From NCBI GenBank assembly GCA_937876625.1, contig CALEGN010000311.1, positions 3,454 through 67,453 on the forward strand: a DNA stretch of 64,000 nt, written 5' to 3'. Within the stretch, counting starts at the first letter, position 1; every line of letters begins with the position of its first letter. A program made the position numbers and the translations under genes. This DNA comes from an uncultured Pseudomonadaceae bacterium (GTDB taxonomy: Bacteria > Pseudomonadota > Gammaproteobacteria > Pseudomonadales > Pseudomonadaceae). A model generated the notes under the pieces. The model was given only the letters and a program-made list of their open reading frames with translations. It made no database searches and was not told the origin of the DNA. Positions 1 to 64,000 of this stretch are shown in pieces.

Positions 1-100
1 ACACGGCCCGGATATTCCGTGCCAGCTGCCGGATAAAGCGCTTGCGCACCGGGCGGCTCTTGATGGTAATTTCGGGGAAAACCTTGATGATCAGCTTCAT
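1..100 (-). CDS. thiI: tRNA 4-thiouridine synthase ThiI, first 33 codons only (gene runs off the window start)
   Basis: Reverse complement of 1-100 translates to [33 protein letters not shown], the conserved ThiI N-terminus. It is too short to appear in the ORF track. Divergent from glnA. Confidence 0.75.
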
Positions 101-511
101 GGGAAACGGCCCGTACCCGCCAGGCAGACGCAAGTCAAAGGGCGGATTATAACGAAGCTACCTGGCCTCCGTCAGACTAAATCGGCTTTTCGGGCCCGCC
201 GGATTTCCTGACATCAGTACCGGTCCGGACGGTGAGAGACTTGCATCCAGTGCCCCGTTCCAGCCTGCGGTGCCTCCTGCAGGCCCCCGCACCACCCCCG
301 GCACTTCTGGTACGGGCGCCATAAAAGACCATCATGGAACATTTGCTGTAAATCGCCTGATAAATGCTCACATTCCAGCCATTCCCGGCCGTATAATGAG
401 ACGTTTATCTGAAGGGCAGTGATAACAAGCGGCTTTGATCTGGCCGTGCAGCCACTCCGGCTGGTTCGCCTTCGAATGTACTTGCAGCAACCGAAAACGC
501 ATCAGGAGACC

Positions 512-1921
512 ATGATGTCAAAGTCGCTTCAACTGATCCAGCAACATAACGTCAAATGGATCGATCTTCGCTTTACTGACACCAAGGGCAAGCAGCAGCA
601 CGTCACCATTCCGGCACGTGACGCCCAGGATGAAGACTTTTTCACCGACGGCAAAATGTTCGATGGTTCCTCCATCGCCGGCTGGAAAGGCATTGAAGCC
701 TCTGACATGATCCTGAAACCGGATGACAGCACTGCCGTACTGGATCCGTTTACCGAAGAACCCACCCTGATCCTGGTGTGCGACATCATTGAACCGTCCA
801 CCATGCAGCCCTACGAGCGCGATCCCCGCAGCATCGCCCGGGCCGCCGAGGCCTACCTGCAGTCCACCGGCATTGGTGACACAGCATTTTTCGGTCCTGA
901 GCCTGAATTCTTCATTTTTGACGAAGTGAAGTTCAAGTCCGACATTTCCGGCTCCATGTTCAAGATTTTTTCCGAACAGGGCTCCTGGAATACGGATGCC
1001 GACATTGACGGCGGCAACAAGGGTCACCGGCCGGCTGTCAAGGGCGGCTACTTTCCGGTTCCACCGGTTGACCACGACCACGAAATCCGTACCGCCATGT
1101 GCAATGCCATGGAAGAAATGGGCCTGAAGGTCGAGGTTCACCACCACGAAGTGGCCACTGCCGGCCAGAACGAAATCGGGGTCAGCTTCAATACCCTGGT
1201 CCGGAAAGCGGACGAAGTACAGATTCTGAAGTACTGCATACACAATGTGGCTGATGCCTATGGCAAAACAGCTACCTTCATGCCCAAACCGCTTTATGGC
1301 GACAACGGATCAGGCATGCACGTGCACATGTCCATCGCCAAAGAAGGCAAAAACACCTTCGCCGGTGACGGCTATGCCGGACTGTCTGAACAGGCCCTGT
1401 TCTTTATTGGTGGCATCATCAAGCACGGCAAGGCCCTCAATGCCCTGACCAACCCGTCTACCAACTCCTACAAACGCCTGGTACCCGGCTTTGAAGCCCC
1501 GGTCATGCTGGCCTACTCGGCCCGCAACCGTTCGGCGTCCATCCGCATTCCGTTCGTCAACAGCCCGAAGGCCCGCCGCATCGAAGCACGCTTCCCGGAC
1601 CCGGCAGCCAACCCCTACCTGGCATTCGCTGCCCTGCTGATGGCCGGCCTGGATGGAATCCAGAACAAGATCCATCCCGGCGAAGCCGCCACCAAGGACC
1701 TGTACCACCTGCCGCCGGAAGAATCCAAACAGATTCCGCAGGTCTGTGGCAGCCTGAAAGAGGCTCTGGAAGCCCTGGACGCTGACCGTGACTTCCTGAC
1801 CAAAGGTGGCGTATTCACCAATGAATTCCTCGATGCCTACATCGAGCTGAAAGCGGCTGAAGAAATCCGGGTCCGCACCTTTGTGCACCCGCTGGAATAC
1901 GACCTGTACTACAGCGTCTGA
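512..1921 (+). CDS. glnA: Glutamine synthetase type I
   Basis: ORF 419-1921 with GS-I hallmarks ([36 protein letters not shown]). I chose ATG 512 because AGGAGA lies at 504-509; the upstream extension from GTG 419 is unlikely. Confidence 0.97.
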
Positions 1922-1937
1922 TTCCCCGCTGAACCAC

Positions 1938-1970
1938 AAACCCGTACGGCCAGCGCCGCACGGGTTTTTT
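1938..1970 (+). terminator. Rho-independent terminator after glnA
   Basis: CCCGTACGGC (1941-1950) pairs with GCCGCACGGG (1954-1963) with one mismatch, followed by TTTTTT (1965-1970). Confidence 0.7.
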
Positions 1971-2029
1971 ATCGCCCGGACAACCCGCGTATGCTGGACA
2001 GCCCGTCCTCTTCCGCCCAAGGAGCTGCC

Positions 2030-2563
2030 ATGCGTCTGTCTGCATTTTCAATCCTGCTGCTGACCTGTACGGGCACCGCCCTGGCCGGGATCTACCGTTA
2101 TACCGACCCGAACGGCCAGACCGTATTTACCAGCCAGCCGCCAGAAGGCGTCCAGGCAACTGAAGTCAACGTCCAGACGCCCAATACCCTTGAGCTCCGG
2201 ACACCCGCCCTGCCAGCAACCCGGACAGCATCCCCCCCTCCAGTCCCGACAGCAGCCTATAGCCAGCTCCAGCTGCAGGGTATTCCCGAGGATGGCACCC
2301 TGCGGGCCAACAGCGGCAGCTTTGTGGTCAGCGCCCGGCTCAAGCCGGCCCTGCAGCCCGGACACCGGCTGCGCCTGCTGCTGGATGGCCAGCCCGCAGG
2401 ACCAGCCGGAACAACCAGCGTATTCCAGCTGACAGACATTGACCGGGGAGAACACCAGCTGCAACTGCAGGTACTCACGGAGAGCGGCCAGCTGGTCCAG
2501 AGCAGTCCCCCCCTGACCTTTACCCTGCAGCGCGTCAGCCTCTACAGCCCGGCCCGGCACTGA
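2030..2563 (+). CDS. Secreted DUF4124-type protein
   Basis: Signal peptide MRLSAFSILLLTCTGTALA followed by GIYRYTDPNGQTVFTSQPP, a DUF4124-like motif. AAGGAG at 2019-2024 precedes ATG 2030. Confidence 0.75.
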   Translation: MRLSAFSILLLTCTGTALAGIYRYTDPNGQTVFTSQPPEGVQATEVNVQTPNTLELRTPALPATRTASPPPVPTAAYSQLQLQGIPEDGTLRANSGSFVVSARLKPALQPGHRLRLLLDGQPAGPAGTTSVFQLTDIDRGEHQLQLQVLTESGQLVQSSPPLTFTLQRVSLYSPARH

Positions 2564-2652
2564 TCCGCACCCGCAACGGCCTGCTGGATGCACAAGAAGC
2601 GGTCAGCCTCACCCTCTGCACAACCGGCTGCGTCCAGCCCCGGGCCAGCTAC

Positions 2653-2667
2653 GCACTATATAAGTGC
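2653..2667. promoter_or_regulatory. Candidate NtrC-type operator upstream of ntrB
   Basis: Perfect palindrome GCACT-ATATA-AGTGC, resembling the TGCACCA-N3-TGGTGCA NtrC half-site arrangement. It lies about 125 nt upstream of the ntrB start. Confidence 0.3.
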
Positions 2668-2792
2668 ATAACATTGCGCCAGGGCATCATTCTGTCCATA
2701 GCAGGCGCTATGCTGTGTTTCCTGAACACTTCTGATACAGCGGGCCAGCACGGGCTGGTTTGCTTCTTGCTTTTTCAGGAAGATCCAACCGT

Positions 2793-3890
2793 ATGCAGAT
2801 GAGCCTGATGATCGACGAAGCCCTGCAGCGTGCGCTGCTTGAACATCTGACTACGGCGACCCTGCTGCTGGACTCGGAGCTGCGGCTGGAATACATGAAT
2901 CCTGCCGCCGAGATCCTGCTGGCCGTCAGTGGCCAGCGCAGCCTGGGTCACTTTATCAGCGACCTGTTCACCGAATCCCCTGAAGCACTCTGCTCCCTGC
3001 GGGAGGCCGTCGAAGGAGCCCATCCCTTTACCCGGCGTGAAGCTGTCCTGACCTCCGGCAATGGCCAGAGTCTGGTGGTTGACTACCTGGTCACCCCCAT
3101 CCATATCCAGAACCGCATCCTGATCCTGCTGGAAATCCTGCAGCGCGACCATCTGCTGCGCCTGAGCAAGGAAGAAGCCCTGCACTCCACCCAGGAGACC
3201 ACCAAAATGCTGGTGCGGGGGCTGGCCCATGAAATCAAGAATCCGCTGGGGGGGATCCGGGGCGCGGCACAGCTACTGGCCCGGCAACTGCCGGATGAGC
3301 AGCTGCGTGACTATACCCGGGTAATCATTGAAGAAGCAGACCGGCTGCGCAATCTGGTGGACCGGATGCTCGGCTCCAACAAGCTGCCCTGCCTGTCCAT
3401 GATCAACCTCCATGAAGTACTGGAGCGGGTTGCCAGCCTGATCGAGGCCGAAAGTCAGGGCAGTGTCATTCTGGTGCGTGACTACGATCCCAGCATCCCG
3501 GAAATCCGCATGGACCGCGAGCAGATGATCCAGGCCGTGCTCAATATCGTGCGCAACGCCTTGCAGGCCCTGGCCAGCCACCACGAGCAGGGCATGGGCC
3601 GCATTACCCTGCGCACCCGGACGGTGCGCCAGTTTGTGATCGGCCATACCCGCCACCGGCTGGCCGCCCACCTCAGCATTATCGACAACGGCCCCGGCAT
3701 CCCGCCGGAGCTGCAGCACACCCTGTTTTACCCCATGGTCAGCGGCCGGGCCGAGGGTACCGGACTGGGGCTGGCCATCACCCAGAACATCATCAGCCAG
3801 CACCACGGAATGATCGAGTTTGAAAGCCATCCCGGCCACACCGTATTTTCGGTCTATCTGCCATTGGAACAAGGAGCGACGTCCCCATGA
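2793..3890 (+). CDS. ntrB: Nitrogen regulation sensor histidine kinase NtrB
   Basis: PAS-like N-terminus, H-box HEIKNPLGGIRGAAQLL, N box NIVRNALQA, G boxes DNGPGIP and GTGLGLAI. Start chosen at MQMSLMIDE. ATGA overlap with ntrC. Confidence 0.9.
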   Translation: MQMSLMIDEALQRALLEHLTTATLLLDSELRLEYMNPAAEILLAVSGQRSLGHFISDLFTESPEALCSLREAVEGAHPFTRREAVLTSGNGQSLVVDYLVTPIHIQNRILILLEILQRDHLLRLSKEEALHSTQETTKMLVRGLAHEIKNPLGGIRGAAQLLARQLPDEQLRDYTRVIIEEADRLRNLVDRMLGSNKLPCLSMINLHEVLERVASLIEAESQGSVILVRDYDPSIPEIRMDREQMIQAVLNIVRNALQALASHHEQGMGRITLRTRTVRQFVIGHTRHRLAAHLSIIDNGPGIPPELQHTLFYPMVSGRAEGTGLGLAITQNIISQHHGMIEFESHPGHTVFSVYLPLEQGATSP

Positions 3891-5326
3891 GCCACAATGA
3901 AACCGTCTGGATCGTTGACGACGACCGCTCCATCCGCTGGGTTCTGGAAAAAGCCCTGCAGCAGGATGGCATTACCACCCAGAGCTTTGAAAATGCGGAC
4001 AGCGTACTGGGCCGGCTCGACCGCCAGCAGCCGGATGTCATCATTTCCGATATCCGCATGCCCGGCGCCAGCGGTCTGGACATGCTGGCCAGAATCCGCG
4101 AGCAGCATCCCCGCCTGCCAGTCATCATCATGACTGCCCACTCGGACCTGGAAAGCGCAGTGGCCTCCTATCAGGGCGGTGCCTTTGAATACCTGCCCAA
4201 GCCCTTTGACGTGGACGAAGCCGTCTCCCTGGTCAAGCGGGCCTGCCAGCATGCCCAGGAACAGCAGGGAGACGGGCTGCCGGAAGACCCGTCCACCACC
4301 CCGGAGATCATCGGTGAAGCCCCGGCCATGCAGGAGGTCTTCCGGGCGATTGGCCGGCTTTCCCACTCCAATATCACCGTACTGATCAATGGCGAGTCCG
4401 GCACCGGCAAAGAGCTGGTAGCCCATGCCCTGCACCGCCACAGCCCGCGCAAGGCAGCCCCCTTTATTGCCCTGAACATGGCCGCCATTCCCAAGGACCT
4501 GATGGAATCCGAACTGTTCGGCCATGAAAAAGGCGCCTTTACCGGTGCGGCAGCCCTGCGCCGGGGCCGTTTTGAACAGGCCGACGGCGGTACCCTGTTT
4601 CTGGATGAAATCGGTGACATGCCCGCCGAAACCCAGACCCGGCTGCTGCGGGTTCTGGCCGATGGCGAGTTTTACCGGGTAGGCGGCCATACGCCGATCA
4701 AGGTGGACGTGCGGATCATTGCGGCCACCCACCAGAATCTGGAAGGGCTGGTCCAGGCCGGCAAATTCCGTGAAGACCTGTTCCACCGGCTGAATGTGAT
4801 CCGCATCCACATCCCGCGCCTGCGCGACCGCCAGGAAGACATCCCGGCTCTGGCTCGGCATTTTCTGGCCCGGGCGGCCCAGGAGCTGGCTGTTGATCCC
4901 AAGGCACTCAAACCGGAAACCGAGGAATATATCAGCCGCCTGCCCTGGCCGGGCAACGTGCGCCAGCTGGAAAATACCTGCCGCTGGATTACCGTCATGG
5001 CCTCGGGCCGGGAAGTGCTGGTCGAGGATCTGCCACCAGAGCTGCTCAACCAGCCCGCCGTGATCCACGCCGCCTCCAACTGGGAGCAGGGACTGCGCAA
5101 CTGGGCTGACCAGGCCCTGGCCCGTGGCCAGAAAAACCTGCTGGATGAAGCCGTTCCTGCCTTCGAGCGGATCATGATCGAAACCGCCCTGAAACACACG
5201 GCCGGCCGGCGCCGGGATGCTGCCCTGCTGCTGGGCTGGGGCCGCAACACCCTGACCCGCAAGATCAAGGAGCTGGGCATGGACATGGATGACAGCGACG
5301 CTGAAGACGACAGCAGCGACAGCTGA
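3887..5326 (+). CDS. ntrC: Sigma-54-dependent response regulator NtrC
   Basis: Receiver domain (VWIVDDD, DIRMPG), AAA+ core (GESGTGKE, GAFTGA, Walker B LFLDEIG) and a C-terminal HTH. Confidence 0.95.
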   Translation: MSHNETVWIVDDDRSIRWVLEKALQQDGITTQSFENADSVLGRLDRQQPDVIISDIRMPGASGLDMLARIREQHPRLPVIIMTAHSDLESAVASYQGGAFEYLPKPFDVDEAVSLVKRACQHAQEQQGDGLPEDPSTTPEIIGEAPAMQEVFRAIGRLSHSNITVLINGESGTGKELVAHALHRHSPRKAAPFIALNMAAIPKDLMESELFGHEKGAFTGAAALRRGRFEQADGGTLFLDEIGDMPAETQTRLLRVLADGEFYRVGGHTPIKVDVRIIAATHQNLEGLVQAGKFREDLFHRLNVIRIHIPRLRDRQEDIPALARHFLARAAQELAVDPKALKPETEEYISRLPWPGNVRQLENTCRWITVMASGREVLVEDLPPELLNQPAVIHAASNWEQGLRNWADQALARGQKNLLDEAVPAFERIMIETALKHTAGRRRDAALLLGWGRNTLTRKIKELGMDMDDSDAEDDSSDS

Positions 5327-5334
5327 ACAGGTCC

Positions 5335-5769
5335 TCAGCGAAACGACACCTGCAACCGGAGCGGCCAGCCGGCGCCATCAATCACCTGCCACTGGCAAGC
5401 CAGCGGCCGGGCGGCAACCAGCCCCAGGACCAGGTAACGGCGGTCTGGCCACAGGCGCCAGCCGACCGGTCGCCGGGCCAGATGCAACTGGCCCTCGCCG
5501 GACGGCCCCGCAGCCCGGAAGCGCAGGGTACAGGTTCCATCCAGCCCCTCACTGCGGATCGCCGGCTCCCGGTCAAAACGCAGCAACAGCCCGTCGGCCA
5601 GTGGTTCGACTCCCAGCAACTGCACCTCTTCGGGCCAGCCCAGCCGGCCAAGCATCATTCCGCCCAGAAAGCCCCACAATACCAGCGAGGCAAAAAAGCA
5701 CCACTGCCTGCGGCGCCGGGCCCGCCGCACAGTAAAATAGTCATCCTGATCGCCTCCGGTTACCCGCAT
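5335..5769 (-). CDS. Hypothetical N-terminally membrane-anchored protein
   Basis: This is the only plausible ORF filling 5327-5767. It has a basic stretch RRARRRRQ followed by a TM segment WCFFASLVLWGFLGGMML. Start taken at MRVTGG. Function not recognised. Confidence 0.5.
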   Translation of the reverse strand: MRVTGGDQDDYFTVRRARRRRQWCFFASLVLWGFLGGMMLGRLGWPEEVQLLGVEPLADGLLLRFDREPAIRSEGLDGTCTLRFRAAGPSGEGQLHLARRPVGWRLWPDRRYLVLGLVAARPLACQWQVIDGAGWPLRLQVSFR

Positions 5770-6247
5770 GTTCCATATCATCCTGTTTGAGCCTGAAATT
5801 CCGCCCAATACCGGCAATATCATCCGGCTCTGCGCCAATACCGGCTGTACCCTGCATCTGGTCGAACCGCTGGGGTTTGAGCTGGATGACAAGCGGCTGC
5901 GCCGGGCCGGGCTGGATTACCACGAATATGCCCGGGTCCGGCGCCATGCGGATCTGGACACCTGCCTGGCAGAGCTGGGGATCAGCCTGGATCACCAGCC
6001 CCGGCTGTATGCATTTACCACCAGAGGCGCGCAGCCCTTCCACGAAGTCCGTTACCAGGCCGGTGATGCCTTCCTGTTCGGGCCGGAGAGCCGGGGCCTG
6101 CCGGCCAGCGTGCGGGAGGCCCTGCCCGGGTCCCGGCGGGTCCGCCTGCCCATGCGGCCGGACAGCCGCAGCCTGAACCTGTCCAATACGGTGGCCATAG
6201 CCGTCTATGAAGGCTGGCGGCAGCTGGGTTTTCCGCAGGGGAACTAG
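5768..6247 (+). CDS. trmL: tRNA (cytidine/uridine-2'-O)-methyltransferase TrmL (SpoU family)
   Basis: MFHIILFEPEIPPNTGNIIRLCANTG is near-identical in pattern to the E. coli TrmL N-terminus. 159 aa. Confidence 0.9.
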   Translation: MFHIILFEPEIPPNTGNIIRLCANTGCTLHLVEPLGFELDDKRLRRAGLDYHEYARVRRHADLDTCLAELGISLDHQPRLYAFTTRGAQPFHEVRYQAGDAFLFGPESRGLPASVREALPGSRRVRLPMRPDSRSLNLSNTVAIAVYEGWRQLGFPQGN

Positions 6248-6705
6248 GCCTGGCTCACCGGCAACGACGCCTCGCCGATATCTTCCTGCCAGAGCTCCGG
6301 CCGGGCCGCAATAAAGGCCTGCATCAGGCTGATGCAGCGGGCATCCTGCAGCACTTCCACCTCGACGCCATGGGCCCGCAGCAACGCTTCGGCGCCCATA
6401 AAGCTCCGGTTTTCACCAATCACCACCCTGGGAATGCCATACAGCAGAATTGCTCCGCTACACATTGGACAGGGCGACAGCGTGGTATACAGCACGGACT
6501 CGCGATAGACCCGGGCGGGCTGCCGGCCGGCATTCTCGAACGCATCCATTTCCCCATGCAGGATCACGCTGCCCTGCTGGACCCGCCGGTTATGCCCCCG
6601 GCCCAGAATCTGGCCACGGTGCACAATCACCGAGCCAATGGGAATACCACCTTCCCGCAGCCCCTGCTGCGCCTCATCCAGCGCGGCCTGCATATAAACA
6701 TCCAT
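6244..6705 (-). CDS. FCY1-type (CMP/dCMP-deaminase fold) cytosine deaminase
   Basis: Zinc motifs HGEM and SPCPMCSGA. End-to-end resemblance to yeast Fcy1 (GGIPIG, GRGHNRR.QQGS, LYTTLSPC.MC.GAI.LYGIPR.V.GEN, ERPELWQEDIGE). Confidence 0.8.
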   Translation of the reverse strand: MDVYMQAALDEAQQGLREGGIPIGSVIVHRGQILGRGHNRRVQQGSVILHGEMDAFENAGRQPARVYRESVLYTTLSPCPMCSGAILLYGIPRVVIGENRSFMGAEALLRAHGVEVEVLQDARCISLMQAFIAARPELWQEDIGEASLPVSQA

Positions 6706-6858
6706 GAATGGTCTCCGCCGTCAGGTTCCAGCAGGTTATGCCACAGCCCTGGCAGGCTGTACAGGGACTGCAGCCGGCCACACCCTGTTCAGTGGTGCTT
6801 TCGAGTAAGCTCCACCTCAAGCGCTTGCGGAGCCCCTTAACTCCAGGAAAAGACCCTC

Positions 6859-7353
6859 ATGCAGAAACTGCTTCATCCACTGCTGATTGCTGGCGGCCTG
6901 CTACTGCAGGGCTGTACCACCGTCACCCCGGCCGACTGTGACCCGCGCAATGCCAATGCCGGCTTCCTGACCAAATTCAGCTGCAACAACCAGGGCGTTT
7001 ATGCCCAGCGGGTCGCCCACAAACAGCAGGTACTGGTGGATGAACAGCAGACCAACCAGCAGTTCCGGGCCGTCTACACCGCGATCCAGCAGGAGCAGGC
7101 TGCCGTCCGGGGTGAGCTGGGCCAGCAGCGCAGTGAATACGCCGGCCTGAACCGGGCACTGAATGCCCTGCTGGCCAACCTGAAAAGCCGGTCCCGGGGC
7201 AACCAGCGCATCCAGGGCCAGATTGCCGCCATCGAAAACGACCTGAAAACCCTCAACCAGGACAACCGGGCGGCCGTGATGCAGAAACAGTACGAGCTGC
7301 AGCGGCTGCAGAGCCGGGTGGCCGATCTGGAAGGCGATCTGGGCCTGCGCTGA
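6859..7353 (+). CDS. Lipoprotein, coiled-coil rich
   Basis: Lipobox LLLQGC after a signal peptide. The remainder is Q/L-rich with heptad-like periodicity. No recognised family. Confidence 0.7.
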   Translation: MQKLLHPLLIAGGLLLQGCTTVTPADCDPRNANAGFLTKFSCNNQGVYAQRVAHKQQVLVDEQQTNQQFRAVYTAIQQEQAAVRGELGQQRSEYAGLNRALNALLANLKSRSRGNQRIQGQIAAIENDLKTLNQDNRAAVMQKQYELQRLQSRVADLEGDLGLR

Positions 7354-7420
7354 ATGAACCTGGCCGCCCGGCGCGGTCTGAACCCTGTCTTTGAGGAGCG
7401 CTCCACCGGAGTGGACAGCC

Positions 7421-8065
7421 ATGAAACGAATCGCCCGGTTATCCGGTGAAGCCCGCAATGCCAGCACCGTGCTGGACAGCCATACCCGGCTGATCGCACT
7501 GCTGCGCCAGTATCTGCCCCCCAGCACCGCCACCCTGTTTGCCCGGCCCAAAGCCGTGGAAGGACAGACCGTGGAATGGTATTCCGAGCTCGGCGGCCAG
7601 CCACAGCCGTTCAGCAACCTGCCTCCCCAAGAGGCTGCCCGGGCTCGCCAGCAGCTGGATGAACGGCTGGCCAGCCTGCACGGACTGGCCGACCAGCTGG
7701 AGCCCCGGGGTGAAGAAGGCCGCCAGCAGGCAGCCCTGCTGCGCCAGGCGGCGGAATACCCGGATACCGATACCCTGTACGTGCTGAATGGCCAACCCGT
7801 AATTACCTTCTGGGGCGGGGGCAAAGCACCGCAGCAGCGCCACCCACCAGTGACGAGCCCAAACCCGAGCCGGAACCACCGGCAGCGGTGGAGCCGGTCA
7901 AGGCTGATGTGGTCAAGCCAGAGCCCAGGCCAGTATCCGTGCCGAAACCAGAAGCCAAACCGGCACCTGAACCAGTGCCAAAACCAGTGCCCAGGACAGA
8001 ACCCAAACCAGAACCCAGGCCGGAACCTAAACCGGAGCCCAGGCCTGACCCGCTGGAGGCAGTGA
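7421..8065 (+). CDS. Hypothetical protein; probably the N-terminal part of the downstream vWA protein, separated from it by a frameshift
   Basis: ATG 7421 has GGAG 10 nt upstream. After about 7830 the translation (PNPSRNHRQRWSRSRLMW...) looks like an out-of-frame reading of the Pro/Glu/Lys repeat encoded in the next ORF's frame. Confidence 0.45.
   Translation: MKRIARLSGEARNASTVLDSHTRLIALLRQYLPPSTATLFARPKAVEGQTVEWYSELGGQPQPFSNLPPQEAARARQQLDERLASLHGLADQLEPRGEEGRQQAALLRQAAEYPDTDTLYVLNGQPVITFWGGGKAPQQRHPPVTSPNPSRNHRQRWSRSRLMWSSQSPGQYPCRNQKPNRHLNQCQNQCPGQNPNQNPGRNLNRSPGLTRWRQ
7840..8052 (+). repeat. Low-complexity coding repeat (EPKPEPRP-type)
   Basis: Translates to PPTSDEPKPEPEPP...KPEPRPVSVPKPEAKPAPEPVPKPVPRTEPKPEPRPEPKPEPRPDP, with reiterated GAACCCAAACC/GAGCCCAGGCC units at the DNA level. 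Confidence 0.6.
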
Positions 8066-8919
8066 AAAAACGCATCGAAGCTGCTGGCAGCAACTGCAAG
8101 GCCCTGCAGCAGCTGCAAAGTGGTGAGCCCCTGCTGAAACAGCAGCCCGAGCTGCGTGCCAGGGTAGAACAGAAACTCGGCCAGAATTGCCGGGAGCAGC
8201 AGATCGTCAACGCGAAAAATCTCTGCCCGGACGAACGGCCCAAGGAACTGGCGCCTGAGCTGGCCATCGTCTTTGACGCCTCCGGGTCAATGGACATCAG
8301 CCTGCTGGCCACCGAAGAAGAAGTCCGGCGCGCCTCCATGGCCCAGGGTGTGGCCGATATCGCGCTGGGCATGCTGATTGGCGGCAACCCGGGACTGAAC
8401 ACCATGGGCCACCTGTTCCGCGAGCCGAAACGGATCACCGCCGCCAAACAGGCCACCACCGCGGTGGTACAGCGGCTGCCAGGGGACGTCAATGCCGGCC
8501 TGGTACTGGTCGAGGATTGCCCGAGAGCACGCAGTGCCGGATTTTACGCCCCGTCCCAGCGCGGCCAGCTGCTGGGACGCGTCCAGGGTATCCGCCCGGT
8601 GGAAGGTACACCGCTGGCCGATGGCATTGCCCGGGCCGGGCAGATGCTGGACGGGGTCAACCGCGAATCGGTGATGCTGGTGGTTTCCGATGGCGGTGAA
8701 AGCTGCGGCCAGGACCCCTGTGCCGTAGCCCAGATGCTGGCCCGCAGCAAGCCGCACCTTAAAATCAACGTGATAGATATTCTGGGTACCGGTGCCGGCA
8801 ACTGCCTGGCCCGGGCTACCGGCGGCCAGGTGTTTACCGCCCGCAACGCCAGCGACCTGAATATCATGACCCGGCAGGCAGCCAAAGACGTGCTGCCACC
8901 GGCCCACTGCAAACCCTGA
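7888..8919 (+). CDS. von Willebrand factor A (vWA) domain protein with Pro/Glu/Lys-rich linker
   Basis: MIDAS motif IVFDASGSM (DxSxS), later VVSDGGESCG. This reading frame is open back to 7714, which overlaps the previous ORF. Confidence 0.75.
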   Translation: MEPVKADVVKPEPRPVSVPKPEAKPAPEPVPKPVPRTEPKPEPRPEPKPEPRPDPLEAVKKRIEAAGSNCKALQQLQSGEPLLKQQPELRARVEQKLGQNCREQQIVNAKNLCPDERPKELAPELAIVFDASGSMDISLLATEEEVRRASMAQGVADIALGMLIGGNPGLNTMGHLFREPKRITAAKQATTAVVQRLPGDVNAGLVLVEDCPRARSAGFYAPSQRGQLLGRVQGIRPVEGTPLADGIARAGQMLDGVNRESVMLVVSDGGESCGQDPCAVAQMLARSKPHLKINVIDILGTGAGNCLARATGGQVFTARNASDLNIMTRQAAKDVLPPAHCKP

Positions 8920-8928
8920 AGGTGATTC

Positions 8929-10293
8929 ATGTCCCTTGATATCGTGATTCTGGCAGCGGGTCAGGGGACCCGCATGCGCTCTGCCTTGCCCAAGGTGCTG
9001 CACCCGGTTGCCGGCCAGCCCATGCTGGGCCATGTGATCAATACTGCCCGCCTGCTGCAGCCGCGCAGTATCCAGGTGGTTGTGGGGCATGGGGCAGAGC
9101 AGGTCCGGGCCATGCTGGAAGCTCCTGACCTGAGCTTTGTCCTCCAGGCCGAACAGCTGGGTACCGGCCACGCCCTGGCCCAGGCCCTGCCCGGACTGAC
9201 GGCAGGGCGGGTGCTGGTGCTCTATGGCGACGTGCCGCTGATTGAAGTGAATACCCTGCAGCGCCTGCTGGCGCAGGCCAGCGCGGAACAGCTGGCCCTG
9301 CTCACGGTGGAGCTGGCTGACCCGGCGGGCTACGGGCGGATTGTCCGCGACACCCGCGGCCAGGTACAGGCGATTGTCGAACACAAGGACGCCACACCCC
9401 GGCAGCAGCTGATCCGCGAGGGCAATACCGGCATCCTGGTCCTGCCTGGCGCCCGGCTGCCCGGCTGGCTGGGCCGGCTGTCCAACCACAATGCCCAGGG
9501 CGAGTACTACCTGACTGACGTCATTGCCATGGCCGTGGCCGAAGGTGTGCCAGTGGCCACCGCCATGCCCGAGGACGAGCAGGAAGTCCAGGGCGCCAAT
9601 GACCGCATCCAGCTGGCCGCACTGGAGCGCCATTACCAGCGCCGGGCCGCCCGCCGGCTGATGCTGCAGGGCGTCAGCCTGCGCGACCCGGAGCGCTTTG
9701 ACCTGCGCGGCGAAGTCACGGCAGGCCGGGATATACAGATCGACATCAATGTGATCCTCGAAGGCCGGGTAGTGCTGGAAGATGGCGTGGTGATCGGCCC
9801 CAACTGTGTGATCCGCAACAGTTACCTGCGCCGGGGCGCCGTGGTCCGGGCCAGCTCCTGCCTGGACGGTGCTGAACTGGGCGAAGGAGCCGACTGCGGG
9901 CCGTTCGCCCGGCTGCGGCCCGGCGCGGTACTGGAAGCAGCCGCCCATGTGGGCAATTTTGTCGAAGTCAAAAATACCCGGCTGGGAGCCGGGGCCAAGG
10001 CCGGGCACCTGGCCTATCTGGGGGATGCCGAGATCGGGCCGCGCAGCAATATCGGCGCCGGGACCATCACCTGCAACTATGACGGCGCCAGCAAGCACCC
10101 AACCCGGCTGGGCGAAGATGTGTTTATCGGCTCCAACAGCTCGCTGGTGGCACCGGTCAGTCTGGGCGACGGCGCCACCACGGCAGCCGGCTCGGTGATT
10201 ACCGACGATGTCCCGCCCGGACAGCTGGCGCTGGGCCGGGCCCGGCAGATCAACCGGGCCGGCTGGCAGCGACCGGTAAAACCGGAAAACTGA
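8929..10293 (+). CDS. glmU: Bifunctional GlcNAc-1-P uridyltransferase / GlcN-1-P acetyltransferase
   Basis: LAAGQGTRM nucleotidyltransferase motif, C-terminal left-handed beta-helix hexapeptide repeats, 454 aa. Confidence 0.97.
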
Positions 10294-10411
10294 GCGCTAT
10301 GGCCTGACAGAATAAATTGTTCAAAATCGTGCATTTAGCCCGGTATCTGGACGCCTTCTGCGGAGAAAACTAGAGTTCAGGCGTTATCCATCGCCCGTCA
10401 GGAACCCTGTC

Positions 10412-10978
10412 TTGAATACACCTGCTTCTCCGGCCGCACTGACTACCCCCGTGCTGGCCTTCTGCGCCAGCCTGTCTCCCGGCCAGACCCCGGTCTGGCT
10501 CCAGCCGGCCACGCTAACCCCTGCAGAGTCTGCGGAAGTCCGGGGCTGGCTGATCCGGGAACAGCCCGGCCTCTATCTGGAAGCGATTCCCCATGTGGCC
10601 CGGCACACCCCCGAAGGGCACTGGTCCGACCCGGAACCGCCCGTTACAGGCGGCCCACGCCTGTTTCTGCCCGGCGATGGCCAGAAGATCGCACTGGTCC
10701 GCCGGGCCCTGGTGGACAGTCCGGTGATTAACGATCTGCTGCGCCTCTACCAGGCTGAAGCCCGGTTTGGTCTGGCTCCCCTGCAGGGTGCCCGGGAACA
10801 ACTGTTCTACGCGGCCAAAGAAGCCCGCACCCTGCTGGAAAGCCTGGCCAGCTCCGGACTGAACCGGGCCAGGACCTGCCCCTGCGGCAGCGGCGAGCGT
10901 TACCGCCACTGCCATGAACCGCTGATTGCCGAACTGCTGCGGATGCTGGAGGCCGGAGAGGCTGATCCAGCGACTTGA
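10412..10978 (+). CDS. SEC-C motif-containing hypothetical protein
   Basis: C-terminal CPCGSGERYRHCH metal-binding SEC-C motif. TTG start as given by the track, so the start is uncertain. Confidence 0.6.
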   Translation: MNTPASPAALTTPVLAFCASLSPGQTPVWLQPATLTPAESAEVRGWLIREQPGLYLEAIPHVARHTPEGHWSDPEPPVTGGPRLFLPGDGQKIALVRRALVDSPVINDLLRLYQAEARFGLAPLQGAREQLFYAAKEARTLLESLASSGLNRARTCPCGSGERYRHCHEPLIAELLRMLEAGEADPAT

Positions 10979-11035
10979 CAGGCATTGTCCTTCAGGTTCT
11001 GATTCGTAACCTGAAAATTTCGGATCGAAACCCGA

Positions 11036-11791
11036 ATGGGCAAGCACAACACGGCCGGGCGCCACCAGCAGATTCTGGAACTGCTCCAGCAGCAGGGTGA
11101 AGTCCGGGTGGATGAGCTGGCCGGCTACTTCCACCTGTCCAGCGTCACCATCCGCAAGGATCTGGATGTCTTGGAGCGCGCTGGCCAGCTGGTTCGGCGC
11201 CATGGCGGAGCCATTCTGGCCAGCACCCGCCGCCGCCCGGCCCTGTCGCCCTACAAACAGGCGATTGCCCGGGAGGCCCTGCGCCTGGTCCGGCCACGCA
11301 GCCGGATCATCCTCGACAGCGGCCATACCACCGCCGCCATGCTGCCCGGCCTGGGCCAGATGCCCGGCCTGGTCGTGATGACCAATGCCCTGAGCGTGGC
11401 CAATGCCCTGAGCAGCCCGGAACAGGGCCCCACCCTGCTGATGTCTGGGGGCACCTGGGACCCGCAGTCCGCCTCTTTCCAGGGGCAGCAGGCCGAGCAG
11501 GCCCTGCGCGCCTATGACTTCGACCAGCTGTTTACCGGCGCGGACGGCATCGACCCGCAACGCGGAACCACCAGTTTTAGCGAGCTGCTGGGGCTGTCCC
11601 GGGTGATGGCTGAGGTGGCCCGGGAAGTGGTAGTGCTGGCCGAAGCCGACAAGGTTGGCCGGCGCATGCCCAACCTGGAGCTGCCCTGGCCGCAGGTACA
11701 GATCCTGATTACCGATTCACGCCTGCCAGACAGGGAACGTGCCGGCCTCGAGGCCCATGGCATCCGGCTGATCTGTGCAATCCCTGACTAA
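11036..11791 (+). CDS. glmR: DeoR-family transcriptional regulator (GlmR-like by position)
   Basis: DeoR HTH (RHQQILELLQQQGEVRVDELAGYFHLSSVTIRKDLDVLE) plus a DeoR C-terminal sensor domain. It sits between glmU and glmS as in Pseudomonas. Confidence 0.8.
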   Translation: MGKHNTAGRHQQILELLQQQGEVRVDELAGYFHLSSVTIRKDLDVLERAGQLVRRHGGAILASTRRRPALSPYKQAIAREALRLVRPRSRIILDSGHTTAAMLPGLGQMPGLVVMTNALSVANALSSPEQGPTLLMSGGTWDPQSASFQGQQAEQALRAYDFDQLFTGADGIDPQRGTTSFSELLGLSRVMAEVAREVVVLAEADKVGRRMPNLELPWPQVQILITDSRLPDRERAGLEAHGIRLICAIPD

Positions 11792-11806
11792 CCGAGGAGA
11801 ACAGCC

Positions 11807-13639
11807 ATGTGCGGCATTGTAGGCGCCATCGCCGAGCGCAATATCAGCCCGGTCCTGCTGGAGGGCCTGAAACGTCTGGAATACCGGGGCTACGACAGCG
11901 CCGGCCTGGCCCTGCTGGATGAGCAGCACCCGCTGCAGCGGCTGCGCCGGGTTGGCAAGGTGGCTGCGCTGGAGCAGGCCCTGCAGGATGCCGGGCTGAC
12001 CGGCCGGCTGGGTATTGCCCACACCCGCTGGGCCACCCACGGAGCCCCCAGCGAACGCAACGCCCACCCGCACTTTTCCGGCGACGTGGCCGTAGTGCAT
12101 AACGGCATCATTGAAAATTATGAGGTCCTGCGCGAACAGCTGCAGGCACGGGGCTATGAATTCCAGTCCCAGACAGACACCGAAGTGATTGCCCACCTGC
12201 TGCATCACCGGCTCCAGGCCATTCCCGACCTGACCCGGGCCCTGCAGGCCACGGTCAGCGAGCTGCAGGGCAGCTACGGTGTGGCGGTCATCTGCGGCCG
12301 CTTTCCCGACCGGCTGGTGGCCGCACGCAGTGGCAGCCCGCTGGTGATTGGCCTGGGCCTTGGCGAAAATTTTATTGCCTCCGACCAGCTCGCCCTGCGC
12401 CAGGTCACTGACCGCTTTATCTACCTGGAAGAAGGCGACATTGCAGAAATCCGCCGCGACCAGCTGCAGATCCTTGATCGCCACGGCCAGCCGGTGCAGC
12501 GGGAGATCCTGCAGTATCACGAAGGCGCCGAAGCGGCGGATAAAGGCGAATACCGCCACTTTATGCTCAAGGAAATTCACGAACAGCCCGGCGTGGTCCA
12601 GGCTACCCTGGAAGGCCGGCTGGGTCAGGAAAACGTCCGGCCAGAAGCCTTTGGCCCGGAGGCCACCGCCCTGTTTCACCGGGTAAAAAACGTGCAGATC
12701 GTGGCCTGCGGTACCAGTTTCCATGCTGGCCTGATTGCCCGCTACTGGCTGGAAGCCCTGGCCGGAGTAGCCTGTCAGGTCGAGGTGGCCAGCGAATTCC
12801 GTTACCGGCCGGTGGTGGTCCAGCCCGGGACCCTGTTTGTCAGCATCTCCCAGTCCGGCGAGACCGCCGACACCCTGGCCGCCCTGCGCAATGCCCGGAA
12901 TATGGGTTATCTGGGCAGCCTGGCCATCTGCAACGTGGCCACCAGCTCACTGGTCCGCGAATCGGACCTGACCCTGCTGACCCGGGCTGGCCCGGAAATT
13001 GGCGTGGCGTCCACCAAAGCCTTTACCACCCAGCTGGTGGCACTGCTGCTGCTGACCCTGGCCCTCGGGCAGGTACGCGGCTGCCTGGCCGCCGGGCTGG
13101 AAGCCCGGCTGGTGCGCGACCTGCGTCGCCTGCCTGCCCGGCTGGAGGAGGCGCTGGCAGTGGATGCCGCGGTCGAACAGGTGGCTGAATCCTTCGCCGA
13201 CCGCCACCACACCCTGTTCCTTGGCCGGGGCACCCTGTATCCGGTGGCCATGGAAGGCGCACTGAAACTCAAGGAGATTTCCTATATCCATGCCGAAGCC
13301 TATCCGGCCGGTGAACTCAAGCATGGACCGCTGGCGCTGGTGGACAGTGACATGCCGGTCGTCACCGTGGCCCCCAGCAACGAGCTGCTGGAAAAGCTGA
13401 AGTCCAACCTGCAGGAAGTCCGGGCCAGAGGCGGCGAGCTGACTGTTTTTGCCGACGGCCAGAGCGGCCTCAGCAACGGCGAAGGCACCCGGCTGGTCAA
13501 TATGCCCTCCATCTGCGACACCCTGGCCCCGATCCTGTACACCATCCCCCTGCAGCTGCTGGCCTACCATGTGGCCGTACTCAAGGGCACCGACGTGGAC
13601 CAGCCCCGTAACCTGGCCAAGTCCGTTACGGTGGAATAG
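11807..13639 (+). CDS. glmS: Glutamine--fructose-6-phosphate aminotransferase
   Basis: MCGIVGA N-terminal Cys nucleophile, two SIS domains, canonical C-terminus LAKSVTVE, 610 aa. Confidence 0.98.
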
Positions 13640-13663
13640 CGGAACGGGGTTCTACCCCGCACT

Positions 13664-13730
13664 TGTGGGATGTAAATAAAGATTCATCCGTTTAAATAAA
13701 GTGTCATCCTTACAAATAAAGTTTCATCCT
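13664..13730 (+). repeat. Tn7-type right end: terminal TGTGGGATG plus three 20-bp-phased TnsB-site repeats
   Basis: AAATAAAG-N-TCATCC occurs at 13674, 13694 and 13714 (gtAAATAAAGatTCATCC, ttAAATAAAGtgTCATCC, acAAATAAAGttTCATCC). Closely packed sites are typical of a Tn7R-type end. Confidence 0.85.
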
Positions 13731-13783
13731 TAGCCTGTATCCGCTATGTTGAGGTCATCGACACAGGGGGTGCAGGCTTTCTC

Positions 13784-14010
13784 ATGTCTGGAACATTCAA
13801 AGGGCTGACCCAGGCCCAGATCGATAGAAGGCTCAAGGACGGGCGTGGCCAAGGCCAGGGACCGGACTACAAGCCGTTCATCTACACCAGGGACGTATCC
13901 TCGTTGGGGCGTTCCCACCGCCTGCCTGGCAGCAAGACCCGGCGTTTACACCATCTTCTATCTGATTTGGAACTGGCCATCTTCCTGACCTTGGATCGGT
14001 CTGCCCATGT
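13784..14010 (+). pseudogene. tnsA: tnsA 5' fragment (interrupted by nested element)
   Basis: MSGTFKGLTQAQIDRRLKDGRGQGQGPDYKP...GRSHR...HHLLSDLELAIFLTLDRSAHV parallels Tn7 TnsA (...ARRIKEGRGQGHGKDY...GRSHR...HHLLSDLELAVFLSLEW...). The frame then runs into the inserted end and stops (VGCK*). Confidence 0.9.
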
Positions 14011-14287
14011 TGTGGGATGCAAATAAAGTCTCATCCTACTTTCCGTGAACACCGCGCCGGGCCTGCTGATATGCTGATCAGGAGGCCCGCTGCCCACTCT
14101 CTCAGGATCGACCTCGATCCCCGCCCAATCCTGACAGAGAGCCCCTATGGCTACCCGCCGAGCTGCTTCCCTTCGCCCCAGACAATTCCGCCACCTGATC
14201 CGCGTTGCCTCCGTAACCGGGCGTATGCCCGAGCGAGACGTGATGGAGACGATCCGCAGGGCGTTCGAGTTGGCTCTTTAATCTTTA

Positions 14288-14347
14288 GCATATGGCTTGC
14301 ATATGCCCTTGCATGCAGCTACATTGTGCATATGTCGAACATATGCC
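14288..14347. promoter_or_regulatory. Candidate vapBC promoter/operator with reiterated GCATATG / CATATGC motifs
   Basis: GCATATG at 14288, 14299 (as the palindrome GCATATGC) and 14328, plus the inverted copy CATATGC at 14340. All lie within 75 nt upstream of the vapB ATG. Confidence 0.35.
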
Positions 14348-14360
14348 GGAGTCGCAAGTA

Positions 14361-14591
14361 ATGCGTACCGTCTCTATCTTCAAAAACGGCAAGAATCAGG
14401 CCGTTCGCTTGCCCGCCGACATGGCCTACGAGGGTGTTGGTGAGCTTGAGATTTCACGGGAAGGCGACGTGATCACGCTGCGCCCTGCGCGGCCATCCTG
14501 GGCGTCTTTTGCTGAGCTGCCGAAGGCTGATCCTGACTTCCTGCAAGAGCGTCCCCCCGTGGTTGGTGATGAAGGCAGGTTCAGTCTGTGA
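14361..14591 (+). CDS. vapB: VapB antitoxin (AbrB/SpoVT-type)
   Basis: MRTVSIFKNGKNQAVRLPADMAYEGVGELEISREGDVITLRP is a typical SpoVT/AbrB swapped-hairpin antitoxin N-terminus. GTGA overlap with vapC. Confidence 0.85.
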   Translation: MRTVSIFKNGKNQAVRLPADMAYEGVGELEISREGDVITLRPARPSWASFAELPKADPDFLQERPPVVGDEGRFSL

Positions 14592-14998
14592 TCACCTACA
14601 TGCTTGATACCTGCATCTGCTCTTTCATCATGCGAGAGCACCCGGCCTCAGTAATCCAACGCCTTACAGCAGAAGTTGAGCAGGGCAACCGAATTGTGAT
14701 TTCGGCCATCACCTACGCCGAAATGCGTTATGGGCAGATCGGCAAAAAGGCATCGATCAAGCATAAGACGCTGGTGGATGAGTTTGTGAAGCGCCTGGAT
14801 GCTGTGCTGCCATGGGATCAGAGGGCTGTCGATGCCACCGTCGAGGTCATGCGCTTGCTGGTCAAGGCTGGCACGCCGATTGGCCCTAACGACACCGCTA
14901 TTGCAGGGCATGCAGTGGCTATTGGCTGCACGCTTGTGACCAACAACGTGCGTGAATTTGGCCGTGTTCCTGGCCTGATTTACGAAGACTGGGTTTAA
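14588..14998 (+). CDS. vapC: VapC PIN-domain toxin
   Basis: MLDTCICSFIM..., ...ISAITYAEMRYG..., ...NDTAIAGHA..., ...LVTNNVREF: PIN acidic residues in a VapC arrangement, 136 aa. Confidence 0.9.
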   Translation: MITYMLDTCICSFIMREHPASVIQRLTAEVEQGNRIVISAITYAEMRYGQIGKKASIKHKTLVDEFVKRLDAVLPWDQRAVDATVEVMRLLVKAGTPIGPNDTAIAGHAVAIGCTLVTNNVREFGRVPGLIYEDWV

Positions 14999-15181
14999 GA
15001 GGAAAACCTCGATGAAGCTCGAAAAGATGACACTTTATTTGTATGTCAACTGGCGAGCCTGCCGTCCTGAGCACACTCACCTAGCATTAGGATGAGACTT
15101 TAGGTGCAGATTGAGGTGTAAGGCTCCCAGCCAGCCCAGCAAACTCATTCGCACCGGATGCAACTTTATTTGCATCCCACA

Positions 15182-15787
15182 CATGTCACCGATATCCGTG
15201 AACAGTTCCCGATGCGGGTCGAAGATACGATGCGCATCGCCGAGGAGCTTGGCCTGCCCCACGGGCGTTACAAAGGCACTCCGCAGGTACTGACCAGCGA
15301 CTTTCTGGTGGATTTCGAAGATCCCCAGCGTCCGAACATCGCGATTCAGGCCAAGTACAGTGCCGACCTGCAGAAGCCTGAAGTCATCGAAAGGCTTGAA
15401 CTTGAGAGGCGTTACTGGCAGGAAAAAGGTATTCCATGGGTCATCGTCACGGAGCGTGAGGTATCCAAGGTGGCATTTGCCAATATCCAATGGCTCTATC
15501 CTGCCCATGCTGAAGACGATATCGCTCTGGACGATCTCGCCCATTACCAGCAGCTGTTTCTGCTCGAGTTTCAGCGTCACCCAGATCGGAAGCTGACCGC
15601 TATTGCCCAAGGACTGGATACCTCCGGCCAGCTGGAGGCCGGTCAGGCGCTCTATTGGCTACGCCAGTTGCTGGCCCGGCACTGTTTCCTTTTCGATCTA
15701 GACATCCATTACCGAGAGCTGAAGCCGAAAGACCTGGTTGCCAACGCTCATCAAATGCATCAGGAGCTGAGCAGTGCTTCCCGTTAA
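15182..15787 (+). pseudogene. tnsA: tnsA 3' fragment
   Basis: HVTDIREQFP...TSDFLVDFED...AIQAKYSADLQKPEVIERLELERRYWQEKGIPWVIVTE parallels Tn7 TnsA (LDIREQFPL...STDFLVDCKD...AIQVKP...LEKLELERRYWQQKQIPWFIFTD). It continues directly from the 5' fragment once the insert is removed. Confidence 0.9.
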
Positions 15788-17861
15788 TCAGGTGTTCCGG
15801 ATAGGAGAACTGCGAAAGCGCCTGCTGTGGTCCGGCACCGAGCAGGCCATCTGGATCGATATCGATTCGGACACGGCGTTGCCCGAGCCGATATCGGTTG
15901 CAGAGCTGGAGCGTCTGCTCATGGAGCGGGAGCTGGAGAGCATTGTCGATCCCTTCGAGGAGACAGTCCTACGGGAGGCTGTGGAAGATTCTCTTGATCA
16001 GCAGAAGCGTGATGAGGCTTGGGCAATGGTGGCGGATTTTGTGCACGATCCCCAGCTTTTCGTGCGGCGTCCCAGAGGACTCATTGTCAGAGGCATCATG
16101 GAGCGCCATGGTGTTACCAAGCAGACGGTGTATAGGTTACTGAGGCGCTACTGGCAGCGAGGCATGTGCAGGAACGCCCTCTTGCCGGACTATGTCAACT
16201 CGGGCGCCCGTGGCAAGCGCAGAAAGCCGAGCCAGGCCAAGCTGGGCAGGCCCCGAGTGGTGATGGAGGGGAAAGGGAGCAATGTCACGCCGGACATCGA
16301 GCGCATTTTTCGTCGGGTCATCGAGGAGCGCTTGCTCAAGGAAAAACATCCGTCCATTCCGGATGCCTACGCCTCCGGGCTGAACCTGCTCCGTGCTGTT
16401 CTGTCGCAACTACCGACCTCAGAACTGCCTACATTGGGGCAGTTCCGTTACTTCTATGGGCGCGAGTATCACTTCACCGACACCTTGCCATGCAGGGTGT
16501 CCGCAGTGGATTTTGCCAAGGACTTCCGGCCGCTCAGCAGCACATCAACGACCGAGGCACTTGGGCCTGGATACCGCTACCAGATAGATGCCACCATCGC
16601 CGATATCTATCTGGTTTCAGAACATGATCGCAGCCTTATCGTCGGCAGGCCTGTCGTTTACATGGTGATCGACGTGTTCAGCCGCATGGTCGTTGGCATG
16701 TACGTCGGATTCGAGGGGCCTTCCTGGGTCAGTGCCATGGTGGCATTGGCCAACACGGTCGCCGACAAGGTTGAGTATTGCCGCCAGTATGGCGTGGAGA
16801 TCGATGCCAGCGACTGGCCGGTCAAAGGCTTGCCGGATGTGGTGCTGGCCGATAAGGGCGAACTGAATGGCACCAAGGTGGAAGCATTTTCCCAAGCCTT
16901 CGGCGTTCGCATCGAGAATGCACCGGCCAAGCGAGGAGATGCCAAGGGGATCGTCGAGCGTTATTTCCGGACGGTGCAGGAGCGTTTCAAACCCTATGCC
17001 AGCGGAGTGGTCGAGGACACTACCAGCCGGAAGCGGGGTGGCCACGACTACAGGCTTGATGCCAGCCTGACCTTGCCTGAATTTACCCAGATCATCATCG
17101 CCGGCATCCTCCACCACAACAACTTTCACACCTTGAGCAAATACGACAGGACCTCTGGTATGCCGGGCGATCTGCCAGCCATTCCGGTCATGCTGTGGAA
17201 CTGGGGCTTGGCTAACCTGACCGGTCGGCTACGTACTGCGCCCGAGGAGCTAGTGCGGATCAATCTTTTGCCCCATGAGTCGGCCACGGTTTCGGAACTG
17301 GGAATCAGGCTGTTCGGCTGCTTCTACAGCTGTCAGGAAGCAATCAGGGAGGGGTGGTTCCACCGAGGTCAGGGGCGCCGGCCTACAGGGGTAACGGTCG
17401 CATACGATCCGCGTAGCGCCGACCACATCTACCTGCGGCCGTCCAATAGCCTCAAGGACTACTGGGTTTGCGATCTTGCCGATCGTAGTCGGCGCTTCAG
17501 GGGGATGACCTTCTGGGATGTCTGGCTGCTGTCCAGAGAGGAACGACGTAGCGATACCAAGGCAGCTGCACAAGCTTTGGTAGAGAAGGGTAATCTTCTG
17601 AAGCAGATCGAGTCCATCATTGCCCAGGCAGAGGATGCAAGTCCGGTAAAAACGGGTATGACCAAGAAGGATCTGGGAACCCAGATCCGCGAGAACAAGC
17701 AGCAGGAAAAGCGCCAGGAACGCCAGAAAACAGCATTCAAACCGGAGAAAATACAGCAGGAAAAGCCGGCGGAGGTGATCCCATTGCGGGGAGAGAAGCA
17801 GGAAGACTATGCCTTCCCGGGTCTTAGCGACCTGATATTCAAGGAGGAAGAGGATGACTGA
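15774..17861 (+). CDS. tnsB: Tn7 transposase TnsB (DDE, Mu/retroviral-integrase superfamily)
   Basis: VTKQTVYRLLRRYWQRGMCRNALLPDY, YQIDATIADIYLV, VIDVFSRM, LADKGEL, RGDAKGIVERYFRT. Collinear with Tn7 TnsB. GTG start at 15774 overlaps the tnsA end; exact start uncertain. Confidence 0.95.
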   Translation: MLPVNQVFRIGELRKRLLWSGTEQAIWIDIDSDTALPEPISVAELERLLMERELESIVDPFEETVLREAVEDSLDQQKRDEAWAMVADFVHDPQLFVRRPRGLIVRGIMERHGVTKQTVYRLLRRYWQRGMCRNALLPDYVNSGARGKRRKPSQAKLGRPRVVMEGKGSNVTPDIERIFRRVIEERLLKEKHPSIPDAYASGLNLLRAVLSQLPTSELPTLGQFRYFYGREYHFTDTLPCRVSAVDFAKDFRPLSSTSTTEALGPGYRYQIDATIADIYLVSEHDRSLIVGRPVVYMVIDVFSRMVVGMYVGFEGPSWVSAMVALANTVADKVEYCRQYGVEIDASDWPVKGLPDVVLADKGELNGTKVEAFSQAFGVRIENAPAKRGDAKGIVERYFRTVQERFKPYASGVVEDTTSRKRGGHDYRLDASLTLPEFTQIIIAGILHHNNFHTLSKYDRTSGMPGDLPAIPVMLWNWGLANLTGRLRTAPEELVRINLLPHESATVSELGIRLFGCFYSCQEAIREGWFHRGQGRRPTGVTVAYDPRSADHIYLRPSNSLKDYWVCDLADRSRRFRGMTFWDVWLLSREERRSDTKAAAQALVEKGNLLKQIESIIAQAEDASPVKTGMTKKDLGTQIRENKQQEKRQERQKTAFKPEKIQQEKPAEVIPLRGEKQEDYAFPGLSDLIFKEEEDD

Positions 17862-19464
17862 AGGATTCCCGCGCGCAGTTATTCCCCTGGCGCGTTACCA
17901 AGAGCAGCAGCTTCCCGAGTATCAGGACAATCCGCTCATCAGCGCATTGCCTCCGATTCCTGATTTGCAGGAGGTAGTCGGTCTATTGCAGCAGCTTCCC
18001 GGTTTTGAGCCGCAGGAGGCGCATCTGGATGGTCGGCTCAGGGCTCATGCGATTGCCCGTCTGTTGCATGGTTTCTTCCAGCCGCTGAGCCATCACTTGG
18101 AGCTGGAAAGCAAGATCAGCCTGATGATCCGTCAGGGGTACATCGGTCGGAATCCGGCCAGCGGTGCCTGGTATGCGCATCTGCAGAATGGCTATCGTCG
18201 TGTCGAGGAGGAGGATCTGGATGCGGCGGTGTACCAGAGTGTCTCTTCTACGGCCAACAGTCTATCGCTGTTCGGTTGTTCCGGTTGCGGCAAGACGCGC
18301 ACGCTGGAGCGGATCCTGGGTATGTATCCCCAAGCTCTCCATCACCCTGAATACAACATCACTCAATTGGTCTACCTGAAGGTCGACTGTCCCATTGACG
18401 GTGACCTAGATGAACTGTGTCTGAGCTTCTTCAACGAAGCAGACAAAATACTGGGCACCCACTACAGCCGTAGCCACGGACGCAAGAAGCTGGGTACTAA
18501 ACGTCTGCTGGCATCCATGTGCCAGGTAGCCAATCTGCACGCGCTCGGAGTGCTGATCATCGACGAGGTTCAGAACCTCAACGAGGCACGCTCCGGTGGT
18601 GCCGAGAAAATGCACAATTTCTTCGTGTCGCTGGTGAACACCATAGGTGTTCCGATCATTCAGGTTGGCACCCACCGGGCCAGTAAGTTCTTCCAGCGTA
18701 CTTTCCGGGCTGCTCGGCGGGTCTCCGGGCTGGGTAGCATCCGCTGGGATAGATTGCCTCAGGACGAGCACTGGAGGCGTCTGTTGAAGCGGCTCTGGAA
18801 GTATCAGTGGCTGCGAAATGCGGCGCCGCTGGATGACGAACTAGAGGCGACCATGTACGACCTCACTCAAGGGGTCATGGACATCGTCATCAAGCTGTTC
18901 GCGCTGGCTCAGATTCGGGCAATAGTGACAGGGATCGAGTGCATCAAGCCGCTGTTGCTGCGCAGGGTTTTCGAGGACGAGTTCAAGCCGGTCCATCCGA
19001 TGCTGGCGGCTTTGCGGAGTGGTAGACCTGAACTGATCGCCAAGTATGACGACCTGCTGATGCCTGAGATCGAGGGACGGTTGCTGACCCTGACGCGCTC
19101 ACTGGATCACGTCGCTCAATCGAAGCCGCCGGCCCCTCCGGCTGATGACAAGGCGAAGCGGCTGGCAACTCTGCTCGAAGATATGGAAATCCCGAGGGAC
19201 ATCGCCATTCCCATGGCCGATGAATTGCTGACGGAAAATCCGGACATCCCGTTGGCAGTCCTGATTCATAAGGCCACGGCCTACCTCGCGCAGGACGCTC
19301 CCAAGAGGCCTGGAATTTCCAGGGTTAAGCGTACGCAGTGGGGGTGTTTATCCGAGGAGGATCTGCGTCGACGTTATGCCGATGGGCCTGAGAGCGAGGC
19401 CTATGAAAGATTCAAGCAGGCTGGCCTGATCTTCGATCTGCGACCTCTGCTGAGGGCAAGCTGA
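17854..19464 (+). CDS. tnsC: Tn7 AAA+ regulator TnsC
   Basis: Walker A GCSGCGKTRT, Walker B LIIDEVQNL, and NPLISALPP, MIRQGYIGRNP, VHPMLAALRSG, all collinear with Tn7 TnsC. 8-nt overlap with tnsB. Confidence 0.95.
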   Translation: MTEGFPRAVIPLARYQEQQLPEYQDNPLISALPPIPDLQEVVGLLQQLPGFEPQEAHLDGRLRAHAIARLLHGFFQPLSHHLELESKISLMIRQGYIGRNPASGAWYAHLQNGYRRVEEEDLDAAVYQSVSSTANSLSLFGCSGCGKTRTLERILGMYPQALHHPEYNITQLVYLKVDCPIDGDLDELCLSFFNEADKILGTHYSRSHGRKKLGTKRLLASMCQVANLHALGVLIIDEVQNLNEARSGGAEKMHNFFVSLVNTIGVPIIQVGTHRASKFFQRTFRAARRVSGLGSIRWDRLPQDEHWRRLLKRLWKYQWLRNAAPLDDELEATMYDLTQGVMDIVIKLFALAQIRAIVTGIECIKPLLLRRVFEDEFKPVHPMLAALRSGRPELIAKYDDLLMPEIEGRLLTLTRSLDHVAQSKPPAPPADDKAKRLATLLEDMEIPRDIAIPMADELLTENPDIPLAVLIHKATAYLAQDAPKRPGISRVKRTQWGCLSEEDLRRRYADGPESEAYERFKQAGLIFDLRPLLRAS

Positions 19465-19465
19465 C

Positions 19466-20964
19466 ATGTACTTCCCCAGGCTCTACCCGGACGAACTGCT
19501 CTACAGCGGTATTGCCCGGTGTCGAGTACATCTGGGGATTGGCAAGCACAAGACTTTGCTGCACATGCTTTTCGGTGACAGCAAGGTTGCCGCGATCACC
19601 GATCTGCCAACACACCTGACAGCTCTGGCGAACAATACTGGTCTTGACCCAACAAACGTGATCAAGAATCACACTCTGTTCCCGCTCTATGCCCCTTTCA
19701 TTCCGCCGGAGCGCCGTACCGATCTTTTTCAGGCCATGCTAGCTCCCAACCGGACGACGATTGGCCTGTCAGGGGCATCGACGGCCTTGGTCAAATGGCC
19801 CGAGTGGCTGCGTTACTGCCCGGTTTGCTTCGAGGGCATGGCGGCTCGTTTTGGTGAGCCCTACTGGCGGCGTAGCTGGCAGATCCAAGGGATAGATGCC
19901 TGTGCAGAGCATGGCTGTCAGCTCCTGAACTCACCCATCCCATTCCGTCGAGCGCAGCGGCATGAGTTTCATCCAGCCTCTCCACTGTTTCTGCCTCGTG
20001 ATCTTCGCGTGACCCCCGCGGGCGAAGAGGCTATCAGGCTCGCCAAGGCTGCTATGCAGTTGCTGGCGCTCGAAGAGGTGCAATCGCCTACGGGTGCTGG
20101 ACCAACCTGTACCGGTACCTGGCTACAGAGTGTGGCGCCAGGCGCGGCCGACAGGTCAGGGCTGAAGTCATTTGGGAGAAGGTCTTGGCATCCAATCGCA
20201 GGGATTGGCTTGCTGCTAACGGTCTGCTGACATCCGGAGAGTGTCCACCTTGGCTGTTTGCGATGTTCAGGAAGCATCGCAAGGGATTCAGTGCTCTGCA
20301 GCATCTGATTGTCTGGACCAGCCTGCGCCCTGGTCAGCATGTTGGCTCGCTGATCAGTGAAGCGAATACTCACCAGATCGACCTTGCCTCCGAGCGGTCA
20401 GTGCAGATGCTCCCTGCTGAGTTTGAGCATAAGCAGCAATACCGAACCATTTGGCTGCGAGCACTGGCTTATCACGGTGGAGCCAAAGCAGCCAGGCAAG
20501 ACGGAGCAGGGGCATGTTATGCCTAGCTTTATCGTCATGACCGACATTGGTTGATGGTTACGAACCAGGTCAGGCAGCACCGACAGGGCAACAACAGCCA
20601 CATCGACTGGGGAGCGCGCGACAGAAGGTTGGTGCGCCTGCTGATCCGGATTGGCAGAGGTAGTGAAGAAGACCTGGGCTTTCCGCGCAGGAGCCGCAAC
20701 TGGTTCCTGCAGCAGCTACCCCATCGGGCATCAGTTGAGCACCATCTCGGTCAACTGCCTCTGTGCCGCGCTTTCCTGGATCGCTATGCCGAGTCTGTCG
20801 GCGAGTATCAGATCCGTCGCCTGACTGCAGCGATGCTGGAGGATGTACAGACAGGCATAACGTCCAGGCGCTGGGAGCTGGAAAAGCGTTGTGGATTGGA
20901 AAAAAGCAGGATGGTACCGCTGACCACTGCGTTCGTTAGATTGATAGGAAGATGGATTGAATAG
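19466..20964 (+). pseudogene. tnsD: tnsD (TniQ-family attTn7 target selector), inactivated by one frameshift and one amber codon
   Basis: N-terminal TniQ domain with CPVC...CAEHGC. The frame switches near 20085-20092 (…EEVQSP | AYGCWTNLYRYLATECG…). TAG at 20524-20526 interrupts …CYA*LYRHDRHWL…, where Tn7 TnsD has YAWLYRHDRDWL. Total span is 1499 nt, one short of a multiple of 3. Confidence 0.85.
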
Positions 20965-22579
20965 GACTGTATTTCGTCAGATCCCGAACGGATCCAAATT
21001 ACTGGCCGTTGGAAATTTTTTCAGGGCCCCGACTCCGACAGCCGAGTGGCGCTTGGCGGCTCTCTTTGAGCGTAACGGTCAGTTGCAGCTGCAGCAGTTC
21101 GCAAAGGAGATGTCGTGTGTCTTGGCTGTTGGTCGCGAGTTTCTTGGAGACGAAGGGCCTCCCTACCGTCCTAGTGGTTTCAAGAAGACCGTGGTGCTTC
21201 CTGCAATAGATACCTGGCGGGAGCGGCAGTTGGGTGAGTGTCCACGTCTGGCCAGAAAGCTTGCTGCAAATCCTGAGATATCAGGACAGCGATGCTTTGT
21301 GTTTGAGGTCGATGGTCTGACCGTCTGGTTGCCGAAATTCGAGCTGGCGCGAAAAATGTTCTTCCACGCAGCCTTTATCGTGCGTGCAGCCTTCGAACCG
21401 AATGGCTTGGACATGGCCTTCACGCTCTACAGAGAGGACGATGTTGTTCATATCCATACGCCCGCGAAGACAGGTGCACCAAGTCAGCTTCTCAAAATCA
21501 GGGGATACCGAGACCATTTCAGTTGGCTGCTGCTGAATCAGGATGTGAAGCGATCCTTCGAGTCAATCTGGCAAAGCCTCAACCAAGGGCAGGAGCGGGT
21601 ACCGCAAGGTTCGGCGTATGCCAGGTGGCAGTTCGACTTTCAGGCACCCCCTTCCCTCGCGGGTACCTCCATGGATGTACGAGGTCCCTTTGATCCGGAA
21701 AGCAACGAATTGCTGGTCTGGGAGATCGAAAAGCTTCAGGGGCTCCGGTTTACCCATCGTGGCGATGTTTTTTTCCACCACCCTGCTCTCAAGTTACCAG
21801 TCAGGGGGGAAAAAACAGACTGTGTATCTGTGCCATCGGGAGCTGAAGAAGTGGAGGTGGATGCTGATGAAGAGCCAACGGCTGCCAAGGAGCAGAGGTT
21901 GATTCATCTGCCCGTTGAGGGAGTTACGTTTGATGCTCAGATGCGCACCAAGATCGCCTACAGCGGGGAGCGTGCCAACGGTCATGGCAAGATGGTCGAC
22001 GATGAGCAATGCCCGAGCAGAGAAAGCCAACTCTTCGGCGTGGCTGATCCTGTGAGCGAGGGCAGCATAGCGTCAGGAGAATTCCAACAATTGGGTGAGG
22101 GAGAGGGTGATGGGGACGAGCATGAACGGCTTGCAGATCGCTTCTCGCTGCTCCGAGAGATTCTTGAACAAATCACCCAAGAGTCTGGAGTTGCGCTGGT
22201 AGCACTGGAAGTGAGGCCTCTGCCGCCCGTTCCACGTTGCAGCTACCACATGATCGATCACGAAAAATCACGCTGTTATCTGCTGGCAAGGTTCAAGCTG
22301 CAAAACGGCGATCAACGCTACCTTCTAGAAATAGATACCTCAGACAACCGGAAGACCATGTCAACGCGGATCATGGGCTTCAAAGCAGGTGTTGAGGCAG
22401 GAAAATGCATAGACAGGATCTTGAGGGAGACAGTGAAAGGCTCGTTGCGTTGGCCAGGCACCATGGCGAAGTACTGTGAGCCTTTGCACTCTGTGCATCA
22501 CCCGAAAGAAAGCTCATCTGGGGCCAACCATACCAGGGTGTTCGACTGGAAGCAGCGCATACGCGCTGCCCTGAGCTGA
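20957..22579 (+). CDS. tnsE: TnsE (alternative target selector)
   Basis: FELARKMFF, SWLLLNQDVKRSFESIW, WQFDFQAPP, YLLEIDTSDNRKTMSTRI and GSLRWP...HHPK parallel Tn7 TnsE (LELARSLFL, VWLFSDQDVMDSYESIF, FSFDPPP, VLLEVDASDGVKMLSTKV, SSLNWP...NHPK). 540 aa against 538 aa in Tn7. TTG start per the track. Confidence 0.85.
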   Translation: MNRTVFRQIPNGSKLLAVGNFFRAPTPTAEWRLAALFERNGQLQLQQFAKEMSCVLAVGREFLGDEGPPYRPSGFKKTVVLPAIDTWRERQLGECPRLARKLAANPEISGQRCFVFEVDGLTVWLPKFELARKMFFHAAFIVRAAFEPNGLDMAFTLYREDDVVHIHTPAKTGAPSQLLKIRGYRDHFSWLLLNQDVKRSFESIWQSLNQGQERVPQGSAYARWQFDFQAPPSLAGTSMDVRGPFDPESNELLVWEIEKLQGLRFTHRGDVFFHHPALKLPVRGEKTDCVSVPSGAEEVEVDADEEPTAAKEQRLIHLPVEGVTFDAQMRTKIAYSGERANGHGKMVDDEQCPSRESQLFGVADPVSEGSIASGEFQQLGEGEGDGDEHERLADRFSLLREILEQITQESGVALVALEVRPLPPVPRCSYHMIDHEKSRCYLLARFKLQNGDQRYLLEIDTSDNRKTMSTRIMGFKAGVEAGKCIDRILRETVKGSLRWPGTMAKYCEPLHSVHHPKESSSGANHTRVFDWKQRIRAALS

Positions 22580-22795
22580 TCGCAATGTGCGCCGCAGTTC
22601 GGCTGCGACACAACTTGTCGCGAGCTGTGTGTAGCCTCATCGGGACTTACTGGCGCCGTGCCCTGGCGATGTAGGCACGGCTGGCCACTGGCTCCCGCTT
22701 GGTCGAGAGGTTAAGGTTCTCCACCTATCAAGATATCCAGCAGGGACGCGGCGTTCAGGCGCTCTCCCGGCCTCTGTACACAGGGAGAAGATGGC

Positions 22796-25700
22796 ATGGG
22801 CAAGAAGTCCCGAGAGAAGCGGGAGCGGAGGCTTGCACGAATGGAGGCCGACCATGGCCTTCTGTTGCAGGAGATGCTCGGGTTTCACGGGAAAATCGCT
22901 TACGAGAAAGATCAGGGACATTCATTTCGTAAGCGTCTCGAGGCGACCCGTGCGTTACTTCGCCAATATGAGCGTCTCGACGCAGCGATTGCCTTGAGTG
23001 TCTCCGAGCTATGGCTGGCCAATGCTGGAAGCCCTATCAAGCATATTTTCGCCTGGGGTGTTCTGCTAGATCTTCCGCACGATGACCAAGGCGGGATGCC
23101 AATCGCTAGCTATGCAGATTTCAAAGCGTTTGCAGAGGCACTGTACGAGGCATGGCCCGAGTTCCCGATGCTTGAGGACTTCTCCTCCGAGGCCGACTGG
23201 GGTGAAACCAAAGTACGCCTTGGCCAAGCTTTCGTTCCGATGTTCTACGGTAGCTGCATTGAGCGCACACCTGACTTCGTAGAGGCATTTCGCATCACTT
23301 ACGCACAGGTTCCAGAGGCACAAGCCCACATGGACCTCGCCATCGCATTGCAAGCACGGATCATCGAGTCGATGCTCGACCTGGGGGGCGCCCCCGCTGG
23401 GGAATCACAGCAAGCCCACGTCGAGGTGCCTCCCGAGGACTTTTGGCTGGCTTGTAGGTTAACGCTTCAGCAAATCGGTACCGATATTGCCGACTGGCGA
23501 GACAAGGCAAGGGGAGCACTCGATACTCGCTTTGGTGCTTTCAAAGCGCCGCTGACATGGCGCGCTTTCGGCGATGCGGTAATGCAGGGGGTGGCCCTCC
23601 CCTTTCTAGCGGTCGAAAGCGACGGCACCTGGGTGCCTATGTCGGCTCGTAACGCTCCTGGAGTCGTTGTTGACCATTGGGCCAACAACGCAATGGTTGA
23701 GGTCGGCGCTCATACGCATCGCAGGCTTGCCCTGTTCGTTGCCGAGCGATTTCCAAGGACGGTCGTGGGGCCTCTGGCGCTCGTCATTGGTGGCTCCATC
23801 TGTGAAGAGCTCCCTATCAGTTGCGTCATCTCAGCCAACTCTGGTGTGTATCTCATTTGCGCATGTGACCACGCATCGAATGAGCGGCTGTCAATCGCAG
23901 CGAAAGACGTGTACGGCAAAGTGAGGCGCGGCGCGCCGATCCACTTCCGTCTCGCAGACGGGCGCGGACTCATGTTATCTAAAGATGGAACCAATGGACC
24001 TAGTGCAGATGAGCTTCGAATAGTCATTGTGGTCACCCAAGCCGGCACTGCATTGGGCTCCATATCTGCGCCCGAGCGGCCCGCGCGCCTACTGCCGTTA
24101 GCGGACTTCATTACCATCTTCGACAGTTTGAGTGATCTCGACGAATTGGAGTGCTACTGGGAGTTCGTCGACTCTCAGAGAGGCTCTCTTAGCCTCTTCT
24201 CGAGCGGGCCTGCCGACTTGTATGCGTCATTCAAGGACACAAATGGCGTACTTGTCGAAGGGGCGATTTCCCCCACTCTTATCGGACTGGATCCTCACTG
24301 GGGCACTTCTTGGCGCTTCAAGGCACTTGCTGACTTCTGGTCGCGTGCACCAAGCGTTTTTCCTGATGGCTCTGTGGGCTGGCGGCTGAGCAATGGAACT
24401 AAAGGTGTCGTTGATCTCCAATCGCGCCATCACAAGGCAGTGGCATACTCAACATCTGTCGGCAGCTGCACAATTCAAACCCTGGTGGAAATCTCTGAAG
24501 GTCTGGGAATCGAGGATGCCCGCATGCTCGACCTCTTCGCCCAACTCCTTGCGGATTGCACCTATCGTTGCCGTGAGCTGATGTCGGACATCCCGCTGTT
24601 TCGGCAGCAGCATGTCCTGTTCATCTGTGGGCTCGCCCACTCTAGCTCTGTTGGCAATGATGAAGCTCCTCAGCCAATAGAGGGATTCGAGCGGGCAGTA
24701 ATTTCAGCGGAAGAGGATGCAGCTCGTAAGAGCATATTGCATCTGCAGGTCGACGCTCGTGCAGTGCTTGCAGGCCTAAACGCGGCCAAAGACGGCTCGT
24801 TCGAAGTTCGATGCTTACTGGAGACACTCGAAAGGTGTCACGACGTGTGTGGGCTGGAGTTGCCCATCGGTTTTGGAGAGCGGCTACGTGGCAGAGCATC
24901 GGAGCCGGCTCGCTACCACTTGAGGGTCGCTGCCCGAAACGTTGATGTCCCTGACTACGTGGAACCCGTAATCCCCTCGCCCGCTAACTACAAGCTTGCT
25001 CGCAAGCATTTGGCGGCCGAAATCATGGCGCTCGATTTGGCTCCAGGGCGCTATGAGCTTTCCGATGCCAAGGCAAGAATTGATCCTGCTGGCGCTCGTT
25101 TGCGTCTTCACATCGAGAATCGGCTGGCATCGCTCGACAGGTACCAACTTCTCCGGGCTTTCATTGAGCAGCACGATGCGCTTCTTGTAACCGAGAGGAT
25201 GAAGATTCAGCGCACCCGTCAGAGCCTAGCTCATGATGTGGACTACGACAGGCTAGAGGCCATTGAACAAGCCCGCAAAGACTACGGCTCCGTAGCTCGT
25301 CACTACCGATACCTACTGGAGAAAACTGTTAGCTCGCCGGCAACCGGTACTGAGGACGCCACTGACGATGTACTGCGTGAGCTGGTTGGCCTGGTTGACT
25401 GGTACATGGTGCTTACAGGGGCCAGCGACGTCCTTCACAACGGCATCGACGTTGGTGGCGTTGAGATTGACGACTCGTACATTCCAGAGGTCTTCTACTC
25501 GACTGGAGCCGATGACCGTGAGGCGGAATTTGCACGCGAGTATGCGAAATCAAGGCTAGGGCTTGGTGCAAACAGCGAAGATGCTGTGGAGGGTGCATCG
25601 GAGGACTTGCTGTCTTCAGAGAAGTTCAAGAGTGCTTTTGCAGCTGACGTGGGGTTTGACCTGCAAAATCTAGTCACTGCTCTCGCAGTTTTGTCACAAG

Positions 25701-26593
25701 CGCAAAGGTACGGGTTTGGCGATGAGCTCTCGCTATCTTATGCCGCTTCTCCAAGCCGCGTCGCGCAAGGACTGGCCGACAGCATTGAGATGCTTGATTT
25801 TGCCGAGGCGGAAAGGATAGTGACGTTCCTCACTCTTTCGGAGCAAGGCGTTCGCAGGCTGTCCGGAAGGAGTGTCGACGAGATCGATGTTCCTTACTGG
25901 GAGCACAGTAAGCGAATCCATCGATACGCGATCAGGCCGCTGGTTGTCGATGGCACAAACTTGCGTTGGGGAGCAGAGACGGTCAGTCGGTCGATGTACA
26001 ACTGGATGTCAGCAGTGCGGGACGGCTACCTCCCTGCGGACTTCGATTGGCCCCATGTCCAACCAGTCATACGGGAGGTCAAGGAGAGTATCGAGAATCG
26101 GCTGGAGCTCCGCACCGAGGAGATATTCCTTCGGCACACTCCATTCGTTCATCGAGGCATCGACTTTTTCCGGAAGTTCCGCAGCGAGGGGTTCGAGGAC
26201 GTCGGGGACTTCGACGTATTCGCTTATTGGCCAGATGCGAACCTACTCGTGACCGTGGAGTGCAAGTACAACCAGCCGCCCTACACAGTGAAAGATGGCC
26301 GTCGACTCCGTGACCGAATATTCGGCAAAGCTGAGGACGACAAGGCTGGGCAGTTCAGTCGAATTCTTCGCCGAAGGCAGTTTCTCGAGAAAAACCGCGC
26401 AAGGACGCTTGAGCTGTTGAAGTGGCCGAAGTCGGAGGCCAAGCCTTTCCGGCATGTGGAGCTCTACGTGAGCCGTGACGTGTACTACTGGATGGTTCAT
26501 CCGCCGTACCCTGTTCCGACCAAGTTCGTGCGAGTGGACACACTGGATACCTGGATCAAGACCGAGCTCATCACGTCTCGCCCCCATGTCTGA
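22796..26593 (+). CDS. Cargo gene A: 1265-aa uncharacterised protein with a C-terminal PD-(D/E)xK-like nuclease motif
   Basis: GGGAGA (22783-22788) lies 7 nt before ATG 22796. No P-loop seen. Near the C-terminus, GDFDVFAYWPDANLLVTVECKYNQ (about 26204-26275) fits a D...E-x-K restriction-endonuclease-like core. The rest is not recognisable to me. Confidence 0.85.
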   Translation: MGKKSREKRERRLARMEADHGLLLQEMLGFHGKIAYEKDQGHSFRKRLEATRALLRQYERLDAAIALSVSELWLANAGSPIKHIFAWGVLLDLPHDDQGGMPIASYADFKAFAEALYEAWPEFPMLEDFSSEADWGETKVRLGQAFVPMFYGSCIERTPDFVEAFRITYAQVPEAQAHMDLAIALQARIIESMLDLGGAPAGESQQAHVEVPPEDFWLACRLTLQQIGTDIADWRDKARGALDTRFGAFKAPLTWRAFGDAVMQGVALPFLAVESDGTWVPMSARNAPGVVVDHWANNAMVEVGAHTHRRLALFVAERFPRTVVGPLALVIGGSICEELPISCVISANSGVYLICACDHASNERLSIAAKDVYGKVRRGAPIHFRLADGRGLMLSKDGTNGPSADELRIVIVVTQAGTALGSISAPERPARLLPLADFITIFDSLSDLDELECYWEFVDSQRGSLSLFSSGPADLYASFKDTNGVLVEGAISPTLIGLDPHWGTSWRFKALADFWSRAPSVFPDGSVGWRLSNGTKGVVDLQSRHHKAVAYSTSVGSCTIQTLVEISEGLGIEDARMLDLFAQLLADCTYRCRELMSDIPLFRQQHVLFICGLAHSSSVGNDEAPQPIEGFERAVISAEEDAARKSILHLQVDARAVLAGLNAAKDGSFEVRCLLETLERCHDVCGLELPIGFGERLRGRASEPARYHLRVAARNVDVPDYVEPVIPSPANYKLARKHLAAEIMALDLAPGRYELSDAKARIDPAGARLRLHIENRLASLDRYQLLRAFIEQHDALLVTERMKIQRTRQSLAHDVDYDRLEAIEQARKDYGSVARHYRYLLEKTVSSPATGTEDATDDVLRELVGLVDWYMVLTGASDVLHNGIDVGGVEIDDSYIPEVFYSTGADDREAEFAREYAKSRLGLGANSEDAVEGASEDLLSSEKFKSAFAADVGFDLQNLVTALAVLSQAQRYGFGDELSLSYAASPSRVAQGLADSIEMLDFAEAERIVTFLTLSEQGVRRLSGRSVDEIDVPYWEHSKRIHRYAIRPLVVDGTNLRWGAETVSRSMYNWMSAVRDGYLPADFDWPHVQPVIREVKESIENRLELRTEEIFLRHTPFVHRGIDFFRKFRSEGFEDVGDFDVFAYWPDANLLVTVECKYNQPPYTVKDGRRLRDRIFGKAEDDKAGQFSRILRRRQFLEKNRARTLELLKWPKSEAKPFRHVELYVSRDVYYWMVHPPYPVPTKFVRVDTLDTWIKTELITSRPHV

Positions 26594-29500
26594 GAACATC
26601 AAGAACACTGCAATCACTGCAGCCGGCTACATTTACCAGAATCGGCAGGGCCTCAAGGTTCTATGCGATTGGCTCGACGCGCCGGCTCGCTACAGTCGGG
26701 TGAAATTCGAGTGCGACGACGAAACAGAAGCGCCGCAGGGGCTGGACGATCTCGTCATCGAGCGGAGTGATGGCCTCGTTGACCTTCAGCAGGTCAAATT
26801 CACCCCGAATCCTGAGGCACATCCTCTTTCCTGGGATTGGATGCTCGAGAAGTCCGGCAAGACCGACCGGTCGAGGTCGATGCTTCGTAAGTGGTTCGAC
26901 GCTTTCAAGAAGCTCGATCCCGCGCGCATTGGCGAGCTCTCGCTCACAACAAACCGCCGGCCGGATGCCGCCATTGAGGCCTGTTTGGATGCTGGCAGGA
27001 TTTCCTTCGCCAAGATCCCTGAGCCACAGCGCTCGGAGGTCATCGCAGAGATTGGCAGCGCAGAAGAGTGCGAGGTTTTCTTCAGCCAGTTGCGCATCCG
27101 GCACAGCGACAAGGGATACGTTGCGCTGGAGCACGAAGTCGCTTCGCGCCTTCGGCTGCATGGCACCGCTGAAGGTATCGCGAACCTCAAGGTCGTGGCC
27201 CTGAACTGGGCAACGCAGAAGAGTCTCCCGGCTCCTGATGGCTGGATCACTCTGGAAGAGGTTCGTGCCATCCTCAGGGCGTTGCCGCCTGCGCCTCTGC
27301 CAGAGGACTTTGTGGTCCCGAAGGGGTACGAGGTGCCCGATGCGACGTTCCACGAGGAGTTCGTCCGGGACGCGATCAATGCTGCTGGCAAGGCGATCGT
27401 TCTGACGGGACCGCCCGGCCGTGGAAAGAGCACTTATCTGAGCGCGCTGTGCGACTCTCTCGCCGAACAAGGCATCCCGACGGTCCGCCATCACTACTTT
27501 CTCTCGACGACAGAGCGTGGGCGTGACCGGGTGAACAGCTACGTGATCGAGCAATCCATCAGCGCGCAGGTCGAGCAGTTTCACGAGGGCGTCGCGAGGG
27601 GGCCTGGGGGGCTGCGTGTGCTCCTGGAGGCGAGCGCCTCCCACTACAAGGGGCTGGGCAAGCCCTTCGTGCTCGTCCTAGATGGTTTGGATCACGTCTG
27701 GCGCATCAACGCTCACGACAAGCGGCCGTTGGACGACCTTTTTTCCCAACTGATCCCTTGCCCGGACAACATGGTACTGCTCGTCGGCACTCAACCTGTG
27801 GATGACGCCCAGTTGCCGACGGATCTGCTCGCCTCAGCTCCGAAGGTCGAGTGGCGCACGTTGCCCGCGATGTCTGAGAACGCAGTCCTTTCCTTCCTTC
27901 GTAGGGCGGTTAAAGAGGGCAGGCTCACGACAGGCTGCGAGAATGAGAGACAGGCTGAAGAACAACTACAAGATGCAGCATCCGCGCTCCGCTCAAGAAC
28001 CAATGGCCACCCCCTTCATGTTATTTACGCGGCTGCAGAGCTAGAGCATGCAGGGCGAAATCTGTCCCGCTGGGATGTTGAGAAGTTGAAAGGGGATCTG
28101 AGCCAAGATGCCAAGTTCTACTATGCATCGTTGTGGGAGAGGCTTCCACCAAGCCTGAAGGACGTGCTGCGGCTCGTCTGCGCCTTCCCGTTTTTCTGGC
28201 CGAAAACTGCGTTTTCTGAGATAGCTTCTGCAATCAAGATGACGGTGCCCGAAGTTGGGAGCGTGGAGCATCTGCTTCATTCATCAGCAGCAGGACTGAA
28301 GGTCTTCCACGAGAGTCTGGCGGTCTTCGTGCGCTCGACAGCAGACTACGAAGCACGTATCACGGAGCTGATGCCAGTGGTCGCGCGCTGGCTCGAGTGC
28401 TCTGCTCCCACCTCGCTACGCGTCAACTGGCTATGGACGGTTCAAGCGAAGCTGGGTGCCCCCAAGAACCTCATCACGGGGCTCACCCGTGACTGGATCA
28501 TGCTGCGGCTTGAGGAAGGGTACCCAGAGTCGTTGTTTGACACCTTGCTATCAGATGCCTTGGTTGCAGCGCTCCAGACTGCCGAATTCGCAGATGCTTA
28601 TCGTCTGCTGCATCTCAAGGCCCGGATGGTTGGTGGCAGCGAGTACCAGATGCAGAGCGACGATCTGGCCAGGCTCATCTCCTTCACGTTGACGCTAGCT
28701 GTGGAGGAAGGCGTAGTACGTGAGGCCGTTGCCTCCAGACATGAGACTGACATCCTGCACGTTGCCGCGCTTGGGCTGGCCCTGCGCGCTCGTGGGGACC
28801 AGATTTTTGCTGAAACATGCGGTGAAGAGGCGCTTCGTCGGTTCAGGGGCTTGAGCCGATTCTCCAGCAGATACGTGTCGGGCACTGGAGCTGATGAGCT
28901 CAAGTTCCTAGTCGACGCATTCGCTCGACTTGGCGCCATCGGTGCCACTCCTGAGTCGCTCGCCAGGTTGGTGGTTGATAACAGCCCGGTCGTTTGGCTG
29001 CCTCGTGTCCAGATGCTGGTAGAGGAGGGCAACCTGGATGACTTGATGACGGTTGTTGCTTCGCTTTCCAGAGGGGAGAGAAAGAACATCATTAGTGATG
29101 CCTGTGTACGTGCGGCAGCGAAGGCGGGAGTAAGTATTGCAGAGCGCGATGACTTCAACGAGCTTGCCCGAACTCCCTTTGTTGCTGCCGTGGAGGCGGT
29201 GCTCACACGTTCCTCCAAACCGCTGAATGAGCCGATCCCTGTGGAGTGGCTGAAGGGCGACTACTCCGAGCGCAAGGAAGATCTGGCGGCACTCGCGCAC
29301 CACTGGTTCTTCAGCGCTGTGCATCTGGGTCTGTGCATGGCCGCAGAGGGCCAGACTGCCTTCGAGTATGCGCGAGCCCCAATCTATGAAGGCAGAGAAA
29401 ATATAACCGGCTTCCTCGATGCGCTCTCTGATGTCGCTGCCCAAGTTGCGCTTCGCTGGTGGCGCGGAGAGTTTGTGGATTTCCATGAGCTTTTCGCGCT

Positions 29501-31010
29501 GCTTGAGCCAGTAGAGTTCCGATGGTTCAGGCAGAGCCATGACTGGAGTTGGGCGGCTGATGATTTCAGACGGGCATTGCCTTGCATCGCTTGTGACATC
29601 TACCTCGGTAGCACCTTGCTGAAGGGGTGTGATGATGTAGATATGACTGCGGAAACCATGCATGCAGCAGGCCAGTGTGTCTGGTTTGACGGAGCATCAT
29701 TCTGCGCTCAGTACGCAGCCAGCACACTTACTCGAATGACCGACGAAGCGGCTGCGATGCTTGTTCAGTCGCAACGATCATTATTTGATGAGGACGTTGA
29801 GGAGGAGACCAGTGTTCGCCTCCAGACGCCGTTGCAGCTTTGCGCGATTGCGCTGGCTCACAATTTGATGCCGGAAGCGCGAGAACTCTGTAAGCAGACT
29901 TGGGAGTTAACTACCGGCTTTGCACACCGTAAAGACCCGTCGCTGAACAACACAGTTAACGCAATCGGCTACCTGGTAGACGTTGCGCCAGCGGATGCCT
30001 GCCGGTTGCTCGGTATGATCGCGCCGCAGATCCATCATGTTCTGAAGTACACGGATGGAAAGGGCACGCGTCATGTTCTGGCGCAGGCTGATCGGTTGCT
30101 GGCGAAGCTGAAGCCTGCGGCACTGGTAATCAAATATGAGGAGCACACGCACGAGGGCGACTGGTCGCTGGCAGAGGACAGTCTGCAAGCATACGTGGAG
30201 CAGGGGGTAAAGGAGGGTTGGTCTCTGGATGCACTGATGCGTACAGGGCTCCACTCTGGAATACAGGATACACTTCAGCAACTGGCTCAAGAAGGCAGTG
30301 CAATCGCTGCAAAGCAGCTCCAAGTTCTCCAAGAGTATGCCGGTTGGGATCTGGGTTTATTGAGGCATCAAGAGCGTTCTGGAAGTGGCCTAGATGGCAA
30401 GCCTTATGATGGCGACGTCACGACCTTTACGCCCGAACAACTGAATGAGCTGCTCGCTAGTTTGTCAGGGAGTAACTACGGCGAGCGCGATGAGCTTCTT
30501 CGTGCCTGGTATCTGCACTGGGAAGCTCAAGGCCAGGGCAGGAGATTACTCGGTACACTCGACGACCTGCTTCTCTCAGAAGAGGGACGGCAAAAGGACG
30601 TACTGGTCTTATCCGATCTTGCCTTCCACACTCGGCGCAGGCTGAGCGGAGTGAAAGCAGCATGGAAGTATCTTGTCCGTGCTCAGATCCTGAGCGGCGG
30701 GTGGATCGGTTATATGGAGCATGAGGCCAAGACCTGTAGCAGGCTTGACCTGGTTGTTAAGCACTATCCGACGCGCTGCGACGAGTTCGTTGTCGAGACA
30801 ACCTATGGCATGTTCAAGGACCCGGTGCCGTCGCGTGTCGCACCCAACGATGCGATGGTCTATTTCTATGTGCGGCAGGGGCGAACTGAGAAAGCCGTGA
30901 GGTTTGCAGAGACTATGGTCAATTGCATCATTGAGGATACTCGTACCCTCCCACTTGAGCCCCCTCGCTGGGCGACTGAGCTGGCCTTGCCCTCCATGTC
31001 GGAGGTTTGA
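26586..31010 (+). CDS. Cargo gene B: 1474-aa Cap4/DUF4297-like nuclease + STAND (NACHT-like) NTPase + long helical C-terminal region
   Basis: ATG 26586 overlaps the gene A stop (ATGTCTGA). N-terminus: AAGYIYQNRQG...VKFECDDE...DDLVIERSDGLVDLQQVKF (GYxYQ / E / DD / QxK pattern). Walker A LTGPPGRGKST (27408-27434). Walker B FVLVLDGLDHV (27666-27695). About 1100 further residues are helical with no obvious repeat family. Confidence 0.85.
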   Translation: MSENIKNTAITAAGYIYQNRQGLKVLCDWLDAPARYSRVKFECDDETEAPQGLDDLVIERSDGLVDLQQVKFTPNPEAHPLSWDWMLEKSGKTDRSRSMLRKWFDAFKKLDPARIGELSLTTNRRPDAAIEACLDAGRISFAKIPEPQRSEVIAEIGSAEECEVFFSQLRIRHSDKGYVALEHEVASRLRLHGTAEGIANLKVVALNWATQKSLPAPDGWITLEEVRAILRALPPAPLPEDFVVPKGYEVPDATFHEEFVRDAINAAGKAIVLTGPPGRGKSTYLSALCDSLAEQGIPTVRHHYFLSTTERGRDRVNSYVIEQSISAQVEQFHEGVARGPGGLRVLLEASASHYKGLGKPFVLVLDGLDHVWRINAHDKRPLDDLFSQLIPCPDNMVLLVGTQPVDDAQLPTDLLASAPKVEWRTLPAMSENAVLSFLRRAVKEGRLTTGCENERQAEEQLQDAASALRSRTNGHPLHVIYAAAELEHAGRNLSRWDVEKLKGDLSQDAKFYYASLWERLPPSLKDVLRLVCAFPFFWPKTAFSEIASAIKMTVPEVGSVEHLLHSSAAGLKVFHESLAVFVRSTADYEARITELMPVVARWLECSAPTSLRVNWLWTVQAKLGAPKNLITGLTRDWIMLRLEEGYPESLFDTLLSDALVAALQTAEFADAYRLLHLKARMVGGSEYQMQSDDLARLISFTLTLAVEEGVVREAVASRHETDILHVAALGLALRARGDQIFAETCGEEALRRFRGLSRFSSRYVSGTGADELKFLVDAFARLGAIGATPESLARLVVDNSPVVWLPRVQMLVEEGNLDDLMTVVASLSRGERKNIISDACVRAAAKAGVSIAERDDFNELARTPFVAAVEAVLTRSSKPLNEPIPVEWLKGDYSERKEDLAALAHHWFFSAVHLGLCMAAEGQTAFEYARAPIYEGRENITGFLDALSDVAAQVALRWWRGEFVDFHELFALLEPVEFRWFRQSHDWSWAADDFRRALPCIACDIYLGSTLLKGCDDVDMTAETMHAAGQCVWFDGASFCAQYAASTLTRMTDEAAAMLVQSQRSLFDEDVEEETSVRLQTPLQLCAIALAHNLMPEARELCKQTWELTTGFAHRKDPSLNNTVNAIGYLVDVAPADACRLLGMIAPQIHHVLKYTDGKGTRHVLAQADRLLAKLKPAALVIKYEEHTHEGDWSLAEDSLQAYVEQGVKEGWSLDALMRTGLHSGIQDTLQQLAQEGSAIAAKQLQVLQEYAGWDLGLLRHQERSGSGLDGKPYDGDVTTFTPEQLNELLASLSGSNYGERDELLRAWYLHWEAQGQGRRLLGTLDDLLLSEEGRQKDVLVLSDLAFHTRRRLSGVKAAWKYLVRAQILSGGWIGYMEHEAKTCSRLDLVVKHYPTRCDEFVVETTYGMFKDPVPSRVAPNDAMVYFYVRQGRTEKAVRFAETMVNCIIEDTRTLPLEPPRWATELALPSMSEV

Positions 31011-32452
31011 TGGACGAGCTTCGCATTCTTGTTGCCCGCCTCGGATGGCCTTCTACGTCCGCACGGTGGTGGGCTATGCAGGAGCTGGCGGCCTGGCTGG
31101 GCTTTCCTGCTATGCGGGCCGAAACTGAGGCTGCGTTGTTTCAGTTGTTGCGCTCGCGCAAGCTTGAAGCCGAGGTTATCGAAGCTCTCTGCATCTTCTG
31201 GATGGCAGCACAGGGACATGGCTACTCACCTGCACTAGAGCTTGCCGATAGCATCCCGAAGCCATCCCTGCTTTCAGACTTGCTTGTGGCGGATCTTGGG
31301 CTGCCGATTCAGGCTGGCGATATGGGCTTGAAGGAGGTGCCTCATGACTTTGTAGTTCCAGATGACTTCGATGGTGTGCAAGGCGTCGATTTGCCAAGAA
31401 TTTTCCATACGTCCATGAGCAGGCTCGAGCACTATTCTGGACTTCCTTTCGTCCGGCAGATGGCTTTTGAGTGGACTGAGAATCGAGCAGCTTATCCAGA
31501 TGTGCCATACCAAGGGGACATGCGGCACTTCACGCTACCACTCGGTAACGGTTTTAGTGTCCATCTTTCTGCGCGCGCAGCCCTTCGCGCCATTTCTGCG
31601 TACCTTCGTACTCTGGCAGTGGCAAGGCAGTTTTGGGAAATGCCGACAGGATTGGCTCATGAAGAGTCGCTTTTGGCCCTGCCGCTCCATCCGACTCTGG
31701 CTTTACTTAGGCCGCAGCGCCCGGACTGGTTCCCAGCATCGAGAGGGCTCGATGGGGATGCTGAGTCAGTCGAAGCTGCAATTCGAGCACTCCCTGCTCG
31801 TATTGGGGCAGTTCGTCCGGGTGACGAGCTCATCGCTTTCAGCTCGCCAATCGTGATATCTGAGGAACGATGTGTAGAGGTTTCCCTCGTGCGGTGGTCG
31901 CAGGCTGCTGGTAGTAGCGTTAACGATGCGGATTTGGCTGCGTATCTCGATGCTTTCTGGATGCGTGGGCCGATGTTCTCCAGCGCAGCGTCAGATCCTC
32001 TCAATACAATCACCATGGTAGTTCCAGCAGCTCTCGAACGACTGATGGATGACAGCTGCCAGGCTTGGCCTTTGGCTGGAGCGCTCGGCTACGAGCGGAT
32101 GGGATATCTCCAGCATGATTTATATCCATCGCGGCTCTTCTTCCCGACGATGTCTGGTTTGCATGAGCTTGAGATCACACCTCGTGATGGGCAGCTAGAA
32201 GTCAAGGTAGAGGGTCAGGTTGTTGCTGATCTTTGCTATTGGAACGCAGGGTGGGGGCCAGCACGACCAAGGCAGCTTGGTGGAAATTGTGGGACGGCAC
32301 TCACCTCTCGAGGCACGGCCTACCGCGAGGGAGCTGGTTCTGAAAAAGGACCGCTGCGCGCGTTCTATCTTTGGCAGGTGCGTACGCTGCACCGTAGCAG
32401 CAGCTTTGGCGAGTTCAGCGAAACACTAGCGACTGGCGCAATATTCGTTTAG
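31010..32452 (+). CDS. Cargo gene C: 480-aa uncharacterised protein
   Basis: ATG 31010 shares one nt with the gene B stop (TGATG). Uninterrupted 480 codons in the same compositional regime as A and B. No motif I can assign. Confidence 0.8.
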   Translation: MDELRILVARLGWPSTSARWWAMQELAAWLGFPAMRAETEAALFQLLRSRKLEAEVIEALCIFWMAAQGHGYSPALELADSIPKPSLLSDLLVADLGLPIQAGDMGLKEVPHDFVVPDDFDGVQGVDLPRIFHTSMSRLEHYSGLPFVRQMAFEWTENRAAYPDVPYQGDMRHFTLPLGNGFSVHLSARAALRAISAYLRTLAVARQFWEMPTGLAHEESLLALPLHPTLALLRPQRPDWFPASRGLDGDAESVEAAIRALPARIGAVRPGDELIAFSSPIVISEERCVEVSLVRWSQAAGSSVNDADLAAYLDAFWMRGPMFSSAASDPLNTITMVVPAALERLMDDSCQAWPLAGALGYERMGYLQHDLYPSRLFFPTMSGLHELEITPRDGQLEVKVEGQVVADLCYWNAGWGPARPRQLGGNCGTALTSRGTAYREGAGSEKGPLRAFYLWQVRTLHRSSSFGEFSETLATGAIFV

Positions 32453-32648
32453 TTCGCTCGCTGTAGGCTGATAACGCCGAGCCGCATCGCCACCTGGAGT
32501 TCGGCACGCATCGATCAGGCGGCCATCGTGGGGGCAGATAGTGGAGATCGAGACAGGCAATATTGATCTTACTTGTACGTTTTTAGAGGAAGGGGGTTTT
32601 ACGCTATCCCCCTGCTCCCAAGGGCTCGGAAGCTGCCTGGTCATTAAT

Positions 32649-32868
32649 AGGATGAAACTTTATTTTCACGATTTTCGGCGTTGACCGAAAATCAGGATGG
32701 TACTTTAACGCCTTTGATCGTCACCCCGGCAAAGGCGCGGTGAAGTACCTGATCATGCTTTTTAGTCGTGTAAGTCATTGTTTTTAAACATTTGTCTGAG
32801 GATTAAACGCTCATCGTGATTCCCCATCTGCTCCCAGCGTTAGGATGAGATTTTATTTTCATCCCACA
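32649..32868 (-). repeat. Tn7-type left end with dispersed TnsB-site repeats
   Basis: AGGATGAAACTTTATTTTCA (32649-32668), degenerate AGGATGGTACTTTAACGCC (32694-32712), and terminal AGGATGAGATTTTATTTTCATCCCACA (32842-32868). Three spaced sites are typical of a Tn7L-type end. Confidence 0.8.
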
Positions 32869-32873
32869 ACTGT

Positions 32874-32900
32874 TGTGGGATGAAAATAAAGTTTCACTCC
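32874..32900 (+). repeat. Solo Tn7-type end (relic) abutting the transposon left end
   Basis: TGTGGGATGAAAATAAAGTTTCACTCC lies 5 nt (ACTGT) beyond the transposon terminus in inverted orientation. No further sites or tns genes follow it; the glyQ promoter region comes next. Confidence 0.6.
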
Positions 32901-32996
32901 ACAGCACAGACCAGCCCAATGACAGCCGCCCGCTGCCCTGCAAATGCGCCGGCTCCAGATATCCGGCAATCAGGTATACTCCCGGAATTTCTGCCG

Positions 32997-33965
32997 ATGT
33001 CCTGCACAGGTGAACTCTTGACTCAGACTACGCCCGCCGTGCGCACCTTCCAAGACCTTATTCTCGCCCTGCAGCATTACTGGGCCGGACAGGGCTGCGT
33101 GGTGCTGCAGCCCTACGACATGGAGATGGGCGCAGGTACTTTTCATACCGCTACCTTCCTGCGGGCCATCGGCCCGGAGACTTGGAATGCAGCCTATGTC
33201 CAGCCCTCCCGCCGCCCGGCTGATGGCCGTTATGGCGAAAACCCCAACCGCCTGCAGCATTACTACCAGTTCCAGGTAGTACTCAAGCCCAATCCGGAGA
33301 ATATCCAGGAGCTGTATCTGGGCTCACTGCGGGCCATCGGCATTGATCCGCTGGTTCACGATATCCGTTTTGTCGAGGACAACTGGGAATCGCCAACCCT
33401 GGGTGCCTGGGGGCTGGGCTGGGAGGTCTGGCTCAACGGCATGGAAGTCACCCAGTTCACCTACTTCCAGCAGGTGGGCGGTATCGAATGCTATCCGGTG
33501 ACCGGGGAAATTACCTACGGGCTGGAGCGGCTGGCCATGTACCTGCAGGGTGTGGACTCGGTCTATGACCTGATCTATTCGGATGGTCCCTTTGGCCAGG
33601 TGACCTATGGCGATGTGTTTCACCAGAACGAGGTGGAGCAGTCGACCTACAACTTCGAGCATGCCAACGTGACCCGGCTGTTCGAGCTGTTCGATTTTTA
33701 CGAGAGCGAGGCCAACCGGCTGATTGACCTGCAGCTGCCCCTGCCCACTTACGAAATGGTGGTCAAGGCCTCGCACACCTTCAACCTGCTGGATGCCCGC
33801 CGGGCCATCTCGGTTACCGAGCGGCAGCGTTATATTCTCCGGGTCCGTACCCTGGCCCGTGCCGTGGCCCAGAGCTACCTGCAGGCCCGGGCCCGGCTGG
33901 GCTTCCCCATGGCCCCCCCGCAACTGCGTGATGAAGTACTGGCCCGGCTGGAGGCCGATCAATGA
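32997..33965 (+). CDS. glyQ: Glycine--tRNA ligase alpha subunit
   Basis: [18 protein letters not shown]...[28 protein letters not shown]...[24 protein letters not shown] is near-identical in pattern to E. coli GlyQ. Start ATG 32997 (TTG near 33017 also possible). The track start at 32880 lies inside the Tn7 end relic and is rejected. Confidence 0.93.
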
Positions 33966-36016
33966 ATACCCAGGATTTCCTTGTTGAGCTCGGTACCGAA
34001 GAGCTGCCACCCAAAGCCCTGAAAAGTCTGGGCGATGCCTTTCTGGCCGGCGTGGAGAAAGGCCTGCAGGATGCCGGGCTGGATTATGCCTTTGCCCGGA
34101 TGTATGCCGCGCCGCGGCGGCTGGCCGTTCAGGTTACGGCCCTGCGGACACAGCAGCCGGACCGGACTATCAGCCTGGATGGCCCGCCACTGGCTGCAGC
34201 CTTTGATGATGAAGGCCAGCCAACCCAGGCCGCACTGGGCTTTGCCCGCAAGTGCGGGGTGGATCTGGCAGAAATTGACCGCAGCGGCCCCAAACTCAAA
34301 TTCAGCCAGAGCATTGCCGGGCAGCCAGCCGCAGCCCTGCTGCCCGGTATTGTAGACAGCGCCCTTGCCAGTCTGCCGATTCCCAAGCGGATGCGCTGGG
34401 CGGCCCGCAAGGAGGAGTTTGTCCGGCCAACCCAGTGGCTGGTGATGCTGCTCGGCAACGAGGTGGTGGACTGCGAAATTCTGGCCCGGCGAGCCGGACG
34501 GACTTCCCGGGGCCACCGGTTCCATCATCCGGACGAAGTCCGGATCAGCAGCCCGTCCAGCTATGCCGAAGACCTGCGCTCGGCCTATGTGCTGGCCGAT
34601 TTTTTTGAGCGCCGGGACCGGATTGCCCGGGGCGTCGAAAAACTGGCCCAGGAGCAGAAGGGCCGGGCCGTGGTGCCGCCGGCCCTGCTGGACGAGGTCA
34701 CGGCGCTGGTGGAATGGCCGGTGCCGCTGGTCTGTACCTTCGAGGAACGCTTCCTGGCTGTTCCCCAGGAGGCCCTGATCTCCACCATGCAGGACAACCA
34801 GAAGTATTTCTGCCTGCTGGACGAATTTGGCAAGCTGCTGCCGCGTTTTATTACCGTAGCCAACCTGGAAAGCCGGGAACCGGCGCAGATCGTGGCCGGT
34901 AACGAGAAAGTGGTACGGCCGCGCCTGACCGATGCTGAGTTCTTCTTTAACCAGGACCAGAAGCAGTCGCTGGAAAGCTTTAACCAGCGCCTGGATAACG
35001 TGGTGTTCCAGGCCCAGCTGGGTAGTGTCTACGAAAAGGCCGAACGGGTTTCCCGGCTGGCCGGCTGGATTGCCGGTCAGATCGGCGCCGATCCGGCCCT
35101 GGCCAGCCGGGCCGGGCTGCTCTCCAAATGCGATCTGGCCACGGAAATGGTCGGTGAATTTCCGGAAATGCAGGGAATTGCCGGCTATTACTACGCGCTG
35201 AACGATGGCGAGCCGGAAGACGTGGCCAGGGCCCTGAATGAGCAGTACATGCCCCGGGGCTCGGGTGCCGGACTGCCTGAGACCCTGACCGGCGCCGCCG
35301 TGGCCATTGCCGACAAGCTGGATACCCTGGTGGGCATCTTCGGTATCGGCATGCCGCCAACCGGCAGCAAGGATCCCTATGCCCTGCGCCGGGCAGCACT
35401 GGGCATCCTGCGCATCCTGATCGAAAAAGGCCTGGACCTGGATCTGGCCCGGGCCGCAGATTTTGCGGTCAGCCAGTATGGCGAGCGGGTACGCGCCCAG
35501 GGACTGGCCAGCCAGGTGGTGGAGTTTGTCTTCGACCGGCTGCGGGCCCGCTATGAAGATGAGGGCATCCAGGCCCAAGTCTACCTGGCCGTACGGGCCG
35601 TCCAGCCCGCCTCGGCACTGGACTTTGACCAGCGGGTGCAGGCCGTGCAGGCGTTTCGCCGCCTGCCGGAGGCCGAAGCACTGGCAGCGGCCAACAAGCG
35701 GGTCTCCAACCTGCTGGACAAATACCAGGGTCCGCTGCCGGCTAGCGTGGAGCCCCGCTTTTTTGACAATGCCACCGAATTCTCGCTGTATTCGGCCATC
35801 AACCAGGCAGACGACAGCGTGGTGCCACTGGCCAGGGCCCGCCACTACCGGGAAGCCCTGGAGCGGCTGGCCAGCCTGCGCGGGCCGGTCGATGCCTTCT
35901 TTGAATCGGTGCTGGTCAATGCCGAAGACCCGGCCGCCCGGGCCAACCGCTATGCCTTGCTGGCCAGGCTACGCAACCTGTTCCTGGGTGTAGCGGATAT
36001 TTCCGTGCTGGACTGA
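33962..36016 (+). CDS. glyS: Glycine--tRNA ligase beta subunit
   Basis: 684 aa, ATGA-coupled to glyQ. Conserved GlyS blocks ([33 protein letters not shown]). Confidence 0.97.
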
Positions 36017-36088
36017 ACCCCGGCGGGTGGCTCCGGCCTCTGCCGGAGCTGCCCTGCAGGGATTTTTCCGGCCCGCCAGGACACGTTC

Positions 36089-36649
36089 ATGACATGCCTT
36101 TCCCGGCCCCCGCTGATCGTGCTGGATCGCGACGGGGTGATCAACGAAGACTCCGATCATTACATCCGCTCCCCGGAACAATGGGTTCCCCTGCCGGGTG
36201 CACTGCAGGCCATTGCCCGGCTGAGCCAGGCCGGCTGGCAGGTGGCGGTGGCCACCAACCAGTCCGGGCTGGCCCGGGGCCTGTTCGATAGCACCGCCCT
36301 TGAGGCAATGCACGCCAAAATGCACCGGCTGGCCGAAGCCGAAGGCGGACGGATCGACCTGGTGGTGTATTGCCCCCATGGGCCAGACGAGTCCTGTGAC
36401 TGCCGCAAGCCGGCACCAGGCCTGTTCCGGGAAATTGCCCGGCACTTTGGCCGCCCGGACCTGCAGGGCGTGCCGGTCGTCGGTGACAGCCGGCGCGACC
36501 TGGAGGCCGGTCTGGCCCTGCAGGCCTTGCCCTTTCTGGTAAAAACCGGCAAAGGATTGCGTACCCTGGAACAGCCCCTGCCGGAAGGCACCCGGGTTTT
36601 TGCCAACCTGGCCGCCGTGGCGGACTGCCTGCTCGGCCCCTGCCCATGA
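36089..36649 (+). CDS. gmhB: D-glycero-beta-D-manno-heptose-1,7-bisphosphate 7-phosphatase
   Basis: HAD motif LDRDGVIN, then TNQSGLARG and CDCRKPAPGL as in E. coli GmhB. Confidence 0.9.
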   Translation: MTCLSRPPLIVLDRDGVINEDSDHYIRSPEQWVPLPGALQAIARLSQAGWQVAVATNQSGLARGLFDSTALEAMHAKMHRLAEAEGGRIDLVVYCPHGPDESCDCRKPAPGLFREIARHFGRPDLQGVPVVGDSRRDLEAGLALQALPFLVKTGKGLRTLEQPLPEGTRVFANLAAVADCLLGPCP

Positions 36650-37386
36650 GCCCGCTGTACCGGCTGCGGATTATCCTGCTGTACGCCTGGATCGCGGTGA
36701 GCGCGACACTCTGGTGCCTGGCTGGCAGCCTGCTGGCCCGCTTCCTGTCCCCGGCCGGCCGGACCCGGATGATTGCCTGGAGCTGGTGCTGGCTGACCGT
36801 GCGGGCCAGCCGCTGGCTGGTGGGCATCAACTATCAGGTGCAGGGACTGGAAAATATCCCGGCCCGGCCCTGTGTGATCCTGGCCAACCACCAGAGTGCC
36901 TGGGAAACCTTCTTTCTGACCGGCAGCTACTTTTCACCCCAGACTCAGGTGCTGAAACGCGAGCTGCTGGATATTCCCCTGTTTGGCTGGGCCATCCGCC
37001 TGACCAGCCCGATTGCCATTGACCGCCAGCAGCCCCGGCTGGCCCTGAAGCAGGTCGTCAGCCAGGGGCTGGAGCGGTTGCAGCAGGGGTTCTGGGTGCT
37101 GATTTTTCCGGAAGGCACCCGGCTGCCGGCAGGCCAGACCGGCCGCTTTTCCCGCAGTGGTGCGGCACTGGCCGCCCGGGCCGGGGTGCCCATTCTGCCT
37201 GTAGCCCATAATGCCGGCCATTTCTGGGCACAGAACGGAACCGGCAAGCAGCCGGGCACGATCCGGGTCATGATTGGCCCGCCCCTGTATCCGCAAGGTG
37301 ATGAGCCCCGGGCCATTGCCGAACTCAACCAGCGGGCCGAGGCCTGGATTACCGGTGCCGTACAGACCCTGGAAAACCGGCATTGA
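36646..37386 (+). CDS. plsC: 1-acyl-sn-glycerol-3-phosphate acyltransferase
   Basis: LPLAT motifs ANHQSAWE and FPEGTR, with an N-terminal TM segment. ATGA overlap with gmhB. Confidence 0.85.
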   Translation: MSPLYRLRIILLYAWIAVSATLWCLAGSLLARFLSPAGRTRMIAWSWCWLTVRASRWLVGINYQVQGLENIPARPCVILANHQSAWETFFLTGSYFSPQTQVLKRELLDIPLFGWAIRLTSPIAIDRQQPRLALKQVVSQGLERLQQGFWVLIFPEGTRLPAGQTGRFSRSGAALAARAGVPILPVAHNAGHFWAQNGTGKQPGTIRVMIGPPLYPQGDEPRAIAELNQRAEAWITGAVQTLENRH

Positions 37387-37433
37387 GGGCCGGTGACTGA
37401 GGAACCTGACCCTGTGGCCGAGGAGCCCCTATC

Positions 37434-38819
37434 GTGCAGCAGTTACAGCAGTTACAGCTTGAACAGCGGACCCGGGACTGGCATGCGCTGATTCACCAGA
37501 CCCCGGTGGCCGCCCGCAAGGCAGTCGCCCAGCTGGCCCGTCGCCACGCCGCCGAACTGGCCGGGCTGTTTTACCGGGCCATGCTCAGCAATCCGGCCTC
37601 GGCAGCTTTTCTCAGCCACGACCAGGTCAAGACCCGGCTGAGCCAGTCCATGAGCCAGTGGATTACCAGCCTGTTTTCCGCCACTTCCGGGGAAGAGCTG
37701 GAGCAGGTAATTACCCAGCAGAACATGATCGGCCAGATACACGCCCGGGTGGAAATTCCGGTCAGCCTGGTATTGCATGGTGGCCAGCTGCTAAAAATCC
37801 GGCTGGTTGACCTGATCGAGGAAGCCGGGCTGGACAGCCCGGTCCGCCGGGCAGCCAATGCCTATGCGACCGGGCTGATCAATCTGGCCCTGGAAATCAT
37901 GTGCCTGGCGTTTTCCCAGTCCCATGACCGGACCTCCCGGGCAGAAGAGGCCTACCGGCTGTTCTCCATCTCCCACAATATCGGCGTGGAAAAGGAGCGG
38001 CAGCGGGCCTCCCTGCTGGACTGGGAAAACCAGCTGATGTTTGAACTGGCCACCGGTGACTTCGCCAGTCACCAGACCAGCCTGGCCAGCTCCGAATTTG
38101 GCCTGTGGTTCCGCCACAAGGCGTCCCACGCCTTCCAGGGAGCCCCGGAAACAGCTGATATCCTGAGGCTGATTGATGAAACCGACCAGCTGCTGCCGCA
38201 GCTGGCCGCGCCCGGAATGATTGGCAGCGAACAGGGGGCCAGCCTGCTGTACCAGATCCGTGACCGGACCCGCTCCATCAAATACCTGCTTGACAGCCTG
38301 TTCGAGCAGGCCAGCGAGCTGGATGCCGGCCGCGACGTGCTGACCCACCTGCTGAACCGCAAGTTTCTGCCGGTGGTGATGGGCAAGGAGGTGGGCTACA
38401 GCCGCCAGAGTGGCCAGCCTTTTGCCGTGCTGGCGCTGGACGTGGACTACTTCAAGCAGATCAACGACACCTATGGCCATGGTGCCGGCGACCAGGTGCT
38501 GCAGCAGGTGGCCAGCATCCTGTCGGACAACACCCGGGGCGGGGACTATGCCTTCCGGCTGGGTGGTGAGGAGTTCCTGGTGATTCTGGTGGATATCAGC
38601 GCAGACCGGGCAATGATCATCGCCGAAAAGCTGCGCAAGACCATCGAGCAGGAGCCGTTCCGGGTGCTTGATCCGGAGCAGGTAATCCATCTGACCGTCA
38701 GCATCGGAGTCGCCCCCCATAATGGCCACCCCGATTACCACCAGCTGCTGCTGCGGGCAGATCAGGCGCTGTACAAGGCCAAATCCAGGGGGCGCAACTG
38801 CTGTGTGCTCAGCGAGTAA
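37434..38819 (+). CDS. Globin-coupled diguanylate cyclase (DosC-like)
   Basis: Collinear with E. coli DosC: sensor-globin N-terminus (…FYRAML..P.AAAFLSHDQVKTRL…IHARVEIPV…), middle domain (FGLWFRHKASH), and a GGDEF domain with GGEEF and NGHPDY. GTG start. Confidence 0.85.
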   Translation: MQQLQQLQLEQRTRDWHALIHQTPVAARKAVAQLARRHAAELAGLFYRAMLSNPASAAFLSHDQVKTRLSQSMSQWITSLFSATSGEELEQVITQQNMIGQIHARVEIPVSLVLHGGQLLKIRLVDLIEEAGLDSPVRRAANAYATGLINLALEIMCLAFSQSHDRTSRAEEAYRLFSISHNIGVEKERQRASLLDWENQLMFELATGDFASHQTSLASSEFGLWFRHKASHAFQGAPETADILRLIDETDQLLPQLAAPGMIGSEQGASLLYQIRDRTRSIKYLLDSLFEQASELDAGRDVLTHLLNRKFLPVVMGKEVGYSRQSGQPFAVLALDVDYFKQINDTYGHGAGDQVLQQVASILSDNTRGGDYAFRLGGEEFLVILVDISADRAMIIAEKLRKTIEQEPFRVLDPEQVIHLTVSIGVAPHNGHPDYHQLLLRADQALYKAKSRGRNCCVLSE

Positions 38820-38828
38820 GTGCCGTGC

Positions 38829-39779
38829 TCAGAACGTCATGGGCAGGGCCAGGGCAGGCTGCTGGCGGGCCAGCAGCCGCTGGTAAAACTCGTCCGGATT
38901 TTTGATCAGCACTTCCCGGCCCGCATGCTCCTGCACGGCCACCAGCCGGGACAGCCAGAAGCGCAGGCAGGCAATCCGCAGCATCTGCGGCCAGAGAGCC
39001 GCCTCGGCCAGCGTAAAGGGCCGCAGGGCCGAATAGGCTGCCAGCAGGGCCCGGGCCCGGGCCAGATCCAGCTGCTGCTCCGGAGTTGAACACCAGTCAT
39101 TCAGGGTAATGGCCAGGTCATAGAGCATTGGCCCGGAGCAGGCGTTATAAAAGTCGATGACTCCGGACAGGTGCGGACCATCAAACAGGACATTGTCCAG
39201 AAACAGATCCGCATGCAGGTTGGCCCGGGGCAGCTCCTCCAGCCGGTCCAGCAGGGCTTCGGCCTCCTGCAGGACCGCCCGCAGGGCCGGCAGCTGTGTT
39301 TCCGGCAGGGAGAGCGCCTGCAGGGCGCCCTCACGCAGCATCCAGGCCAGGCCACGATCACTGGGCCGCTCGAGGATCTGCTCCCGGGTCGCCCGGTGCA
39401 GCCGGGCCAGCAGGCGCCCAACCTCGGCACAGTGATGCAGGTTGGGCTGGTCAATATGGGCTCCCGGCAGGCGGGGCTGCAGCAGCGCCGGCCGGTCGGC
39501 CAGCCGGCGCAGGGTGCAGCCCTCACTGTCGGCAATGGCGTAAGGCACCGGCAGACCGGCCTGGTGCAAAACCTCCAGCAGGCTGACAAAAAACGGCAGA
39601 TCGTCCACAGGCCCCCGTTCCACGAGGGTCAGGACAAACTCCCCCTGCTCCAGACTGACAAAAAAATTGCTGTTTTCACTGCCTGCAGCAATCCCCTGGA
39701 AACCGAGCAGGCGACCCAGCCGGTAGGGAGCAAGAAAGGCTTCGAGTTCGTGGCGTTCCAGCGGCGTAAATACGGACAT
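38829..39779 (-). CDS. thrB: Homoserine kinase (APH-fold, Pseudomonas-type ThrB)
   Basis: MSVFTPLERHELEAFLAPYRLGRLLGFQGIAAGSENSNFFV and a catalytic NLHADLFLDNVLF block. 316 aa. Confidence 0.9.
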   Translation of the reverse strand: MSVFTPLERHELEAFLAPYRLGRLLGFQGIAAGSENSNFFVSLEQGEFVLTLVERGPVDDLPFFVSLLEVLHQAGLPVPYAIADSEGCTLRRLADRPALLQPRLPGAHIDQPNLHHCAEVGRLLARLHRATREQILERPSDRGLAWMLREGALQALSLPETQLPALRAVLQEAEALLDRLEELPRANLHADLFLDNVLFDGPHLSGVIDFYNACSGPMLYDLAITLNDWCSTPEQQLDLARARALLAAYSALRPFTLAEAALWPQMLRIACLRFWLSRLVAVQEHAGREVLIKNPDEFYQRLLARQQPALALPMTF

Positions 39780-39789
39780 AAAAGGGTTC

Positions 39790-40128
39790 TTACCAACTGA
39801 AGAGTTTCCAGGCCGGAATCAGCATGCCGGGCTGTTCGGAGTGAAAAAAATTGTTATCCCCGTCAGAACGCACCAGAAAATAGGGCTTGCCTATCCCGGG
39901 CGTAACCTTGACGGCATACAGCACGCCGTTCAGGCGGTATTCCTCGATCCGGCGGTCACCCTCCTGGCGGATGGTCACCTCCGGAGTCCCGGCAGATTCC
40001 GATTGTTGCGGCTGACCCGCCGGCGCATCCGGTTCAAAGGTCGGCAGCTGCTGTTCCTGGGCCTGGAGCGGCAGCAGCACGGCAGCAGCCAGCAGGCTGG
40101 CCAGGGTCCAGAGTCGGAAGGCGCGCAT
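39790..40128 (-). CDS. DUF2782-type periplasmic protein
   Basis: Signal peptide [19 protein letters not shown], then [35 protein letters not shown]. Sits between thrB and polA as in Pseudomonas. Start chosen at the internal ATG 40128. Confidence 0.7.
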
Positions 40129-40198
40129 GCTACCCTTGCTCCTTTGTCTGAGTGGTTCCGGCATTTTAGCGCCGGACCTGCGGAAAAGGTTGATTCCC

Positions 40199-42907
40199 AT
40201 GAGCCATGCGCCCCTCGTCCTGGTGGACGGTTCCTCTTACCTGTATCGCGCCTTCCATGCCCTGCCAGCACTGACGACCTCCACGGGGCAGCCGACCGGG
40301 GCCGTCAAGGGTGTGCTGAACATGCTGCGGGCCCTGCGCCGCCAGTACCCGGACAGTCCCTTTGCCGTGGTCTTTGATGCCGGTGGAAAAACGTTCCGGG
40401 ACGAGCTGTTCGAGAACTACAAAGCCCACCGTCCTCCCATGCCCGACGAGCTGCAGGCCCAGATCGGCCCGCTGCATGCCTGCATCCGGGCACTGGGCCT
40501 GCCCCTGCTGTGTGTCGGGGGGGTTGAGGCCGATGATGTGATCGGCACCCTGGCTCGCCGTCAGGCGGATCTGGGGCAGGACGTGGTGATTTCCACCGGG
40601 GACAAGGACATGGCCCAGCTGGTCTGTCCCCGGGTCTGTCTGGTCAATACCATGACCGGCACGGTCTATGACCGCGAACAGGTTATCCACAAGTTTGGCG
40701 TGCCACCGGAACGGATCATCGACTTTCTGGCCCTGATGGGCGACAAGTCGGACAATATTCCCGGGGTTCCCGGCGTTGGTGAAAAAACCGCCTGCGCCCT
40801 GCTGAACGGTATTGAGGGTGGACTGAAAGGTCTGTACGCCCACCTGGACCAGGTGGCCGGCCTGCCCGTCCGGGGGGCGAAATCATTGGGTGCCCGGCTG
40901 GAAGCGCACCGTGACGCAGCCTTCCTCTCCTACCGGCTGGCCACCATCCGACTGGATGTCCCGCTGGAGCTGGCGCCCGGGGCCCTGCAGCCCGCCGAAC
41001 CGGACCACCCGGCTCTCCGCCAGCTGTATCAGACACTGGAATTTCAAGGCTGGCTGGACGAACTGCAGGACCGTGATTTACCCGCAGCGCCCCCCAATAA
41101 AACCGGCTATGACCTGATTCTCGACCAGCCCGCCCTCAATCGCTGGCTGGCGCGGCTGACGCAGGCCGACTGCTTTGCCCTGGATACTGAAACCACCAGT
41201 ACCGATGCCCTGCAGGCGGAGCTGGTCGGCCTGTCCTTTGCCATTGAACCGGGCGAGGCGGCCTATCTGCCCCTGAATCACCGCTATCTGGATGCCCCCG
41301 CCCAGCTGGAGCAGGCCCCGGTACTGGCGGCCCTGAAACCCCTGCTGGAAGATCCGCAACGGGGCAAGATCTTCCAGAATGCCAAGTACGACCTGCACAT
41401 CCTGTCCCGCCATGGCATCTGCGTGGCCGGGCCGCTGCAGGATACCCTGCTGGAATCCTATGTACTGGACAGCACCTCGGCCCATGACCTGGACAGTCTG
41501 GCCCAGCGGCATCTGGGTCTGGCAACCCTCCGTTACGAAGACGTGGCCGGAAAGGGCAGCAAGCAGCTGCGCTTTGACCAGGTAGCCCTGGAACAGGCTG
41601 GCCCCTATGCCGCCGAAGATGCGGACGTCACCCTGCAGCTGCACCGGACCCTGTGGCCAAAGCTGCAGGCCGAGCCCGGGCTGGCCAGCGTGCTGACAGA
41701 CATCGAACTGCCACTGATGCCCGTCCTGGCCCGGATGGAGCGCCAGGGGGCGCTGGTGGATGCCGGATTGCTGCAGATCCAGAGCCGGGAGCTCGGCGAA
41801 AAATTGCAGGCACTGGCCGGACAGGCTTACCAGCTGGCCGGTGAAACCTTCAATCTGGCTTCACCCAAACAGCTGGGCAACATCCTGTATGAAAAACTGG
41901 GCTATCCGGTACGGGCCAAAACCAGCGGTGGCCAGCCCTCAACTGCCGAGCGGGTTCTGGTGGAGCTGGCCGAGCAGGGCTATCCCCTGCCGGAAGTGCT
42001 GCTGGAATACCGCAGCCTGAGCAAGCTCAAGGGCACCTATACAGACCGGCTGCCCCAGCAGATCAACCCGCAGACCGGGCGCATCCACACCCGCTACCAG
42101 CAGGCCGTGACCGCCACCGGACGGCTGTCCTCCAGCGATCCCAACCTGCAGAACATTCCGGTACGCACCGCCGAAGGCCGGCGCATCCGCCAGGCCTTTA
42201 TCGCCCCGGAAGGCTACCGGCTGATTTCCGCCGACTATTCCCAGATCGAGCTGCGGATCATGGCCCATCTGGCTGAAGACAGCGGCCTGCTGCAGGCCTT
42301 TCACGACGGGCTGGACATCCACCAGGCCACGGCTGCCGAGGTGCTGGACCTGCCTCTGGCCCAGGTCACTCCGGAACAGCGCCGGCAGGCCAAAGCCATC
42401 AACTTTGGCCTGATCTATGGCATGAGCGATTTCGGGCTGGCCCGGCAGACGGGCCTGAGCCGCCAGGACGCCCGGGCCTATATCGAACGCTATTTCAGCC
42501 GCTACCCGGGCGTTCAGGCCTATATGGAGCGGATCCGCCAGCAGGCGGCCAGCCAGGGGTATGTCGAAACCCTGTTTGGCCGGCGCCTGTATCTGCCGGA
42601 CATCCGGGCCAAAAACGCCAACCTGCGCAAGGCCGCCGAGCGGACAGCCATCAACGCCCCCATGCAGGGAACCGCCGCAGATATCATCAAGCGGGCGATG
42701 ATCCAGGTTGACCAGTGGCTGGCCCGGAGCGGCCTGGAGGCCCGGATGATCCTTCAGGTCCATGATGAACTGGTGCTGGAGGTGCGGGAAGACCTGCTGG
42801 ACGAAGTCGGTCCGCAGCTGGCCAGCCTGATGGGCCAGGCAGCCCGTCTGGCCGTACCCCTGCTGGTACAGACCGGTACTGGCCAGAACTGGGATGAGGC
42901 CCACTGA
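40199..42907 (+). CDS. polA: DNA polymerase I
   Basis: 5'-nuclease N-terminus ([17 protein letters not shown]), 3'-5' exonuclease (FALDTETTS), and polymerase motifs ([34 protein letters not shown]). Start at MSHAPL, not the upstream ORF extension. Confidence 0.97.
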
Positions 42908-42932
42908 ACCTGTCCGGACAGAGTTCGTCTTT

Positions 42933-42959
42933 GAACTAACGACAAAAATGTGTATCTTA
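42933..42959 (+). promoter_or_regulatory. Candidate sigmaE/AlgU-type promoter
   Basis: GAACTA (42933-42938), 16-nt spacer, TCTTA (42955-42959), against the consensus GAACTT-N16/17-TCtgA. Confidence 0.4.
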
Positions 42960-42965
42960 CCGTCA

Positions 42966-43097
42966 GGCAGGTCACAGACCTGCTAGATGCTCCTTGTTGT
43001 GTCATGTGTTGGCAGATCCCTGAATCCCTGAAAACGGGCTTCCTGGATTTAAACCCCGGACTTCTCCCTCCCCCTCCTATGAAGTTCGGGTTTTTTT
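42966..43097 (+). ncRNA. Candidate ErsA/Spot42-like sRNA downstream of polA (about 130 nt)
   Basis: 5' stem-loop GCAGGTC-ACA-GACCTGC (42967-42983). 3' terminator CCCCGGACTTC...GAAGTTCGGG followed by TTTTTTT (43054-43097). No convincing CDS. The position matches spf in E. coli and ErsA in P. aeruginosa. Confidence 0.45.
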
Positions 43098-43199
43098 ATG
43101 ACCAGGCTCCACAGGAGCTGATCCACCTGGCTGGCACAACAAAAGCGGTACAGCTCCGGCATTTTCCGGAAAGCCGTACACTGACGACGGAACTCCGTT

Positions 43200-44306
43200 A
43201 TGGATCAATCCAGTGCTGCCCCCCACCGCCCGGGTCCTGTCACCCTGCCCGCCAGATTCCGCCGCCATTCGGTCAGCAATGGCCTGATTCTGGTCATCAG
43301 TCTGGTCGTAGTGGCCTTTGTCGCCCTGATTGCTACCACCCTGATCATTTCCCGTGACGGAGCCCAGTACGCCACCCTGATCAATGAAACCGGCAAGATC
43401 CGCGGCGGTACCCAGCGGATTGCCAAACTGGAACTGGCCAGGCAGGGCAATGATTCATTGATTGAACAGATGGAACTGCGCCTGCAGACCGTAGCCAGCC
43501 TCAATGACAGCCTGCTCCTGAAGACTCCGGGATTCTCCAGGCTATGCCGTCAGCTGGACACTTACCGGACTTACTGGGACCGTCTCCGGGAGGATATCCG
43601 GCAATTCCGCCAGCCCCCGCATACGCCGGACCGGCTGCTCAGTGACAGTGAAACGATGTGGGCGCTGGCCAACGAAATGGTCGGGCTGGCCGAAGAAAAC
43701 TCCCATTACGATATTTACCTCTATTACACCCTGGCGGCAGTGGGTGCCCTGGGCGTGCTCTGTCTGCTGCTGGTCCTGGTCGTCACCAAAGTGTATGTAC
43801 GGGACCGGATTGAATATCTGGCAGATCATGATCCCCTGACCGGCCTGTATAACCGTTACTACTTTGAACAGGCTTTCGAGCGGATCTGGCTGGCAGCCCA
43901 GCGCGGCCAGCCGCCCTTTGCCGTGATGATCTGCGACATCGACCACTTCAAGCGGGTCAATGACCGTTTTGGCCATGATGCCGGCGATACGGTCCTGGAG
44001 GGCGTCGCCCGGACCCTGCGGGAAACGGCCCGCCGTACCGACCTGATTGCCCGCCAGGGCGGAGAGGAATTTGTGGTGCTGGCCATGGATCTCCGGCCAG
44101 AGACCAGCTTTTTTTATGCCGAGCGGCTCCGGCTGGCGGTAGCCAGCCAGAGCTTCCTGGAGGGCCTCCAGGTAACCATCAGCATCGGCATTGCCTGCTA
44201 CAGCCCGGGCCTGGACCGGAAAGCACTGCTGAAACAGGCCGATGAGGCCCTGTATCAGGCCAAAAACAGCGGCCGCAACTGTATCCGGGGCAGCTCAGGG
44301 CAATAG
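43200..44306 (+). CDS. Membrane diguanylate cyclase with PilJ/NarX-type periplasmic sensor
   Basis: TM segment, then INETGKIRGGTQRIAKLEL (a PilJ/type IV pili MCP N-terminal-like motif), a second TM segment, and a GGDEF domain with GGEEF. Confidence 0.85.
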   Translation: MDQSSAAPHRPGPVTLPARFRRHSVSNGLILVISLVVVAFVALIATTLIISRDGAQYATLINETGKIRGGTQRIAKLELARQGNDSLIEQMELRLQTVASLNDSLLLKTPGFSRLCRQLDTYRTYWDRLREDIRQFRQPPHTPDRLLSDSETMWALANEMVGLAEENSHYDIYLYYTLAAVGALGVLCLLLVLVVTKVYVRDRIEYLADHDPLTGLYNRYYFEQAFERIWLAAQRGQPPFAVMICDIDHFKRVNDRFGHDAGDTVLEGVARTLRETARRTDLIARQGGEEFVVLAMDLRPETSFFYAERLRLAVASQSFLEGLQVTISIGIACYSPGLDRKALLKQADEALYQAKNSGRNCIRGSSGQ

Positions 44307-46208
44307 CAGCCCACCACTGGCCCGGTGCAGGGCCCGCAAGTGCTGGCCAAGCCAGGCCTGATTGGCCTCGGTAGCCTCCAGCTCAGCCCGGCGCCCGGCG
44401 GGCAGCAGCTGGCGCAACTGCTGGTCCAGACGGGCGGACAAGTGCTGCAGGCGAGCCTGGCGCTGGCGGCTTTCCTGCTCGACCCGGCTCCACTCTCCGG
44501 ACAGGGGAATCCCGTAACCCTGTCCCTCCAGCAGCCCGGCCGGGCGGCTCAGGTAACCACTGTTGGCCAGCATGGCCCGCAGGGTCTGGTCGGCACCGGC
44601 CAGCTCCGGGCTGTTTTCCTCCAGATAGCGGCGCTTGAGCTCATCACGCCCCAGCAGGATCTGCCGCAGCTGGGCCGCCTGCTCCAGCAGCAACAGGGCC
44701 GCCGCTGCCTGCAGGTCAGCCCGGGCAAACCAGGCACGCCGGGCTCCGGCAGCCTGGGCCAGCCAGTCCTCGACCCGGCGCTGGGGCACCGCCAGCCGCT
44801 GGCGGATCACCTCAAACATGGCCTGGTAACGCTCGCGCCAGGAGTCAAAACGGTAGCCCAGCCGCAGGGCCTCGCGGGGATCATCCAGCACCCGGCTGTC
44901 GGCCAGCCCCCGCCGGACCAGCAGATCCAGCAGGCCACTGGGGGTAATGGTTTCCAGAGCAGCCATGCGGTCACTGCCCGTTCCGGCCCGCAGCAGGGCC
45001 AGGGTTTCCACGGCACAGTTATTGGACAGGAAATAGTAGCGGCCGTCATAGCCCCAGTGCAGTTCAACACTGCGCTCGACCAGCTGGCGCCGCTGCAGGG
45101 GGGACAGCTGCAGCGGCACTGATACCAGTCCACGCAGTTCCATTTTGGTGTATTCGTCAATCACCTGGCCCAAGGGCAGGACAAACAGCCGGGAAGGATA
45201 GTCCCCGGTCAGTCCGCGCCAGCTGGACAGCTGCACATCATCAACAAAGGCCCGGAAAGACAGCACCAGATGCTGGTCCAGATCCAGCCGGCAGTCCGGC
45301 CCGGGCGGGCGGTCCGGGGCACAGATCACCAGACGCAGCATGCTGTGGCCCCAGTGACTGGCCCACTCATCGTTGCCCTCGGCAAACAGGTAATCCACGG
45401 CATAGACCTGTTCCGGCCGGATCTGCCGCAGCGGTGGCTGGCTGAAGTCATGCCCGGCATCCAGTACCGGCAGGGTTGCCGCACAGGACCAGGCCGGAGG
45501 TGACCAGGCAAAATGCTGGCGAAAATAGCGGTACAGCGCCGGCCGGCGACAGGCATAAGCCGGGTCCAGCAGAAAATACTCCAGATTGACCGCCACAAAC
45601 TCCCGGGGACTGTCCAGCTCATAAGGGTCCGGGCTGCGGGCTACCAGGCCGTTCCAGGGCTCACGCTCACCCCGACCGCCCATGCGCCGGGGCCAGCCGG
45701 CCAGATCCAGCAGGCGGGGATCGTCACTCAGGGTAAAGCGCCGGGCGGTCTGGCCCTGACAGTCGCGGGCCAGCCCGGCCAGGCCCAGACGGGTGGCCAG
45801 CTGGCTGCAGCGGTTCAGGCGGGCCCGGGTCTCTGCCGGCCACAGAGCGGCCCGGTCATAAAAATGCACCAGCTCATGCAGCAGGGTAGCCAGCAGCAGA
45901 TGGCCCGGCCCGGCCTGCCCCTCCACCAGGGCCGGCAGGAACTGGCGGTTCAGTGCCAGACTGTATGGCCCGGCCCGGCCATACAGTTCAGCAGGCCAGC
46001 CGGCCTGCCAGTGTACCGGAATGGCCCGATCCAGCTGCTGGACAAAACGGGGTGGCAGCCTGTCCAGTGCCCTGCCCAGCAGCTGCTGGCTGGCCTGGCG
46101 CTCCGCCGGTGTCAGACCGGGGGCCTCCAGTACCAGTTGCAACCCGGCCATGGCCGGACTGGCCAGCAGCAGAAGCCCCAGTATCAGCCCGGCCCGGCCA
46201 CCGCTCAC
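44295..46208 (-). CDS. Secreted DUF4105-type (Lnb N-terminal-like) protein
   Basis: Signal peptide, 637 aa, WGHSMLRLV block typical of DUF4105. Function unknown. Confidence 0.7.
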   Translation of the reverse strand: MSGGRAGLILGLLLLASPAMAGLQLVLEAPGLTPAERQASQQLLGRALDRLPPRFVQQLDRAIPVHWQAGWPAELYGRAGPYSLALNRQFLPALVEGQAGPGHLLLATLLHELVHFYDRAALWPAETRARLNRCSQLATRLGLAGLARDCQGQTARRFTLSDDPRLLDLAGWPRRMGGRGEREPWNGLVARSPDPYELDSPREFVAVNLEYFLLDPAYACRRPALYRYFRQHFAWSPPAWSCAATLPVLDAGHDFSQPPLRQIRPEQVYAVDYLFAEGNDEWASHWGHSMLRLVICAPDRPPGPDCRLDLDQHLVLSFRAFVDDVQLSSWRGLTGDYPSRLFVLPLGQVIDEYTKMELRGLVSVPLQLSPLQRRQLVERSVELHWGYDGRYYFLSNNCAVETLALLRAGTGSDRMAALETITPSGLLDLLVRRGLADSRVLDDPREALRLGYRFDSWRERYQAMFEVIRQRLAVPQRRVEDWLAQAAGARRAWFARADLQAAAALLLLEQAAQLRQILLGRDELKRRYLEENSPELAGADQTLRAMLANSGYLSRPAGLLEGQGYGIPLSGEWSRVEQESRQRQARLQHLSARLDQQLRQLLPAGRRAELEATEANQAWLGQHLRALHRASGGLLLP

Positions 46209-46510
46209 AGGGCCAGAATGCTTCCGGCCAGCGCCAGATCACTGGCCTCTCGGGCTTCGGGGAAACGGCCGCGCAGGGCCTGGAAGGCTGCCTCAAGCCG
46301 GGCCCCCCGGATGGCGCCGTTGCTGGCCACAAAGCTGGCCGCTTCGTCCCGGGCCTCCACCAGCATTTTCATGTCCCGGGCCGAGGTGGTGGTATCCGAG
46401 GTGAAGTCCAGACTGCGGTCGGTATAGCGGGTCGACATGTTGAACACATGTTCGACGCTTCGGGCCTGGGCCAGGCCGGGCCCCAGAACCAGCAGGGCCA
46501 GGCCGATCAT
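46205..46510 (-). CDS. DUF2388 secreted protein, paralog 1
   Basis: Signal peptide MIGLALLVLGPGLAQA and EAASFVASNGAIRGARLEAAFQALR. Start moved to ATG 46510 to avoid overlapping paralog 2. Confidence 0.75.
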   Translation of the reverse strand: MIGLALLVLGPGLAQARSVEHVFNMSTRYTDRSLDFTSDTTTSARDMKMLVEARDEAASFVASNGAIRGARLEAAFQALRGRFPEAREASDLALAGSILAL

Positions 46511-46512
46511 TT

Positions 46513-46845
46513 TCAGGGTACGCAAGAACAGCACTCCTTGGGTGAACAAACTGAAGAAAGCAGGGTCCGGGCCAGTTGCAGGTCATCTCTGGCGGCCAGC
46601 CCCTCCCGGGCCCGCAGGCCACGCAGGGCGGCCTCCAGCCGGGCAGTACGGATCCGCCCCGCACTGGCCACAAAGCTGGCCGCATCATCCCTGGCGCTGG
46701 CCAGCAGGCGCCGCTCAAAAGGCGTACTGGTTATCTTGCTGCTGACATACAGGGTTTTGACCGTTCCTTCAGTGAGGCTGTCAAAGGCCTGCCCGGAAGA
46801 CACCAGCGTCCCCCAGAGCAGCGGAACCAGAACAAGCAGACGCAT
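46513..46845 (-). CDS. DUF2388 secreted protein, paralog 2
   Basis: Signal peptide MRLLVLVPLLWGTLVSSGQA and DAASFVASAGRIRTARLEAALRGLR. Confidence 0.75.
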   Translation of the reverse strand: MRLLVLVPLLWGTLVSSGQAFDSLTEGTVKTLYVSSKITSTPFERRLLASARDDAASFVASAGRIRTARLEAALRGLRAREGLAARDDLQLARTLLSSVCSPKECCSCVP

Positions 46846-46914
46846 AGACCAGCCCGGAAGCGGAAATATCCGCCAAGGCTAATCAAAGCCGGGGCTGGCG
46901 GCCAGTGATTCCGG

Positions 46915-47235
46915 TCAGATCATCAGGATGGCCCTGGCCAGCTGCAGGTCGCTGGCCTGCTGCAGGCCGGGCAGCTGGTGCCGGATATGCCGCAGGGCGG
47001 CCTCCAGCCTGGCACCCCGCTGCTGGCCATCGCTGGCGACAAAGCGGGCGGCATCCTCCCGGGCAGCCAGGACAATCCGGTCATCGCTGAACGTTGACCG
47101 GGTCAGGTTGGTGGTGCCATTGGTCGCATCGGTCAGCCGTTCACCGGTCCAGTCGGTCATGGCGGTAAAGCTGGAAGCACTGGCCTGGAAAGCCAGCAGC
47201 CAGAAGCAGCAGGTCAGTAAACGAAACATGGGCAT
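46915..47235 (-). CDS. DUF2388 secreted protein, paralog 3
   Basis: Signal peptide and DAARFVASDGQQRGARLEAALRHIR. Confidence 0.75.
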   Translation of the reverse strand: MPMFRLLTCCFWLLAFQASASSFTAMTDWTGERLTDATNGTTNLTRSTFSDDRIVLAAREDAARFVASDGQQRGARLEAALRHIRHQLPGLQQASDLQLARAILMI

Positions 47236-47267
47236 CTCCCTGAAAGACAGAACAGTCGCTCCAGTGA

Positions 47268-48509
47268 TTATCCGGGAATTTCCGTCAGCAGTTCAGCCAG
47301 CGCCTTGCGCTCATAGTTCAGGCTGAGGGCACTGGCGGCCCGGTCATAGGCCCGGCGGGCTGACTGGCGGACCGCGGCGGCCGTTTCCGCCGAGCCATTG
47401 GCTGCTACCACAGCCAGGGTTTTCTGCAGGCGGATACCAATTTCAAACAGCCCGGCCCCATCACGGGCAATGGCATCAAAGGCCCCGCGGACCAGGCTGC
47501 TTTCTGCCAGGGGCACCAGCGTCACCCGGTCATACACCGGAATTTTTTCCGGGGCCTCCCGGGCCGACCTGACAAACACCCGGGCCTGGGCCGCCAGTAC
47601 GGCAATGGCTGTTCCGCTGTCATTGATAGCGGCCGACATGGCCCGCAGGCCAATTTCGCCCAGCACAATCAGGCCAAAGCGCGGATCCTGCTCGAATGTC
47701 CGCTCCGGCCCCACCAGAAAGGCAGTGGCAATCGCTTCCCGCAGAGCCGCATCCCGGGGCTCGCAGGCCAGAATCACCAGCGGCTGGGCCGGGTGGACAA
47801 AGGCACCCGGCCGGACCTGGATATGGCACAGGGTATCCTGTTCGCTGGCCAGCGCCTGCAGGCTCGCCAGGTCAATCCGCTGCAGATAGCCGGAGTCGCT
47901 GCCATGGACCGGCCAGCCATGCACTTCGGCCGGTGCCGGTCGGGCACCCAGAAAAGGCAGGCGCCGGTGACAGCACAGGCTCTCCGTGGCAACCCGCTCA
48001 ACCCGGATGATGGTATCGCCCATCCCACCGAGGGAGGCCAGGGTCTGAATCCAGCGCAGCAGGGAAATCACTACCCACGCCATGACCAGCAGGGTACAGG
48101 CCAGCAGGACAAAACGGCCGGAAGTGCCATAATAATCAAGCCCCAGGGCAATCAGGGAAATAATTGAATAGATAAAGGCCGCAATAAAGCTGGCAATGGC
48201 CGACTGAGCCGTATCGTCCGCCATCATCAGGCTGATGGCCCGGGGAGTGGCCGCCATGGAGGCCGAAGAAAAAGCACCAACCAGCACCGACAGGGAAAAG
48301 GTGGCAATGGTCAGCATGCTGGAGGCCATGATGGTCAGCAGGTTTTGCAGGGTACCCTGGTCAATTTCCGGGACCCTGGTGTGCGGCACATAGGCATTGG
48401 CCAGCGTGGCCAGCAGGGTTGCCACGGTGGCAATACCACTCCAGAGCGCCGGCCGGAACCACAGCTGGCCACTCAGTCGTGCCAGCCAGACTCTGAGCCT
48501 GAAATTCAT
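47268..48509 (-). CDS. DUF2254-type integral membrane protein
   Basis: Four N-terminal TM segments followed by a soluble C-terminal domain. 413 aa. Family call is from overall pattern only. Confidence 0.65.
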   Translation of the reverse strand: MNFRLRVWLARLSGQLWFRPALWSGIATVATLLATLANAYVPHTRVPEIDQGTLQNLLTIMASSMLTIATFSLSVLVGAFSSASMAATPRAISLMMADDTAQSAIASFIAAFIYSIISLIALGLDYYGTSGRFVLLACTLLVMAWVVISLLRWIQTLASLGGMGDTIIRVERVATESLCCHRRLPFLGARPAPAEVHGWPVHGSDSGYLQRIDLASLQALASEQDTLCHIQVRPGAFVHPAQPLVILACEPRDAALREAIATAFLVGPERTFEQDPRFGLIVLGEIGLRAMSAAINDSGTAIAVLAAQARVFVRSAREAPEKIPVYDRVTLVPLAESSLVRGAFDAIARDGAGLFEIGIRLQKTLAVVAANGSAETAAAVRQSARRAYDRAASALSLNYERKALAELLTEIPG

Positions 48510-48624
48510 CGGTCCTGTCCAGCCTCCTGCCCGGGCCTGAAAATGGCTGGACAGTCTGGCTTTTTTGCCAGCACCAGACCAGCAGCGGGATACGTACGCT
48601 GTTTGTCCCGGCAGGTCAGAAAGC

Positions 48625-49821
48625 CTAGCCGGAAAGACGGGTCGAGAACTGGCCTACCGCATTGACAACCCGCTTGGCGCCTTCCTGGATTTCGACAATC
48701 ACCTTGCCGGCCTCGCCCGCCAGGTTAAAGCCTTCCTCGGCCTTGGTCTTGCCACACTCCATCACCGCTACGGCCTCGCTGGCCAGTTTCTGGTTCTGCT
48801 GGACCACATCGACAATTTCTTTGGTGGCACCGGTTGTCCGCGAAGCCAGCTGCCGGACCTCATCGGCCACCACGGCGAATCCCCGCCCCTGCTCACCGGC
48901 CCGGGCCGCTTCGATGGCCGCGTTCAGGGCCAGCAGATTGGTCTGCTCGGCGATGCCGCTGATGGTCTTGATGATCGAGCTGATCACCTGGGACTGGTTA
49001 TCCAGTGCAGAAATACTCTCTGCGGCATTACGCATGTACTCCGTCATTTCCTGCATGACACTGATCGTCTGCCGGATAACCTCAGCCCCCCGCCGGGCAC
49101 TGTCGTCAGTCTGCTGTGATGTGCTGTAGGCAATGCTGGCTGCCTGGGCCACCGCCTGTTCCTGATTGATCTGGTCAGTGATGACCGTGGCGAACTTGAT
49201 GACCTTGTAAAGCCGGTCCTGGGCATCAAAAACCGGATTATAGGAAGCCTCCAGCCAGACGGGCTGACCATGGCTGTCCACCCGTTTGAAACGCCCCGCA
49301 ACATACTGGCCCTGCCGGAGCTGCTTCCAGAAGTCCTGGTAAGCGGGGGCATTGTATTCGTCAGGGGTACAGAATATCCGGTGATGCTTGCCCTTGATCT
49401 GATCCAGCCGGTAGCCCATGGCCTGAAGAAAACGCTCGTTGGCGCTGAGAACCTCGCCCTCCAGGTTGAACTCAATCACCGCCGTGGAGCGCATCAGGGC
49501 ATGGATAATGCCTTCGTTCTCCCGGGAGTTTTCAATGGTCCGGGTCAGGTTACTGGCATAGATCAGAAAACCGGTCAGCTGGTTATGGGCATCCCGGATC
49601 GGCTGCAGGATGGAGCGCAGCCAGGTCTCCCGGCCCTCACCATTCAGCAGACGGATCACCCCACTGAAGTGCTGGCCCTGACGCAGGGCCGTTATGGCCC
49701 GCTGATGCACCTCGATGCTCTTGACATGTTCCGGAATCAGCGACTCCAAGGGACGGCCCGTTACATTGGCGGCGGTGTACAGCACTTCGTTCTCGAATGC
49801 CCGCAATCCGCCCCTGGGCAT
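48625..49821 (-). CDS. Soluble PAS-PAS methyl-accepting chemotaxis protein (BdlA-like); the N-terminal ~40 codons appear to lie in another frame (49822-49930)
   Basis: Two PAS domains plus an MCP signalling domain ([37 protein letters not shown]). No TM segment. See the frameshift finding. Confidence 0.8.
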
Positions 49822-50036
49822 CCAGCTGGATAAAAATCATCTCGCTGTCCAGGCAGGATTTGGCCTGATTGATCATGGACAGCTTTTCTTTCAGCTCGGC
49901 ATTTTCTTGTTTCAGGCGATGGTTGAACATGGAAGTGTCCTGCAGAAGACGGGGCTCACAGCCTGTTTATCGTGACAGTACCCGAATTCTTTAACCAGCC
50001 CCGGCCGGGAGTAAAACCGGCCTGGCACACAGGGCG

Positions 50037-51167
50037 TTACAGGACACGGCTCCCCGGAGTAATGGCAGCAATTGCCAGCGCCTTCCGGCGGCGCAGCAGG
50101 CGCACAATCTGCCGGGACACCAGGCTGGCCAGCAGGATGACACTGAACAGGCGCAGGGTCTGCATGGCCAGGACCAGACCGGTATCTGCCTGGATATCCA
50201 TGGCCATAATGGCCATGGAGTCCAGCCCGCCAGGACTGGTGGCCAGATAGACTGACAGGAAATCCTTGTCCATCTGCCGGGCCAGTAGCCAGGCCGAGGC
50301 GGCACAGAGCGCAATCAGCACCAGGCTACCAAGCAGAATACCGGGCAACCGGCTCCAGACATAACGGACCGTAGCCCGGTCAAAACGCAGGCCAACGTAA
50401 CTGCCCAATATGCTATAAGCCAGGGCCAGCAGCCAGTCCGGAAGACTGATCTGCAACACTCCCAGCAACTGCAGGGCCGCCCCTGACAGCATGGGCAATA
50501 GCAATGTCCCCGCCGGAAGATGTGGACCGGCTCGCAGCCCAATAAAAATAATACCCATCATCAGCAGCAAACCCGGGAGGCTGGCTGGCTCGGGCCGGAT
50601 GACCGCAGCGCCCTGCAACAGGGCATCTCCCCCGAATAGCTGGCTGACCAGAGCCCCCAGCACCACCACACAGATAACCCGGACATACTGCATGGTGGTC
50701 ACAGAGCGAACGTCAGCACCGTATTCCTCCGCCAGCAGCACCATTGCCGAGGCGGCACCGGGTGCCATGCCACACAGGGCGGTCAATACCGGAATCCGGC
50801 CCAGCCAGGCCAGACCGGCACCAACAATCAGGCTGAAACCTAGCGTAAGAGCCGTCGCCATCAGAATCAGGCCAAAACTCTGCCAAAGTGTGGCCAGCAC
50901 AGCTACACTGGCCGAATGGGCCAGCAGCAGTCCTACACAGCTTTGGCTAAAATGAAAAGCTGATCGGGGAATCCTGATCTGCATGCCCTGCACACCCCAG
51001 ACGATTGCCAGTAGCATCGGCCCAAGAAAGCGGGCAGCCGGCAGCCCAAACCAGGCCAGCGCCTGTCCGGAAGCTATCGCACCTGTTACCAGTAGCAGCC
51101 ATTGCAATGCTGCGGGCCAGCAACTCAGGACAGGAAAAGGGAAAAGTATCAAAGAAAAACACTCCAC
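50037..51167 (-). CDS. AbrB-duplication family membrane protein (putative transporter/regulator)
   Basis: About 10 TM segments with internal duplication. GLPAARFLGPMLL motif typical of the membrane AbrB (PF05145-like) family. GTG start uncertain. Confidence 0.7.
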   Translation of the reverse strand: MECFSLILFPFPVLSCWPAALQWLLLVTGAIASGQALAWFGLPAARFLGPMLLAIVWGVQGMQIRIPRSAFHFSQSCVGLLLAHSASVAVLATLWQSFGLILMATALTLGFSLIVGAGLAWLGRIPVLTALCGMAPGAASAMVLLAEEYGADVRSVTTMQYVRVICVVVLGALVSQLFGGDALLQGAAVIRPEPASLPGLLLMMGIIFIGLRAGPHLPAGTLLLPMLSGAALQLLGVLQISLPDWLLALAYSILGSYVGLRFDRATVRYVWSRLPGILLGSLVLIALCAASAWLLARQMDKDFLSVYLATSPGGLDSMAIMAMDIQADTGLVLAMQTLRLFSVILLASLVSRQIVRLLRRRKALAIAAITPGSRVL

Positions 51168-51264
51168 GAGGCAGTGCTACCTCAGAGTACATCAGAATAA
51201 TGTTCGTTCATTCATCAAGTCCATTTTATAATTGGCATGGATCAATAACTTCTGGGTATTGATT

Positions 51265-52173
51265 ATGGATCTTCGGGATCTGGCCTATTTCGAAACCATT
51301 GCTGAGCTGGGGCATGTCGGGCGGGCTGCCGAGCGGCTCAACCGCAGCCAGCCCGCGCTGAGCAAGAGCATCCAGCGCCTGGAAAACGCCCTGGGGGCCC
51401 GGCTGTTTGAACGGGATGGCCGGGGTATCCGCCTGACGGCCGTGGGCCAGCTGTTGCTGGCCAGGGGCCGCCAGCTGCAACAGACCATTGCCGAGACCGA
51501 ACAGGAAATCCGCGATTTTGCCAGTGGAGCCCTGGGCCATGTGCGGCTGGGCTGTGCGGCCAGCATGGCAGAGTACCTGCTGCCACAGCTGACAGTAGAA
51601 CTGCTGCAGCAGAGTCCGGAAATTACCCTGGGACTGGTGATTGGCCAGGACAACATGCTCAAGGAGTCCCTGTGCAGTGGCCAGCTGGACATGATCATCT
51701 GTCCGATGCTGGCCCGTGATCCCGGCCTGACCAGTTACAGCGTGCTGGACGATGAAATGGTGGTGGTCGCCAGCCGCCAGCATCTGCTATTCCGGGAGAA
51801 CAACAATGTCCGCCTTGAGCAGCTCGGCCAGTACCGCTGGATACTGCCCGGAACAGGTGTTTCTGCCCGGCGCTGGCTGGACAGCGTTTTTCTGGCCCGA
51901 CAGCTGCCGGCGCCCAGGGTGCAGATCGAGACCAATTCCATTTCCCTGCTGCCCCGGCTGATTGCCACCACCAGCCTGCTCAGCTTTCTGGCCCGGGAGA
52001 CCCTGGAGTGCGGCCATGGCATGATCCGGCTGCGGGAGGTGCCCCTGGAGGAAACCCTGCTGCGCCGGACCATCGGCGTTTCGGTACGGGCCGGCAGCTA
52101 CCTGTCACCGGCCGCCCGGCAGCTGCTGGACCTGGTCAAACACAATGGCCAGCGTTTTTTCAGCTCCCTGTAA
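51265..52173 (+). CDS. LysR-family transcriptional regulator
   Basis: MDLRDLAYFETIAELGHVGRAAERLNRSQPALSKSIQRLE HTH followed by a substrate-binding domain. Divergent from the AbrB-family membrane gene. Confidence 0.88.
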   Translation: MDLRDLAYFETIAELGHVGRAAERLNRSQPALSKSIQRLENALGARLFERDGRGIRLTAVGQLLLARGRQLQQTIAETEQEIRDFASGALGHVRLGCAASMAEYLLPQLTVELLQQSPEITLGLVIGQDNMLKESLCSGQLDMIICPMLARDPGLTSYSVLDDEMVVVASRQHLLFRENNNVRLEQLGQYRWILPGTGVSARRWLDSVFLARQLPAPRVQIETNSISLLPRLIATTSLLSFLARETLECGHGMIRLREVPLEETLLRRTIGVSVRAGSYLSPAARQLLDLVKHNGQRFFSSL

Positions 52174-52181
52174 CCCGGAAA

Positions 52182-52934
52182 TTACTGGCCCGGAATTTCC
52201 TTGCGCAGCTTGACCGGCTCGGCGGCCGCCTCGCCCTTGCGCCGGGCCATGGCCGTCCGCATGCGGATATTGACCATTTCCACCGCCAGCGAAAACGCCA
52301 TGGCGAAATAGACATACCCCTTGGGTACATGCACACCAAAGCTGTCGGCAATCAGCACGGTACCCACCACGATCAGGAAGGACAGAGCCAGCATTTTCAG
52401 GCTGGGGTGACGGTCAATAAACTCACTGATGGCTCCCGAGGCCCACATCATCACCAGCACCGCCACGATAATGGCTGCAATCATGACCGGCAGGTTGGAC
52501 ACCATGCCCACCGCAGTAATCACCGAGTCCAGCGAGAACACGATATCAATGATGGCAATCTGGATAATGGTGGCCAGAAAACCGCCCCGTCCTTTGGGTT
52601 CCTCGCCGGTTTCATCCTCACCTTCCAGCCCCTGATAGATTTCCGAGCTGCTTTTCCACAGCAGGAACAGGCCCCCCCCCAGCAGGATCAGATCCCGTCC
52701 GGAGAAGCCCTTGCCCCAGAGGCTGAACAGCTCGGCAGTCAGCTGCATGATCCAGCTGATGGACAGCAGCAGCAGGATCCGGGTCACCATGGCCAGCGCC
52801 AGCCCGAACAGCCGGGTACGCTTCTGCTCGCTTCTGGGCATGCGCCCGACCAGAATCGAGATCATGATGATGTTGTCGATCCCCAGCACGATTTCAAGAA
52901 CCGTCAGGGTCAGAAAGGCAATCAGCCACTCCAT
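52182..52934 (-). CDS. TerC-family integral membrane protein
   Basis: MEWLIAFLTLTVLEIVLGIDNIIMISIL, plus a second IDIVFSLDSVITAVGM repeat. Start at ATG 52934. Confidence 0.85.
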   Translation of the reverse strand: MEWLIAFLTLTVLEIVLGIDNIIMISILVGRMPRSEQKRTRLFGLALAMVTRILLLLSISWIMQLTAELFSLWGKGFSGRDLILLGGGLFLLWKSSSEIYQGLEGEDETGEEPKGRGGFLATIIQIAIIDIVFSLDSVITAVGMVSNLPVMIAAIIVAVLVMMWASGAISEFIDRHPSLKMLALSFLIVVGTVLIADSFGVHVPKGYVYFAMAFSLAVEMVNIRMRTAMARRKGEAAAEPVKLRKEIPGQ

Positions 52935-53071
52935 AGGGTTTCCTTTACAAAAGTCATTGATCTGCCCATTGCCAGCACCTGAAACACAGGCCTGTTCCGG
53001 GCGGGGCATAGTATCCCGGGGCCGGCTTGCGCTAGGCTTCAGCAATACCCCGTCTCAAAAAAGAGAGCACC

Positions 53072-53512
53072 ATGAGCACAGCATTCACCAAAACCGTTAC
53101 CTTTTACGAAAAACCGGGCTGTGCGGGCAACCGCCGGCAGAAAACCCTGCTGCAGGAGCATGGCATTGCCCTGGAGGTCCGGGATATGGCCAAAGAGCAC
53201 TGGACCCGGGAAAAGCTGGAGGCCTTTTTCGGTGACCGGCCGAATGAAGCCATCGTGAATACCTCCTCCCCGCTGATCAAGTCTGGCGAACTGGACCCCG
53301 CCGCGCTCAGCCGCGACGAGCTGATTGCCCGGATGCTGGAAGCCCCGCTGCTGATCAAGCGGCCGCTGATCCAGTATGGTGAAACTAGGGTGCTGGGCTT
53401 TGATATTCCCCGGCTGAACCAGCTGCTGGGCATCGAGATGCCGGTTCCGGAAAATATCAACAGCTGCCAGGCCAATGACCGCTGCTCCGGACATGCCCGC
53501 CAGAAGGCCTGA
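53072..53512 (+). CDS. ArsC/Spx-family thioredoxin-fold protein
   Basis: TFYEKPGCAGNRRQKTLLQEHGI...LLIKRPLI pattern of the ArsC/YffB family. Confidence 0.75.
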   Translation: MSTAFTKTVTFYEKPGCAGNRRQKTLLQEHGIALEVRDMAKEHWTREKLEAFFGDRPNEAIVNTSSPLIKSGELDPAALSRDELIARMLEAPLLIKRPLIQYGETRVLGFDIPRLNQLLGIEMPVPENINSCQANDRCSGHARQKA

Positions 53513-53533
53513 CTGCCCGTTCTGGCCCGGAGC

Positions 53534-53869
53534 TCAGTTATCCCAGTTATAACCTTCCTTGCCCATGCGCCGGGTCAGCTGCTGGTTACGGCGGTCATCC
53601 GGCTTGCCCACCACTACAATGGATGATGGACTATTCCGGCTGCTGCGGGCCGGATCAGCCAGACGCACGCTGCTTTTCTGGCCGCCAGGTTTTGGGTTGT
53701 AGGCCTCTATGGCATCACCTACCGCCCGGCTGCCCGGACAGCCATACTGGGTAAAGAACACCTGGTTCCGGGCATCAATACACTTGAATGCGGTCTGGGC
53801 CTGCACCGGCAGGGCGACGGTCGCCAGCAGGACCAGTCCAGCCCTCCGCGACATCTGGAAACGGCTCAT
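53534..53869 (-). CDS. Small secreted protein (DUF4124-like)
   Basis: Signal peptide ...LLATVALPVQAQ, then FKCIDARNQVFFTQYGCPG. Start at ATG 53869. Confidence 0.5.
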   Translation of the reverse strand: MSRFQMSRRAGLVLLATVALPVQAQTAFKCIDARNQVFFTQYGCPGSRAVGDAIEAYNPKPGGQKSSVRLADPARSSRNSPSSIVVVGKPDDRRNQQLTRRMGKEGYNWDN

Positions 53870-54084
53870 CGGATGCTCCACATTCTGGATGGTTGCCCGA
53901 TACGCTAGCATACTTGTCCACCTGACGTGGGGACTGCCGGATGGCCCGGCAGCCTGGACCTGCCGGACAGCCACCGCCAGCTGCCCACAGAGTTATCCAC
54001 AGAAAACCGGCTCCTTTCTGCCAGAAACCGGCCGGGATGCCACCCTCACTGACTGCACGGCCCGGCGGCCGGGGAAACTGAACA

Positions 54085-54492
54085 ATGGATGAAGTGATTG
54101 ACCAGCTGCGTGAGCTGAACCAGCCTGTTCCGGTGCCTCTGGAACTGCCCGACGAGGACCTGCTGGTCGAAATCGAGGAGGAACTGCTGATCGGCCTGCC
54201 ACCGGAGCTGCGGGATTTCCTGCTGCAGGTCAGCGACGTGATTTATGGCCGGCTGGAACCGGTCACCGTCACGGATCCCCAGCTGCATACCCACCTGCCC
54301 GAGCTGGCCGCCAATGCCTGGAATGCGGGTGTTCCCCGGGATCTGCTGCCCCTGTGCCAGGACGGTAACAACTACTATCTGGTAGATGCTGACAACCAGG
54401 TACTGTACTGGGATGCCGAAAGCGGTGAACTGACCGACGAGGGCTGGGAATCGGTCTGGCTGTGGGCCCGGGATGTCTGGCTGGCCAGCTGA
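54085..54492 (+). CDS. SMI1/KNR4 (SUKH) family protein
   Basis: Acidic 135-aa protein: ...IEEELLIGLPPELRDFLLQVSD...LLPLCQDGNNYYLVD... is a typical SUKH-1 pattern. Confidence 0.7.
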   Translation: MDEVIDQLRELNQPVPVPLELPDEDLLVEIEEELLIGLPPELRDFLLQVSDVIYGRLEPVTVTDPQLHTHLPELAANAWNAGVPRDLLPLCQDGNNYYLVDADNQVLYWDAESGELTDEGWESVWLWARDVWLAS

Positions 54493-54498
54493 GCAGAT

Positions 54499-55464
54499 TC
54501 AGCCGGCCAGACAGCCACGCAGACGGGCCGTCAGCTGCGGAGCCTCCGGAGGCTGTGGGCCAATCAGCTCCAGCCGTGAATCCCACCGCCACTCCGAGGG
54601 GCTCCAGCCGGAGGCCGGCTGCCCGGCCAGCCGGTTGGCAGAAACCCAGCCCGCTGCTGTCCGGACAATCAGCTTGGCCCGCTGCCACGGCCAGCTGCCC
54701 AGCCACTGCTCCAGAGCATCCAGCCGGAAGCAGCACGCCGGTGCCCAGCGCCAGCCAATGCTCCAGTGCAGGCCATCGGCCCGCACCTCGCAGAAGGGCT
54801 GGTCTGCGGCCCGCCAGACTGCCGGCAGGACCGGCGTATCAGCCACTACCAGCGTATCCGGAGCCACTCCGGGCCGCGCTGTCTGCTCCGGCAGGCAGGC
54901 CAGATCCAGCTGGCCCTGACTGGTCCAGACCAGCGGCCGTCCGCCCAGCGCCGGCACAAGGGCCTGTCGTGCCTGCCGGGACAGCCCCTCACTTTTGTTC
55001 AGCACCACCAGACCGGCCCGGGGCAACAGAGCCTGCTGGTCCGCCGGAATCAGCGTGCCACGGGCCAGGACCATGGCATCCAGTACCATGACCAGTGGCT
55101 GCACCTGCAGCACCTCCCGCCAGGGAGGCTGCCCCAGCTGCCGCAGCAGCGGTTCCGGATGCCCCAGGCCGGAAAGCTCAATCAGCAGGCGGTCGGGCCG
55201 TGACTGGCGCAGCAGCCGCCCCAGACTGACCTGAAAGGCCGGGCCCGTGGCGCAGCACAGGCAGCCTCCAGCTACCTCGGCCAGAGCCACTGACGGATCT
55301 GCCGGAGACAGCAGGGCCGCATCCAGCCCCATGGCGCCAAATTCATTGACCAGTACGGCCCAGCGCTCACCGGCCGGCTTCTGCAACAGCAGCTGGCGAA
55401 GCAGGCTGGTTTTGCCCGCCCCCAGAGAACCGGTAATCACATGGGCCGGAATCGCGTTTAACAT
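54499..55464 (-). CDS. COG0523 (CobW/YjiA/ZigA-type) metal-chaperone GTPase
   Basis: MLNAIPAHVITGSLGAGKTSLL P-loop, GCLCC metal motif, ELSGLGHP. The track ORF extends upstream to 55827, but homology begins at ATG 55464. Confidence 0.85.
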   Translation of the reverse strand: MLNAIPAHVITGSLGAGKTSLLRQLLLQKPAGERWAVLVNEFGAMGLDAALLSPADPSVALAEVAGGCLCCATGPAFQVSLGRLLRQSRPDRLLIELSGLGHPEPLLRQLGQPPWREVLQVQPLVMVLDAMVLARGTLIPADQQALLPRAGLVVLNKSEGLSRQARQALVPALGGRPLVWTSQGQLDLACLPEQTARPGVAPDTLVVADTPVLPAVWRAADQPFCEVRADGLHWSIGWRWAPACCFRLDALEQWLGSWPWQRAKLIVRTAAGWVSANRLAGQPASGWSPSEWRWDSRLELIGPQPPEAPQLTARLRGCLAG

Positions 55465-55494
55465 GACACTCCACTCTCCTGACAGGACACACCG

Positions 55495-55848
55495 ATGCGA
55501 CTGCTGCTTGCAGGTCTTCTGCTGGGCCTGGCCGGCCTGGTCCGGGCCGAAGCCTGCCTGATTCACAGCAAGGGCCACCAGCTGGATGTGCGGATCTGCC
55601 AGCACAACCGCACCATCCCGGACAACCTGTTCCACAAGGGCTTCTGCCGGCCCCACCTGCCGGGGCAAAACGTGGAGGTCAGCTTTGCCAGCCAGTGCCC
55701 GGCCGGCTATTTTGGCGCCTGCCGGGGGGCCAGGGTCAATGGCACCACCTGGCAGCAGGACATCTATTATTACGGGGTAGCCTCTGACGCCCGTTACCTG
55801 AAACCGGCCTGCGAACGCCAGAGTCATGGCCAGTGGTTTGGCCGCTAA
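55495..55848 (+). CDS. Cys-rich secreted hypothetical protein
   Basis: Signal peptide MRLLLAGLLLGLAGLVRA, 7 Cys, 117 aa. Divergent from the COG0523 gene. Confidence 0.55.
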   Translation: MRLLLAGLLLGLAGLVRAEACLIHSKGHQLDVRICQHNRTIPDNLFHKGFCRPHLPGQNVEVSFASQCPAGYFGACRGARVNGTTWQQDIYYYGVASDARYLKPACERQSHGQWFGR

Positions 55849-55964
55849 AGAAGCCCCGGACCAGACCGATAGCGGTTCAGGCCCGCAACCCGGAGGGGCC
55901 GGCCCCCAACACCCATGCCAGAGCCTTTACCGGCGCCCGGCTCTTCTGACCATTCAGGTGTCCC

Positions 55965-57587
55965 ATGTTTCTGAACAAATCCCTGCGCCTGCAGATTTTC
56001 AGCCTGGTTGGCACCAGCCTGCTGCTGCTGCTGGCCATTGCCCTGATCAGTGTCCTGTTCCTGTCCGCAGACCTGCAGGCCTACCAGCGACTGCTGGCCG
56101 GTCCCGTACAGGACTCGGCCCTGATCAATGAGGCCAATCTTGAATTCAAGATCCAGGTACAGGAGTGGAAAAACGTGCTGCTCCGGGGCCAGCAGCCGGA
56201 CGGCCTGCACAAATACTGGGGCCAGTTTGAGCAGCAGGAGGCCAGGGTAGAGCGGATCCTCCGCCAGCTGGACAGCCAGCTGGCCACGGGAAATCCCCTG
56301 AAGCCCGGCATCAGCCGCCTGCTGGCCGAGCACCAGCAGCTGGGCCAGGCCTATCGCAAAGGCCGGGCCGACTTTCTGGCTGCCGGCGCTGACCCCCGGG
56401 CCGGAGACCTGGCGGTCAGGGGCATTGACCGCGAAGCCACGGAGCAGATGAGCCAGCTGGTCAGCCAGATTCTGGAACAGAGCCGGCAGCAGGCCCGCGA
56501 TATTGACCAGACAGCAGGCCGGACCCGGCTGTGGACGCTCGGCCTGTTGATCCTGTGCAGCCTGCTGCTGGCCAGTGCCAGCCTGTGGCTGATCAATCAC
56601 CAGCTGATCCGGCCCCTTCAGCGGGTCACCCGGTTTATCGGCCGGCTGGGCGAGGGCCACTTTGACCAGCCCCTGCAGCTGGAGCGCCAAGATGAACTGG
56701 GCCAGCTGGCCCGCTCGGCCAATACCCTGTGCAGGGTACTGGATGACACCTTCCAGCAGCTCCGGCAAAGCATCTCGGCACTGGACACGGCCAGCAGCGG
56801 GCTGAACCAGATTGCCTCGGGCATGAGCAAAGGGTTGCAGGACCAGTTCGAGCGTACGGATCTGGTGGCGACAGCCATGAACGAAATGTCTGCCACCGCC
56901 CAGGAAGTATCCGGCCATGCGGCCCAGGCCGCCGGGGCGGCCGGACAGGCTGACCGTTCTGCCCGCGAAGGCGGACAGGTCATGCAGGCCAGCATCGGAA
57001 CCATGCGGCAGATCCGCAGCGACATTACCCACATGGCCGAAATCCTGAAAAAGCTGGAGCAGGACAGCGAGCGGATTGGCTCGGTCATCGAGGTCATCAG
57101 CAGTATTGCCGACCAGACCAATCTGCTGGCCCTGAATGCGGCCATCGAGGCGGCCCGGGCTGGCGAGCAGGGCCGGGGCTTTGCCGTAGTGGCCGATGAG
57201 GTGCGTACCCTGGCCCGGCGCACAGCCGAGTCCACCGCCGAAATCCAGCAGATCATCGAAGCGGTCCAGGATGGAGCCCGCAATGCCGCCCGGGCCATTG
57301 AACGCGGCCAGGACAGCACGGAAGAGGGTGTCACCCAGATCACGGCCAGTGGCGAGGTGCTGCAGCACATCACCCATGCCATCGAATCCATCCGTGACAT
57401 GAACCAGCAGATCGCCACAGCAGCCGAGGAACAGACGGCCGTCGCCGAGGACATTTCCCGCAATTTGACCCACATTACCGATATTGCGGCGACCAACCAG
57501 AACAGCGTGCAGCAGACGGAAGCTGCCAGCCAGCAGCTGCACCGCCAGTCCGAAGATCTCGGCAATATCATGGCCCGGCTGGGCTGA
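55965..57587 (+). CDS. Transmembrane methyl-accepting chemotaxis protein
   Basis: Two TM segments flank a periplasmic helical sensor. HAMP domain, then an MCP signalling domain ([37 protein letters not shown]). Confidence 0.92.
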
Positions 57588-57590
57588 AAC

Positions 57591-57617
57591 AAAAAACCCG
57601 GCCGGAGCCGGGTTTTT
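57591..57617. terminator. Bidirectional rho-independent terminator
   Basis: AAAAAA-CCCGGC-CGGA-GCCGGG-TTTTT between the convergent MCP and Tim44-like genes. Confidence 0.8.
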
Positions 57618-57631
57618 CCGGGCCTGAACCC

Positions 57632-58477
57632 TCAGTTCTGGCGGATGCCTGCGATCAGCCAGGGCTGGTTCTGGCCCTGGGCCCGCTCCAGCCGCCAGCT
57701 TTCACTGAAGGGCTCTGCCTGCCCGGCAGCGCCGTCTTTTGACAGGCCACTGAACGTCACGGTGGCCACGGTTTTTTCTGGCAGATCATCCACACCGTCC
57801 AGCTGCACCTGCAGGTTTTCGATCAGGGTGGACTGGCTGCTGCTGTCCTCCTGGCGCTGCCTGCGGAGCAGCTCCAGCATTTGCGGCGTAACAAATTCGG
57901 CAATTTTTGCCATGTCATGGGTATCCCAGTGCTGCTGCAGGGCCATGAAGTGGCTGCGGGCAGCAGCCAGAAAGCGCGGCTCATCAAACCAGGCGGGCGT
58001 CCTGACCGGTGCCAGTCCGGCACTGCCCGACAGCGGCATGGGCCGGGCCGGGGCCTCCTTGGCCAGCGGCACCTGGCCAGCAAAGGCTGGCGGCTGACGG
58101 TACTGGCTGCCCTGCCGGGTCTGGCGACGGCGCATGACCAGGCGGAACACCAGATAGGCCAGCGCAGCGAGGATCAGGACATCCAGAAACTGGAAGCCCT
58201 CGAAACCATCCCCCATAAACAGCGAGGCCAGCAGGCCGCCTGCCGCAATACCGGCCAGCGGCCCCAGCCAGCGGGAAGCACCGCTGCGGGCAGGCGCCGG
58301 CTGGGAATGGGCTGGCTGGGCCAGTGCCTGGTCATTGCGCTGCTGCTGGACCTGGCGGGTCTGGTGGCTGGGTGCGGCACCCATGCTGGTGCCACCGCCA
58401 AAGCGCTTGGCCTGGGCGTCCAGACTCAGCGTCAGGGCAAGGCAGAACGCCATAAAAATACTGAAAAAACGTTGCAT
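57632..58477 (-). CDS. Tim44-like domain membrane protein
   Basis: Signal/TM segments, G-rich linker, and a C-terminal Tim44-like domain (FDEPRFLAAARSHFMALQQHWD...MAKIAEFVTPQM). Confidence 0.75.
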   Translation of the reverse strand: MQRFFSIFMAFCLALTLSLDAQAKRFGGGTSMGAAPSHQTRQVQQQRNDQALAQPAHSQPAPARSGASRWLGPLAGIAAGGLLASLFMGDGFEGFQFLDVLILAALAYLVFRLVMRRRQTRQGSQYRQPPAFAGQVPLAKEAPARPMPLSGSAGLAPVRTPAWFDEPRFLAAARSHFMALQQHWDTHDMAKIAEFVTPQMLELLRRQRQEDSSSQSTLIENLQVQLDGVDDLPEKTVATVTFSGLSKDGAAGQAEPFSESWRLERAQGQNQPWLIAGIRQN

Positions 58478-58639
58478 GACAGTTCCCGTTAAATGAGGTC
58501 ACAAAACCATGGTGCCCGGCCTGCGCCGGAAAAGGCCAGTGCCAAATGTATCGGCTTTTTGCTTCAGTGGCGCATGAGCCCATACCAGAGGCCCCGGGCC
58601 AGGGCTGTCCAGATGGGGCCGTCCGTCTGTAAAAACAAG

Positions 58640-60820
58640 TTACCGTGCTTCCAGCCGGGCATAAGCCAGCATCAGCCATTTCTGGCCTTCAACACCGAAA
58701 TCAACCTGAACCCGGGCCCGCTCGCCCGAACCCTCGAAGTTCAGGATGATGCCCTGGCCAAAAGTGGCGTGCTGCACGCTCTGGCCCAGCCGGAAAGCGG
58801 TTTCCGGTACGGCACAGCCCTTGAAGGCCGAAGCCGTGGCAACCGGAGCAGAACCCGCGGAGGACCGCCCCGCCAGCCGGACCGGCCGGACCAGCTCCGG
58901 CGGAATCTCCCGGATAAAGCGGGAGACCCGGTTACGGTTCTCGCCACCATACAGCCGGCGGGTTTCCGCATGACTGACCACCAGCCGCTGCATGGCCCGG
59001 GTAATACCCACATAGGCCAGCCGCCGCTCCTCCTCCAGCCGGTCGGGCTGCTCCAGACTCTGCTGGTGTGGAAACAGGCCTTCCTCCATGCCAACCAGAA
59101 ACACCAGCGGAAACTCCAGCCCCTTGGCACTGTGCAGGGTCATCAACTGCACGCTGTCGGTCACGCTGTCCGCCTGATGATCCCCGGCCTCCAGTGCCGC
59201 ATGATCCAGAAAAGCACCCAGCAGGGTCTGTCCTTCATCCGGGACCACCTGCTCAAAGGCCCGGGCCGCATTGACCAGTTCGTCCAGGTTTTCTATCCGG
59301 GACTGGGCCTTCTCGCCCTTTTCCTCCCGGTGCCAGGCCAGCAGGCCGGACTGACTGATCACCTCCTGCACCTGGCAGCCCAGTGACTGCCCATCCAGTG
59401 CAGCGGCCAGCCGCTCCACCAGCCCGGCAAAGCCCAGCAGGGCGGCCGCCGTCCGGTTACTGACCAGGCGCTGCCCGATCGCCTGCTGCAGCGAAGTCCA
59501 GAGCGACTGCTGCTGGTCGCGGGCCAGCGTGCGCAGGGTTTCCAGGCTTTTTTCACCAATGCCCCGGGTCGGCAGGTTGATGATCCGCTCCAGGGCAGCA
59601 TCATCATGGCGGCTCTGTACCAGCCGCAAATAGGCCATGGCGTTCTTGATTTCGGCCCGCTCAAAAAAGCGCTGGCCGCCGTAAATCCGGTAGGGCACCT
59701 TTTCCCGCAGCAGGGCCTCCTCCAGCACCCGGGACTGGGCGTTGGAGCGGTACAGGATGGCAATCCCTGACGCCTTCAGGCCATTGCGGATGGCCTGCTG
59801 CAGGCTGTCCACCACATAGCGGGCCTCGTCATACTCGTTATAGGCGGTATAAAGGGCAATCGGCTCGCCTTCGTCATCCTCGGTCCACAGCTCCTTGCCC
59901 AGCCGCTCCCGGTTATGGGCAATCAGGGCATTGGCTGCCTTGAGAATGCGCCCGGTGGAGCGGTAATTCTGCTCCAGCCGGATTACCAGGGCACCCGGAA
60001 AGTCCTGGCTGAACTGGCGGATATTTTCGATTTTTGCCCCGCGCCAGCCATAGATGGACTGGTCATCATCGCCCACGGCCATCAGGCTGGCACAATCTCT
60101 GGCCAGCAGTTTCAGCCAGGCGTACTGCACGCTGTTGGTATCCTGGAACTCGTCAACCAGCAGATGACGGAAGCGCTGCTGATAATGGGCCAGCAGACCG
60201 GGCTGGTTATGCCATAACTCCAGGGCCCGCAGGAGCAGCCCGGCAAAGTCGATCAGCCCGGCCCGCTGGCAGGCCTCCTCATAAGCGGCGTAGATCCGGC
60301 GCTGGGTAGCCAGATACGGGTCGCCCTGGGCCTGGATGTGCCCGGGCCGCCGCCCTTCGTCTTTCTGGCTGTTGATAAACCACTGGGACTGGCGGGCCGG
60401 CCAGCGGCTGTCTTCCAGACCCAGCTCGCGGATGATCCGCTTGACCAGCCGCTGCTGGTCGTCACTGTCGAGAATCTGGAAGTTCTCGGTCAGCCCGGCC
60501 TCCTGCCAGTGGGCGCGCAGCAGGCGGTGGGCCAGCCCGTGAAACGTGCCCACCCACATGCCACGGGGCTCGCTGCCCAGCAGCTCACTGATCCGGCCGC
60601 GCATTTCAGCAGCCGCCTTGTTGGTGAACGTAACCGCCAGAATGCTCCAGGGCGAGGCCTGCTCCTGACTGACCAGCCAGGCGATCCGGTGTACCAGTAC
60701 CCGGGTCTTGCCCGAGCCGGCTCCGGCCAGCACCAGCTGTACGCCGGGCGGCGCCGCTACCGCCTGGCGCTGGGCCGGGTTCAGGTGATCCAGCAGCAGG
60801 GAAACATCATCATTATTCAT
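58640..60820 (-). CDS. uvrD: DNA helicase II
   Basis: Collinear with E. coli UvrD throughout (LAGAGSGKTRVLVHRIAWL, VDEFQDTN, LEQNYRST, LMTLHSAKGLEFP, RRLAYVGITRAM). 726 aa. Confidence 0.97.
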   Translation of the reverse strand: MNNDDVSLLLDHLNPAQRQAVAAPPGVQLVLAGAGSGKTRVLVHRIAWLVSQEQASPWSILAVTFTNKAAAEMRGRISELLGSEPRGMWVGTFHGLAHRLLRAHWQEAGLTENFQILDSDDQQRLVKRIIRELGLEDSRWPARQSQWFINSQKDEGRRPGHIQAQGDPYLATQRRIYAAYEEACQRAGLIDFAGLLLRALELWHNQPGLLAHYQQRFRHLLVDEFQDTNSVQYAWLKLLARDCASLMAVGDDDQSIYGWRGAKIENIRQFSQDFPGALVIRLEQNYRSTGRILKAANALIAHNRERLGKELWTEDDEGEPIALYTAYNEYDEARYVVDSLQQAIRNGLKASGIAILYRSNAQSRVLEEALLREKVPYRIYGGQRFFERAEIKNAMAYLRLVQSRHDDAALERIINLPTRGIGEKSLETLRTLARDQQQSLWTSLQQAIGQRLVSNRTAAALLGFAGLVERLAAALDGQSLGCQVQEVISQSGLLAWHREEKGEKAQSRIENLDELVNAARAFEQVVPDEGQTLLGAFLDHAALEAGDHQADSVTDSVQLMTLHSAKGLEFPLVFLVGMEEGLFPHQQSLEQPDRLEEERRLAYVGITRAMQRLVVSHAETRRLYGGENRNRVSRFIREIPPELVRPVRLAGRSSAGSAPVATASAFKGCAVPETAFRLGQSVQHATFGQGIILNFEGSGERARVQVDFGVEGQKWLMLAYARLEAR

Positions 60821-60835
60821 GTTCAGCCTTTTTCT

Positions 60836-62227
60836 TCAGCCCCGGGTCGTCCCGCCGTCCAGATCGCGCATCAGCAGGGCATAGCGCAGGTCAACATCTT
60901 CCGGAACCGGCAGATAGAGGGTGTGGCCGTCACCGGGAGCCACTTCGCGGCGCTGGCCCTGGCGGTCTTCCAGATGCTCCAGGCGAAACCGCAGGTTGCC
61001 CTGCGGAGTCATCAGCTCCAGCCCGTCGCCAATGGCAAAGCGGTTTTTGATCACCACCTCGGCCAGCCCGCCCCGGCGCTCGCCGGTCAGCTCGCCGACA
61101 AACTGCTGGCGGTCGGACAGGGAATTGCCATGCTCGTAATTCTGGTATTCGTCATGCACATGGCGGCGCAGGAAACCTTCGGTGTAACCCCGGTGCGCCA
61201 GGGATTCCAGGGTATCCATCAGGCTACGGTCAAAGGGCCGGCCAGCCACCGCGTCATCAATGGCCTTGCGGTACACCTGGGCGGTGCGGGCCACATAGTA
61301 GTGGGACTTGGTGCGGCCCTCGATTTTCAGTGAGTGGATACCCATCCGCACCAGCCGCTCCACATGATGTACTGCCCGCAGGTCGCGGGAGTTCATGATG
61401 TAGGTGCCGTGCTCGTCCTCGAAGGCTTCCATGTATTCGCCGGGCCGGCGGGGCTCCTCCAGCAGGAACAGCTGGCGGGTGGGGGCTCCGCTCCCCAGGG
61501 TGGGCTCGACCGGCACCCGGCCGCCATTCGCCGCCGCCGGCCGGTCCTGACCTTCCGGCAGGACAATATGCCCCAGCTCATCTTCCTGGCCGGGCAGGGT
61601 GTTGTATTCCCAGCGGCAGGCATTGGTGCAGCTGCCCTGGTTGGGATCACGGTGATTGAGGTAGCCGGACAGCAGGCAGCGCCCGGAATAGGCCATGCAC
61701 AGGGCGCCATGGACAAACACCTCCAGCTCGATCTCCGGCACCGCGCTGCGGATTTCGCCGATTTCCTCCAGCGACAGCTCCCGGGACAGGATGCAGCGGG
61801 TCAGCCCCTGGCGGCGCCAGAATTCGACGCTGGCCCAGTTTACGGCATTGGCCTGCACCGACAGGTGAACCGCCATCTCCGGGAAGTGCTCGCGGACCAG
61901 CATGATCAGCCCCGGGTCCGACATGATCAGCGCATCCGGGCCCATGGCCACTACCGGCTCCAGATCACGGATAAAGGTTTTCAGCTTGGCGTTGTGGGGG
62001 GCGATGTTGACCACCACGTAAAACTGCCGGCCCAGGGCATGGGCCTCACTGATTCCGGTGGCCAGGTTCTGATGATCAAAATCGTTATTGCGGACCCGCA
62101 GGCTGTAGCGCGGCTGTCCGGCATAAACCGCATCGGCACCATAGGCAAAGGCATAGCGCATGCCTTTCAGGGTACCAGCCGGGGACAAGAGTTCAGGGCG
62201 GAAGAAGGAAGCGGGCATGTGCGACAA
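60836..62227 (-). CDS. yegQ: U32-family peptidase-like protein (YegQ/TrhP-type tRNA hydroxylation factor)
   Basis: PELLSPAGTLKGMRYAFAYGADAVY...FVHGALCMAYSGRCLLS pattern of peptidase U32. 463 aa. Confidence 0.8.
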   Translation of the reverse strand: MSHMPASFFRPELLSPAGTLKGMRYAFAYGADAVYAGQPRYSLRVRNNDFDHQNLATGISEAHALGRQFYVVVNIAPHNAKLKTFIRDLEPVVAMGPDALIMSDPGLIMLVREHFPEMAVHLSVQANAVNWASVEFWRRQGLTRCILSRELSLEEIGEIRSAVPEIELEVFVHGALCMAYSGRCLLSGYLNHRDPNQGSCTNACRWEYNTLPGQEDELGHIVLPEGQDRPAAANGGRVPVEPTLGSGAPTRQLFLLEEPRRPGEYMEAFEDEHGTYIMNSRDLRAVHHVERLVRMGIHSLKIEGRTKSHYYVARTAQVYRKAIDDAVAGRPFDRSLMDTLESLAHRGYTEGFLRRHVHDEYQNYEHGNSLSDRQQFVGELTGERRGGLAEVVIKNRFAIGDGLELMTPQGNLRFRLEHLEDRQGQRREVAPGDGHTLYLPVPEDVDLRYALLMRDLDGGTTRG

Positions 62228-62319
62228 CTCGCGGGACAGTCACGGAATGGCCGATTTTACCGTGATTGCCCATTCTCCGCTGGCCAGCAGCCGGCCAGCG
62301 GAACGCCAGGAGCAGCCGC

Positions 62320-62622
62320 CTACTGGATAAAACGTTGCAGGCGCAGCTGCAGGCGGCGGTTTTCTGCCCGCAGCCGGCTGACCTCATCCAGCAGGTCAAG
62401 GGCCACGGCTACGGCCTGCCAGTCCAGATGCAGCTCATGCTGCAGGCGCATCGCCTGGCGCAGCCGGCCCAGCGCGGCCGTATCAAAGCGCCACTGTTCC
62501 GGACGGGGGCTGTCCGGCTCCACAATGCCGTGCTCGACAATCTCGACCAGGCATTCCGTGGACACCTCCATCAGCTGGCTGCACTCGGCCAGGCTCAGTT
62601 GTACGGTCAGCGTCGTCGTCAT
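62320..62622 (-). CDS. cbpM: Chaperone modulator CbpM (MerR-like)
   Basis: Small protein immediately after cbpA, ATGA-coupled. …[14 protein letters not shown]…WRFD…L.R.R.A.RL..EL.L… is a typical CbpM pattern. Confidence 0.8.
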
Positions 62623-63563
62623 GCTTGCTTGCTCCATTGGCTGCGCGGATCAAAAGCGGCGGCCTCACCCAGCTGGCGCCACAGCTCGCGGGTCCTGTCG
62701 TCATTTTTCGGCGGCATCACCACCTTCAGCACGGCATAGAGATCACCGGCGGCCTGGCGGCTCTGCAGCCCCTTGCCCCGGATCCGCAGCCGCTGGCCAG
62801 TCTGGCTGTCCGCCGGAATGCTCAGGCTGATCCGGCCGGACAGGGTGGGCACCTCGACCCTGGCGCCCAGGGCCGCTTCCCAGGGCGCCAGCGGTACCGT
62901 AACCAGCAGGTCATGGCCCTCCACATCAAAGACCGGATGAGGCACCAGCCTGATGATCAGGTACAGGTCTCCACTGGGCCCACCCGCACTGCCGGACGCG
63001 CCCTGCCCCTTGAGACGGATGCGCTCGCCATCCGCTACCCCGGCCGGAATCTTGACGTTCAGGCTCTTGTGCTGGTTATAGCGGCGGCCCTGTTCATCAT
63101 GGGCCGGCAGGCTGTACTCCAGCGGCTTGGTCTGTCCTTCGAGGGTTTCCTCAAGAAACACGGGCAGTTCCAGCTCGATATCCCGGCCACGCCGGGGCTG
63201 GCGCTGGTGCTGGGCACCGGAATGCCCGCCAAAAACCGACTCAAAAAAATCGGAAAAATCACCGCCAAACTGGCCATGCCCACCGGTAAAACCACCGCCA
63301 TGGGCCTGCTGCCAGCCGGGCGGAACCTCGAAGTTCTCCCCCGGCCGCCCATACTGGCGCAACTGGTCATATTCCGCCCGCTTGTCCTTGTCACTCAGGA
63401 CTTCATAAGCCTCGGCCACTTCCTTGAAGCGGTCCTCGGCTCCGGCCTCCTGGTTCATGTCCGGATGGTACTTGCGGGCCAGCCGGCGGTAGGCGGTCTT
63501 GATGGTTTTTTCATCGGCATCTGGCTCGACACCGAGTGTTGCGTAGTAGTCCTTGAATTCCAT
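62619..63563 (-). CDS. cbpA: Curved-DNA-binding DnaJ-like co-chaperone
   Basis: J domain [12 protein letters not shown]...YHPD, no Zn finger, DnaJ C-terminal domains. Start at ATG 63563. Confidence 0.9.
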
Positions 63564-63662
63564 AGGAACTCCCCGGGTTCTGGATGGCATCCAGTCTAGA
63601 GCCTGTTTTCCGGCCGGTCATCTGCCGGTCACGGCAATCGCCTGACCCGGCAGGCCAGAACG

Positions 63663-64000
63663 TCAGGGATCGCGGTGGCGGATCAGTGAAGGCAAGTAGC
63701 GGCGGCGCAGCAGGTAGCGCAGGATCTCGCCGGTGATCTGCCGCGGCGTCTGCTGCAGCGTACAGATATACAGCTCCGCTGGCCCCGGTACCGCACCGGC
63801 GTCTGCGGTGGCCTCCACATCGAGAAACACCTCAATAAACTCATCCGGGGCCAGCCGGGCCCGGACCTGCTGGCGCTCCCCGCAACAGACCGGAAGGCTG
63901 ATAACAATGACAATCAGCCCAGCATCCACCATCAGGCGCGAAACCTCACCCAACTGGCAGGCCGGGGTCAGACAGCACTCAGTTTTTTCTGCCGGACAGA
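63663..64000 (-). CDS. Adenylyl-sulfate-kinase-like protein, C-terminal part (5' end outside window); divergent
   Basis: GEVSRLMVDAGLIVIVIS...ERQQVRARL..DEFIEVFLDV resembles the CysC block [43 protein letters not shown], but other conserved residues are not evident. The frame stays open to the window edge. Confidence 0.35.
   Translation of the reverse strand, partial: CPAEKTECCLTPACQLGEVSRLMVDAGLIVIVISLPVCCGERQQVRARLAPDEFIEVFLDVEATADAGAVPGPAELYICTLQQTPRQITGEILRYLLRRRYLPSLIRHRDP

Follow-up and report, generated by a model that had tools for sequence, protein, structure and literature searches.

Transposons of the Tn7 family are valued because they control their targets tightly and display target immunity, and mini-Tn7 derivatives that consist of little more than the ends are standard laboratory tools. 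In the engineered mini-Tn7 and mini-Tn6022 elements two ends suffice in cis, and mating-out assays have shown that such elements are moved by TnsABC and a target selector supplied in trans, the Tn7-type joining producing 5-bp duplications (PMC11014353, PMC11406308). Nesting of one element in a related one, again with its own 5-bp duplication, is on record for Tn6022 in the AbaR islands of Acinetobacter baumannii, where Correa et al. (2024) interpret target immunity as “weak or overwhelmed” (PMC11014353). Outside the Tn7 family, the TIMEs and other bacterial MITEs lack a transposase but keep the ends of the parent element, are moved in trans, occasionally carry cargo and are common in Pseudomonas (PMC4133298, PMC10969869); a review of MITEs refers to Tn7 only as an example of attTn7 and in its reference list (PMC10969869). 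A literature search that left subscription journals mostly outside retrieved no natural Tn7-derived MITE or non-autonomous Tn7-like element, and novelty is therefore unproven.

The locus analyzed here lies in a window of 64,000 nucleotides from an uncultured Pseudomonadaceae bacterium (contig CALEGN010000311.1), in which a 1171-bp segment interrupts the tnsA gene of a Tn7-like transposon located next to glmS. In the reading that we favor, with a probability of about 85%, this segment is a non-autonomous mini element that was moved in trans by the Tns proteins of a related element and landed in tnsA. The locus is a neat natural case, moderately novel, that reveals no new mechanism. In contrast to the engineered mini elements, the mini element in the window is natural, carries a toxin-antitoxin operon, and comes from a family in which the right end is reduced to one or two sites and the left end has a 65-bp spacing; its insertion site is not attTn7 but a transposase gene in a related element. 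Tn6022 targets comM through TniQ and TnsF, and nesting in this case involves full-size elements and is correlated with a TnsC'-'TnsF fusion (PMC11014353), whereas here a 1.2-kb non-autonomous intruder has entered an element of the glmS-targeting TnsABCDE lineage that has a TnsC of normal length. The TIMEs descend from Tn3 and transpose replicatively, unlike the family considered here, which belongs with the heteromeric TnsA+TnsB cut-and-paste systems. The outer element resembles prototypic Tn7 in the tnsA-B-C-D-E gene order, the position of the right end by glmS and the combination of clustered right-end with dispersed left-end sites, but differs in its lineage, the interrupted tnsA, the frameshifted tnsD, the NACHT/STAND cargo and the lack of cleanly matching flanks. 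The features of the locus are as follows.

11807-13639, plus strand: glmS, the 3' end of which defines attTn7 (610-aa ORF)
13664-13731, plus strand: outer-element right end, with the terminus TGTGGGATGTAAATAAAG and three sites of the TnsB type at 20-bp spacing (repeat and site mapping, alignment with related right ends)
13784-14010, plus strand: tnsA 5' fragment, codons 1-76, with catalytic E63 (reading frame, alignments)
14006-14010, no strand: left copy of the target-site duplication, CATGT (sequence reading)
14011-15181, plus strand: non-autonomous mini Tn7-like element, 1171 bp (perfect 18-bp terminal inverted repeats, no tns genes, near-identical copies elsewhere)
14011-14036, plus strand: mini-element end of the right type, containing one TnsB-type site (site mapping, end alignment)
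14040-14281, plus strand: remnant of a small tyrosine-recombinase gene, 5' UTR and about 33 homologous codons (nucleotide identity to plasmids)
14288-14347, no strand: a pair of imperfect palindromes (GCATATG...CATATGC) preceding vapB (repeat families D6 and I10)
14361-14591, plus strand: vapB antitoxin, 76 aa (Pfam MazE_antitoxin, NCBIfam TA_anti_VapB)
14588-14998, plus strand: vapC PIN-domain toxin, 136 aa (Pfam PIN, match to VapC structures)
15023-15181, minus strand: mini-element end of the left type, in which three TnsB-type sites at intervals of 65-66 bp are followed by the terminus (site mapping)
15182-15186, no strand: right copy of the target-site duplication, CATGT (sequence reading)
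15187-15787, plus strand: tnsA 3' fragment, codons 77-275, with D114, Q130, K132 and the C-terminal domain (alignments, Pfam)
15774-17861, plus strand: tnsB, 695 aa, apparently intact (Pfam Mu-transpos_C)
17854-19464, plus strand: tnsC, 536 aa, apparently intact (Pfam AAA_22, TniB)
19466-20964, plus strand: tnsD pseudogene (tblastn and nucleotide alignment, with the intact 500-aa TnsD of the related element L004 as reference)
20957-22579, plus strand: tnsE, 540 aa (Pfam TnsE_C, E = 5e-44)
22796-32452, plus strand: cargo of the outer element, namely a NACHT/STAND NTPase of 1511 aa and two further ORFs, of 1265 and 481 aa
32650-32868, minus strand: outer-element left end, which has the terminus TGTGGGATGAAAATAAAA and scattered sites at 32843, 32650 and, in degenerate form, 32695

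The length and boundaries of the insert can be read directly from the sequence: it begins at 14011 with TGTGGGATGCAAATAAAG and closes at 15181 with the exact reverse complement of this string, which gives perfectly matched 18-bp inverted termini of the form 5'-TGT...ACA-3' within an extended inverted repeat (family I2) of 26 nt at 92%. The pentanucleotide CATGT flanks the insert on both sides as a perfect 5-bp target-site duplication, the left junction reading ...CCCATGT/TGTGGG and the right junction CCCACA/CATGTCACC; at fixed ends, a 5-bp match of this kind has a chance probability of about 1/1024. The 18-mer terminus (at most 3 mismatches) occurs five times in the window against an expectation of 0.03, and the 16-mer TnsB-site motif 11 times against 0.46, neither count being reached in any shuffle. 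The split of tnsA, the insert boundaries and the CATGT repeats given in the preliminary description were all borne out, as was the distribution of putative TnsB-type sites, with a single copy on the left (14021-14036) and three dispersed copies on the right (15025-15040, 15090-15105 and 15156-15171). These candidate TnsB-binding repeats are thus asymmetric between the two ends of the insert, the widely spaced end being of the left type and including the spacer CCCAGCCAGCCCAGCAAA, and the motif is common to the ends of the inner and the outer elements. The 18-nt termini of the mini element and of the outer right end (at 13664) differ at 1 of 18 positions, in agreement with their near-identity as initially reported. 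Taken as a sequence-based classification, the assignment of the 1171-bp segment to non-autonomous (mini or MITE-type) Tn7-like elements is supported.

The tnsA frame that opens at 13784 runs through ...LTLDRSAHV and terminates inside the insert after VGCK. When 13784-14010 is joined to 15187-15787, that is, upon removal of the insert and one repeat, an 828-nt open frame of 275 aa is restored which reads ...SAHVTDIREQFP...; at the nucleotide level, the uninterrupted join would read ...CCCATGT followed by CACCGATATC. The restored protein aligns without gaps to ten intact TnsA proteins of 275 aa, with 96% identity to two of these, and the claimed collinearity with Tn7 TnsA (1F1Z) is evident from the same residue numbering through residue 110 and the same numbering of the catalytic residues. 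In the related elements L004-L011 tnsA is unbroken, and the longer of these contigs show an unbroken tnsA-tnsB-tnsC-tnsD(-tnsE) series. [quoted passage not shown] Because E63 and the D114/Q130/K132 set reside on separate fragments, the outer element is left without a functional 5'-end nuclease. D114, K132 and the C-terminal domain are still encoded by an ORF of 209 aa (15158-15787), the ATG of which lies within the left end of the mini element.

The outer element occupies a typical attTn7 position, with its right end starting at 13664, 24 bp from the end of the glmS stop codon at 13639, which agrees with the characteristic distance of about 23-25 bp. The same arrangement of glmS and right end is found in Pseudomonas brenneri (L012), as is the glmU - DeoR regulator - glmS synteny, and GlmS of the window is 80-83% identical to its best named relatives, which are GlmS proteins of Pseudomonadaceae. 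Inward from the right end, Pfam searches delineate the order tnsA-B-C-D(tniQ)-E, with tnsA comprising the N- and C-terminal TnsA domains. TnsB is 96% identical and equal in length to the TnsB of L004, TnsC is 96% identical and of normal length, and TnsE is 94% identical. In tnsD, 4 bp are deleted near 20087, so that the reading frame changes after approximately residue 208, and accordingly the TniQ domain (Pfam) maps to the first ORF and the TnsD C-terminal match to another frame. The 1265-aa cargo ORF showed no family match.

Neither ORF inspection nor Pfam search detected a tns gene in the insert, as initially claimed, and the sole ORFs that match protein families are vapB and vapC. The further claim that vapBC is the only content holds for the operon itself, which was confirmed with Pfam and NCBIfam models, but not for the remainder, given that a tyrosine-recombinase remnant is present as well. 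The recombinase homology covers 14040-14245 (the 5' UTR and the first ~33 codons) and amounts to 82-97% nucleotide identity with plasmids of Pseudomonas, Stutzerimonas and Stenotrophomonas, including Pseudomonas megaplasmid DNA, in which the homologous gene is annotated as an integrase; the 44-codon remnant ORF (14147-14281) diverges from the recombinase after ...RMPERDVM, and its 44-aa product yielded no match in a Pfam search. VapB scores 32.8 bits with Pfam MazE_antitoxin and 87 bits with NCBIfam TA_anti_VapB (cut-off 60), and VapC scores 46.1 bits with Pfam PIN and matches the structures of tRNA(fMet)-specific VapC proteins (3TND and 6SD6) with E = 2e-24. The layout is that of type II VapBC systems, the PIN-toxin gene being preceded and overlapped by a small gene for a MazE/AbrB-type DNA-binding antitoxin, with a 4-bp overlap (GTGA) between the GTG start of vapC and the stop of vapB. 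The acidic residues of the PIN active site are conserved: MLDT, the E of YAEM/LMEL, PxD and TNN align with the Shigella/Salmonella VapC (3TND). By these homology criteria vapB-vapC is classified as a type II toxin-antitoxin pair; the VapC equivalog models score below their cut-off (113 vs 140), so that tRNA-fMet specificity is not claimed. The palindromes at 14288-14347 are a candidate VapB operator, and a scan of the insert for promoters and terminators gave nothing informative.

Copies of the mini element that are 99.4-99.6% identical to the insert and lie in other flanking DNA were identified in three metagenome contigs (L001-L003). L003 contains the whole unit, with a left flank that differs from that in the window, and has two right-end sites; one 20-bp unit is missing from the window copy, perhaps lost before or after the insertion and possibly along with mobility. 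In L001 and L002, the right part of the element adjoins a gene for an XRE/HigA-like protein, the right flank being CTTGC. In addition, an ends-only sibling of 328/329 bp is present on at least 11 Pseudomonas and Stutzerimonas plasmids, with its own 5-bp duplication (ACTTG, GCCGC and AACCT) in three of the four complete copies examined, and a 458-bp sibling, flanked by the duplication TTTAG, is found beside oriT on one further, IncP-1-like plasmid. Both siblings have a two-site right end and a three-site left end with the 65-bp spacing and the same inter-site sequence as the mini element. Judging from these copies and duplications, the mini element is a real mobile unit and a member of a small family of natural transposase-less mini-Tn7s. 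An exact 28-mer from its left end is absent from species-representative genomes and from JGI metagenome contigs, and this particular mini element is therefore rare. None of the VapC relatives in 80 species-representative genomes (at most 88% identity) is flanked by Tn7-type ends; the whole insert had no match in complete Escherichia coli genomes and only partial matches in plasmids (the recombinase remnant, and vapBC at 85%). Genome, metagenome and plasmid searches for an autonomous parent with the 65-bp-spaced left end found none, and the plasmid matches H57 and H60, considered as candidates for this role, proved to be further short variants or partial ends that have no tnsABC in their vicinity. 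Exact look-ups of TnsB and GlmS, which missed even a contig that encodes both proteins (L097, see below), yielded no strain with an intact element or an empty attTn7.

The most plausible scenario is that Tns proteins from a related autonomous element, acting in trans, recognized the ends of the mini element, which would then have been excised and joined to a 5-bp staggered cut within tnsA, with gap repair generating the CATGT duplication. The core of this scenario, a Tn7-type insertion of a non-autonomous element that destroyed tnsA of a related element, was proposed in the preliminary description and is supported by the intact tnsA alleles, the additional copies and the siblings. The copies and siblings with duplications of their own likewise uphold the view of the insert as a transposing hitchhiker, but the designation of the surrounding transposon as its host, in the sense of helper, is unsupported; a sister lineage (L004-L009 and L011) has right ends identical to the 18-nt termini of the mini element. 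The helper might have been the surrounding TnsABCDE element, if this was still intact at the time, or else a sister element, either co-resident or carried by a plasmid; only the disrupted outer element is present in the window. Cross-recognition appears plausible because the terminus of the mini element equals the L004-type right end and is one position of 18 away from the outer end, and because TnsB is 96% identical to that of L004. The event would also have been a rare escape from target immunity. There is no in-register attTn7 similarity to the left of the insertion point (18 of 89 positions identical to the glmS attTn7, against a random mean of 23.5), and it is therefore not a TnsD pseudo-site; the targeting pathway was probably TnsE or untargeted TnsABC rather than TnsD.

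Several alternatives have to be weighed against transposition of a preformed mini element. A full-length Tn7-like element could have entered tnsA and then, without moving again, been reduced to 1.17 kb through loss of internal sequence, and full-size nesting does occur in this lineage, as illustrated by P. brenneri L012, in which the right end of a full-length copy is found within a tnsA fragment. However, the same succession of end, recombinase remnant, vapBC and left end recurs with 99.4-99.6% identity in L001-L003, where the flanks represent different loci and not fragments of the same tnsA, and ends-only siblings of 328 and 458 bp carry their own duplications at several sites; in-place shrinkage is already disfavored and appears very improbable. 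Still less credence can be given to an assembly artifact, for instance a chimera formed across short repeats. The host is known from metagenome assemblies only, the locus is metagenome-assembled DNA, and the window is 100% identical to the SPAdes metagenome contig L097, but a perfect 5-bp duplication together with exact in-frame restoration of 275 aa is not what a chimera would yield, the repeats in common with the outer end are only 18-27 nt long, and the same 209-aa tnsA 3' ORF that begins in the left end of the mini element is present on four long contigs.

The fate of the outer element invites a different question. Replicative transposition, the suggested consequence of a TnsA defect, has been shown for catalytic point mutants of full-length TnsA (May and Craig, 1996, as cited in PMC11406308); here TnsA is cut in two and tnsD is frameshifted, and because of this double damage the outer element is most likely immobile or dead rather than replicative. 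Translation of the 209-aa ORF, with its preserved D114, K132 and C-terminal domain, into a catalytically dead TnsA that renders the outer element replicative in the manner of those mutants is barely conceivable, considering that the first 76 residues of the nuclease fold are missing from the product, that no recognizable ribosome-binding site precedes the ATG, that the promoter scan reported nothing at this position, and that tnsD is broken as well. A more general possibility concerns the choice of tnsA: TnsD bound at the occupied glmS site might recruit TnsC, with immunity conferred by the resident end shifting the joining a few hundred bp downstream and making tnsA a recurrent target. Both nested events, in the window and in P. 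brenneri, indeed fall in tnsA, at 347 and 712 bp inward from the resident right end, and both are in the TnsD-type orientation, with the right end toward glmS. Nevertheless, there are only two such events, the second was found through inspection of truncated TnsA proteins, which entails ascertainment bias, the other truncated tnsA genes examined are cut by IS26 or other rearrangements, and TnsD-directed insertions of prototypic Tn7 occur at a fixed distance from glmS (PMC11014353); we consider this redirection improbable. Among the truncated TnsA proteins, P0046, P0059, P0078, P0086, P0087 and P0093, as well as the plasmid matches H92 and H145, were rejected as Tn7-end insertions given that their tails are not translations of Tn7 ends; in H92, tnsA is cut by IS26. 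The broader proposition that an occupied attTn7 redirects related elements a few hundred bp into the resident right arm, such that tnsA is a recurrent casualty and toxin-antitoxin-carrying mini elements disable their own helper, is a long shot, if only marginally less so; were redirected insertion real, these mini elements would be “parasites of the parasite.”

Target immunity, the inhibition of further insertion close to resident ends, has been measured for Tn7 and Tn6022 (PMC11014353). It is not absolute, and nested insertions of Tn6022 are on record (PMC11014353). To state that the mini element landed “despite immunity” is to extrapolate from prototypic Tn7 and Tn6022 to the present lineage and may overstate the barrier; the nested insertion shows that any immunity barrier here is not absolute, and no more than that. 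With this proviso, the locus offers a natural example for gauging the leakiness of immunity in a TnsABCDE lineage of the prototypic type, as has been done for Tn6022, and it illustrates in concrete form the conflict between autonomous transposons and hitchhikers. More generally, natural mini-Tn7s exist, in a family that ranges from 328-bp ends-only elements to a 1.2-kb element with an acquired toxin-antitoxin operon, and comprise a natural set of substrates for defining the minimum number of TnsB sites per end.

Finally, the outer element is flanked by GCACT (13659-13663) on the right-end side and ACTGT (32869-32873) on the left-end side, which have only ACT in common, and is followed at 32874 by a solo right-end stub; the mismatched flanks and the stub point to a more complex history at the attTn7 site.

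The tnsA gene of the outer element, a TnsABCDE Tn7-like transposon at attTn7 behind glmS (approximately 13664-32868), starts at 13784 and reads through ...LTLDRSAHV into TGTGGGATGCAAATAAAG of a 1171-bp insert that begins at 14011 and ends at 15181. The first and last 18 nt of the insert form a perfect inverted repeat (26 nt at 92% when the repeat is extended), and one copy of CATGT is located on each side (14006-14010 and 15182-15186); a 5-bp duplication is the signature of Tn7 (PMC11014353, PMC11406308). In silico deletion of the insert together with one CATGT yields an 828-nt ORF, the 275-aa product of which contains both TnsA Pfam domains, gives gap-free alignments with ten intact TnsA proteins of the same length (best identity 96%) and matches Tn7 TnsA (1F1Z; E 7e-61), with coinciding residue numbers up to position 110. 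The split of tnsA, the perfect repeat and the collinearity of the restored protein with Tn7 TnsA, all reported in the preliminary description, were thus reproduced on re-reading, and the intact versions of the gene that it proposed to seek do exist. The terminal 18-mer occurs 5 times against 0.03 expected and a 16-mer internal repeat 11 times against 0.46 expected, counts that no shuffle attained.

Features of the outer element and the insert (window positions)
13664: right end of the outer element, 24 bp past the glmS stop, with three sites at 20-bp spacing
after the right end, in order: tnsA, tnsB (695 aa), tnsC (536 aa), tnsD, tnsE (540 aa)
14361-14591: vapB of the insert; MazE/AbrB-type fold match, NCBIfam VapB score above the cut-off
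14588-14998: vapC of the insert, overlapping vapB by 4 bp; PIN domain, E 2e-24 to tRNA-fMet-specific VapC structures
22796-32452: outer cargo; 1265-aa ORF, 1511-aa NACHT/STAND NTPase and 481-aa ORF
32868: last base of the outer left end, beyond the cargo

The insert is a mobile unit, because it has re-flanked copies as well as transposase-less siblings on plasmids. Exact look-ups of VapB and VapC retrieved three short metagenome contigs (L001-L003), so that the proposed search for further copies did recover the element in differing flanks. L003 contains the entire mini element at 99.6% identity, with a left flank unlike that of the window and a right-type end of two sites at 20-bp spacing, one 20-bp unit of which has been lost from the window copy. 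The right part is found in L001 and L002, where it is followed by CTTGC and an XRE/HigA-like gene with similarity to Azotobacter plasmids. Through the left end of the mini element, siblings were identified in PLSDB. An ends-only element of 328/329 bp is present on 11 Pseudomonas and Stutzerimonas plasmids (98.8-100% identity), and perfect 5-bp duplications (ACTTG, GCCGC, AACCT) flank three of the four complete copies examined at different sites, the flanks of the fourth not matching. The ACTTG-flanked copy sits inside a Tn3-family tnpA.

Sibling mini elements on plasmids (locus positions)
L099 7771-8098, L100 2501-2829, L102 2501-2828, L103 2501-2828: 328/329-bp element
L101 2501-2826: further copy of this type, on pRA2, left terminus not intact
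L098 7719-8176: 458-bp sibling on Pseudomonas sp. KHPS1 plasmid NZ_CP100552.1; one 65-aa ORF, duplication TTTAG

The 458-bp sibling separates traJ from traK and adjoins oriT on an IncP-1-like conjugative plasmid, which carries the 329-bp element as well. Common to the family are two sites at the right end, three at the left end with a spacing of about 65 bp, and conserved sequence between the sites; the layout of the outer left end is unlike this. Given the shared ends and the siblings, the vapBC element is the cargo-bearing member of a natural family of mini Tn7-like elements. In the literature library searched, which covers part of the relevant papers, miniature elements derived from Tn7 in nature were not found described; a MITE review (PMC10969869) mentions Tn7 only as the attTn7 example and in its reference list. 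The mechanism and nested Tn7-like insertions are both already known.

The insert had been described as carrying just vapB-vapC and no transposase. Indeed, no tns gene was found inside the 1171 bp, but a tyrosine-recombinase remnant had been missed: 14040-14245 matches a small recombinase gene common on Pseudomonas megaplasmids (82-97% identity) over its 5' UTR and initial ~33 codons; the frame then departs from that of the gene and ends after 44 codons. The interior is thus a mosaic of plasmid-type DNA set between Tn7-type ends. Within the recombinase-gene leader there is a 13-bp inverted repeat (14058-14089; CGGGCCTGCTGAT / ATCAGGAGGCCCG), the loop of which is the exact point where both L001 and L002 break off or diverge, probably because the hairpin affected assembly.

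Tns proteins supplied in trans routinely mobilise ends-only elements (PMC11014353, PMC11406308). The termini of the mini element match the right-end termini of autonomous L004-type elements at every position and, in line with the near-identity noted earlier, differ from the outer right end at 1 of 18 positions, one that is T, C or A among otherwise functional-looking ends. Since TnsB is 96% identical between these two lineages, recognition by the Tns proteins of either is plausible, and neither is favoured. Insertion at a TnsD pseudo-site is ruled out, since no resemblance to the glmS attTn7 region is seen in the sequence to the left of the insertion; more probably, transposition was directed by TnsE or was carried out by TnsABC without targeting.

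Resident Tn7 ends hinder insertion nearby, and the mini element inserted 347 bp from the three right-end sites of the outer element. For Tn6022, insertion into the comM site falls from ~100% to ~2x10^-5 % once an immobilised element is there, the reduction being just 50- to 200-fold with TnsABC alone or a TnsC'-'TnsF fusion, and Tn6022 elements nested in one another are known from A. baumannii genomes (PMC11014353), whereas the window case involves a glmS-targeting TnsABCDE lineage. The insertion is probably a rare escape that involves no new principle. In Pseudomonas brenneri GCA_977010645.1 (L012 9881-11540; also L013), the right end and first 592 nt of tnsA occur as two copies of 100% identity at a distance of 712 bp, the first lying directly upstream of the full element and the second running on into complete tnsABCD; the tail of TnsA P0042 at this locus (LWDANKVSS...) is a translated Tn7 end. 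This looks like a second nested case, with an element inserted in an identical copy of itself, or a partial duplication, of which only the upstream side is seen, and, having been found by inspection of truncated TnsA proteins, it is silent on frequency. In the other truncated tnsA genes that were inspected, IS26 or a different event had caused the break.

The break after V76 parts E63 from D114, Q130 and K132, and neither TnsA fragment has the full catalytic set. The nuclease gene is therefore destroyed, as first proposed, but the replicative switch invoked with it is unlikely: that switch was described for full-length TnsA with point mutations at the catalytic site (May and Craig, 1996, as cited in PMC11406308), a TnsA severed at residue 76 is not likely to stand in for such a mutant, and tnsD is broken as well. 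Compared with a 92%-identical relative whose TnsD is intact (500 aa), tnsD (19466-20964) is missing 4 bp near 20087; the frame is lost after ~residue 208, so that a 254-aa ORF with the TniQ domain remains and the rest is out of frame. In relatives whose TnsA, TnsB and TnsC are 96% identical, the gene lengths are equal and TnsD is intact at 500 aa. Inside the left end of the mini element, a 209-aa ORF begins at 15158 that might in principle yield a TnsA lacking its N terminus; it has no ribosome-binding site that can be recognised. The outer element is best seen as a decaying, immobilised transposon.

The outer cargo may be an anti-phage module: the NTPase shows weak Avs1b similarity, and the 1265-aa ORF (Pfam, NCBIfam) and the 481-aa ORF yielded no match. 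The closest autonomous relative with intact tnsA (96%) is L004 (13871-15403), the cargo of which includes HSP20 and ClpB/ClpK-like genes; TnsA of this type is found on >50 plasmids of Klebsiella, E. coli, Acinetobacter and Pseudomonas. The host is an uncultured member of the Pseudomonadaceae, and the best named match of its GlmS is that of Azomonas macrocytogenes (83%). Window 7829-25787 is matched at 100% identity by the metagenome contig L097, and four long contigs have the same tnsA 3' ORF. The outer left end (…CCCACA, 32868) is followed, immediately ahead of glyQ, by ACTGT and a lone stub that resembles a right end, TGTGGGATGAAAATAAAGTTTCAC (32869-32899). The flanks, GCACT (13659-13663) and ACTGT, share ACT alone and hence form no clean 5-bp duplication, which fits either an insertion with an older element, since almost wholly deleted, 2 bp downstream of it, or a recombinant history; under either, attTn7 has been visited more than once.

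Follow-up and report, generated by a model that had tools for sequence, protein, structure and literature searches.

The window analysed here, a stretch of 64,000 nucleotides from an uncultured Pseudomonadaceae bacterium, carries a Tn7-like element inserted just downstream of glmS (11807-13639). The right end of this element (13664..13729, plus strand) lies 25 bp past the glmS stop codon and has three TnsB-site-like repeats spaced by 20 bp, and the left end (32648..32868, minus strand) shows the terminal TGTGGGATGAAAATAAA together with internal repeats. Between them we found the 3' part of tnsA, tnsB, tnsC, tnsD and tnsE (15158..22579, plus strand), identified by Pfam matches and by tblastn with the intact Tns proteins of Providencia. 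Inverted ends starting with TGTGGG, TnsB-site repeats, tns genes and the insertion point are thus all those of a Tn7-like element at attTn7(glmS). The outer 5-bp flanks of the element differ (GCACT vs ACTGT), and the transposon is decaying, i.e. tnsA is interrupted and tnsD is frameshifted. The end of tnsE at 22579 and the left end at 32868 bracket three genes, A, B and C, which therefore fill the cargo space, as the initial annotation had stated.

The three genes are on the plus strand and are joined by stop/start overlaps that can be read directly from the sequence. Gene A (22796..26593) encodes 1265 aa, gene B (26586..31010) encodes 1474 aa from its ATG, and gene C (31010..32452) encodes 480 aa. 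The stop of A and the start of B overlap in ATGTCTGA (26586..26593, plus strand), and the stop of B and the start of C in TGATG (31008..31012, plus strand), with GGAGG before it. The longest B reading frame opens at GTG 26475 and the mechanical call of C at TTG 31007; the orthologues of both genes start at the ATG chosen in the initial annotation. The databases contain relatives of A (n=267) and of C (n=312) at 58-98% identity, and the order A-B-C recurs in other genera, so that these are real genes and not chance reading frames. A scan of positions 22400-32900 for promoters and terminators was uninformative, with no promoter-like sites and with terminator-like sites below the shuffled expectation. 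The lengths, coordinates and junctions first reported for the three genes, and their description as a single operon-like cassette in Tn7 cargo, stand as they were given.

No Pfam domain was found in A. When the AF2 model of its residues 66-1265 was compared with the PDB by Foldseek, it matched 9wuf, 'Cryo-EM structure of Upx' (E 5.9e-21, probability 1.00, 1296 aligned columns), with a model pLDDT of 67.7 and a global TM of 0.18 to the match. This was the sole significant match, the next best having an E of 0.27. The NCBIfam model NF042954 (Upx_antiphage) is matched by 32 of the 35 members of the A family, weakly (best E 4e-5) and collinearly, with residues 774-1157 of A facing positions 764-1150 of the model. 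A itself scores 12.6 bits (E 0.014), far under the equivalog cutoff of 1900 bits, which places it in the Upx family as a distant member, not as an equivalog of SeUpx. Towards its C-terminus lies the D..ExK motif that had been noticed from the sequence, and which we locate in a PD-(D/E)xK core (GDFDVFAYWPDANLLVTVECK, 26204..26266, plus strand; aa 1137-1157, GDFD..VECK). Residues D1138, D1140, E1155 and K1157 of this core are invariant among 35 homologues. In the PADLOC Upx model, residues 1117-1157 of A align to positions 1137-1177, and this puts the ExK of A within 1-2 residues of E1176, the residue of the C-terminal nuclease of SeUpx reported as essential by Evans et al. 2026 (PMC13601566). 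A tblastn search of A against plasmids returned one distant lactococcal match only.

Upx has been the subject of several studies (Gao 2020; Zhou 2026, PMC13099982; Evans 2026, PMC13601566), and the authors of the cryo-EM structure 9WUF described a distinct three-domain fold (NTD-MD-CTD) without other structural homologue. SeUpx and A share their length (~1260 aa), their fold over the full length, a collinear HMM match and the position of the ExK, yet their structure-based identity is only about 13%. Furthermore, Upx stands alone, whereas A is joined by translational coupling to a STAND protein. In A, the predicted nuclease is preceded by a large N-terminal and middle region that is a putative sensor. 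By predicted structure and sequence profile, A is a divergent member of the named Upx family, with links that are weak by HMM.

Gene B starts with a predicted Cap4/LmuA-type PD-(D/E)xK nuclease (26595..26966, plus strand; aa 4-127), where PADLOC LmuA matches with an E of 1.1e-6. Its motif DDLVIERSDGLVDLQQVKF lies at aa 54-72, and the D-D..Q-x-K columns of the D..QVK (aa 54-71) are invariant in our alignment A4. In the effector region of 15 single-chain relatives, the PADLOC CBASS model 'Effector Endonuclease' matches 13 proteins and SAVED-PDDEXK matches 12. The effector is followed by a NACHT/STAND NTPase module (27396..27911, plus strand), for which Pfam NACHT gives 41.1 bits on aa 271-442 (cutoff 26.7). 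Walker A (GPPGRGKST, aa 275-283, 27408-27434) and Walker B (VLVLDGLDH, aa 362-370, 27669-27695) are likewise invariant in A4. Hence the Walker motifs and the N-terminal D..QVK that had been pointed out in B are all there, as is the effector-NTPase-sensor organisation of a STAND protein of the Avs/NLR type. Past the NTPase, B continues for ~800 aa, which the initial annotation took for a long helical tail. The only Avs model matched is Avs1b, by B (PADLOC, E 4.3e-9, aa 253-681) and by 12 of the 15 single-chain relatives (best E 6e-18). In B this match covers the NTPase region only, and its 21.6-32 bits are far under the NCBIfam cutoff of 1500 bits. The bNACHT proteins, bacterial NLR-related proteins reportedly studied by Kibby and colleagues in 2023, form a broad class and no specific family. 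B resembles them in having a NACHT module above the Pfam threshold and in its effector-NACHT-sensor layout. To our knowledge, the characterised members of that class are single genes.

What, then, is C? No match to it was found in PADLOC, Pfam or NCBIfam. Yet, when B and C are concatenated (1954 aa in total), a single HSP of about 1945 residues pairs them with single-chain proteins that are 1907-1987 aa long (26-45% identity). In a profile of 1942 positions built from the single-chain relatives, B takes positions 1-1460 and C positions 1469-1938, with PPR/TPR-like repeats at positions 1407-1442, just ahead of the split. Since the alignment of the joined sequences to single chains is unbroken, B and C are together one Avs-type protein that is split within its sensor. 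A profile of C picks out about 20 long proteins (1860-1990 aa) in which the C-like region is at the extreme C-terminus, but of 395 C-like representatives most stand alone, with a length of about 480 aa. The AF2 model of C, helical in its N-half and beta-rich in its C-half, has as its top PDB match 8dgc, Avs3 bound to the PhiV-1 terminase (E 1e-4, probability 1.0), with a pLDDT of 61.6 and a TMq of 0.33. As the models of both A and C are mediocre, their fold matches rest on the local 3Di statistics of Foldseek. In fact, both links in the PDB emerged by structure comparison only: sequence searches with A, B or C singly, with the A-family profile, with the single-chain B+C profile and with a broad C-family profile gave no Upx or Avs match, only PPR-repeat and P-loop noise. 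Judging from these alignments, C is the detached C-terminal 480 aa of an Avs sensor and no separate component. Homologues of C are labelled 'multidrug DMT transporter permease', a label that we reject because no 19-residue window of C exceeds a KD of 1.6 (maximum 1.06), i.e. it has no transmembrane-like segment. The 'two large uncharacterised partners' that the initial annotation gave to B are thus a member of the Upx family and the end of B's own sensor, and its statement that no named system was recognised no longer applies to A.

The tripartite order of Avs1, effector, NTPase and TPR-like sensor, is found at this locus spread over B and C. Relative to Avs1 and Avs3 (SeAvs3, PDB 8DGC), B-C has the same order with a large helical sensor and the same overall size (about 1950 aa), but its sensor is made of two polypeptides and its effector is a predicted Cap4/LmuA-type nuclease. 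At the sequence level only the NTPase region is similar, and Avs3 is not among the matches when PDB sequences are searched with profiles. One might suspect that such a split is just decay, a full-length Avs broken by a nonsense mutation or a frameshift and left without a functional C product, given that single-chain forms of about 1950 aa exist and that the host transposon is itself degenerating. But the B/C junction is kept at the same position across loci of about 30 species of Gamma- and Betaproteobacteria. TGATG is its commonest form, in most of the others the stop codon abuts the ATG (TAA-ATG), and in many cases GGAGG precedes the ATG by 5 nt. Both halves have remained intact, share 49-95% identity and keep numerous invariant residues, and the abundance of stand-alone C-like proteins also speaks against a pseudogene, which we regard as very improbable. 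We find equally hard to credit that the cassette is the original three-gene AVAST type 1 system, made up of the MBL pro-nuclease Avs1a, the trypsin-protease-STAND protein Avs1b and Avs1c, in which proteolysis activates the upstream nuclease. With the Erwinia piriflorinigrans operon (Avs1a-Avs1b-Avs1c) the cassette shares its organisation, three genes of which the first encodes a nuclease and the middle one an Avs1-type STAND protein, and Avs1b is the sole Avs HMM matched. Yet, the MBL nuclease and trypsin-like protease domains of AVAST type 1 are absent from A, B and C, none of which matches MBL, trypsin, Avs1a or Avs1c models at E<=0.1 in Pfam, PADLOC and NCBIfam. The N-terminus of B is of the Cap4/LmuA type and not trypsin-like, and A, with its 1265 aa, does not resemble Avs1a, an MBL nuclease of 45.8 kDa that the Avs1b protease cleaves (PMC12799240).

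The initial annotation suggested that A, B and C are locked together in a fixed stoichiometry, as obligate subunits of one undescribed NLR/Avs-like system where A and C would be co-sensor, second nuclease or regulator. It had proposed that the triplet be looked for elsewhere, and the order A-B-C indeed recurs in Pseudomonas, Halomonas, Marinobacter, Pectobacterium, Photorhabdus, Serratia, Morganella, Providencia, Vogesella and Marinomonas, in defence or mobile contexts. In Providencia it is carried by an intact glmS-tnsABCDE-A-B-C element. Orthologues of A are encoded, for example, in Pseudomonas sp. NW5 (JAMJEZ010000034.1) and in Pectobacterium brasiliense (CP009769). The order is conserved with genes that overlap or are close: the 8-nt A/B overlap is also present in five other loci (L003, L004, L005, L008 and L033), and other A-B-C loci have gaps of 3-12 nt. 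Besides, an NJ tree of A homologues groups the coupled copies into a single large clade in which losses are few (parsimony counts about 5 changes for 54 sequences), and PADLOC 2.0 has no strong match for A or C. This would all fit with obligate subunits. However, the locking holds for only one of the two pairs. B is directly upstream of C wherever a locus extends far enough to tell, but A and B-C can each be found without the other: B-C lacks A in about a dozen species genomes, and 29-38 loci have A-family genes without adjacent B-C, including copies of A that are 84% and 78% identical to that of the window. In two species genomes B-C is preceded by a different gene of 508 aa (A'), whose match to the A family by hhalign is not significant (probability 0.3%). 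A' shows a similar motif, FDV..V(E/Q)CK(Y/N)N. Large reading frames downstream of stand-alone A genes (e.g. 1651 + 498 aa in locus L100) match none of the B, C and A profiles. Given also that C aligns collinearly with the C-terminal end of the single-chain relatives, and hence is no extra component, that Upx works as a single gene and that a pairing of Upx with a split Avs1 has been mentioned in print, obligate subunits of a single system seem improbable to us.

The pairing in question is the association of Upx with a split-TPR Avs1, mentioned by Evans et al. 2026 (PMC13601566), in whose main text it is a genomic observation only. A Upx homologue beside an Avs1-like STAND protein with a two-gene helical sensor is precisely the layout of A and B|C, and we infer that the 'split-TPR Avs1' of these authors is the B-C family. 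This speaks against the novelty that had been supposed for the combination. We consider it likely that the cargo is a tandem of two anti-phage modules previously noted together, a divergent Upx (A) and a split Avs1-like STAND protein (B-C). The cassette is very probably an anti-phage operon, and the defence role first proposed for it remains very likely.

How might such a cassette work? In the first module, A would combine a large sensor region and a C-terminal PD-(D/E)xK nuclease in one polypeptide. In the second, B and C would make one Avs1-like STAND/NACHT protein encoded by two translationally coupled genes, where B would supply the Cap4/LmuA-type nuclease, the NTPase and the initial stretch of the helical (TPR/PPR-like) sensor, and C its last 480 residues. 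By analogy with characterised homologues, B and C would reassemble non-covalently into a complete sensor. Avs1-3 are known to sense the terminase and to oligomerise, thereby activating their effectors. Binding of the phage large terminase to the B-C sensor might likewise lead to ATP-dependent oligomerisation and to activation of the N-terminal nuclease. As for Upx, large terminases of phages triggered three diverse homologues, two of which gave phage defence as single genes, whereas Zhou et al. 2026 (PMC13099982) proposed a different trigger, gp16, together with an ssDNA exonuclease activity. A would then, independently of B-C, bind the ATPase domain of the terminase and switch on its own nuclease. 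Either nuclease event would degrade DNA and abort the infection. We thus infer, from these analogies, the terminase as the trigger of A-B-C and abortive infection as the outcome. With the modules coupled, two unrelated modes of recognition would redundantly monitor a single phage protein that is indispensable.

About 10 kb of 'hypothetical' cargo gains a concrete annotation, and a widespread mislabel is corrected, since C homologues are called 'multidrug DMT transporter permease' in many genomes. The Upx and split-Avs1 cassette is carried by Tn7-like elements, integrase islands and restriction-modification islands of Gamma- and Betaproteobacteria. Finally, the stable, translationally coupled association within one clade of A hints that the two modules may not be fully independent. 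A, as a predicted binder of the unfolded ATPase domain of the terminase, and the split Avs1 sensor, which would see the folded terminase, may act on the same molecule, or A and B-C may license each other's nucleases. A split sensor could also permit the swapping of C subunits and thereby a retuning of specificity. We think it rather unlikely that A and B-C are functionally interdependent in this clade. If they were, the cassette would be a genuine three-protein machine for sensing terminases and not two stacked systems.

The second and third cargo genes of the Tn7-like element, B (26586-31010, + strand, 1474 aa) and C (31010-32452, + strand, 480 aa), are a single Avs-type protein in two pieces. 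B carries a Cap4/LmuA-type PD-(D/E)xK domain at its N-terminus (aa 4-127) and a NACHT NTPase that exceeds the Pfam threshold; its match to Avs1b is weak and confined to the NTPase region. Sequence searches with C against Pfam, PADLOC, NCBIfam and PDB sequences gave no match. Searching 1.84 billion representative proteins with a C-family profile recovered 395 relatives, mostly proteins of about 480 aa. Among the top 150, some 20 are 1860-1990 aa long, with the C-like region at their extreme C-terminus. If B and C are concatenated (1954 aa), one HSP spans these single-chain proteins entirely, e.g. with 45% identity to the homologue P0246 (query 1-1945, subject 1-1933). On a profile derived from 15 single-chain relatives, B falls at positions 1-1460 and C at positions 1469-1938, with PPR/TPR-like repeats immediately ahead of the break (positions 1407-1442). 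Twelve of these 15 proteins match Avs1b (best E 6e-18) and none matches the other Avs models. A mediocre structural model of C (pLDDT 61.6) has as its top PDB match 8dgc, Avs3 with the PhiV-1 terminase bound (E 1e-4).

The break between B and C is not peculiar to this genome, because the junction takes conserved forms across about 30 species: TGATG, which we also read directly in the window, is the commonest, most others are a stop codon abutting ATG, and in many species GGAGG lies 5 nt before the ATG of C. A mechanical ORF list allows an upstream GTG start for B and a TTG start for C; orthologues begin at the very ATGs chosen in the initial annotation, which had also placed all three ORFs correctly. 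Database records of the C family are often named "multidrug DMT transporter permease" or "DMT family permease" (e.g. P0157, P0180, P0184 and P0192, with P0205, P0221, P0233 and P0240 also listed under this naming). We reject this identity, since the sequence lacks any transmembrane-like segment and forms the C-terminal portion of an Avs sensor; the name looks like a propagated misannotation.

Gene A (22796-26593, + strand, 1265 aa), which meets B at ATGTCTGA by direct sequence reading, is a divergent Upx. A Pfam scan found no domain in it, and the NCBIfam and PADLOC Upx models match it faintly but collinearly. Scanned individually, 32 of 35 members of the A family match Upx (best E 4e-5). A structure predicted from the family alignment for aa 66-1265 (pLDDT 67.7) has a sole significant match in the PDB, 9wuf, "Cryo-EM structure of Upx" (E 5.9e-21 over 1296 columns; the runner-up is at E 0.27). 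This match is full-length but local: the global TM is only 0.18, so the domain packing in the model is not to be trusted. It is nevertheless specific, since the Upx fold has no other homologue according to the authors of the structure. Near the C-terminus, A carries GDFD..VECK (aa 1137-1157), a motif that is invariant in 35 homologues and aligns where SeUpx has its ExK with E1176.

Are the three genes a unit? A scan with the C profile, one genome per species, gave 40 loci, and B lies directly upstream of C in all those of sufficient length. The gene before B is A in about 19 of the 40, with an 8-nt overlap or a gap of 3-12 nt (273 nt in two). In two it is an unrelated 508-aa protein, remnants of which occur in three others, and in about 12 no co-oriented gene precedes B. 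Conversely, a scan of metagenome contigs with the A profile gave 74 loci, of which 19 have A followed by B and 38 have A without adjacent B although there is room downstream, including copies that share 84% and 78% identity with the A of the window. Neighbour joining of 54 A sequences puts the coupled copies into one large and one small clade, and the deeper branches are uncoupled throughout. The tree requires about five changes of coupling state, probably four in truth, since one locus (L017) was wrongly scored as alone. Hence B and C are obligate partners. A is a module separable from B-C, yet within one A clade the two are stably inherited as a pair.

The 508-aa gene replaces Upx before B in L007 (4061-5587) and L022 (4052-5575), and overlaps the start of B by 8 nt, as A does. 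Its product has a faint Mrr_cat match as its sole family match and a C-terminal EFDV..VQCKNN (Mrr-like ..QCK). Its remnants lie just upstream of B in L009, L010 and L011; in the last two they stand between A and B, which suggests that one upstream partner was replaced by the other. More distant or rearranged copies were also seen. The Klebsiella sp. WOUb02 plasmid NZ_CP170106.1 (L026) has an intact C, upstream of which pieces of A (aa 773-1258) and of B (aa 1-711) are found on the other strand. On the Lactococcus cremoris plasmid pFI430 (NC_025249.1; L046, 3942-6620), an 892-aa hypothetical protein beside IS981 resembles A aa 716-1208 (21% identity, E 3e-7) and may be a truncated Upx-like protein.

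The contexts of A-B-C are mobile or defence-related. In the window the Tn7 setting is as initially described: glmS (11807-13639), a right end starting at 13664, 25 bp past the glmS stop, tnsA, tnsB, tnsC, tnsD and tnsE (ending at 22579), and a left end at 32868 with glyQS next. The element has 56.6% G+C against about 63% in each flank. A Providencia rettgeri contig (L043) carries an intact element, glmS-tnsABCDE-A-B-C, with TnsA (276 aa), TnsB, TnsC, TnsD (504 aa) and TnsE, and a cargo 58-62% identical in protein to that of the window; thus the cassette has moved with this transposon family between genera. Elsewhere it immediately follows a type I hsdR (Pseudomonas sp. NW5), sits in an integrase island that also encodes an HNH/ScoMcrA protein and a helicase (Pectobacterium) or adjoins an IS element (Halomonas).

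The element in the window is damaged. Its tnsA is in pieces (13784-14023 and 15173-15739), interrupted by a miniature Tn7-like element of 1171 bp (14011-15181). This insert shows inverted ends of its own, TGTGGGATGCAAATAAA, along with TnsB-site-like repeats, is flanked by a perfect 5-bp target duplication (CATGT), and carries a 114-aa ORF together with a gene for a PIN/VapC toxin (14588-14998). tnsD (19466-20964) is broken into fragmentary ORFs, and the intact Providencia TnsD matches it in two separate frames, with aa 4-214 falling at 19472-20092 and aa 218-494 at 20098-20937. The broken tnsD and interrupted tnsA suggest that the element has lost autonomy. Next to the left end, separated from it by no more than ACTGT, stands a second Tn7-type end that faces outward, TGTGGGATGAAAATAAAGTTTCA (32869-32896); it looks like a solo end left behind by a previous tandem insertion at attTn7. 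The main element is flanked by GCACT on one side and ACTGT on the other, 5-bp sequences that do not duplicate each other exactly. A weak TnsC-like tblastn match distant from the element (56718-56912; 32% over 75 aa, E 6e-5) probably comes from an unrelated AAA+ ATPase. A Pseudomon-1/ErsA sRNA (42987-43107; Rfam RF01719, 66.7 bits) and the 94-98% protein identity to Pseudomonas sp. NW5 suggest a Pseudomonas host.

The initial annotation read the sequence accurately and its defence call was sound. Its central claim, an unrecognised multi-component system with two unknown partners, does not stand, since A is Upx, C is the tail of an Avs protein and their pairing was previously noted in print. Evans et al. 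(Nat Commun, August 2026; PMC13601566), the sole work naming both Upx and Avs1 in our literature search, mention the pairing of Upx with split Avs1; it is absent from their Discussion, and the main text holds no experiment on it. They showed that phage large terminases activate three diverse Upx homologues via the terminase ATPase domain, which Upx is predicted to engage while that domain is locally unfolded, and that the C-terminal ExK nuclease is required, E1176A killing SeUpx. They also dispute the gp16 trigger proposed, together with dual nuclease activity, by Zhou et al., who solved the Upx structure (PMC13099982). In the original three-gene AVAST type 1, Avs1b bears a fused protease that cleaves the MBL pro-nuclease Avs1a, whereas A-B-C has neither an MBL nuclease nor a protease domain.

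By analogy with characterised relatives, B and C would reassemble into one sensor, in which terminase binding would drive NTP-dependent oligomerisation and activate the Cap4-like nuclease. A would sense terminase separately and activate its own PD-(D/E)xK nuclease, the outcome being abortive infection. We hold the identity of the parts together with this general mechanism to be likely, and a real functional interdependence of A and B-C to be rather improbable. The remaining interest lies in the biology of the coupled, split arrangement. Keeping A with B-C plausibly makes phage escape harder, since one essential phage protein would be read in two structurally unrelated ways.

Follow-up and report, generated by a model that had tools for sequence, protein, structure and literature searches.

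We propose that a 1265-residue protein encoded in the cargo region of a Tn7-like transposon belongs, as a highly divergent homologue, to the Upx family of single-polypeptide anti-phage proteins, and that it acts autonomously and is stacked with an Avs1-like system encoded by the two genes downstream. We consider this the probable reading of the locus. Gene A lies at 22796–26593 (+) of the window, a 64,000-nucleotide stretch of DNA from an uncultured Pseudomonadaceae bacterium (GCA_937876625.1 CALEGN010000311.1:3454-67453), and is followed by gene B (26586–31010, +) and gene C (31010–32452, +). The open reading frame claimed for gene A in the initial annotation is present and has an ATG start, with a Shine-Dalgarno-like GGGAG (22783–22787, +) that can be read 8 nt 5′ of it. 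The overlap of stop and start codons described for genes A and B is also there: the gene A TGA (26591–26593) follows the gene B ATG at 26586 (ATGTCTGA), giving an overlap of 8 nt. The start of gene C overlaps the stop of gene B by 1 nt (TGATG). Scanning 22300–33100 for consensus signals revealed neither a sigma-70-like promoter nor a convincing terminator. Gene A would share a transcript, and probably translational coupling, with the Avs1-like split STAND system of B and C.

The strongest link between gene A and Upx is structural. A single-sequence Pfam search of gene A returned no families, and phmmer against the PDB gave only noise. The body of the protein had been described as belonging to no nameable family, which does not hold when the fold is compared. 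An AlphaFold2 model of residues 66–1265 (pLDDT 81.9, pTM 0.71; gene A numbering is model numbering + 65) was searched against the PDB with Foldseek and matched the Upx cryo-EM structure 9wuf over its full length (E 8.3e-27, probability 1.00, TM 0.53/0.52), in an alignment of 1361 columns with ~13% identity. This was the sole PDB match of the model at E ≤ 0.001; the runner-up had an E-value of 0.12. A Foldseek search of the model against viral structures gave nothing significant. As modelled, gene A has a full-length Upx fold.

The relationship is also detected by sequence. A profile of 75 diverse family members (A4) matched 9wuf_A at E 1.1e-15, with hmmsearch aligning profile positions 727–1213 to 9wuf_A residues 734–1234. 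Comparison of A4 with an alignment of the Upx family (A7) using hhalign gave 99.45% probability and E 4.9e-22 over 738 columns. Within gene A this match reaches residues ~469–1256, and the first ~470 residues are matched to Upx by fold only. A search seeded with the C-terminal domain (CTD) of SeUpx yielded only partial proteins (≤859 aa), so that the Upx N-terminal domain (NTD) lies outside the sequence comparison. The sequence link between gene A and 9wuf is significant only with the profile of distant representatives; a profile of close homologues (≥59% identity) reaches 9wuf only at E = 1. Weak, colinear matches to Upx HMMs recur in gene A and several of its relatives. Judged by these profiles, the middle and C-terminal domains of gene A are homologous to those of Upx.

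Gene A resembles SeUpx of Salmonella enterica (SQI81149.1; 9wuf; NF042954; PDLC02221) in length (1265 versus 1272 aa), overall fold, colinear middle and C-terminal domains, matching D/E/K residues and the lack of an NTPase motif. However, it is only ~13% identical and falls far below every curated Upx HMM threshold. Where the NCBIfam model NF042954 asks for 1900 bits, gene A scores 12.6 (E 0.014), and the PADLOC model PDLC02221 matches it at E 0.016; by this measure gene A does not qualify as an "equivalog" of SeUpx. Similarly, the precomputed Pfam family PF28173, which is present on SeUpx-like proteins, is absent from the records of gene A homologues. Because the curated Upx HMMs miss gene A, annotation pipelines call it hypothetical. 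It should also be noted that, given the low identity and the failed Upx models, function cannot simply be transferred from SeUpx to gene A.

SeUpx is divided into an NTD (1–515), a middle domain (MD, 516–714) and a CTD (715–1272), with a nuclease core at 1121–1272 (PMC13099982). Borders transferred from this work to gene A are approximate. Residues ~66–707 (22991–24916, +) form a mixed alpha/beta body in the model and, by analogy, would correspond to the Upx NTD, the putative sensor, together with the MD. Residues ~708–1265 (24917–26590, +) form a C-terminal domain that hmmsearch and hhalign indicate to be homologous to the Upx CTD. As the initial annotation stated, the N-terminus is strongly basic: the first 15 residues, MGKKSREKRERRLAR (22796–22840, +), include eight K/R and two D/E. 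This peptide is nearly invariant among close homologues but is not conserved in distant family members, as seen in the consensus of the diverse alignment, and it is a feature that distinguishes gene A from Upx. A near-invariant acidic motif, LEDFSPEADWG, occupies residues 126–136 (conserved E127, D128, D134, W135 and G136). The acidic cluster E127, D128, E132 and D134 stands at a position similar to that of the proposed non-canonical N-terminal exonuclease residues of SeUpx (D122, D127, R129, E147 and D173), position alone being compared. The reported absence of a P-loop was confirmed, since a regex search found neither [AG]xxxxGK[ST] nor GK[ST] anywhere in the protein. Pfam gave no AAA or NACHT match. 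Without a Walker A motif, gene A is ruled out as a P-loop enzyme.

A restriction-endonuclease-like core had been suggested at the C-terminus of gene A, and the predicted structure has such a fold. DSSP on the model places a PD-(D/E)xK nuclease core at residues ~1088–1259 (26057–26572, +), matching the SeUpx core, with alpha-beta-beta-beta-alpha-beta topology (helix 1088–1112; strands 1118–1122, 1139–1145 and 1150–1156; helix 1165–1176; strand 1219–1226). The catalytic motif GDFDVFAYWPDANLLVTVECKYNQ (residues 1137–1160; 26204–26275, +) sits exactly where the initial annotation put it and reads D1138/D1140 ... E1155-C-K1157. In the model, the acidic D1138/D1140 lie on strand 2, E1155 on strand 3 and K1157 just past it, the arrangement expected of a PD-(D/E)xK enzyme; the LRTEEIF stretch (nt 26108–26128) corresponds to residues 1105–1111. 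In a set of 75 family members, the most distant of which is 19% identical to gene A, D1140 never varies, while conservation of D1138, E1155 and K1157 is 90% or higher. Conservation across so diverse a set means that the D...ExK match in gene A is not due to chance. Furthermore, the alignment of the 75-member profile with 9wuf_A pairs D1140, E1155 and K1157 with the experimentally validated Upx catalytic residues D1161, E1176 and K1178, and GDFDVFAY...VECK of gene A with GDIDLLAW...VIECK of SeUpx. E1176 and K1178 are needed for defence by SeUpx (PMC13099982).

Gene B encodes a 1474-aa STAND NTPase with an N-terminal Cap4/LmuA-like nuclease, a NACHT domain (Pfam, 2.2e-10) and a helical C-terminal region. 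Since gene B carries this nuclease domain of its own, gene A counts as a second nuclease of the operon, as had been proposed. In PADLOC, gene B matches Avs1b (4.6e-9, the best defence-family match) and LmuA (9.4e-7). The Avs1b match is confined to the vicinity of the NTPase, and the NCBIfam score, 21.5 bits, is short of the required 1500. Unlike AVAST type 1 Avs1b, which has a protease, gene B has the Cap4/LmuA-like nuclease in that place. Gene C encodes 480 aa, modelled (pLDDT 75) as a helical repeat (1–270) and a beta-rich domain (273–479). Wherever a locus with gene B is long enough to show it, gene C comes next. The two proteins together have 1954 aa, compared with 1924–1931 positions in the Avs1b models, and one low-coverage MAG, the only such case, has a fused B-C open reading frame of 1988 aa. 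Neither the C-terminal half of gene B nor any part of gene C matched a PADLOC model, even at E 10, and a PDB search with the gene C model gave nothing convincing, Avs3 (8dgc) not being among the matches. A reading of gene C as the detached end of a sensor of Avs1/Avs3 type is thus unconfirmed. A "DMT permease" assignment for gene C was ruled out by its soluble predicted fold; Pfam finds no family for this protein.

The three genes lie within a Tn7-like transposon (13665–32870) at attTn7, downstream of glmS, recognised from its end repeats and from Pfam and tblastn matches. Pfam matches were found for glmS, TnsA and TnsE, and for the TniB-, TniQ- and Mu-transposase-type domains of tnsC, tnsD and tnsB. 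The element is decayed: tnsA is interrupted and tnsD frameshifted. Its genes run tnsA, tnsB, tnsC, tnsD, tnsE and then A-B-C. In the interval from tnsE to the left end, no other intact, non-nested open reading frame reaches 240 aa.

We examined the family and its genomic neighbourhoods. The family is matched by 630 cluster representatives (50% identity), mostly from Proteobacteria, and nearly all full-length representatives among those listed are ~1200–1300 aa long. As with Upx, most of these genes stand alone, in defence-related and mobile settings. Unlike Upx, the clade of gene A is often in an operon with B-C. Of 77 genome loci with a gene A relative, 17 have B-C directly downstream, in the order A-B-C and with gaps of no more than ~20 nt; another (L011) has a partial B and no visible C. 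In Paracidovorax, the one locus with B-C upstream (B-C-A), the gene A relative is 38% identical. The remaining ~59 loci have no B-C. Relatives with 83%, 72%, 71% and 64% identity to gene A are without B-C within 8 kb, and B-C is found without gene A in P. simiae, P. aeruginosa and B. cenocepacia. Apart from B-C, no neighbour is common to more than six of the 77 loci. Stand-alone relatives have Wadjet JetCD, Fic, integrases and TnsD among their neighbours. A tblastn search of plasmids gave one remote match, in Lactococcus. Neighbours of 1248–1412 aa near distant relatives (L065, L067, L077 and L082) were considered as a possible second Upx but not confirmed as one: neither the A4 and A7 HMMs nor PADLOC detected them.

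Published work suggests how gene A may act. Upx senses the ATPase domain of the phage large terminase, thus a protein and not DNA, and AlphaFold 3 models were used to assign this sensing to the large Upx N-terminal domain (PMC13601566). The trigger of SeUpx is disputed between gp16 (PMC13099982) and terminase (PMC13601566). By extension from Upx, the N-terminal body of gene A would be a sensor for the large terminase of phages, contacting its ATPase domain. This contact would release the nuclease, leading to DNA degradation and an aborted infection. In the neighbouring system, B combines a Cap4-like nuclease with NACHT, while C appears to be a detached piece of the sensor. Two autonomous sensors in one operon, possibly both aimed at terminase, are the most likely arrangement, in preference to an obligate three-protein machine, because A and B-C each occur alone elsewhere. 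Gene A in particular is read as an autonomous sensor-nuclease because its relatives mostly stand alone and B-C also occurs without it.

The operon itself offers arguments for a different view, in which A, B and C form one obligate system and the Upx-like protein serves the STAND protein exclusively, as its sensor or effector subunit. In such a system, oligomerisation of B-C could activate the nuclease of A, or A could present a phage protein to B-C. The overlapping genes and the conservation of the compact A-B-C order in 17 genomes, on different mobile elements, are consistent with this. Furthermore, the identities of A, B and C drop in step across loci (98/97/94, 81/78/70, 70/71/59 and 58/62/52), and the three genes are therefore inherited as one unit. 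The association is also recurrent, given the B-C-A locus of Paracidovorax and an Avs1b-like STAND gene 3.2 kb from a gene A relative of 59% identity. However, the many loci with only A (among them those of the four relatives at 64–83% identity) and the several with only B-C are difficult to reconcile with an obligate partnership, A and B each have a complete nuclease domain and a large putative sensor, and SeUpx needs no second gene to function (PMC13099982, PMC13601566). We consider an obligate system unlikely, and there is no support for the initial suggestion of gene A as a partner dedicated to the STAND NTPase. Equally unlikely, in our estimate, is a cooperating composite in which A and B-C are two structurally unrelated terminase sensors wired together. 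In such a composite, the ATPase domain of terminase might be captured unfolded by one sensor and read in its folded state by the other, or one sensor might guard the other against phage inhibitors.

Two further alternatives concern gene A alone. The first is that it is of a restriction-endonuclease or DNA-sensing type and recognises features of nucleic acids directly. A PD-(D/E)xK core and a basic N-terminal peptide would suit such a role, 9wuf was named "Restriction endonuclease" by its depositors, and purified SeUpx degrades ssDNA 3′-5′ in vitro without a trigger (PMC13099982). However, a methyltransferase or specificity partner is not a conserved neighbour in the 77 loci, and a non-catalytic body of ~1000 residues is conserved. 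In toxicity screens, moreover, SeUpx, HpUpx and PbUpx respond to terminase ATPase domains (PMC13601566). Direct recognition of nucleic acid is therefore very doubtful, and the proposal in the initial annotation of a DNA-sensing partner runs against the published Upx work, which points to terminase (PMC13601566). The other alternative, a role for gene A in the transposon itself (for instance in choosing targets, processing the ends or maintaining the element), draws on the position of the gene directly after tnsE in the Tn7-like elements described here and in Providencia and Morganella. That position is one of cargo, and defence systems are known to abound in the cargo of Tn7-like elements (PMC8649781). 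Pfam finds no Tns domain in gene A, its relatives are also found in tyrosine-integrase islands and in contexts unrelated to transposons, and its homologue Upx is a validated defence protein. No homology to a housekeeping or transposon-maintenance family was found. A role in the transposon is thus extremely improbable, and a Tn7 function proper is ruled out by the occurrence of the gene outside Tn7 elements.

Gene A was also compared with other known systems. SeAvs3 (8dgc) is a functional analogy for the operon, as it combines a large protein sensor with a PD-(D/E)xK-type nuclease and has a conserved phage protein as its trigger, but gene A has no NTPase domain and the structural match to 8dgc is noise (E 0.89). 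Generic PD-(D/E)xK nucleases such as Can2 (8q3z, E 0.13) and viral PD-(D/E)xK proteins (E 0.3–1.4) share the small catalytic core; Can2 and the phage nucleases lack the ~1000-residue body, and the similarity is restricted to the core and not significant. A possible parallel to the whole operon is already in print: some Upx genes occur together with a split-TPR Avs1 (PMC13601566, a 2026 paper, section 9 and Fig. 4a). Here, too, gene A adjoins a STAND gene for which Avs1b is the best HMM match, and the C-terminal part of the STAND protein is on a separate gene, C. The pairing of so large a protein with a STAND NTPase, initially described as unusual, is therefore less so, and the question of sensor stacking is only moderately novel.

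Assignment of gene A to Upx would provide a name and a testable mechanism for a large "hypothetical" family. Since this family is missed by Pfam, PADLOC and NCBIfam, censuses of defence systems undercount Upx-like genes. The A-B-C operon is also a natural test case of whether two immune sensors in one operon act independently or jointly, and the A and B-C sensors may both target phage terminase. If the two were a cooperating composite, a phage would have to beat both sensors to escape, and the locus would show bacterial immune sensors with redundancy or guarding built in, travelling as a single Tn7 cargo cassette. The recurrence of A-B-C, both in Tn7 elements at glmS and in integrase islands, documents how Upx-like genes spread. 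The cassette is Tn7 cargo both in the window and in Providencia, while the Pectobacterium copy sits in an integrase island with HNH/McrA-like and helicase genes next to it.

The gene A reading frame (22796-26593, plus strand) begins with ATG, encodes 1265 aa and has a GGGAG motif, read from the sequence on the same strand, 8 nt upstream of its start. Eight of its first 15 residues are Lys or Arg, and a regular-expression search of the whole protein found no Walker A motif, not even a GK[ST] tripeptide. Residues 1137-1160 (plus strand, nt 26204-26275) read GDFDVFAYWPDANLLVTVECKYNQ. The stop codon (26591-26593) overlaps the ATG of gene B at 26586, the junction reading ATGTCTGA; an ORF listed with a GTG start at 26475 is gene B extended upstream. 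The initial annotation had described this reading frame, the missing P-loop, the basic N-terminus, the position of the motif and the stop/start overlap correctly in every respect, with agreeing motif coordinates.

Searches with the single gene A sequence were uninformative. Pfam returned no family, phmmer against the PDB gave noise only, and all 120 of the homologues listed are named "hypothetical" and have no Pfam domain. The sole lead was a weak colinear match of residues 774-1157 to positions 764-1150 of 1240 in NCBIfam NF042954 (Upx, a single-protein anti-phage nuclease; E 0.014). The PADLOC Upx model gave E 0.016, and the Upx chain 9wuf_A appeared in an early profile search at E 1. We examined this lead by three independent routes: structure, profile-sequence and profile-profile comparison.

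Residues 66-1265 were modelled with AlphaFold2 from 107 homologues (mean pLDDT 81.9, pTM 0.71); the model matched the Upx structure 9wuf, its only significant PDB match, with an E value of 8.3e-27, probability 1.00 and TM scores of 0.53/0.52, over 1361 alignment columns at 13% identity. The second-ranked structure match had an E value of 0.12. Among 1.84 billion cluster representatives we found 630 gene A relatives, 262 of them with E ≤ 1e-30; the full-length relatives listed are nearly all ~1200-1300 aa. A family profile made from 75 of the 630 (19-58% identity with gene A) matched 9wuf_A residues 734-1234 through its positions 727-1213 (E 1.1e-15). Alignment of the gene A family with SeUpx-type proteins (SeUpx being the Salmonella enterica protein of 9wuf) by hhalign spanned 738 columns, from about residue 469 to 1256 of gene A, with a probability of 99.45% and E 4.9e-22. 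The first ~470 residues match Upx by fold only; there, E127/D128/E132/D134 of gene A may be counterparts of the SeUpx NTD site (D122/D127/R129/E147/D173). The large N-terminal body, initially thought unassignable, is therefore Upx-like, by fold as a whole and by profile from residue ~469 on.

The C-terminal nuclease core proposed from the sequence also held up. In the profile match to 9wuf_A, gene A residues D1140, E1155 and K1157 align with SeUpx D1161, E1176 and K1178, a canonical PD-(D/E)xK site in which mutation of E1176/K1178 abolishes defence (PMC13099982; PMC13601566). Across the 75 diverse family sequences D1140 is invariant, conservation is 90% or higher at D1138, E1155 and K1157, and the model around the triad shows the expected order of helix, three strands, helix and strand. 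Given the agreement of all three routes and the aligned catalytic residues, we are confident that gene A, though remote, is a true homologue of Upx over its full length. It lies outside Upx as the curated models narrowly define it: its NF042954 score is 12.6 bits against a cut-off of 1900, and the Pfam family PF28173, precomputed on SeUpx-like proteins, is recorded on none of the listed gene A homologues. More distant relatives match the Upx HMM slightly better (E 2e-5, 6e-4 and 1.5e-4), which fits a continuum of divergence.

What was computed for gene A is its fold, homology, conserved catalytic triad, operon structure and mobile/defence context; the mechanism we propose is the one published for Upx. 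The Upx monomer consists of an NTD, a middle domain and a nuclease CTD (PMC13099982). Its divergent homologues, although just 16% identical, all respond to the ATPase domain of the phage large terminase, which activates them; judging by AlphaFold 3 models, the N-terminal sensor may bind this domain, locally unfolded, by beta-augmentation, and activation leads to ExK-dependent toxicity (PMC13601566). A different trigger, PhiV-1 gp16, is named in PMC13099982. By analogy, terminase made late in infection would bind the beta-rich N-terminal body of gene A, binding would release the C-terminal nuclease, and the released nuclease would degrade DNA and abort the infection. We regard this full explanation, including autonomous action and a terminase-type trigger, as likely, with less assurance than the homology itself.

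Gene B (26586-31010, plus strand), a STAND NTPase, has an N-terminal Cap4/LmuA-like nuclease domain (PADLOC LmuA, 9.4e-7) together with a NACHT NTPase domain (2.2e-10); its Walker A motif reads GPPGRGKS. Among defence families gene B matches Avs1b best (4.6e-9), around the NTPase only. Gene C (31010-32452, plus strand) has no family assignment, in Pfam included; its model (pLDDT 75), predicted to be soluble, starts with a helical repeat, continues with a beta-rich domain and found no convincing structural match. Together B and C amount to 1954 aa, compared with a model length of 1924-1931 for Avs1b. In a Gallionellaceae MAG (L029, 1973-7939), B and C form one 1988-aa ORF, with the B part at residues 38-1508 and the C part at 1512-1988. 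This fusion would support gene C being the detached end of a STAND protein, but contig coverage is 0.84x, and the same ORF would result from an error of 1 nt where the two genes overlap (TGATG). Many gene C homologues (P0338, P0361, P0376, P0402, P0414) are named "multidrug DMT transporter permease" or "DMT family permease" by NCBI, which, with the predicted fold, looks like a propagated misannotation.

To place the three genes across genomes, 77 loci with gene A relatives (30-98% identity) were each searched with A, B and C, and neighbouring ORFs were clustered. B-C lies directly downstream of A in 17 of the 77, with spacing from overlap to ~20 nt, and in all 17 the A protein shares 58% identity or more with gene A. 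At L011, A is followed by an incomplete B, and C was not seen. The cassette is also Tn7 cargo at glmS in Providencia and part of a tyrosine-integrase island in Pectobacterium. About 59 of the 77 loci lack B-C, among them close relatives at 83%, 72%, 71% and 64% identity. These stand-alone relatives adjoin Wadjet JetC/JetD, a Fic protein, integrases, a TnsD gene or guaA, and apart from B-C no neighbour is common to more than six of the 77 loci. Conversely, B-C occurs without A beside Mokosh in P. simiae and P. aeruginosa, and alone in B. cenocepacia.

The partnership of gene A with the STAND protein, suggested initially, is facultative. The simplest reading is that a single-gene Upx-like module and a two-gene Avs-like module, each autonomous, became linked in one clade and now travel together. 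We keep functional cooperation between A and B-C as a live minority hypothesis, because their linkage is tight, old and recurrent. A, B and C identities fall in parallel across loci, and the association recurs: in Paracidovorax, B-C lies upstream of a 38%-identity gene A relative, and at L021 an Avs1b-like STAND lies 3.2 kb from another relative. That STAND matches Avs1b at E 1.1e-24, far better than gene B. The locus (12241-19778) carries a 59%-identity gene A relative, an 823-aa protein with a terminal SEC-C motif and then the 1588-aa STAND, a second and different Upx-like/Avs1-like neighbourhood.

Upx is the closest known entity to gene A. One of the Upx papers mentions an association with split Avs1 (PMC13601566), and with Avs1b as the best match of gene B and a B plus C length near the Avs1b model, the clade meant there is likely this one. 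We are thus dealing with a divergent Upx clade overlooked by annotation tools, whose association with Avs1 is already noted in print. Its use is in annotation and in providing a case on which stacked sensors can be told from cooperating ones; specialists should not find it surprising. The Avs1 family is reported to sense terminase (PMC13601566); if B-C does so too, the cassette would aim two sensors, unrelated to each other, at a single essential phage protein.

Several other neighbourhoods deserve mention. In P. simiae (L006, 4061-5587) the place upstream of B-C is taken by an unrelated protein of 508 aa without a known family, its end overlapping the start of B; its FDVV...VQCK stretch resembles a D...QxK nuclease motif, and Mokosh mkoA/mkoB lie just upstream. 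At L065 (4091-7837), L067, L077 and L082 (the first three Enterobacterales, the last a Lysobacterales MAG), a conserved 1248-1412-aa neighbour ends 164-269 nt upstream of gene A relatives of 31-34% identity. It has no detectable A-family or Upx-family similarity and no PADLOC assignment. The sole plasmid match, an 892-aa hypothetical protein beside IS981 on Lactococcus pFI430 (L089, 2942-5620; NC_025249.1 38652-41330), is 21% identical to gene A residues 716-1208 (E 3e-7); it may represent a Firmicutes nuclease of Upx-like or Abi-like type, either truncated or shorter.

In the window, gene A sits inside a Tn7-like transposon. Its right end, TGTGGGATGTAAATAAAG, starts at 13665, 25 nt past the end of glmS (13639), with repeated TnsB-type sites after it, and its left end, in inverted orientation, occupies 32841-32870. 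The interval between the two ends holds tnsA, tnsB, tnsC, tnsD and tnsE and, beyond tnsE, genes A, B and C; from tnsE to the left end no other non-nested ORF reaches 240 aa. GC content is 54-58% in the transposon and 61-65% in glmS, glyQ and glyS.

The tnsA gene (13784-15739) is split, with residues 1-80 at 13784-14023 and 72-261 at 15173-15739, by an insertion of ~1.16 kb that has a Tn7-type end at each side, in inverted orientation (14011-14036 and 15156-15181). The insertion is apparently a miniature Tn7-like element lodged in the transposase gene of the larger one. It encodes a PIN-domain ORF (14588-14998; Pfam PIN, 8.8e-12) whose start is overlapped by an upstream 99-aa ORF (14292-14591), and the two look like a VapBC-type toxin-antitoxin pair. 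In tnsD (19466-20964) the TniQ part (19472-20092) and the remainder (20098-20937) lie in different frames, an apparent frameshift near 20092-20098 that may be a sequencing error. With tnsA interrupted and tnsD frameshifted, the transposon is probably no longer self-mobile.

Two Tn7-type ends stand back to back at 32841-32896: ...TTTCATCCCACAAC at 32841-32870 and then GTTGTGGGATGAAAATAAAGTTTCA at 32872-32896. The latter points rightwards, toward glyQ; an older element, displaced when another inserted later at attTn7, may have left it behind as a remnant of its right end. A 361-aa ORF containing glyQ (32880-33965) begins inside this repeat. Since the Pfam GlyQ match starts only at residue 57, the N-terminal extension is probably spurious and the true glyQ start probably near 33040.

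Follow-up and report, generated by a model that had tools for sequence, protein, structure and literature searches.

A probable Avs-type receptor encoded in two coupled genes beside a Upx homologue on a Tn7-like transposon

The window analysed here, a stretch of 64,000 nucleotides from an uncultured Pseudomonadaceae bacterium (contig CALEGN010000311.1), holds a long gene, gene B, in which a nuclease-like N-terminus is followed by an NTPase and a large helical region. What kind of protein is this, is it complete, and what might set it off? A sequence-only reading of the locus had taken it for a pattern-recognition NTPase that oligomerises on ligand binding and unleashes its nuclease. The architecture of nuclease, NACHT/STAND NTPase and helical sensor holds, but the account was incomplete: it overlooked the part of the sensor encoded by gene C, the Upx identity of gene A, the Tn7-like carrier and the fact that the arrangement had been published. 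We argue that genes B and C probably encode two polypeptides that make up a single Avs receptor, of the Avs1/Avs3 type in structure, which we propose to be a nuclease triggered by phage terminase.

The reading frame proposed for gene B is real, and the motifs of its 1474-residue product lie essentially where they had been placed (Table 1). GYIYQ and the acidic residues downstream of it were correctly recognised, and the coordinates given for Walker A (GPPGRGKST) were exact. Two positions need correction: 26790-26798, assigned to QQVK, spans QVK only, and Walker B (FVLVLDGLDHV) ends three nucleotides after the 27695 given earlier. Gene B has more than 1000 homologues, with full-length conservation down to ~25% identity. 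Across 70 diverse sequences the residues D54, D55, Q69, K71, G278, G280, K281, S282, T283, D366, G367, L368, D369 and H370 are invariant, as are the strings GPPGRGKST and VLVLDGLD; the invariant residues of the family are all intact in the window copy. Database names for these homologues are generic ('ATP-binding protein', 'NACHT domain-containing protein').

Table 1. Positions in the window of the three genes, their domains and motifs, and the element that carries them
Feature	Position (strand)	Description and basis
Tn7-like transposon at attTn7	13664..32868 (+)	A-B-C as cargo; end repeats, Pfam tns genes, G+C
tnsA	13784-14010 plus 15182-15787	interrupted by mini-element
tnsB	15774-17861	
tnsC	17854-19464	
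tnsD/TniQ	19466-20964	interrupted
tnsE	20957-22579	
Gene A	22796..26593 (+)	1265-aa Upx homologue, Avs1-associated clade; Table S5 identity, BLASTP, gene order
Gene A, candidate ExK motif (VECK), E1155-K1157	26258-26266	
Gene A/gene B overlap	26586-26593	8 nt
Gene B	26586..31010 (+)	1474-aa Cap4-like nuclease, NACHT-type STAND NTPase and proximal helical sensor, probably Avs1-type, split form; ATG at 26586, stop codon 31008-31010 (ORF translation)
Cap4-type PD-(D/E)xK nuclease domain (family-level call), residues 1 to ~235	26586..27290 (+)	PF14130 family-level matches, invariant residues
GYIYQ	26625-26639	
GLDD	26739-26750	
D54/D55	26745-26750	putative catalytic residues
QQVK	26787-26798	
Q69-V-K71	26790-26798	putative catalytic residues
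STAND NTPase module (NBD, helical domain, winged helix), residues 253-583	27342..28334 (+)	Pfam NACHT, PADLOC Avs1b, invariant columns, model
Walker A	27408-27434	
R301-H302-H303	27486-27494	invariant
Walker B	27666-27698	
Winged-helix His575	28308-28310	invariant
Proximal alpha-helical (TPR-like solenoid) sensor, residues 588-1474	28347..31007 (+)	AlphaFold2 model of residues up to 1200
Gene C	31010..32452 (+)	predicted 480-aa distal sensor subunit; helical N-half, beta-rich C-half; homology to fused proteins

The effector of gene B appears, at the level of its family, to be a Cap4-type PD-(D/E)xK DNA endonuclease with D54/D55 and Q69-x-K71 at its putative catalytic centre. The Cap4/PF14130 assignment made earlier stands for the family, in which 18 of 27 diverse members match the profile (E<=0.01; best E=2.9e-10), and is weaker for the window copy alone, which stays below the cut-off of 26.2 bits both as the whole protein (E=0.11, 13.1 bits) and as the isolated domain (E=0.0053, 17.4 bits). 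D54, D55, Q69 and K71 are also invariant in smaller alignments of 27 and 40 sequences. The PADLOC model of LmuA matches the N-terminus at E=1.1e-6, and CBASS Cap4-type (SAVED-PDDEXK) models match relatives of gene B. Among solved structures, a profile of the nuclease domain finds the N-terminus of PDB 9n00_A (E=8e-4) with GxxYQ ... DDVV ... QxK aligned, so that D54/D55...Q69-K71 fall on its DDVV...QCK.

This effector would be switched by a NACHT-type NTPase, which carries both Walker motifs as well as a conserved histidine in its winged helix. Walker A has the form GxxxxGK[ST] and Walker B the form hhhhDGhD, and Pfam NACHT (PF05729) matches residues 271-442 at E=2.2e-10 (41.1 bits; cut-off 26.7). 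Of the Pfam comparisons that the sequence-only reading had suggested, NACHT came out in its favour in the window copy itself and PF14130 at the level of the family. PADLOC Avs1b matches residues 253-681 (E=4.3e-9, 32 bits). In the AlphaFold2 model an NBD from 253 to ~420 is followed by helices (431-533), a winged-helix hairpin (564-573) and helical structure from 588 onwards, giving the full STAND succession of NBD, helical domain, winged helix with its conserved His and large C-terminal sensor. Foldseek also matches the model to CED-4, Apaf-1, MalT and plant NLRs.

What does the rest of the protein resemble? Gene B would bear the first ~890 residues of an alpha-solenoid sensor. That the remainder is helical is confirmed for the modelled part, residues 431-1200, within which 588 to 1200 are all-helical at high confidence (AlphaFold2, pLDDT 88.7). 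No repeat family in Pfam matched the sensor, and its sequence showed no detectable similarity to solved structures. The comparison of a predicted structure with Avs sensors, also suggested earlier, was more informative: in the PDB the top Foldseek match of the gene B model is 8DGC, SeAvs3 bound to terminase (E=4.6e-18, 1391 aligned columns), and the runner-up (E=1.7e-7) is weaker by eleven orders of magnitude. Global TM-scores against 8DGC are low (0.34-0.39) because domain orientations differ.

Gene B appears to be only part of the receptor, and gene C to supply the distal sensor. Its start overlaps the gene B stop in a TGATG junction, which suggests translational coupling, and its 480 residues would complete the sensor, first with a helical part and then with a beta-rich domain. 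Gene C corresponds to residues 1473-1953 of a fused Duganella protein, with 67% identity, and B and C together amount to 1954 residues, against 2028 in the 8DGC chain. Among 87 related loci, B and C are split in 47, always at the same point and in many genera, and fused in frame in 31; in the distant clade the fused form prevails. Gene C invariably comes after gene B, immediately so in nearly all loci, and it is full-length and well conserved (76% mean column identity). Searches of Pfam, PADLOC and NCBIfam with gene C gave no match, and the only significant PDB matches of its model (AlphaFold2; pLDDT 88.6, pTM 0.90) are chains A and B of 8DGC (E=3e-5). Many of its homologues carry the erroneous database name 'multidrug DMT transporter permease'.

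Upstream, gene A encodes a homologue of the antiphage protein Upx. Its N-terminal part is identical to the stretch that Evans et al. give in their Table S5 for the Upx of Pseudomonas sp. NW5 (WP_250010321.1), and its N-terminal 300 residues share 27% identity with the Gilliamella Upx WP_039128698.1 (BLASTP, E=3e-39). Upx proteins are of ~1245 residues, with a large N-terminal sensor, which gene A shares, and a divergent C-terminal PD-(D/E)xK nuclease bearing an ExK motif (E1176 in SeUpx). The NCBIfam Upx match of gene A is weak and collinear (774-1157 against 764-1150 of 1240; E=0.014, 12.6 bits, cut-off 1900), as is a faint match in PADLOC, and the gene A motif VECK, at residues 1154-1157, lies within a stretch weakly aligned to the Upx model. 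Gene A adjoins B and C in ~23 loci, in 22 of them (54-98% identity) immediately upstream of gene B and in one, L044, downstream of the pair; B and C occur without it in roughly half of the close loci (P. aeruginosa, for example) and in all the distant, mostly fused ones. The Pseudomonas sp. NW5 locus is 97-98% identical to the window. Evans et al. list the Upx of NW5, Chitinivorax tropicus and Halomonas garicola as 'Next to Avs1' (Table S5, preprint version; PMC13601566), and in the loci of these species analysed here (L050, L006 and L010) no STAND gene other than the gene B homologue was seen.

To which family, then, does the split receptor belong? Gene B has the general Avs layout of N-terminal killing effector, STAND NTPase and large sensor, in a defence and mobile-element context. 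The Avs1 (AVAST type 1) family was reportedly defined by Gao et al. in 2020 and 2022. Avs1b is the best defence-system match of gene B in PADLOC and NCBIfam, with a low score over the NTPase only (NCBIfam, 21.6 bits against an equivalog cut-off of 1500), and its model also matches three of five distant fused relatives; PADLOC returned no Avs3 match for gene B. Avs1 sensors structurally resemble those of Avs3 (Evans et al. 2026, Nat Commun, PMC13601566), a trait seen in both gene B and gene C, and the same authors have described a split-TPR variant of Avs1 adjoining Upx. Membership of Avs1 is thus suggested mainly by their label, the HMM link being weak.

The Avs1b similarity ends at the NTPase, and no solved structure matches the sensor in sequence. 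Might B and C then be a distinct Avs-type family that shares only NTPase lineage and shape with Avs1 and Avs3, and senses another phage protein or a host perturbation? The recognised Avs families that are distinct in structure and differ in target now number at least 90 (10.64898/2026.01.04.697583), and some NACHT proteins sense infection indirectly through DnaJ (PMC12169576). We regard this as rather unlikely. The SeAvs3-terminase complex is the best structural match of gene B and the only one of gene C, the neighbours carry the Avs1 label of Evans et al. (PMC13601566), and the pairing with Upx, another terminase sensor, fits a common target.

That pairing raises a second issue. The stop codon of gene A overlaps with the gene B ATG in ATGTCTGA, and a promoter-like site sought upstream was not found. 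It is quite improbable, in our estimate, that the conserved, coupled operon works as one cooperative device with two sensors and not as two independent systems stacked together. In such a device Upx, which is predicted to bind a terminase ATPase domain that is locally unfolded, could pass on or uncover an epitope for the detachable gene C subunit to read; alternatively, gene C could be an exchangeable specificity subunit that retargets one nuclease-NTPase chassis. We consider it very improbable that A, B and C are a single obligate three-component system in which Upx has to capture the trigger for the split Avs1 or present it to that receptor, or in which these roles are exchanged. The A/B and B/C overlaps suggest translational coupling, the 22 upstream neighbours and one downstream neighbour speak for association, and the Upx tree contains a dedicated Avs1-associated clade (Supplementary Fig. 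13 legend, PMC13601566). Yet gene A is absent from about half of the close loci and every distant one, its homologue in L044 lies downstream instead of upstream, and Upx homologues protect by themselves (PMC13601566).

The three genes are cargo of a Tn7-like element inserted at the glmS attachment site. Pfam matches cover TnsA (TnsA_N/C), Mu-transpos_C, TniB, TniQ and TnsE_C, so that tnsABC, tnsD/TniQ and tnsE are all represented. The right end, TGTGGGATGT at 13664, lies 24 nt past the glmS stop, where Tn7-like elements insert (~25 bp past glmS), and the left end stops at 32868. The element has TGT...ACA ends and repeated TnsB sites: its termini carry TGTGGGATG repeats, and three AAATAAAG-N-TCATCC repeats stand at the right end. 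Its G+C is 0.56-0.59, against 0.64-0.66 in the flanks. Both tnsA and tnsD are interrupted, and the element is decaying. Other copies of gene B lie near integrases, Tn7-like genes and helicase-PLD genes. That the split is itself decay, a nonsense mutation or frameshift having cut a fused Avs gene and left an inactive remnant on a dying transposon, would suit this carrier and the mostly fused distant clade, but is scarcely credible against an identical split position in 47 loci across many genera, a full-length and well conserved gene C, the intact invariant residues of gene B and a TGATG overlap typical of coupled junctions.

How would the split Avs receptor that we favour work? By homology to SeAvs3, and from the literature on Avs1, we expect the joint B-C sensor to grip a conserved phage protein, most likely the large subunit of the terminase. 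This contact would lift the autoinhibition of the receptor and let the NTPase domains, with ATP bound, assemble into an oligomer, probably a tetramer. The N-terminal nuclease domains would thereby be brought together, and their attack on double-stranded DNA would abort the infection. In this scheme the nature of the trigger, the number of subunits, the cutting of DNA and the protection against phage are all modelled on relatives, and the SeAvs3 structural match and the Avs1b HMM match argue for the logic of oligomerisation and nuclease release put forward earlier. Gene A would be a second, STAND-independent terminase sensor with a C-terminal nuclease of its own, co-transcribed with B and C and probably acting independently, and the three would move together as transposon cargo.

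The pairing of Upx with a split Avs1 was published in 2026 (PMC13601566), and the biology is not new; we found no experiment on the split variant in the literature. What the analysis adds is a confident annotation of genes A, B and C as a mobile antiphage island of Upx and a two-piece, probably Avs1-type sensor-nuclease, which corrects the database names of gene B and gene C homologues. It also poses a modest, testable question, why a receptor in two parts has been retained again and again, and a second, why the split receptor is so often paired with an unrelated sensor of probably the same phage protein.

Among known systems, the published split variant of Avs1 is alike in its STAND NTPase, its helical sensor spread over two ORFs and the Upx gene directly beside it. 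The curated Avs1b models (PADLOC, NCBIfam) describe protease-type proteins of ~1930 residues, whereas the effector of gene B appears to be a Cap4-type nuclease. The parts stand in the same order in SeAvs3 of Salmonella enterica (PDB 8DGC), a terminase sensor in which a Cap4-type nuclease precedes a STAND NTPase and a long helical sensor; SeAvs3 differs in keeping its sensor within one chain instead of two, and aligned identity to B and C is 11-13%, with no HMM-level sequence match. The closest solved sequence to the nuclease domain is PDB 9n00, a 1523-aa 'AAA family ATPase' that, to judge from matching motif positions, is probably SeAvs7. SeAvs7 follows the same Cap4-STAND-TPR plan and, once activated, assembles into a nuclease tetramer (Lee et al. 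2026, bioRxiv 10.64898/2026.01.04.697583), but its target is the major capsid protein and it makes use of EF-Tu, and its NTPase and sensor have no detectable sequence similarity to gene B. By their description, bNACHT25 and bNACHT32 (clade 6) also combine an N-terminal PD-(D/E)xK DNase, a NACHT module and a C-terminal helical domain, and a nuclease-dead D48A mutant of this type does not defend; unlike the proposed receptor, they sense infection indirectly via DnaJ (PMC12169576). Cap4 of CBASS and LmuA of Lamassu, both DUF4297 nucleases, are homologous at family level to the N-terminal domain of gene B, which keeps the D...QxK catalytic motif. Cap4 is controlled by SAVED and cyclic nucleotides and LmuA by the SMC-like LmuB, whereas in gene B the predicted nuclease is fused to a STAND NTPase.

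Does gene B encode a whole receptor? The gene, which carries the nuclease, the NACHT-type NTPase and the proximal helical part of the sensor, belongs to a family of more than 1000 homologues (850 representatives with clustering at 50%), and conservation spans the entire protein even in members with only about 25% identity. Of the 150 top-ranking representatives, 71 measure 1400-1560 aa and 43 measure 1850-2020 aa. The additional ~480 residues of the longer proteins are gene C: residues 1473-1953 of a 1953-aa Duganella protein match it at 67% identity. In the window the ATG of gene C at 31010 overlaps the TGA of gene B (GTTTGATGG). We compared split and fused forms in 87 related loci. Wherever tblastn could detect a gene C homologue, it lay directly 3' of gene B. 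The gene B frame runs on in-frame for 465-491 aa in 31 of the 87 loci and ends within a few codons in 47. Because the split is conserved in those 47 loci, we reject the reading that it is a pseudogene artefact. In a distant clade (about 33% identity; Shewanella, Photorhabdus, Enterobacter and others) B and C are almost always fused; in the window's own clade they are mostly split. Since a few fused genomes occur inside this mostly split close clade, fusion or fission at the junction has taken place recently and more than once; some of the cases could be sequencing or assembly artefacts in MAGs. Fused genes (L009, L019, L037) and split ones (L008, L010 and others) are all 70-82% identical to gene B.

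Gene C finds no family match in Pfam, PADLOC or NCBIfam. Its predicted structure (pLDDT 88.6, pTM 0.90) is helical in the N-terminal half and beta-rich in the C-terminal half, and its only significant structural matches in the PDB are chains A and B of 8DGC, the structure of Salmonella SeAvs3 with phage terminase (E about 3e-5). In NCBI records its homologues (P0199, P0222, P0226, P0263, P0275 and others) frequently carry the name 'multidrug DMT transporter permease' or 'DMT family permease'. This looks like an error passed on from record to record, because gene C matches no family and its model looks soluble and resembles part of SeAvs3. Taken together, the fusions, the junction, the compared loci, the structure of gene C and the combined size of B and C (1954 aa; the SeAvs3 chain has 2028) show that the two genes encode the two parts of a single Avs3/Avs1-shaped receptor.

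Gene B itself is a real open reading frame. The frame opens earlier, at a GTG at 26475; from the ATG at 26586, which overlaps the stop of gene A (ATGTCTGA, 26586-26593), the product is 1474 aa and ends at a TGA at 31008-31010. The motifs reported in an earlier sequence-only reading were correctly observed, with small slips in position. GYIYQ is present and Walker A stands where it had been placed (see the table); QQVK is also present but occupies 26787-26798, the earlier 26790-26798 spanning QVK only, and Walker B (FVLVLDGLDHV, 27666-27698) does not end at 27695.

That reading also put a Cap4-type nuclease at the N-terminus. For the window copy alone the assignment is weak: PF14130 (Cap4_nuclease) gives E=0.11 with the whole protein and E=0.0053 with the isolated domain, both under threshold. 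PADLOC's LmuA model matches residues 4-127 (E=1.1e-6). At the family level, judged by profile and alignment, the assignment holds. PF14130 matches 18 of 27 diverse N-terminal domains (E<=0.01, best 2.9e-10), CBASS Cap4-type models match distant relatives, and the catalytic-motif residues D54, D55, Q69 and K71 do not vary in any of the alignments, which hold 27, 40 and 70 sequences. A profile of the family's N-terminal domains matches the N-terminus of 9n00_A (E=8e-4), with GxxYQ, DDVV and QxK aligned. This 1523-aa chain is labelled 'AAA family ATPase'; judged by its motif positions, 9n00 may be SeAvs7 of Lee et al. (2026).

The P-loop region was likewise proposed to be of NACHT/STAND type, and residues 271-442 score 41 bits with the Pfam NACHT domain (E=2.2e-10), above its curated threshold of 26.7. 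The Walker A residues, D366-G-L-D-H370, R373, R301-H302-H303 and the winged-helix H575 are also invariant in the alignments, and the catalytic and nucleotide-binding residues of the window copy are intact. The R301-H302-H303 triplet (27486-27494) comes after the strand that follows Walker A, and DGLDHVWR (D366-R373, 27681-27704) prolongs Walker B; each is kept in 70 of 70 sequences down to 24% identity. To our knowledge neither belongs to the generic NACHT signature.

Structure prediction from the 70-sequence alignment covered residues 1-1200 of gene B (mean pLDDT 88.7, pTM 0.82). Because the model shows uninterrupted helices over residues 588-1200, the earlier description of the remainder as helical and lacking recognisable repeats is borne out as far as the model extends. 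When the model is compared with the PDB by Foldseek, one match stands out: SeAvs3 with its terminase, as chain A of 8DGC (E=4.6e-18 over 1391 aligned columns). The second-best match is at 1.7e-7, and the others are generic STAND/AAA+ proteins (CED-4, Apaf-1, ORC, MalT, plant NLRs). Sequence searches of the PDB with genes A, B and C, by single sequence and by profile, yielded P-loop noise and, beyond that, just the weak match of the N-terminus to 9n00.

Upx senses terminase and carries a PD-(D/E)xK nuclease at its C-terminus (Evans et al. 2026, PMC13601566). The product of gene A (22796-26593) is 1265 aa long; it matches the Upx models of PADLOC and NCBIfam faintly but collinearly, and BLASTP aligns its first 300 residues with the Gilliamella Upx from Table S5 (preprint version of the same study) at E=3e-39. 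Three Upx proteins are entered there as 'Next to Avs1' (PMC13601566): WP_250010321.1 (Pseudomonas sp. NW5, 1265 aa), which agrees exactly with gene A over the N-terminal part that is printed, and those of Chitinivorax tropicus and Halomonas garicola. Our loci L050, L006 and L010 come from the same three species; in each the gene B homologue is the only STAND gene seen, and L050 is 98% (A), 97% (B) and 94% (C) identical to the window.

Gene A adjoins B and C in about 23 close-clade loci, upstream of gene B in all except L044 (Paracidovorax anthurii). There a Upx homologue sharing 38% identity with gene A follows B-C instead (16347-20108 of that locus), and the association is kept although the gene order differs. 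The gene junctions A/B and B/C of the window overlap and are coupled. No promoter-like site emerged from a scan of 22400-32900, in which terminator-like sites were fewer than in shuffled sequence. Some 20 further close loci (those of P. aeruginosa, for instance) lack gene A, as do all distant ones; gene A is therefore a frequent partner of B and C, not an obligate one. A fixed three-gene A-B-C system is rejected as the main reading, since many genomes carry B and C without gene A. On a Klebsiella plasmid (L045; sp. WOUb02, unnamed6) the copy appears rearranged or degraded: only residues 1-704 of gene B and 487 aa of gene A are matched, and gene C lies upstream on the opposite strand.

Features of gene B and of the Tn7-like elements in the window
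Feature	Position	Location	Evidence or detail
GYIYQ motif	26625-26639	gene B	motif positions in translation
Walker A GPPGRGKST	27408-27434	gene B	motif positions in translation
Mixed alpha/beta N-terminal domain	residues 1 to ~235	gene B	predicted model
P-loop NBD, then helical domain		gene B	predicted model
Winged helix with beta-hairpin	hairpin, residues 564-573	gene B	predicted model
Unbroken helices	residues 588-1200	gene B	predicted model
Tn7-like right end	from 13664	24 nt past glmS stop	TGTGGGATGT and three AAATAAAG-N-TCATCC repeats
Matching Tn7-like left end	stops 32868		
Mini Tn7-like element, 1171 bp	14011-15181	inside tnsA	ends TGTGGGATGC / GCATCCCACA
vapB-like antitoxin	14361-14588	mini element	MazE_antitoxin E=7e-8
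vapC PIN toxin	14588-14998	mini element	PIN E=9e-12

Between 14 and 34 kb of the window G+C falls from ~0.65 to ~0.57. The main Tn7-like element holds tnsA, tnsB, tnsC, tnsD/TniQ and tnsE, identified with Pfam, and then the cargo A-B-C; the bases flanking it (GCACT left, ACTGT right) show no obvious 5-bp duplication. The mini element has the vapB/vapC pair as its only cargo and lies between the two copies of a perfect 5-bp target duplication (CATGT, 14006-14010 and 15182-15186); once it is removed, the tnsA frame is uninterrupted. The tnsD/TniQ gene (19466-20964) appears from its reading frames to be a pseudogene, with the TniQ domain ORF (19466-20230) in another frame than the remainder (20185-20964) and an in-frame stop at 20524-20526. 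Because tnsD is disrupted and tnsA also interrupted, both signs of decay, the main element can probably no longer move by itself. Only about 5 bp past the main left end, at 32874, another Tn7-like right end (TGTGGGATGAAAATAAAGTTTCA) begins; it has the look of a relic left by a previous insertion into this attTn7 site. In the Morganella locus L040, A-B-C lies beside tnsB, tnsC and tnsE; the Chitinivorax copy adjoins a different Tn7-like element.

How might these proteins act? By analogy with what the cited literature describes for SeAvs3, SeAvs7, EcAvs2 and Avs1, the B-C sensor would bind some conserved protein of the phage, with the large terminase as the most probable candidate. The ATP-bound NTPase domains would then oligomerise, probably into a tetramer, bringing together Cap4 domains that would degrade dsDNA and abort the infection. 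Upx probably works in parallel, on the same phage protein. The earlier interpretation, an NTPase that oligomerises on ligand binding and unleashes its nuclease, is essentially right but misses the split receptor, the Upx partner and the Tn7 carrier.

The AVAST systems Avs1-4 were reportedly defined by Gao et al. in 2020 and 2022. Of the defence-system HMMs, Avs1b matches gene B best, as it does 3 of the 5 distant relatives tested; its match to gene B is confined to the NTPase and scores about 30 bits. Against the Avs1 label, the protein that the curated Avs1b model represents is of the protease type. Counting for it, the Avs1 sensor is described as resembling that of Avs3 (PMC13601566), as the modelled gene B sensor does, and Evans et al. 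call these same neighbourhoods Avs1 (PMC13601566). Six homologue accessions and the labels Avs1 and Avs3 found no match in the accessible part of the supplement of Lee et al. (2026), and the preprint of Kibby et al. on bNACHT proteins gives no clade assignment for this architecture. From the balance of these points we conclude with confidence that gene B is an Avs protein, and with moderate confidence that it is the published split-TPR Avs1 variant. It shares with SeAvs3 the order of its parts, Cap4 nuclease, STAND NTPase and helical sensor, and the A-B-C arrangement has already been published, including a locus 97-98% identical.
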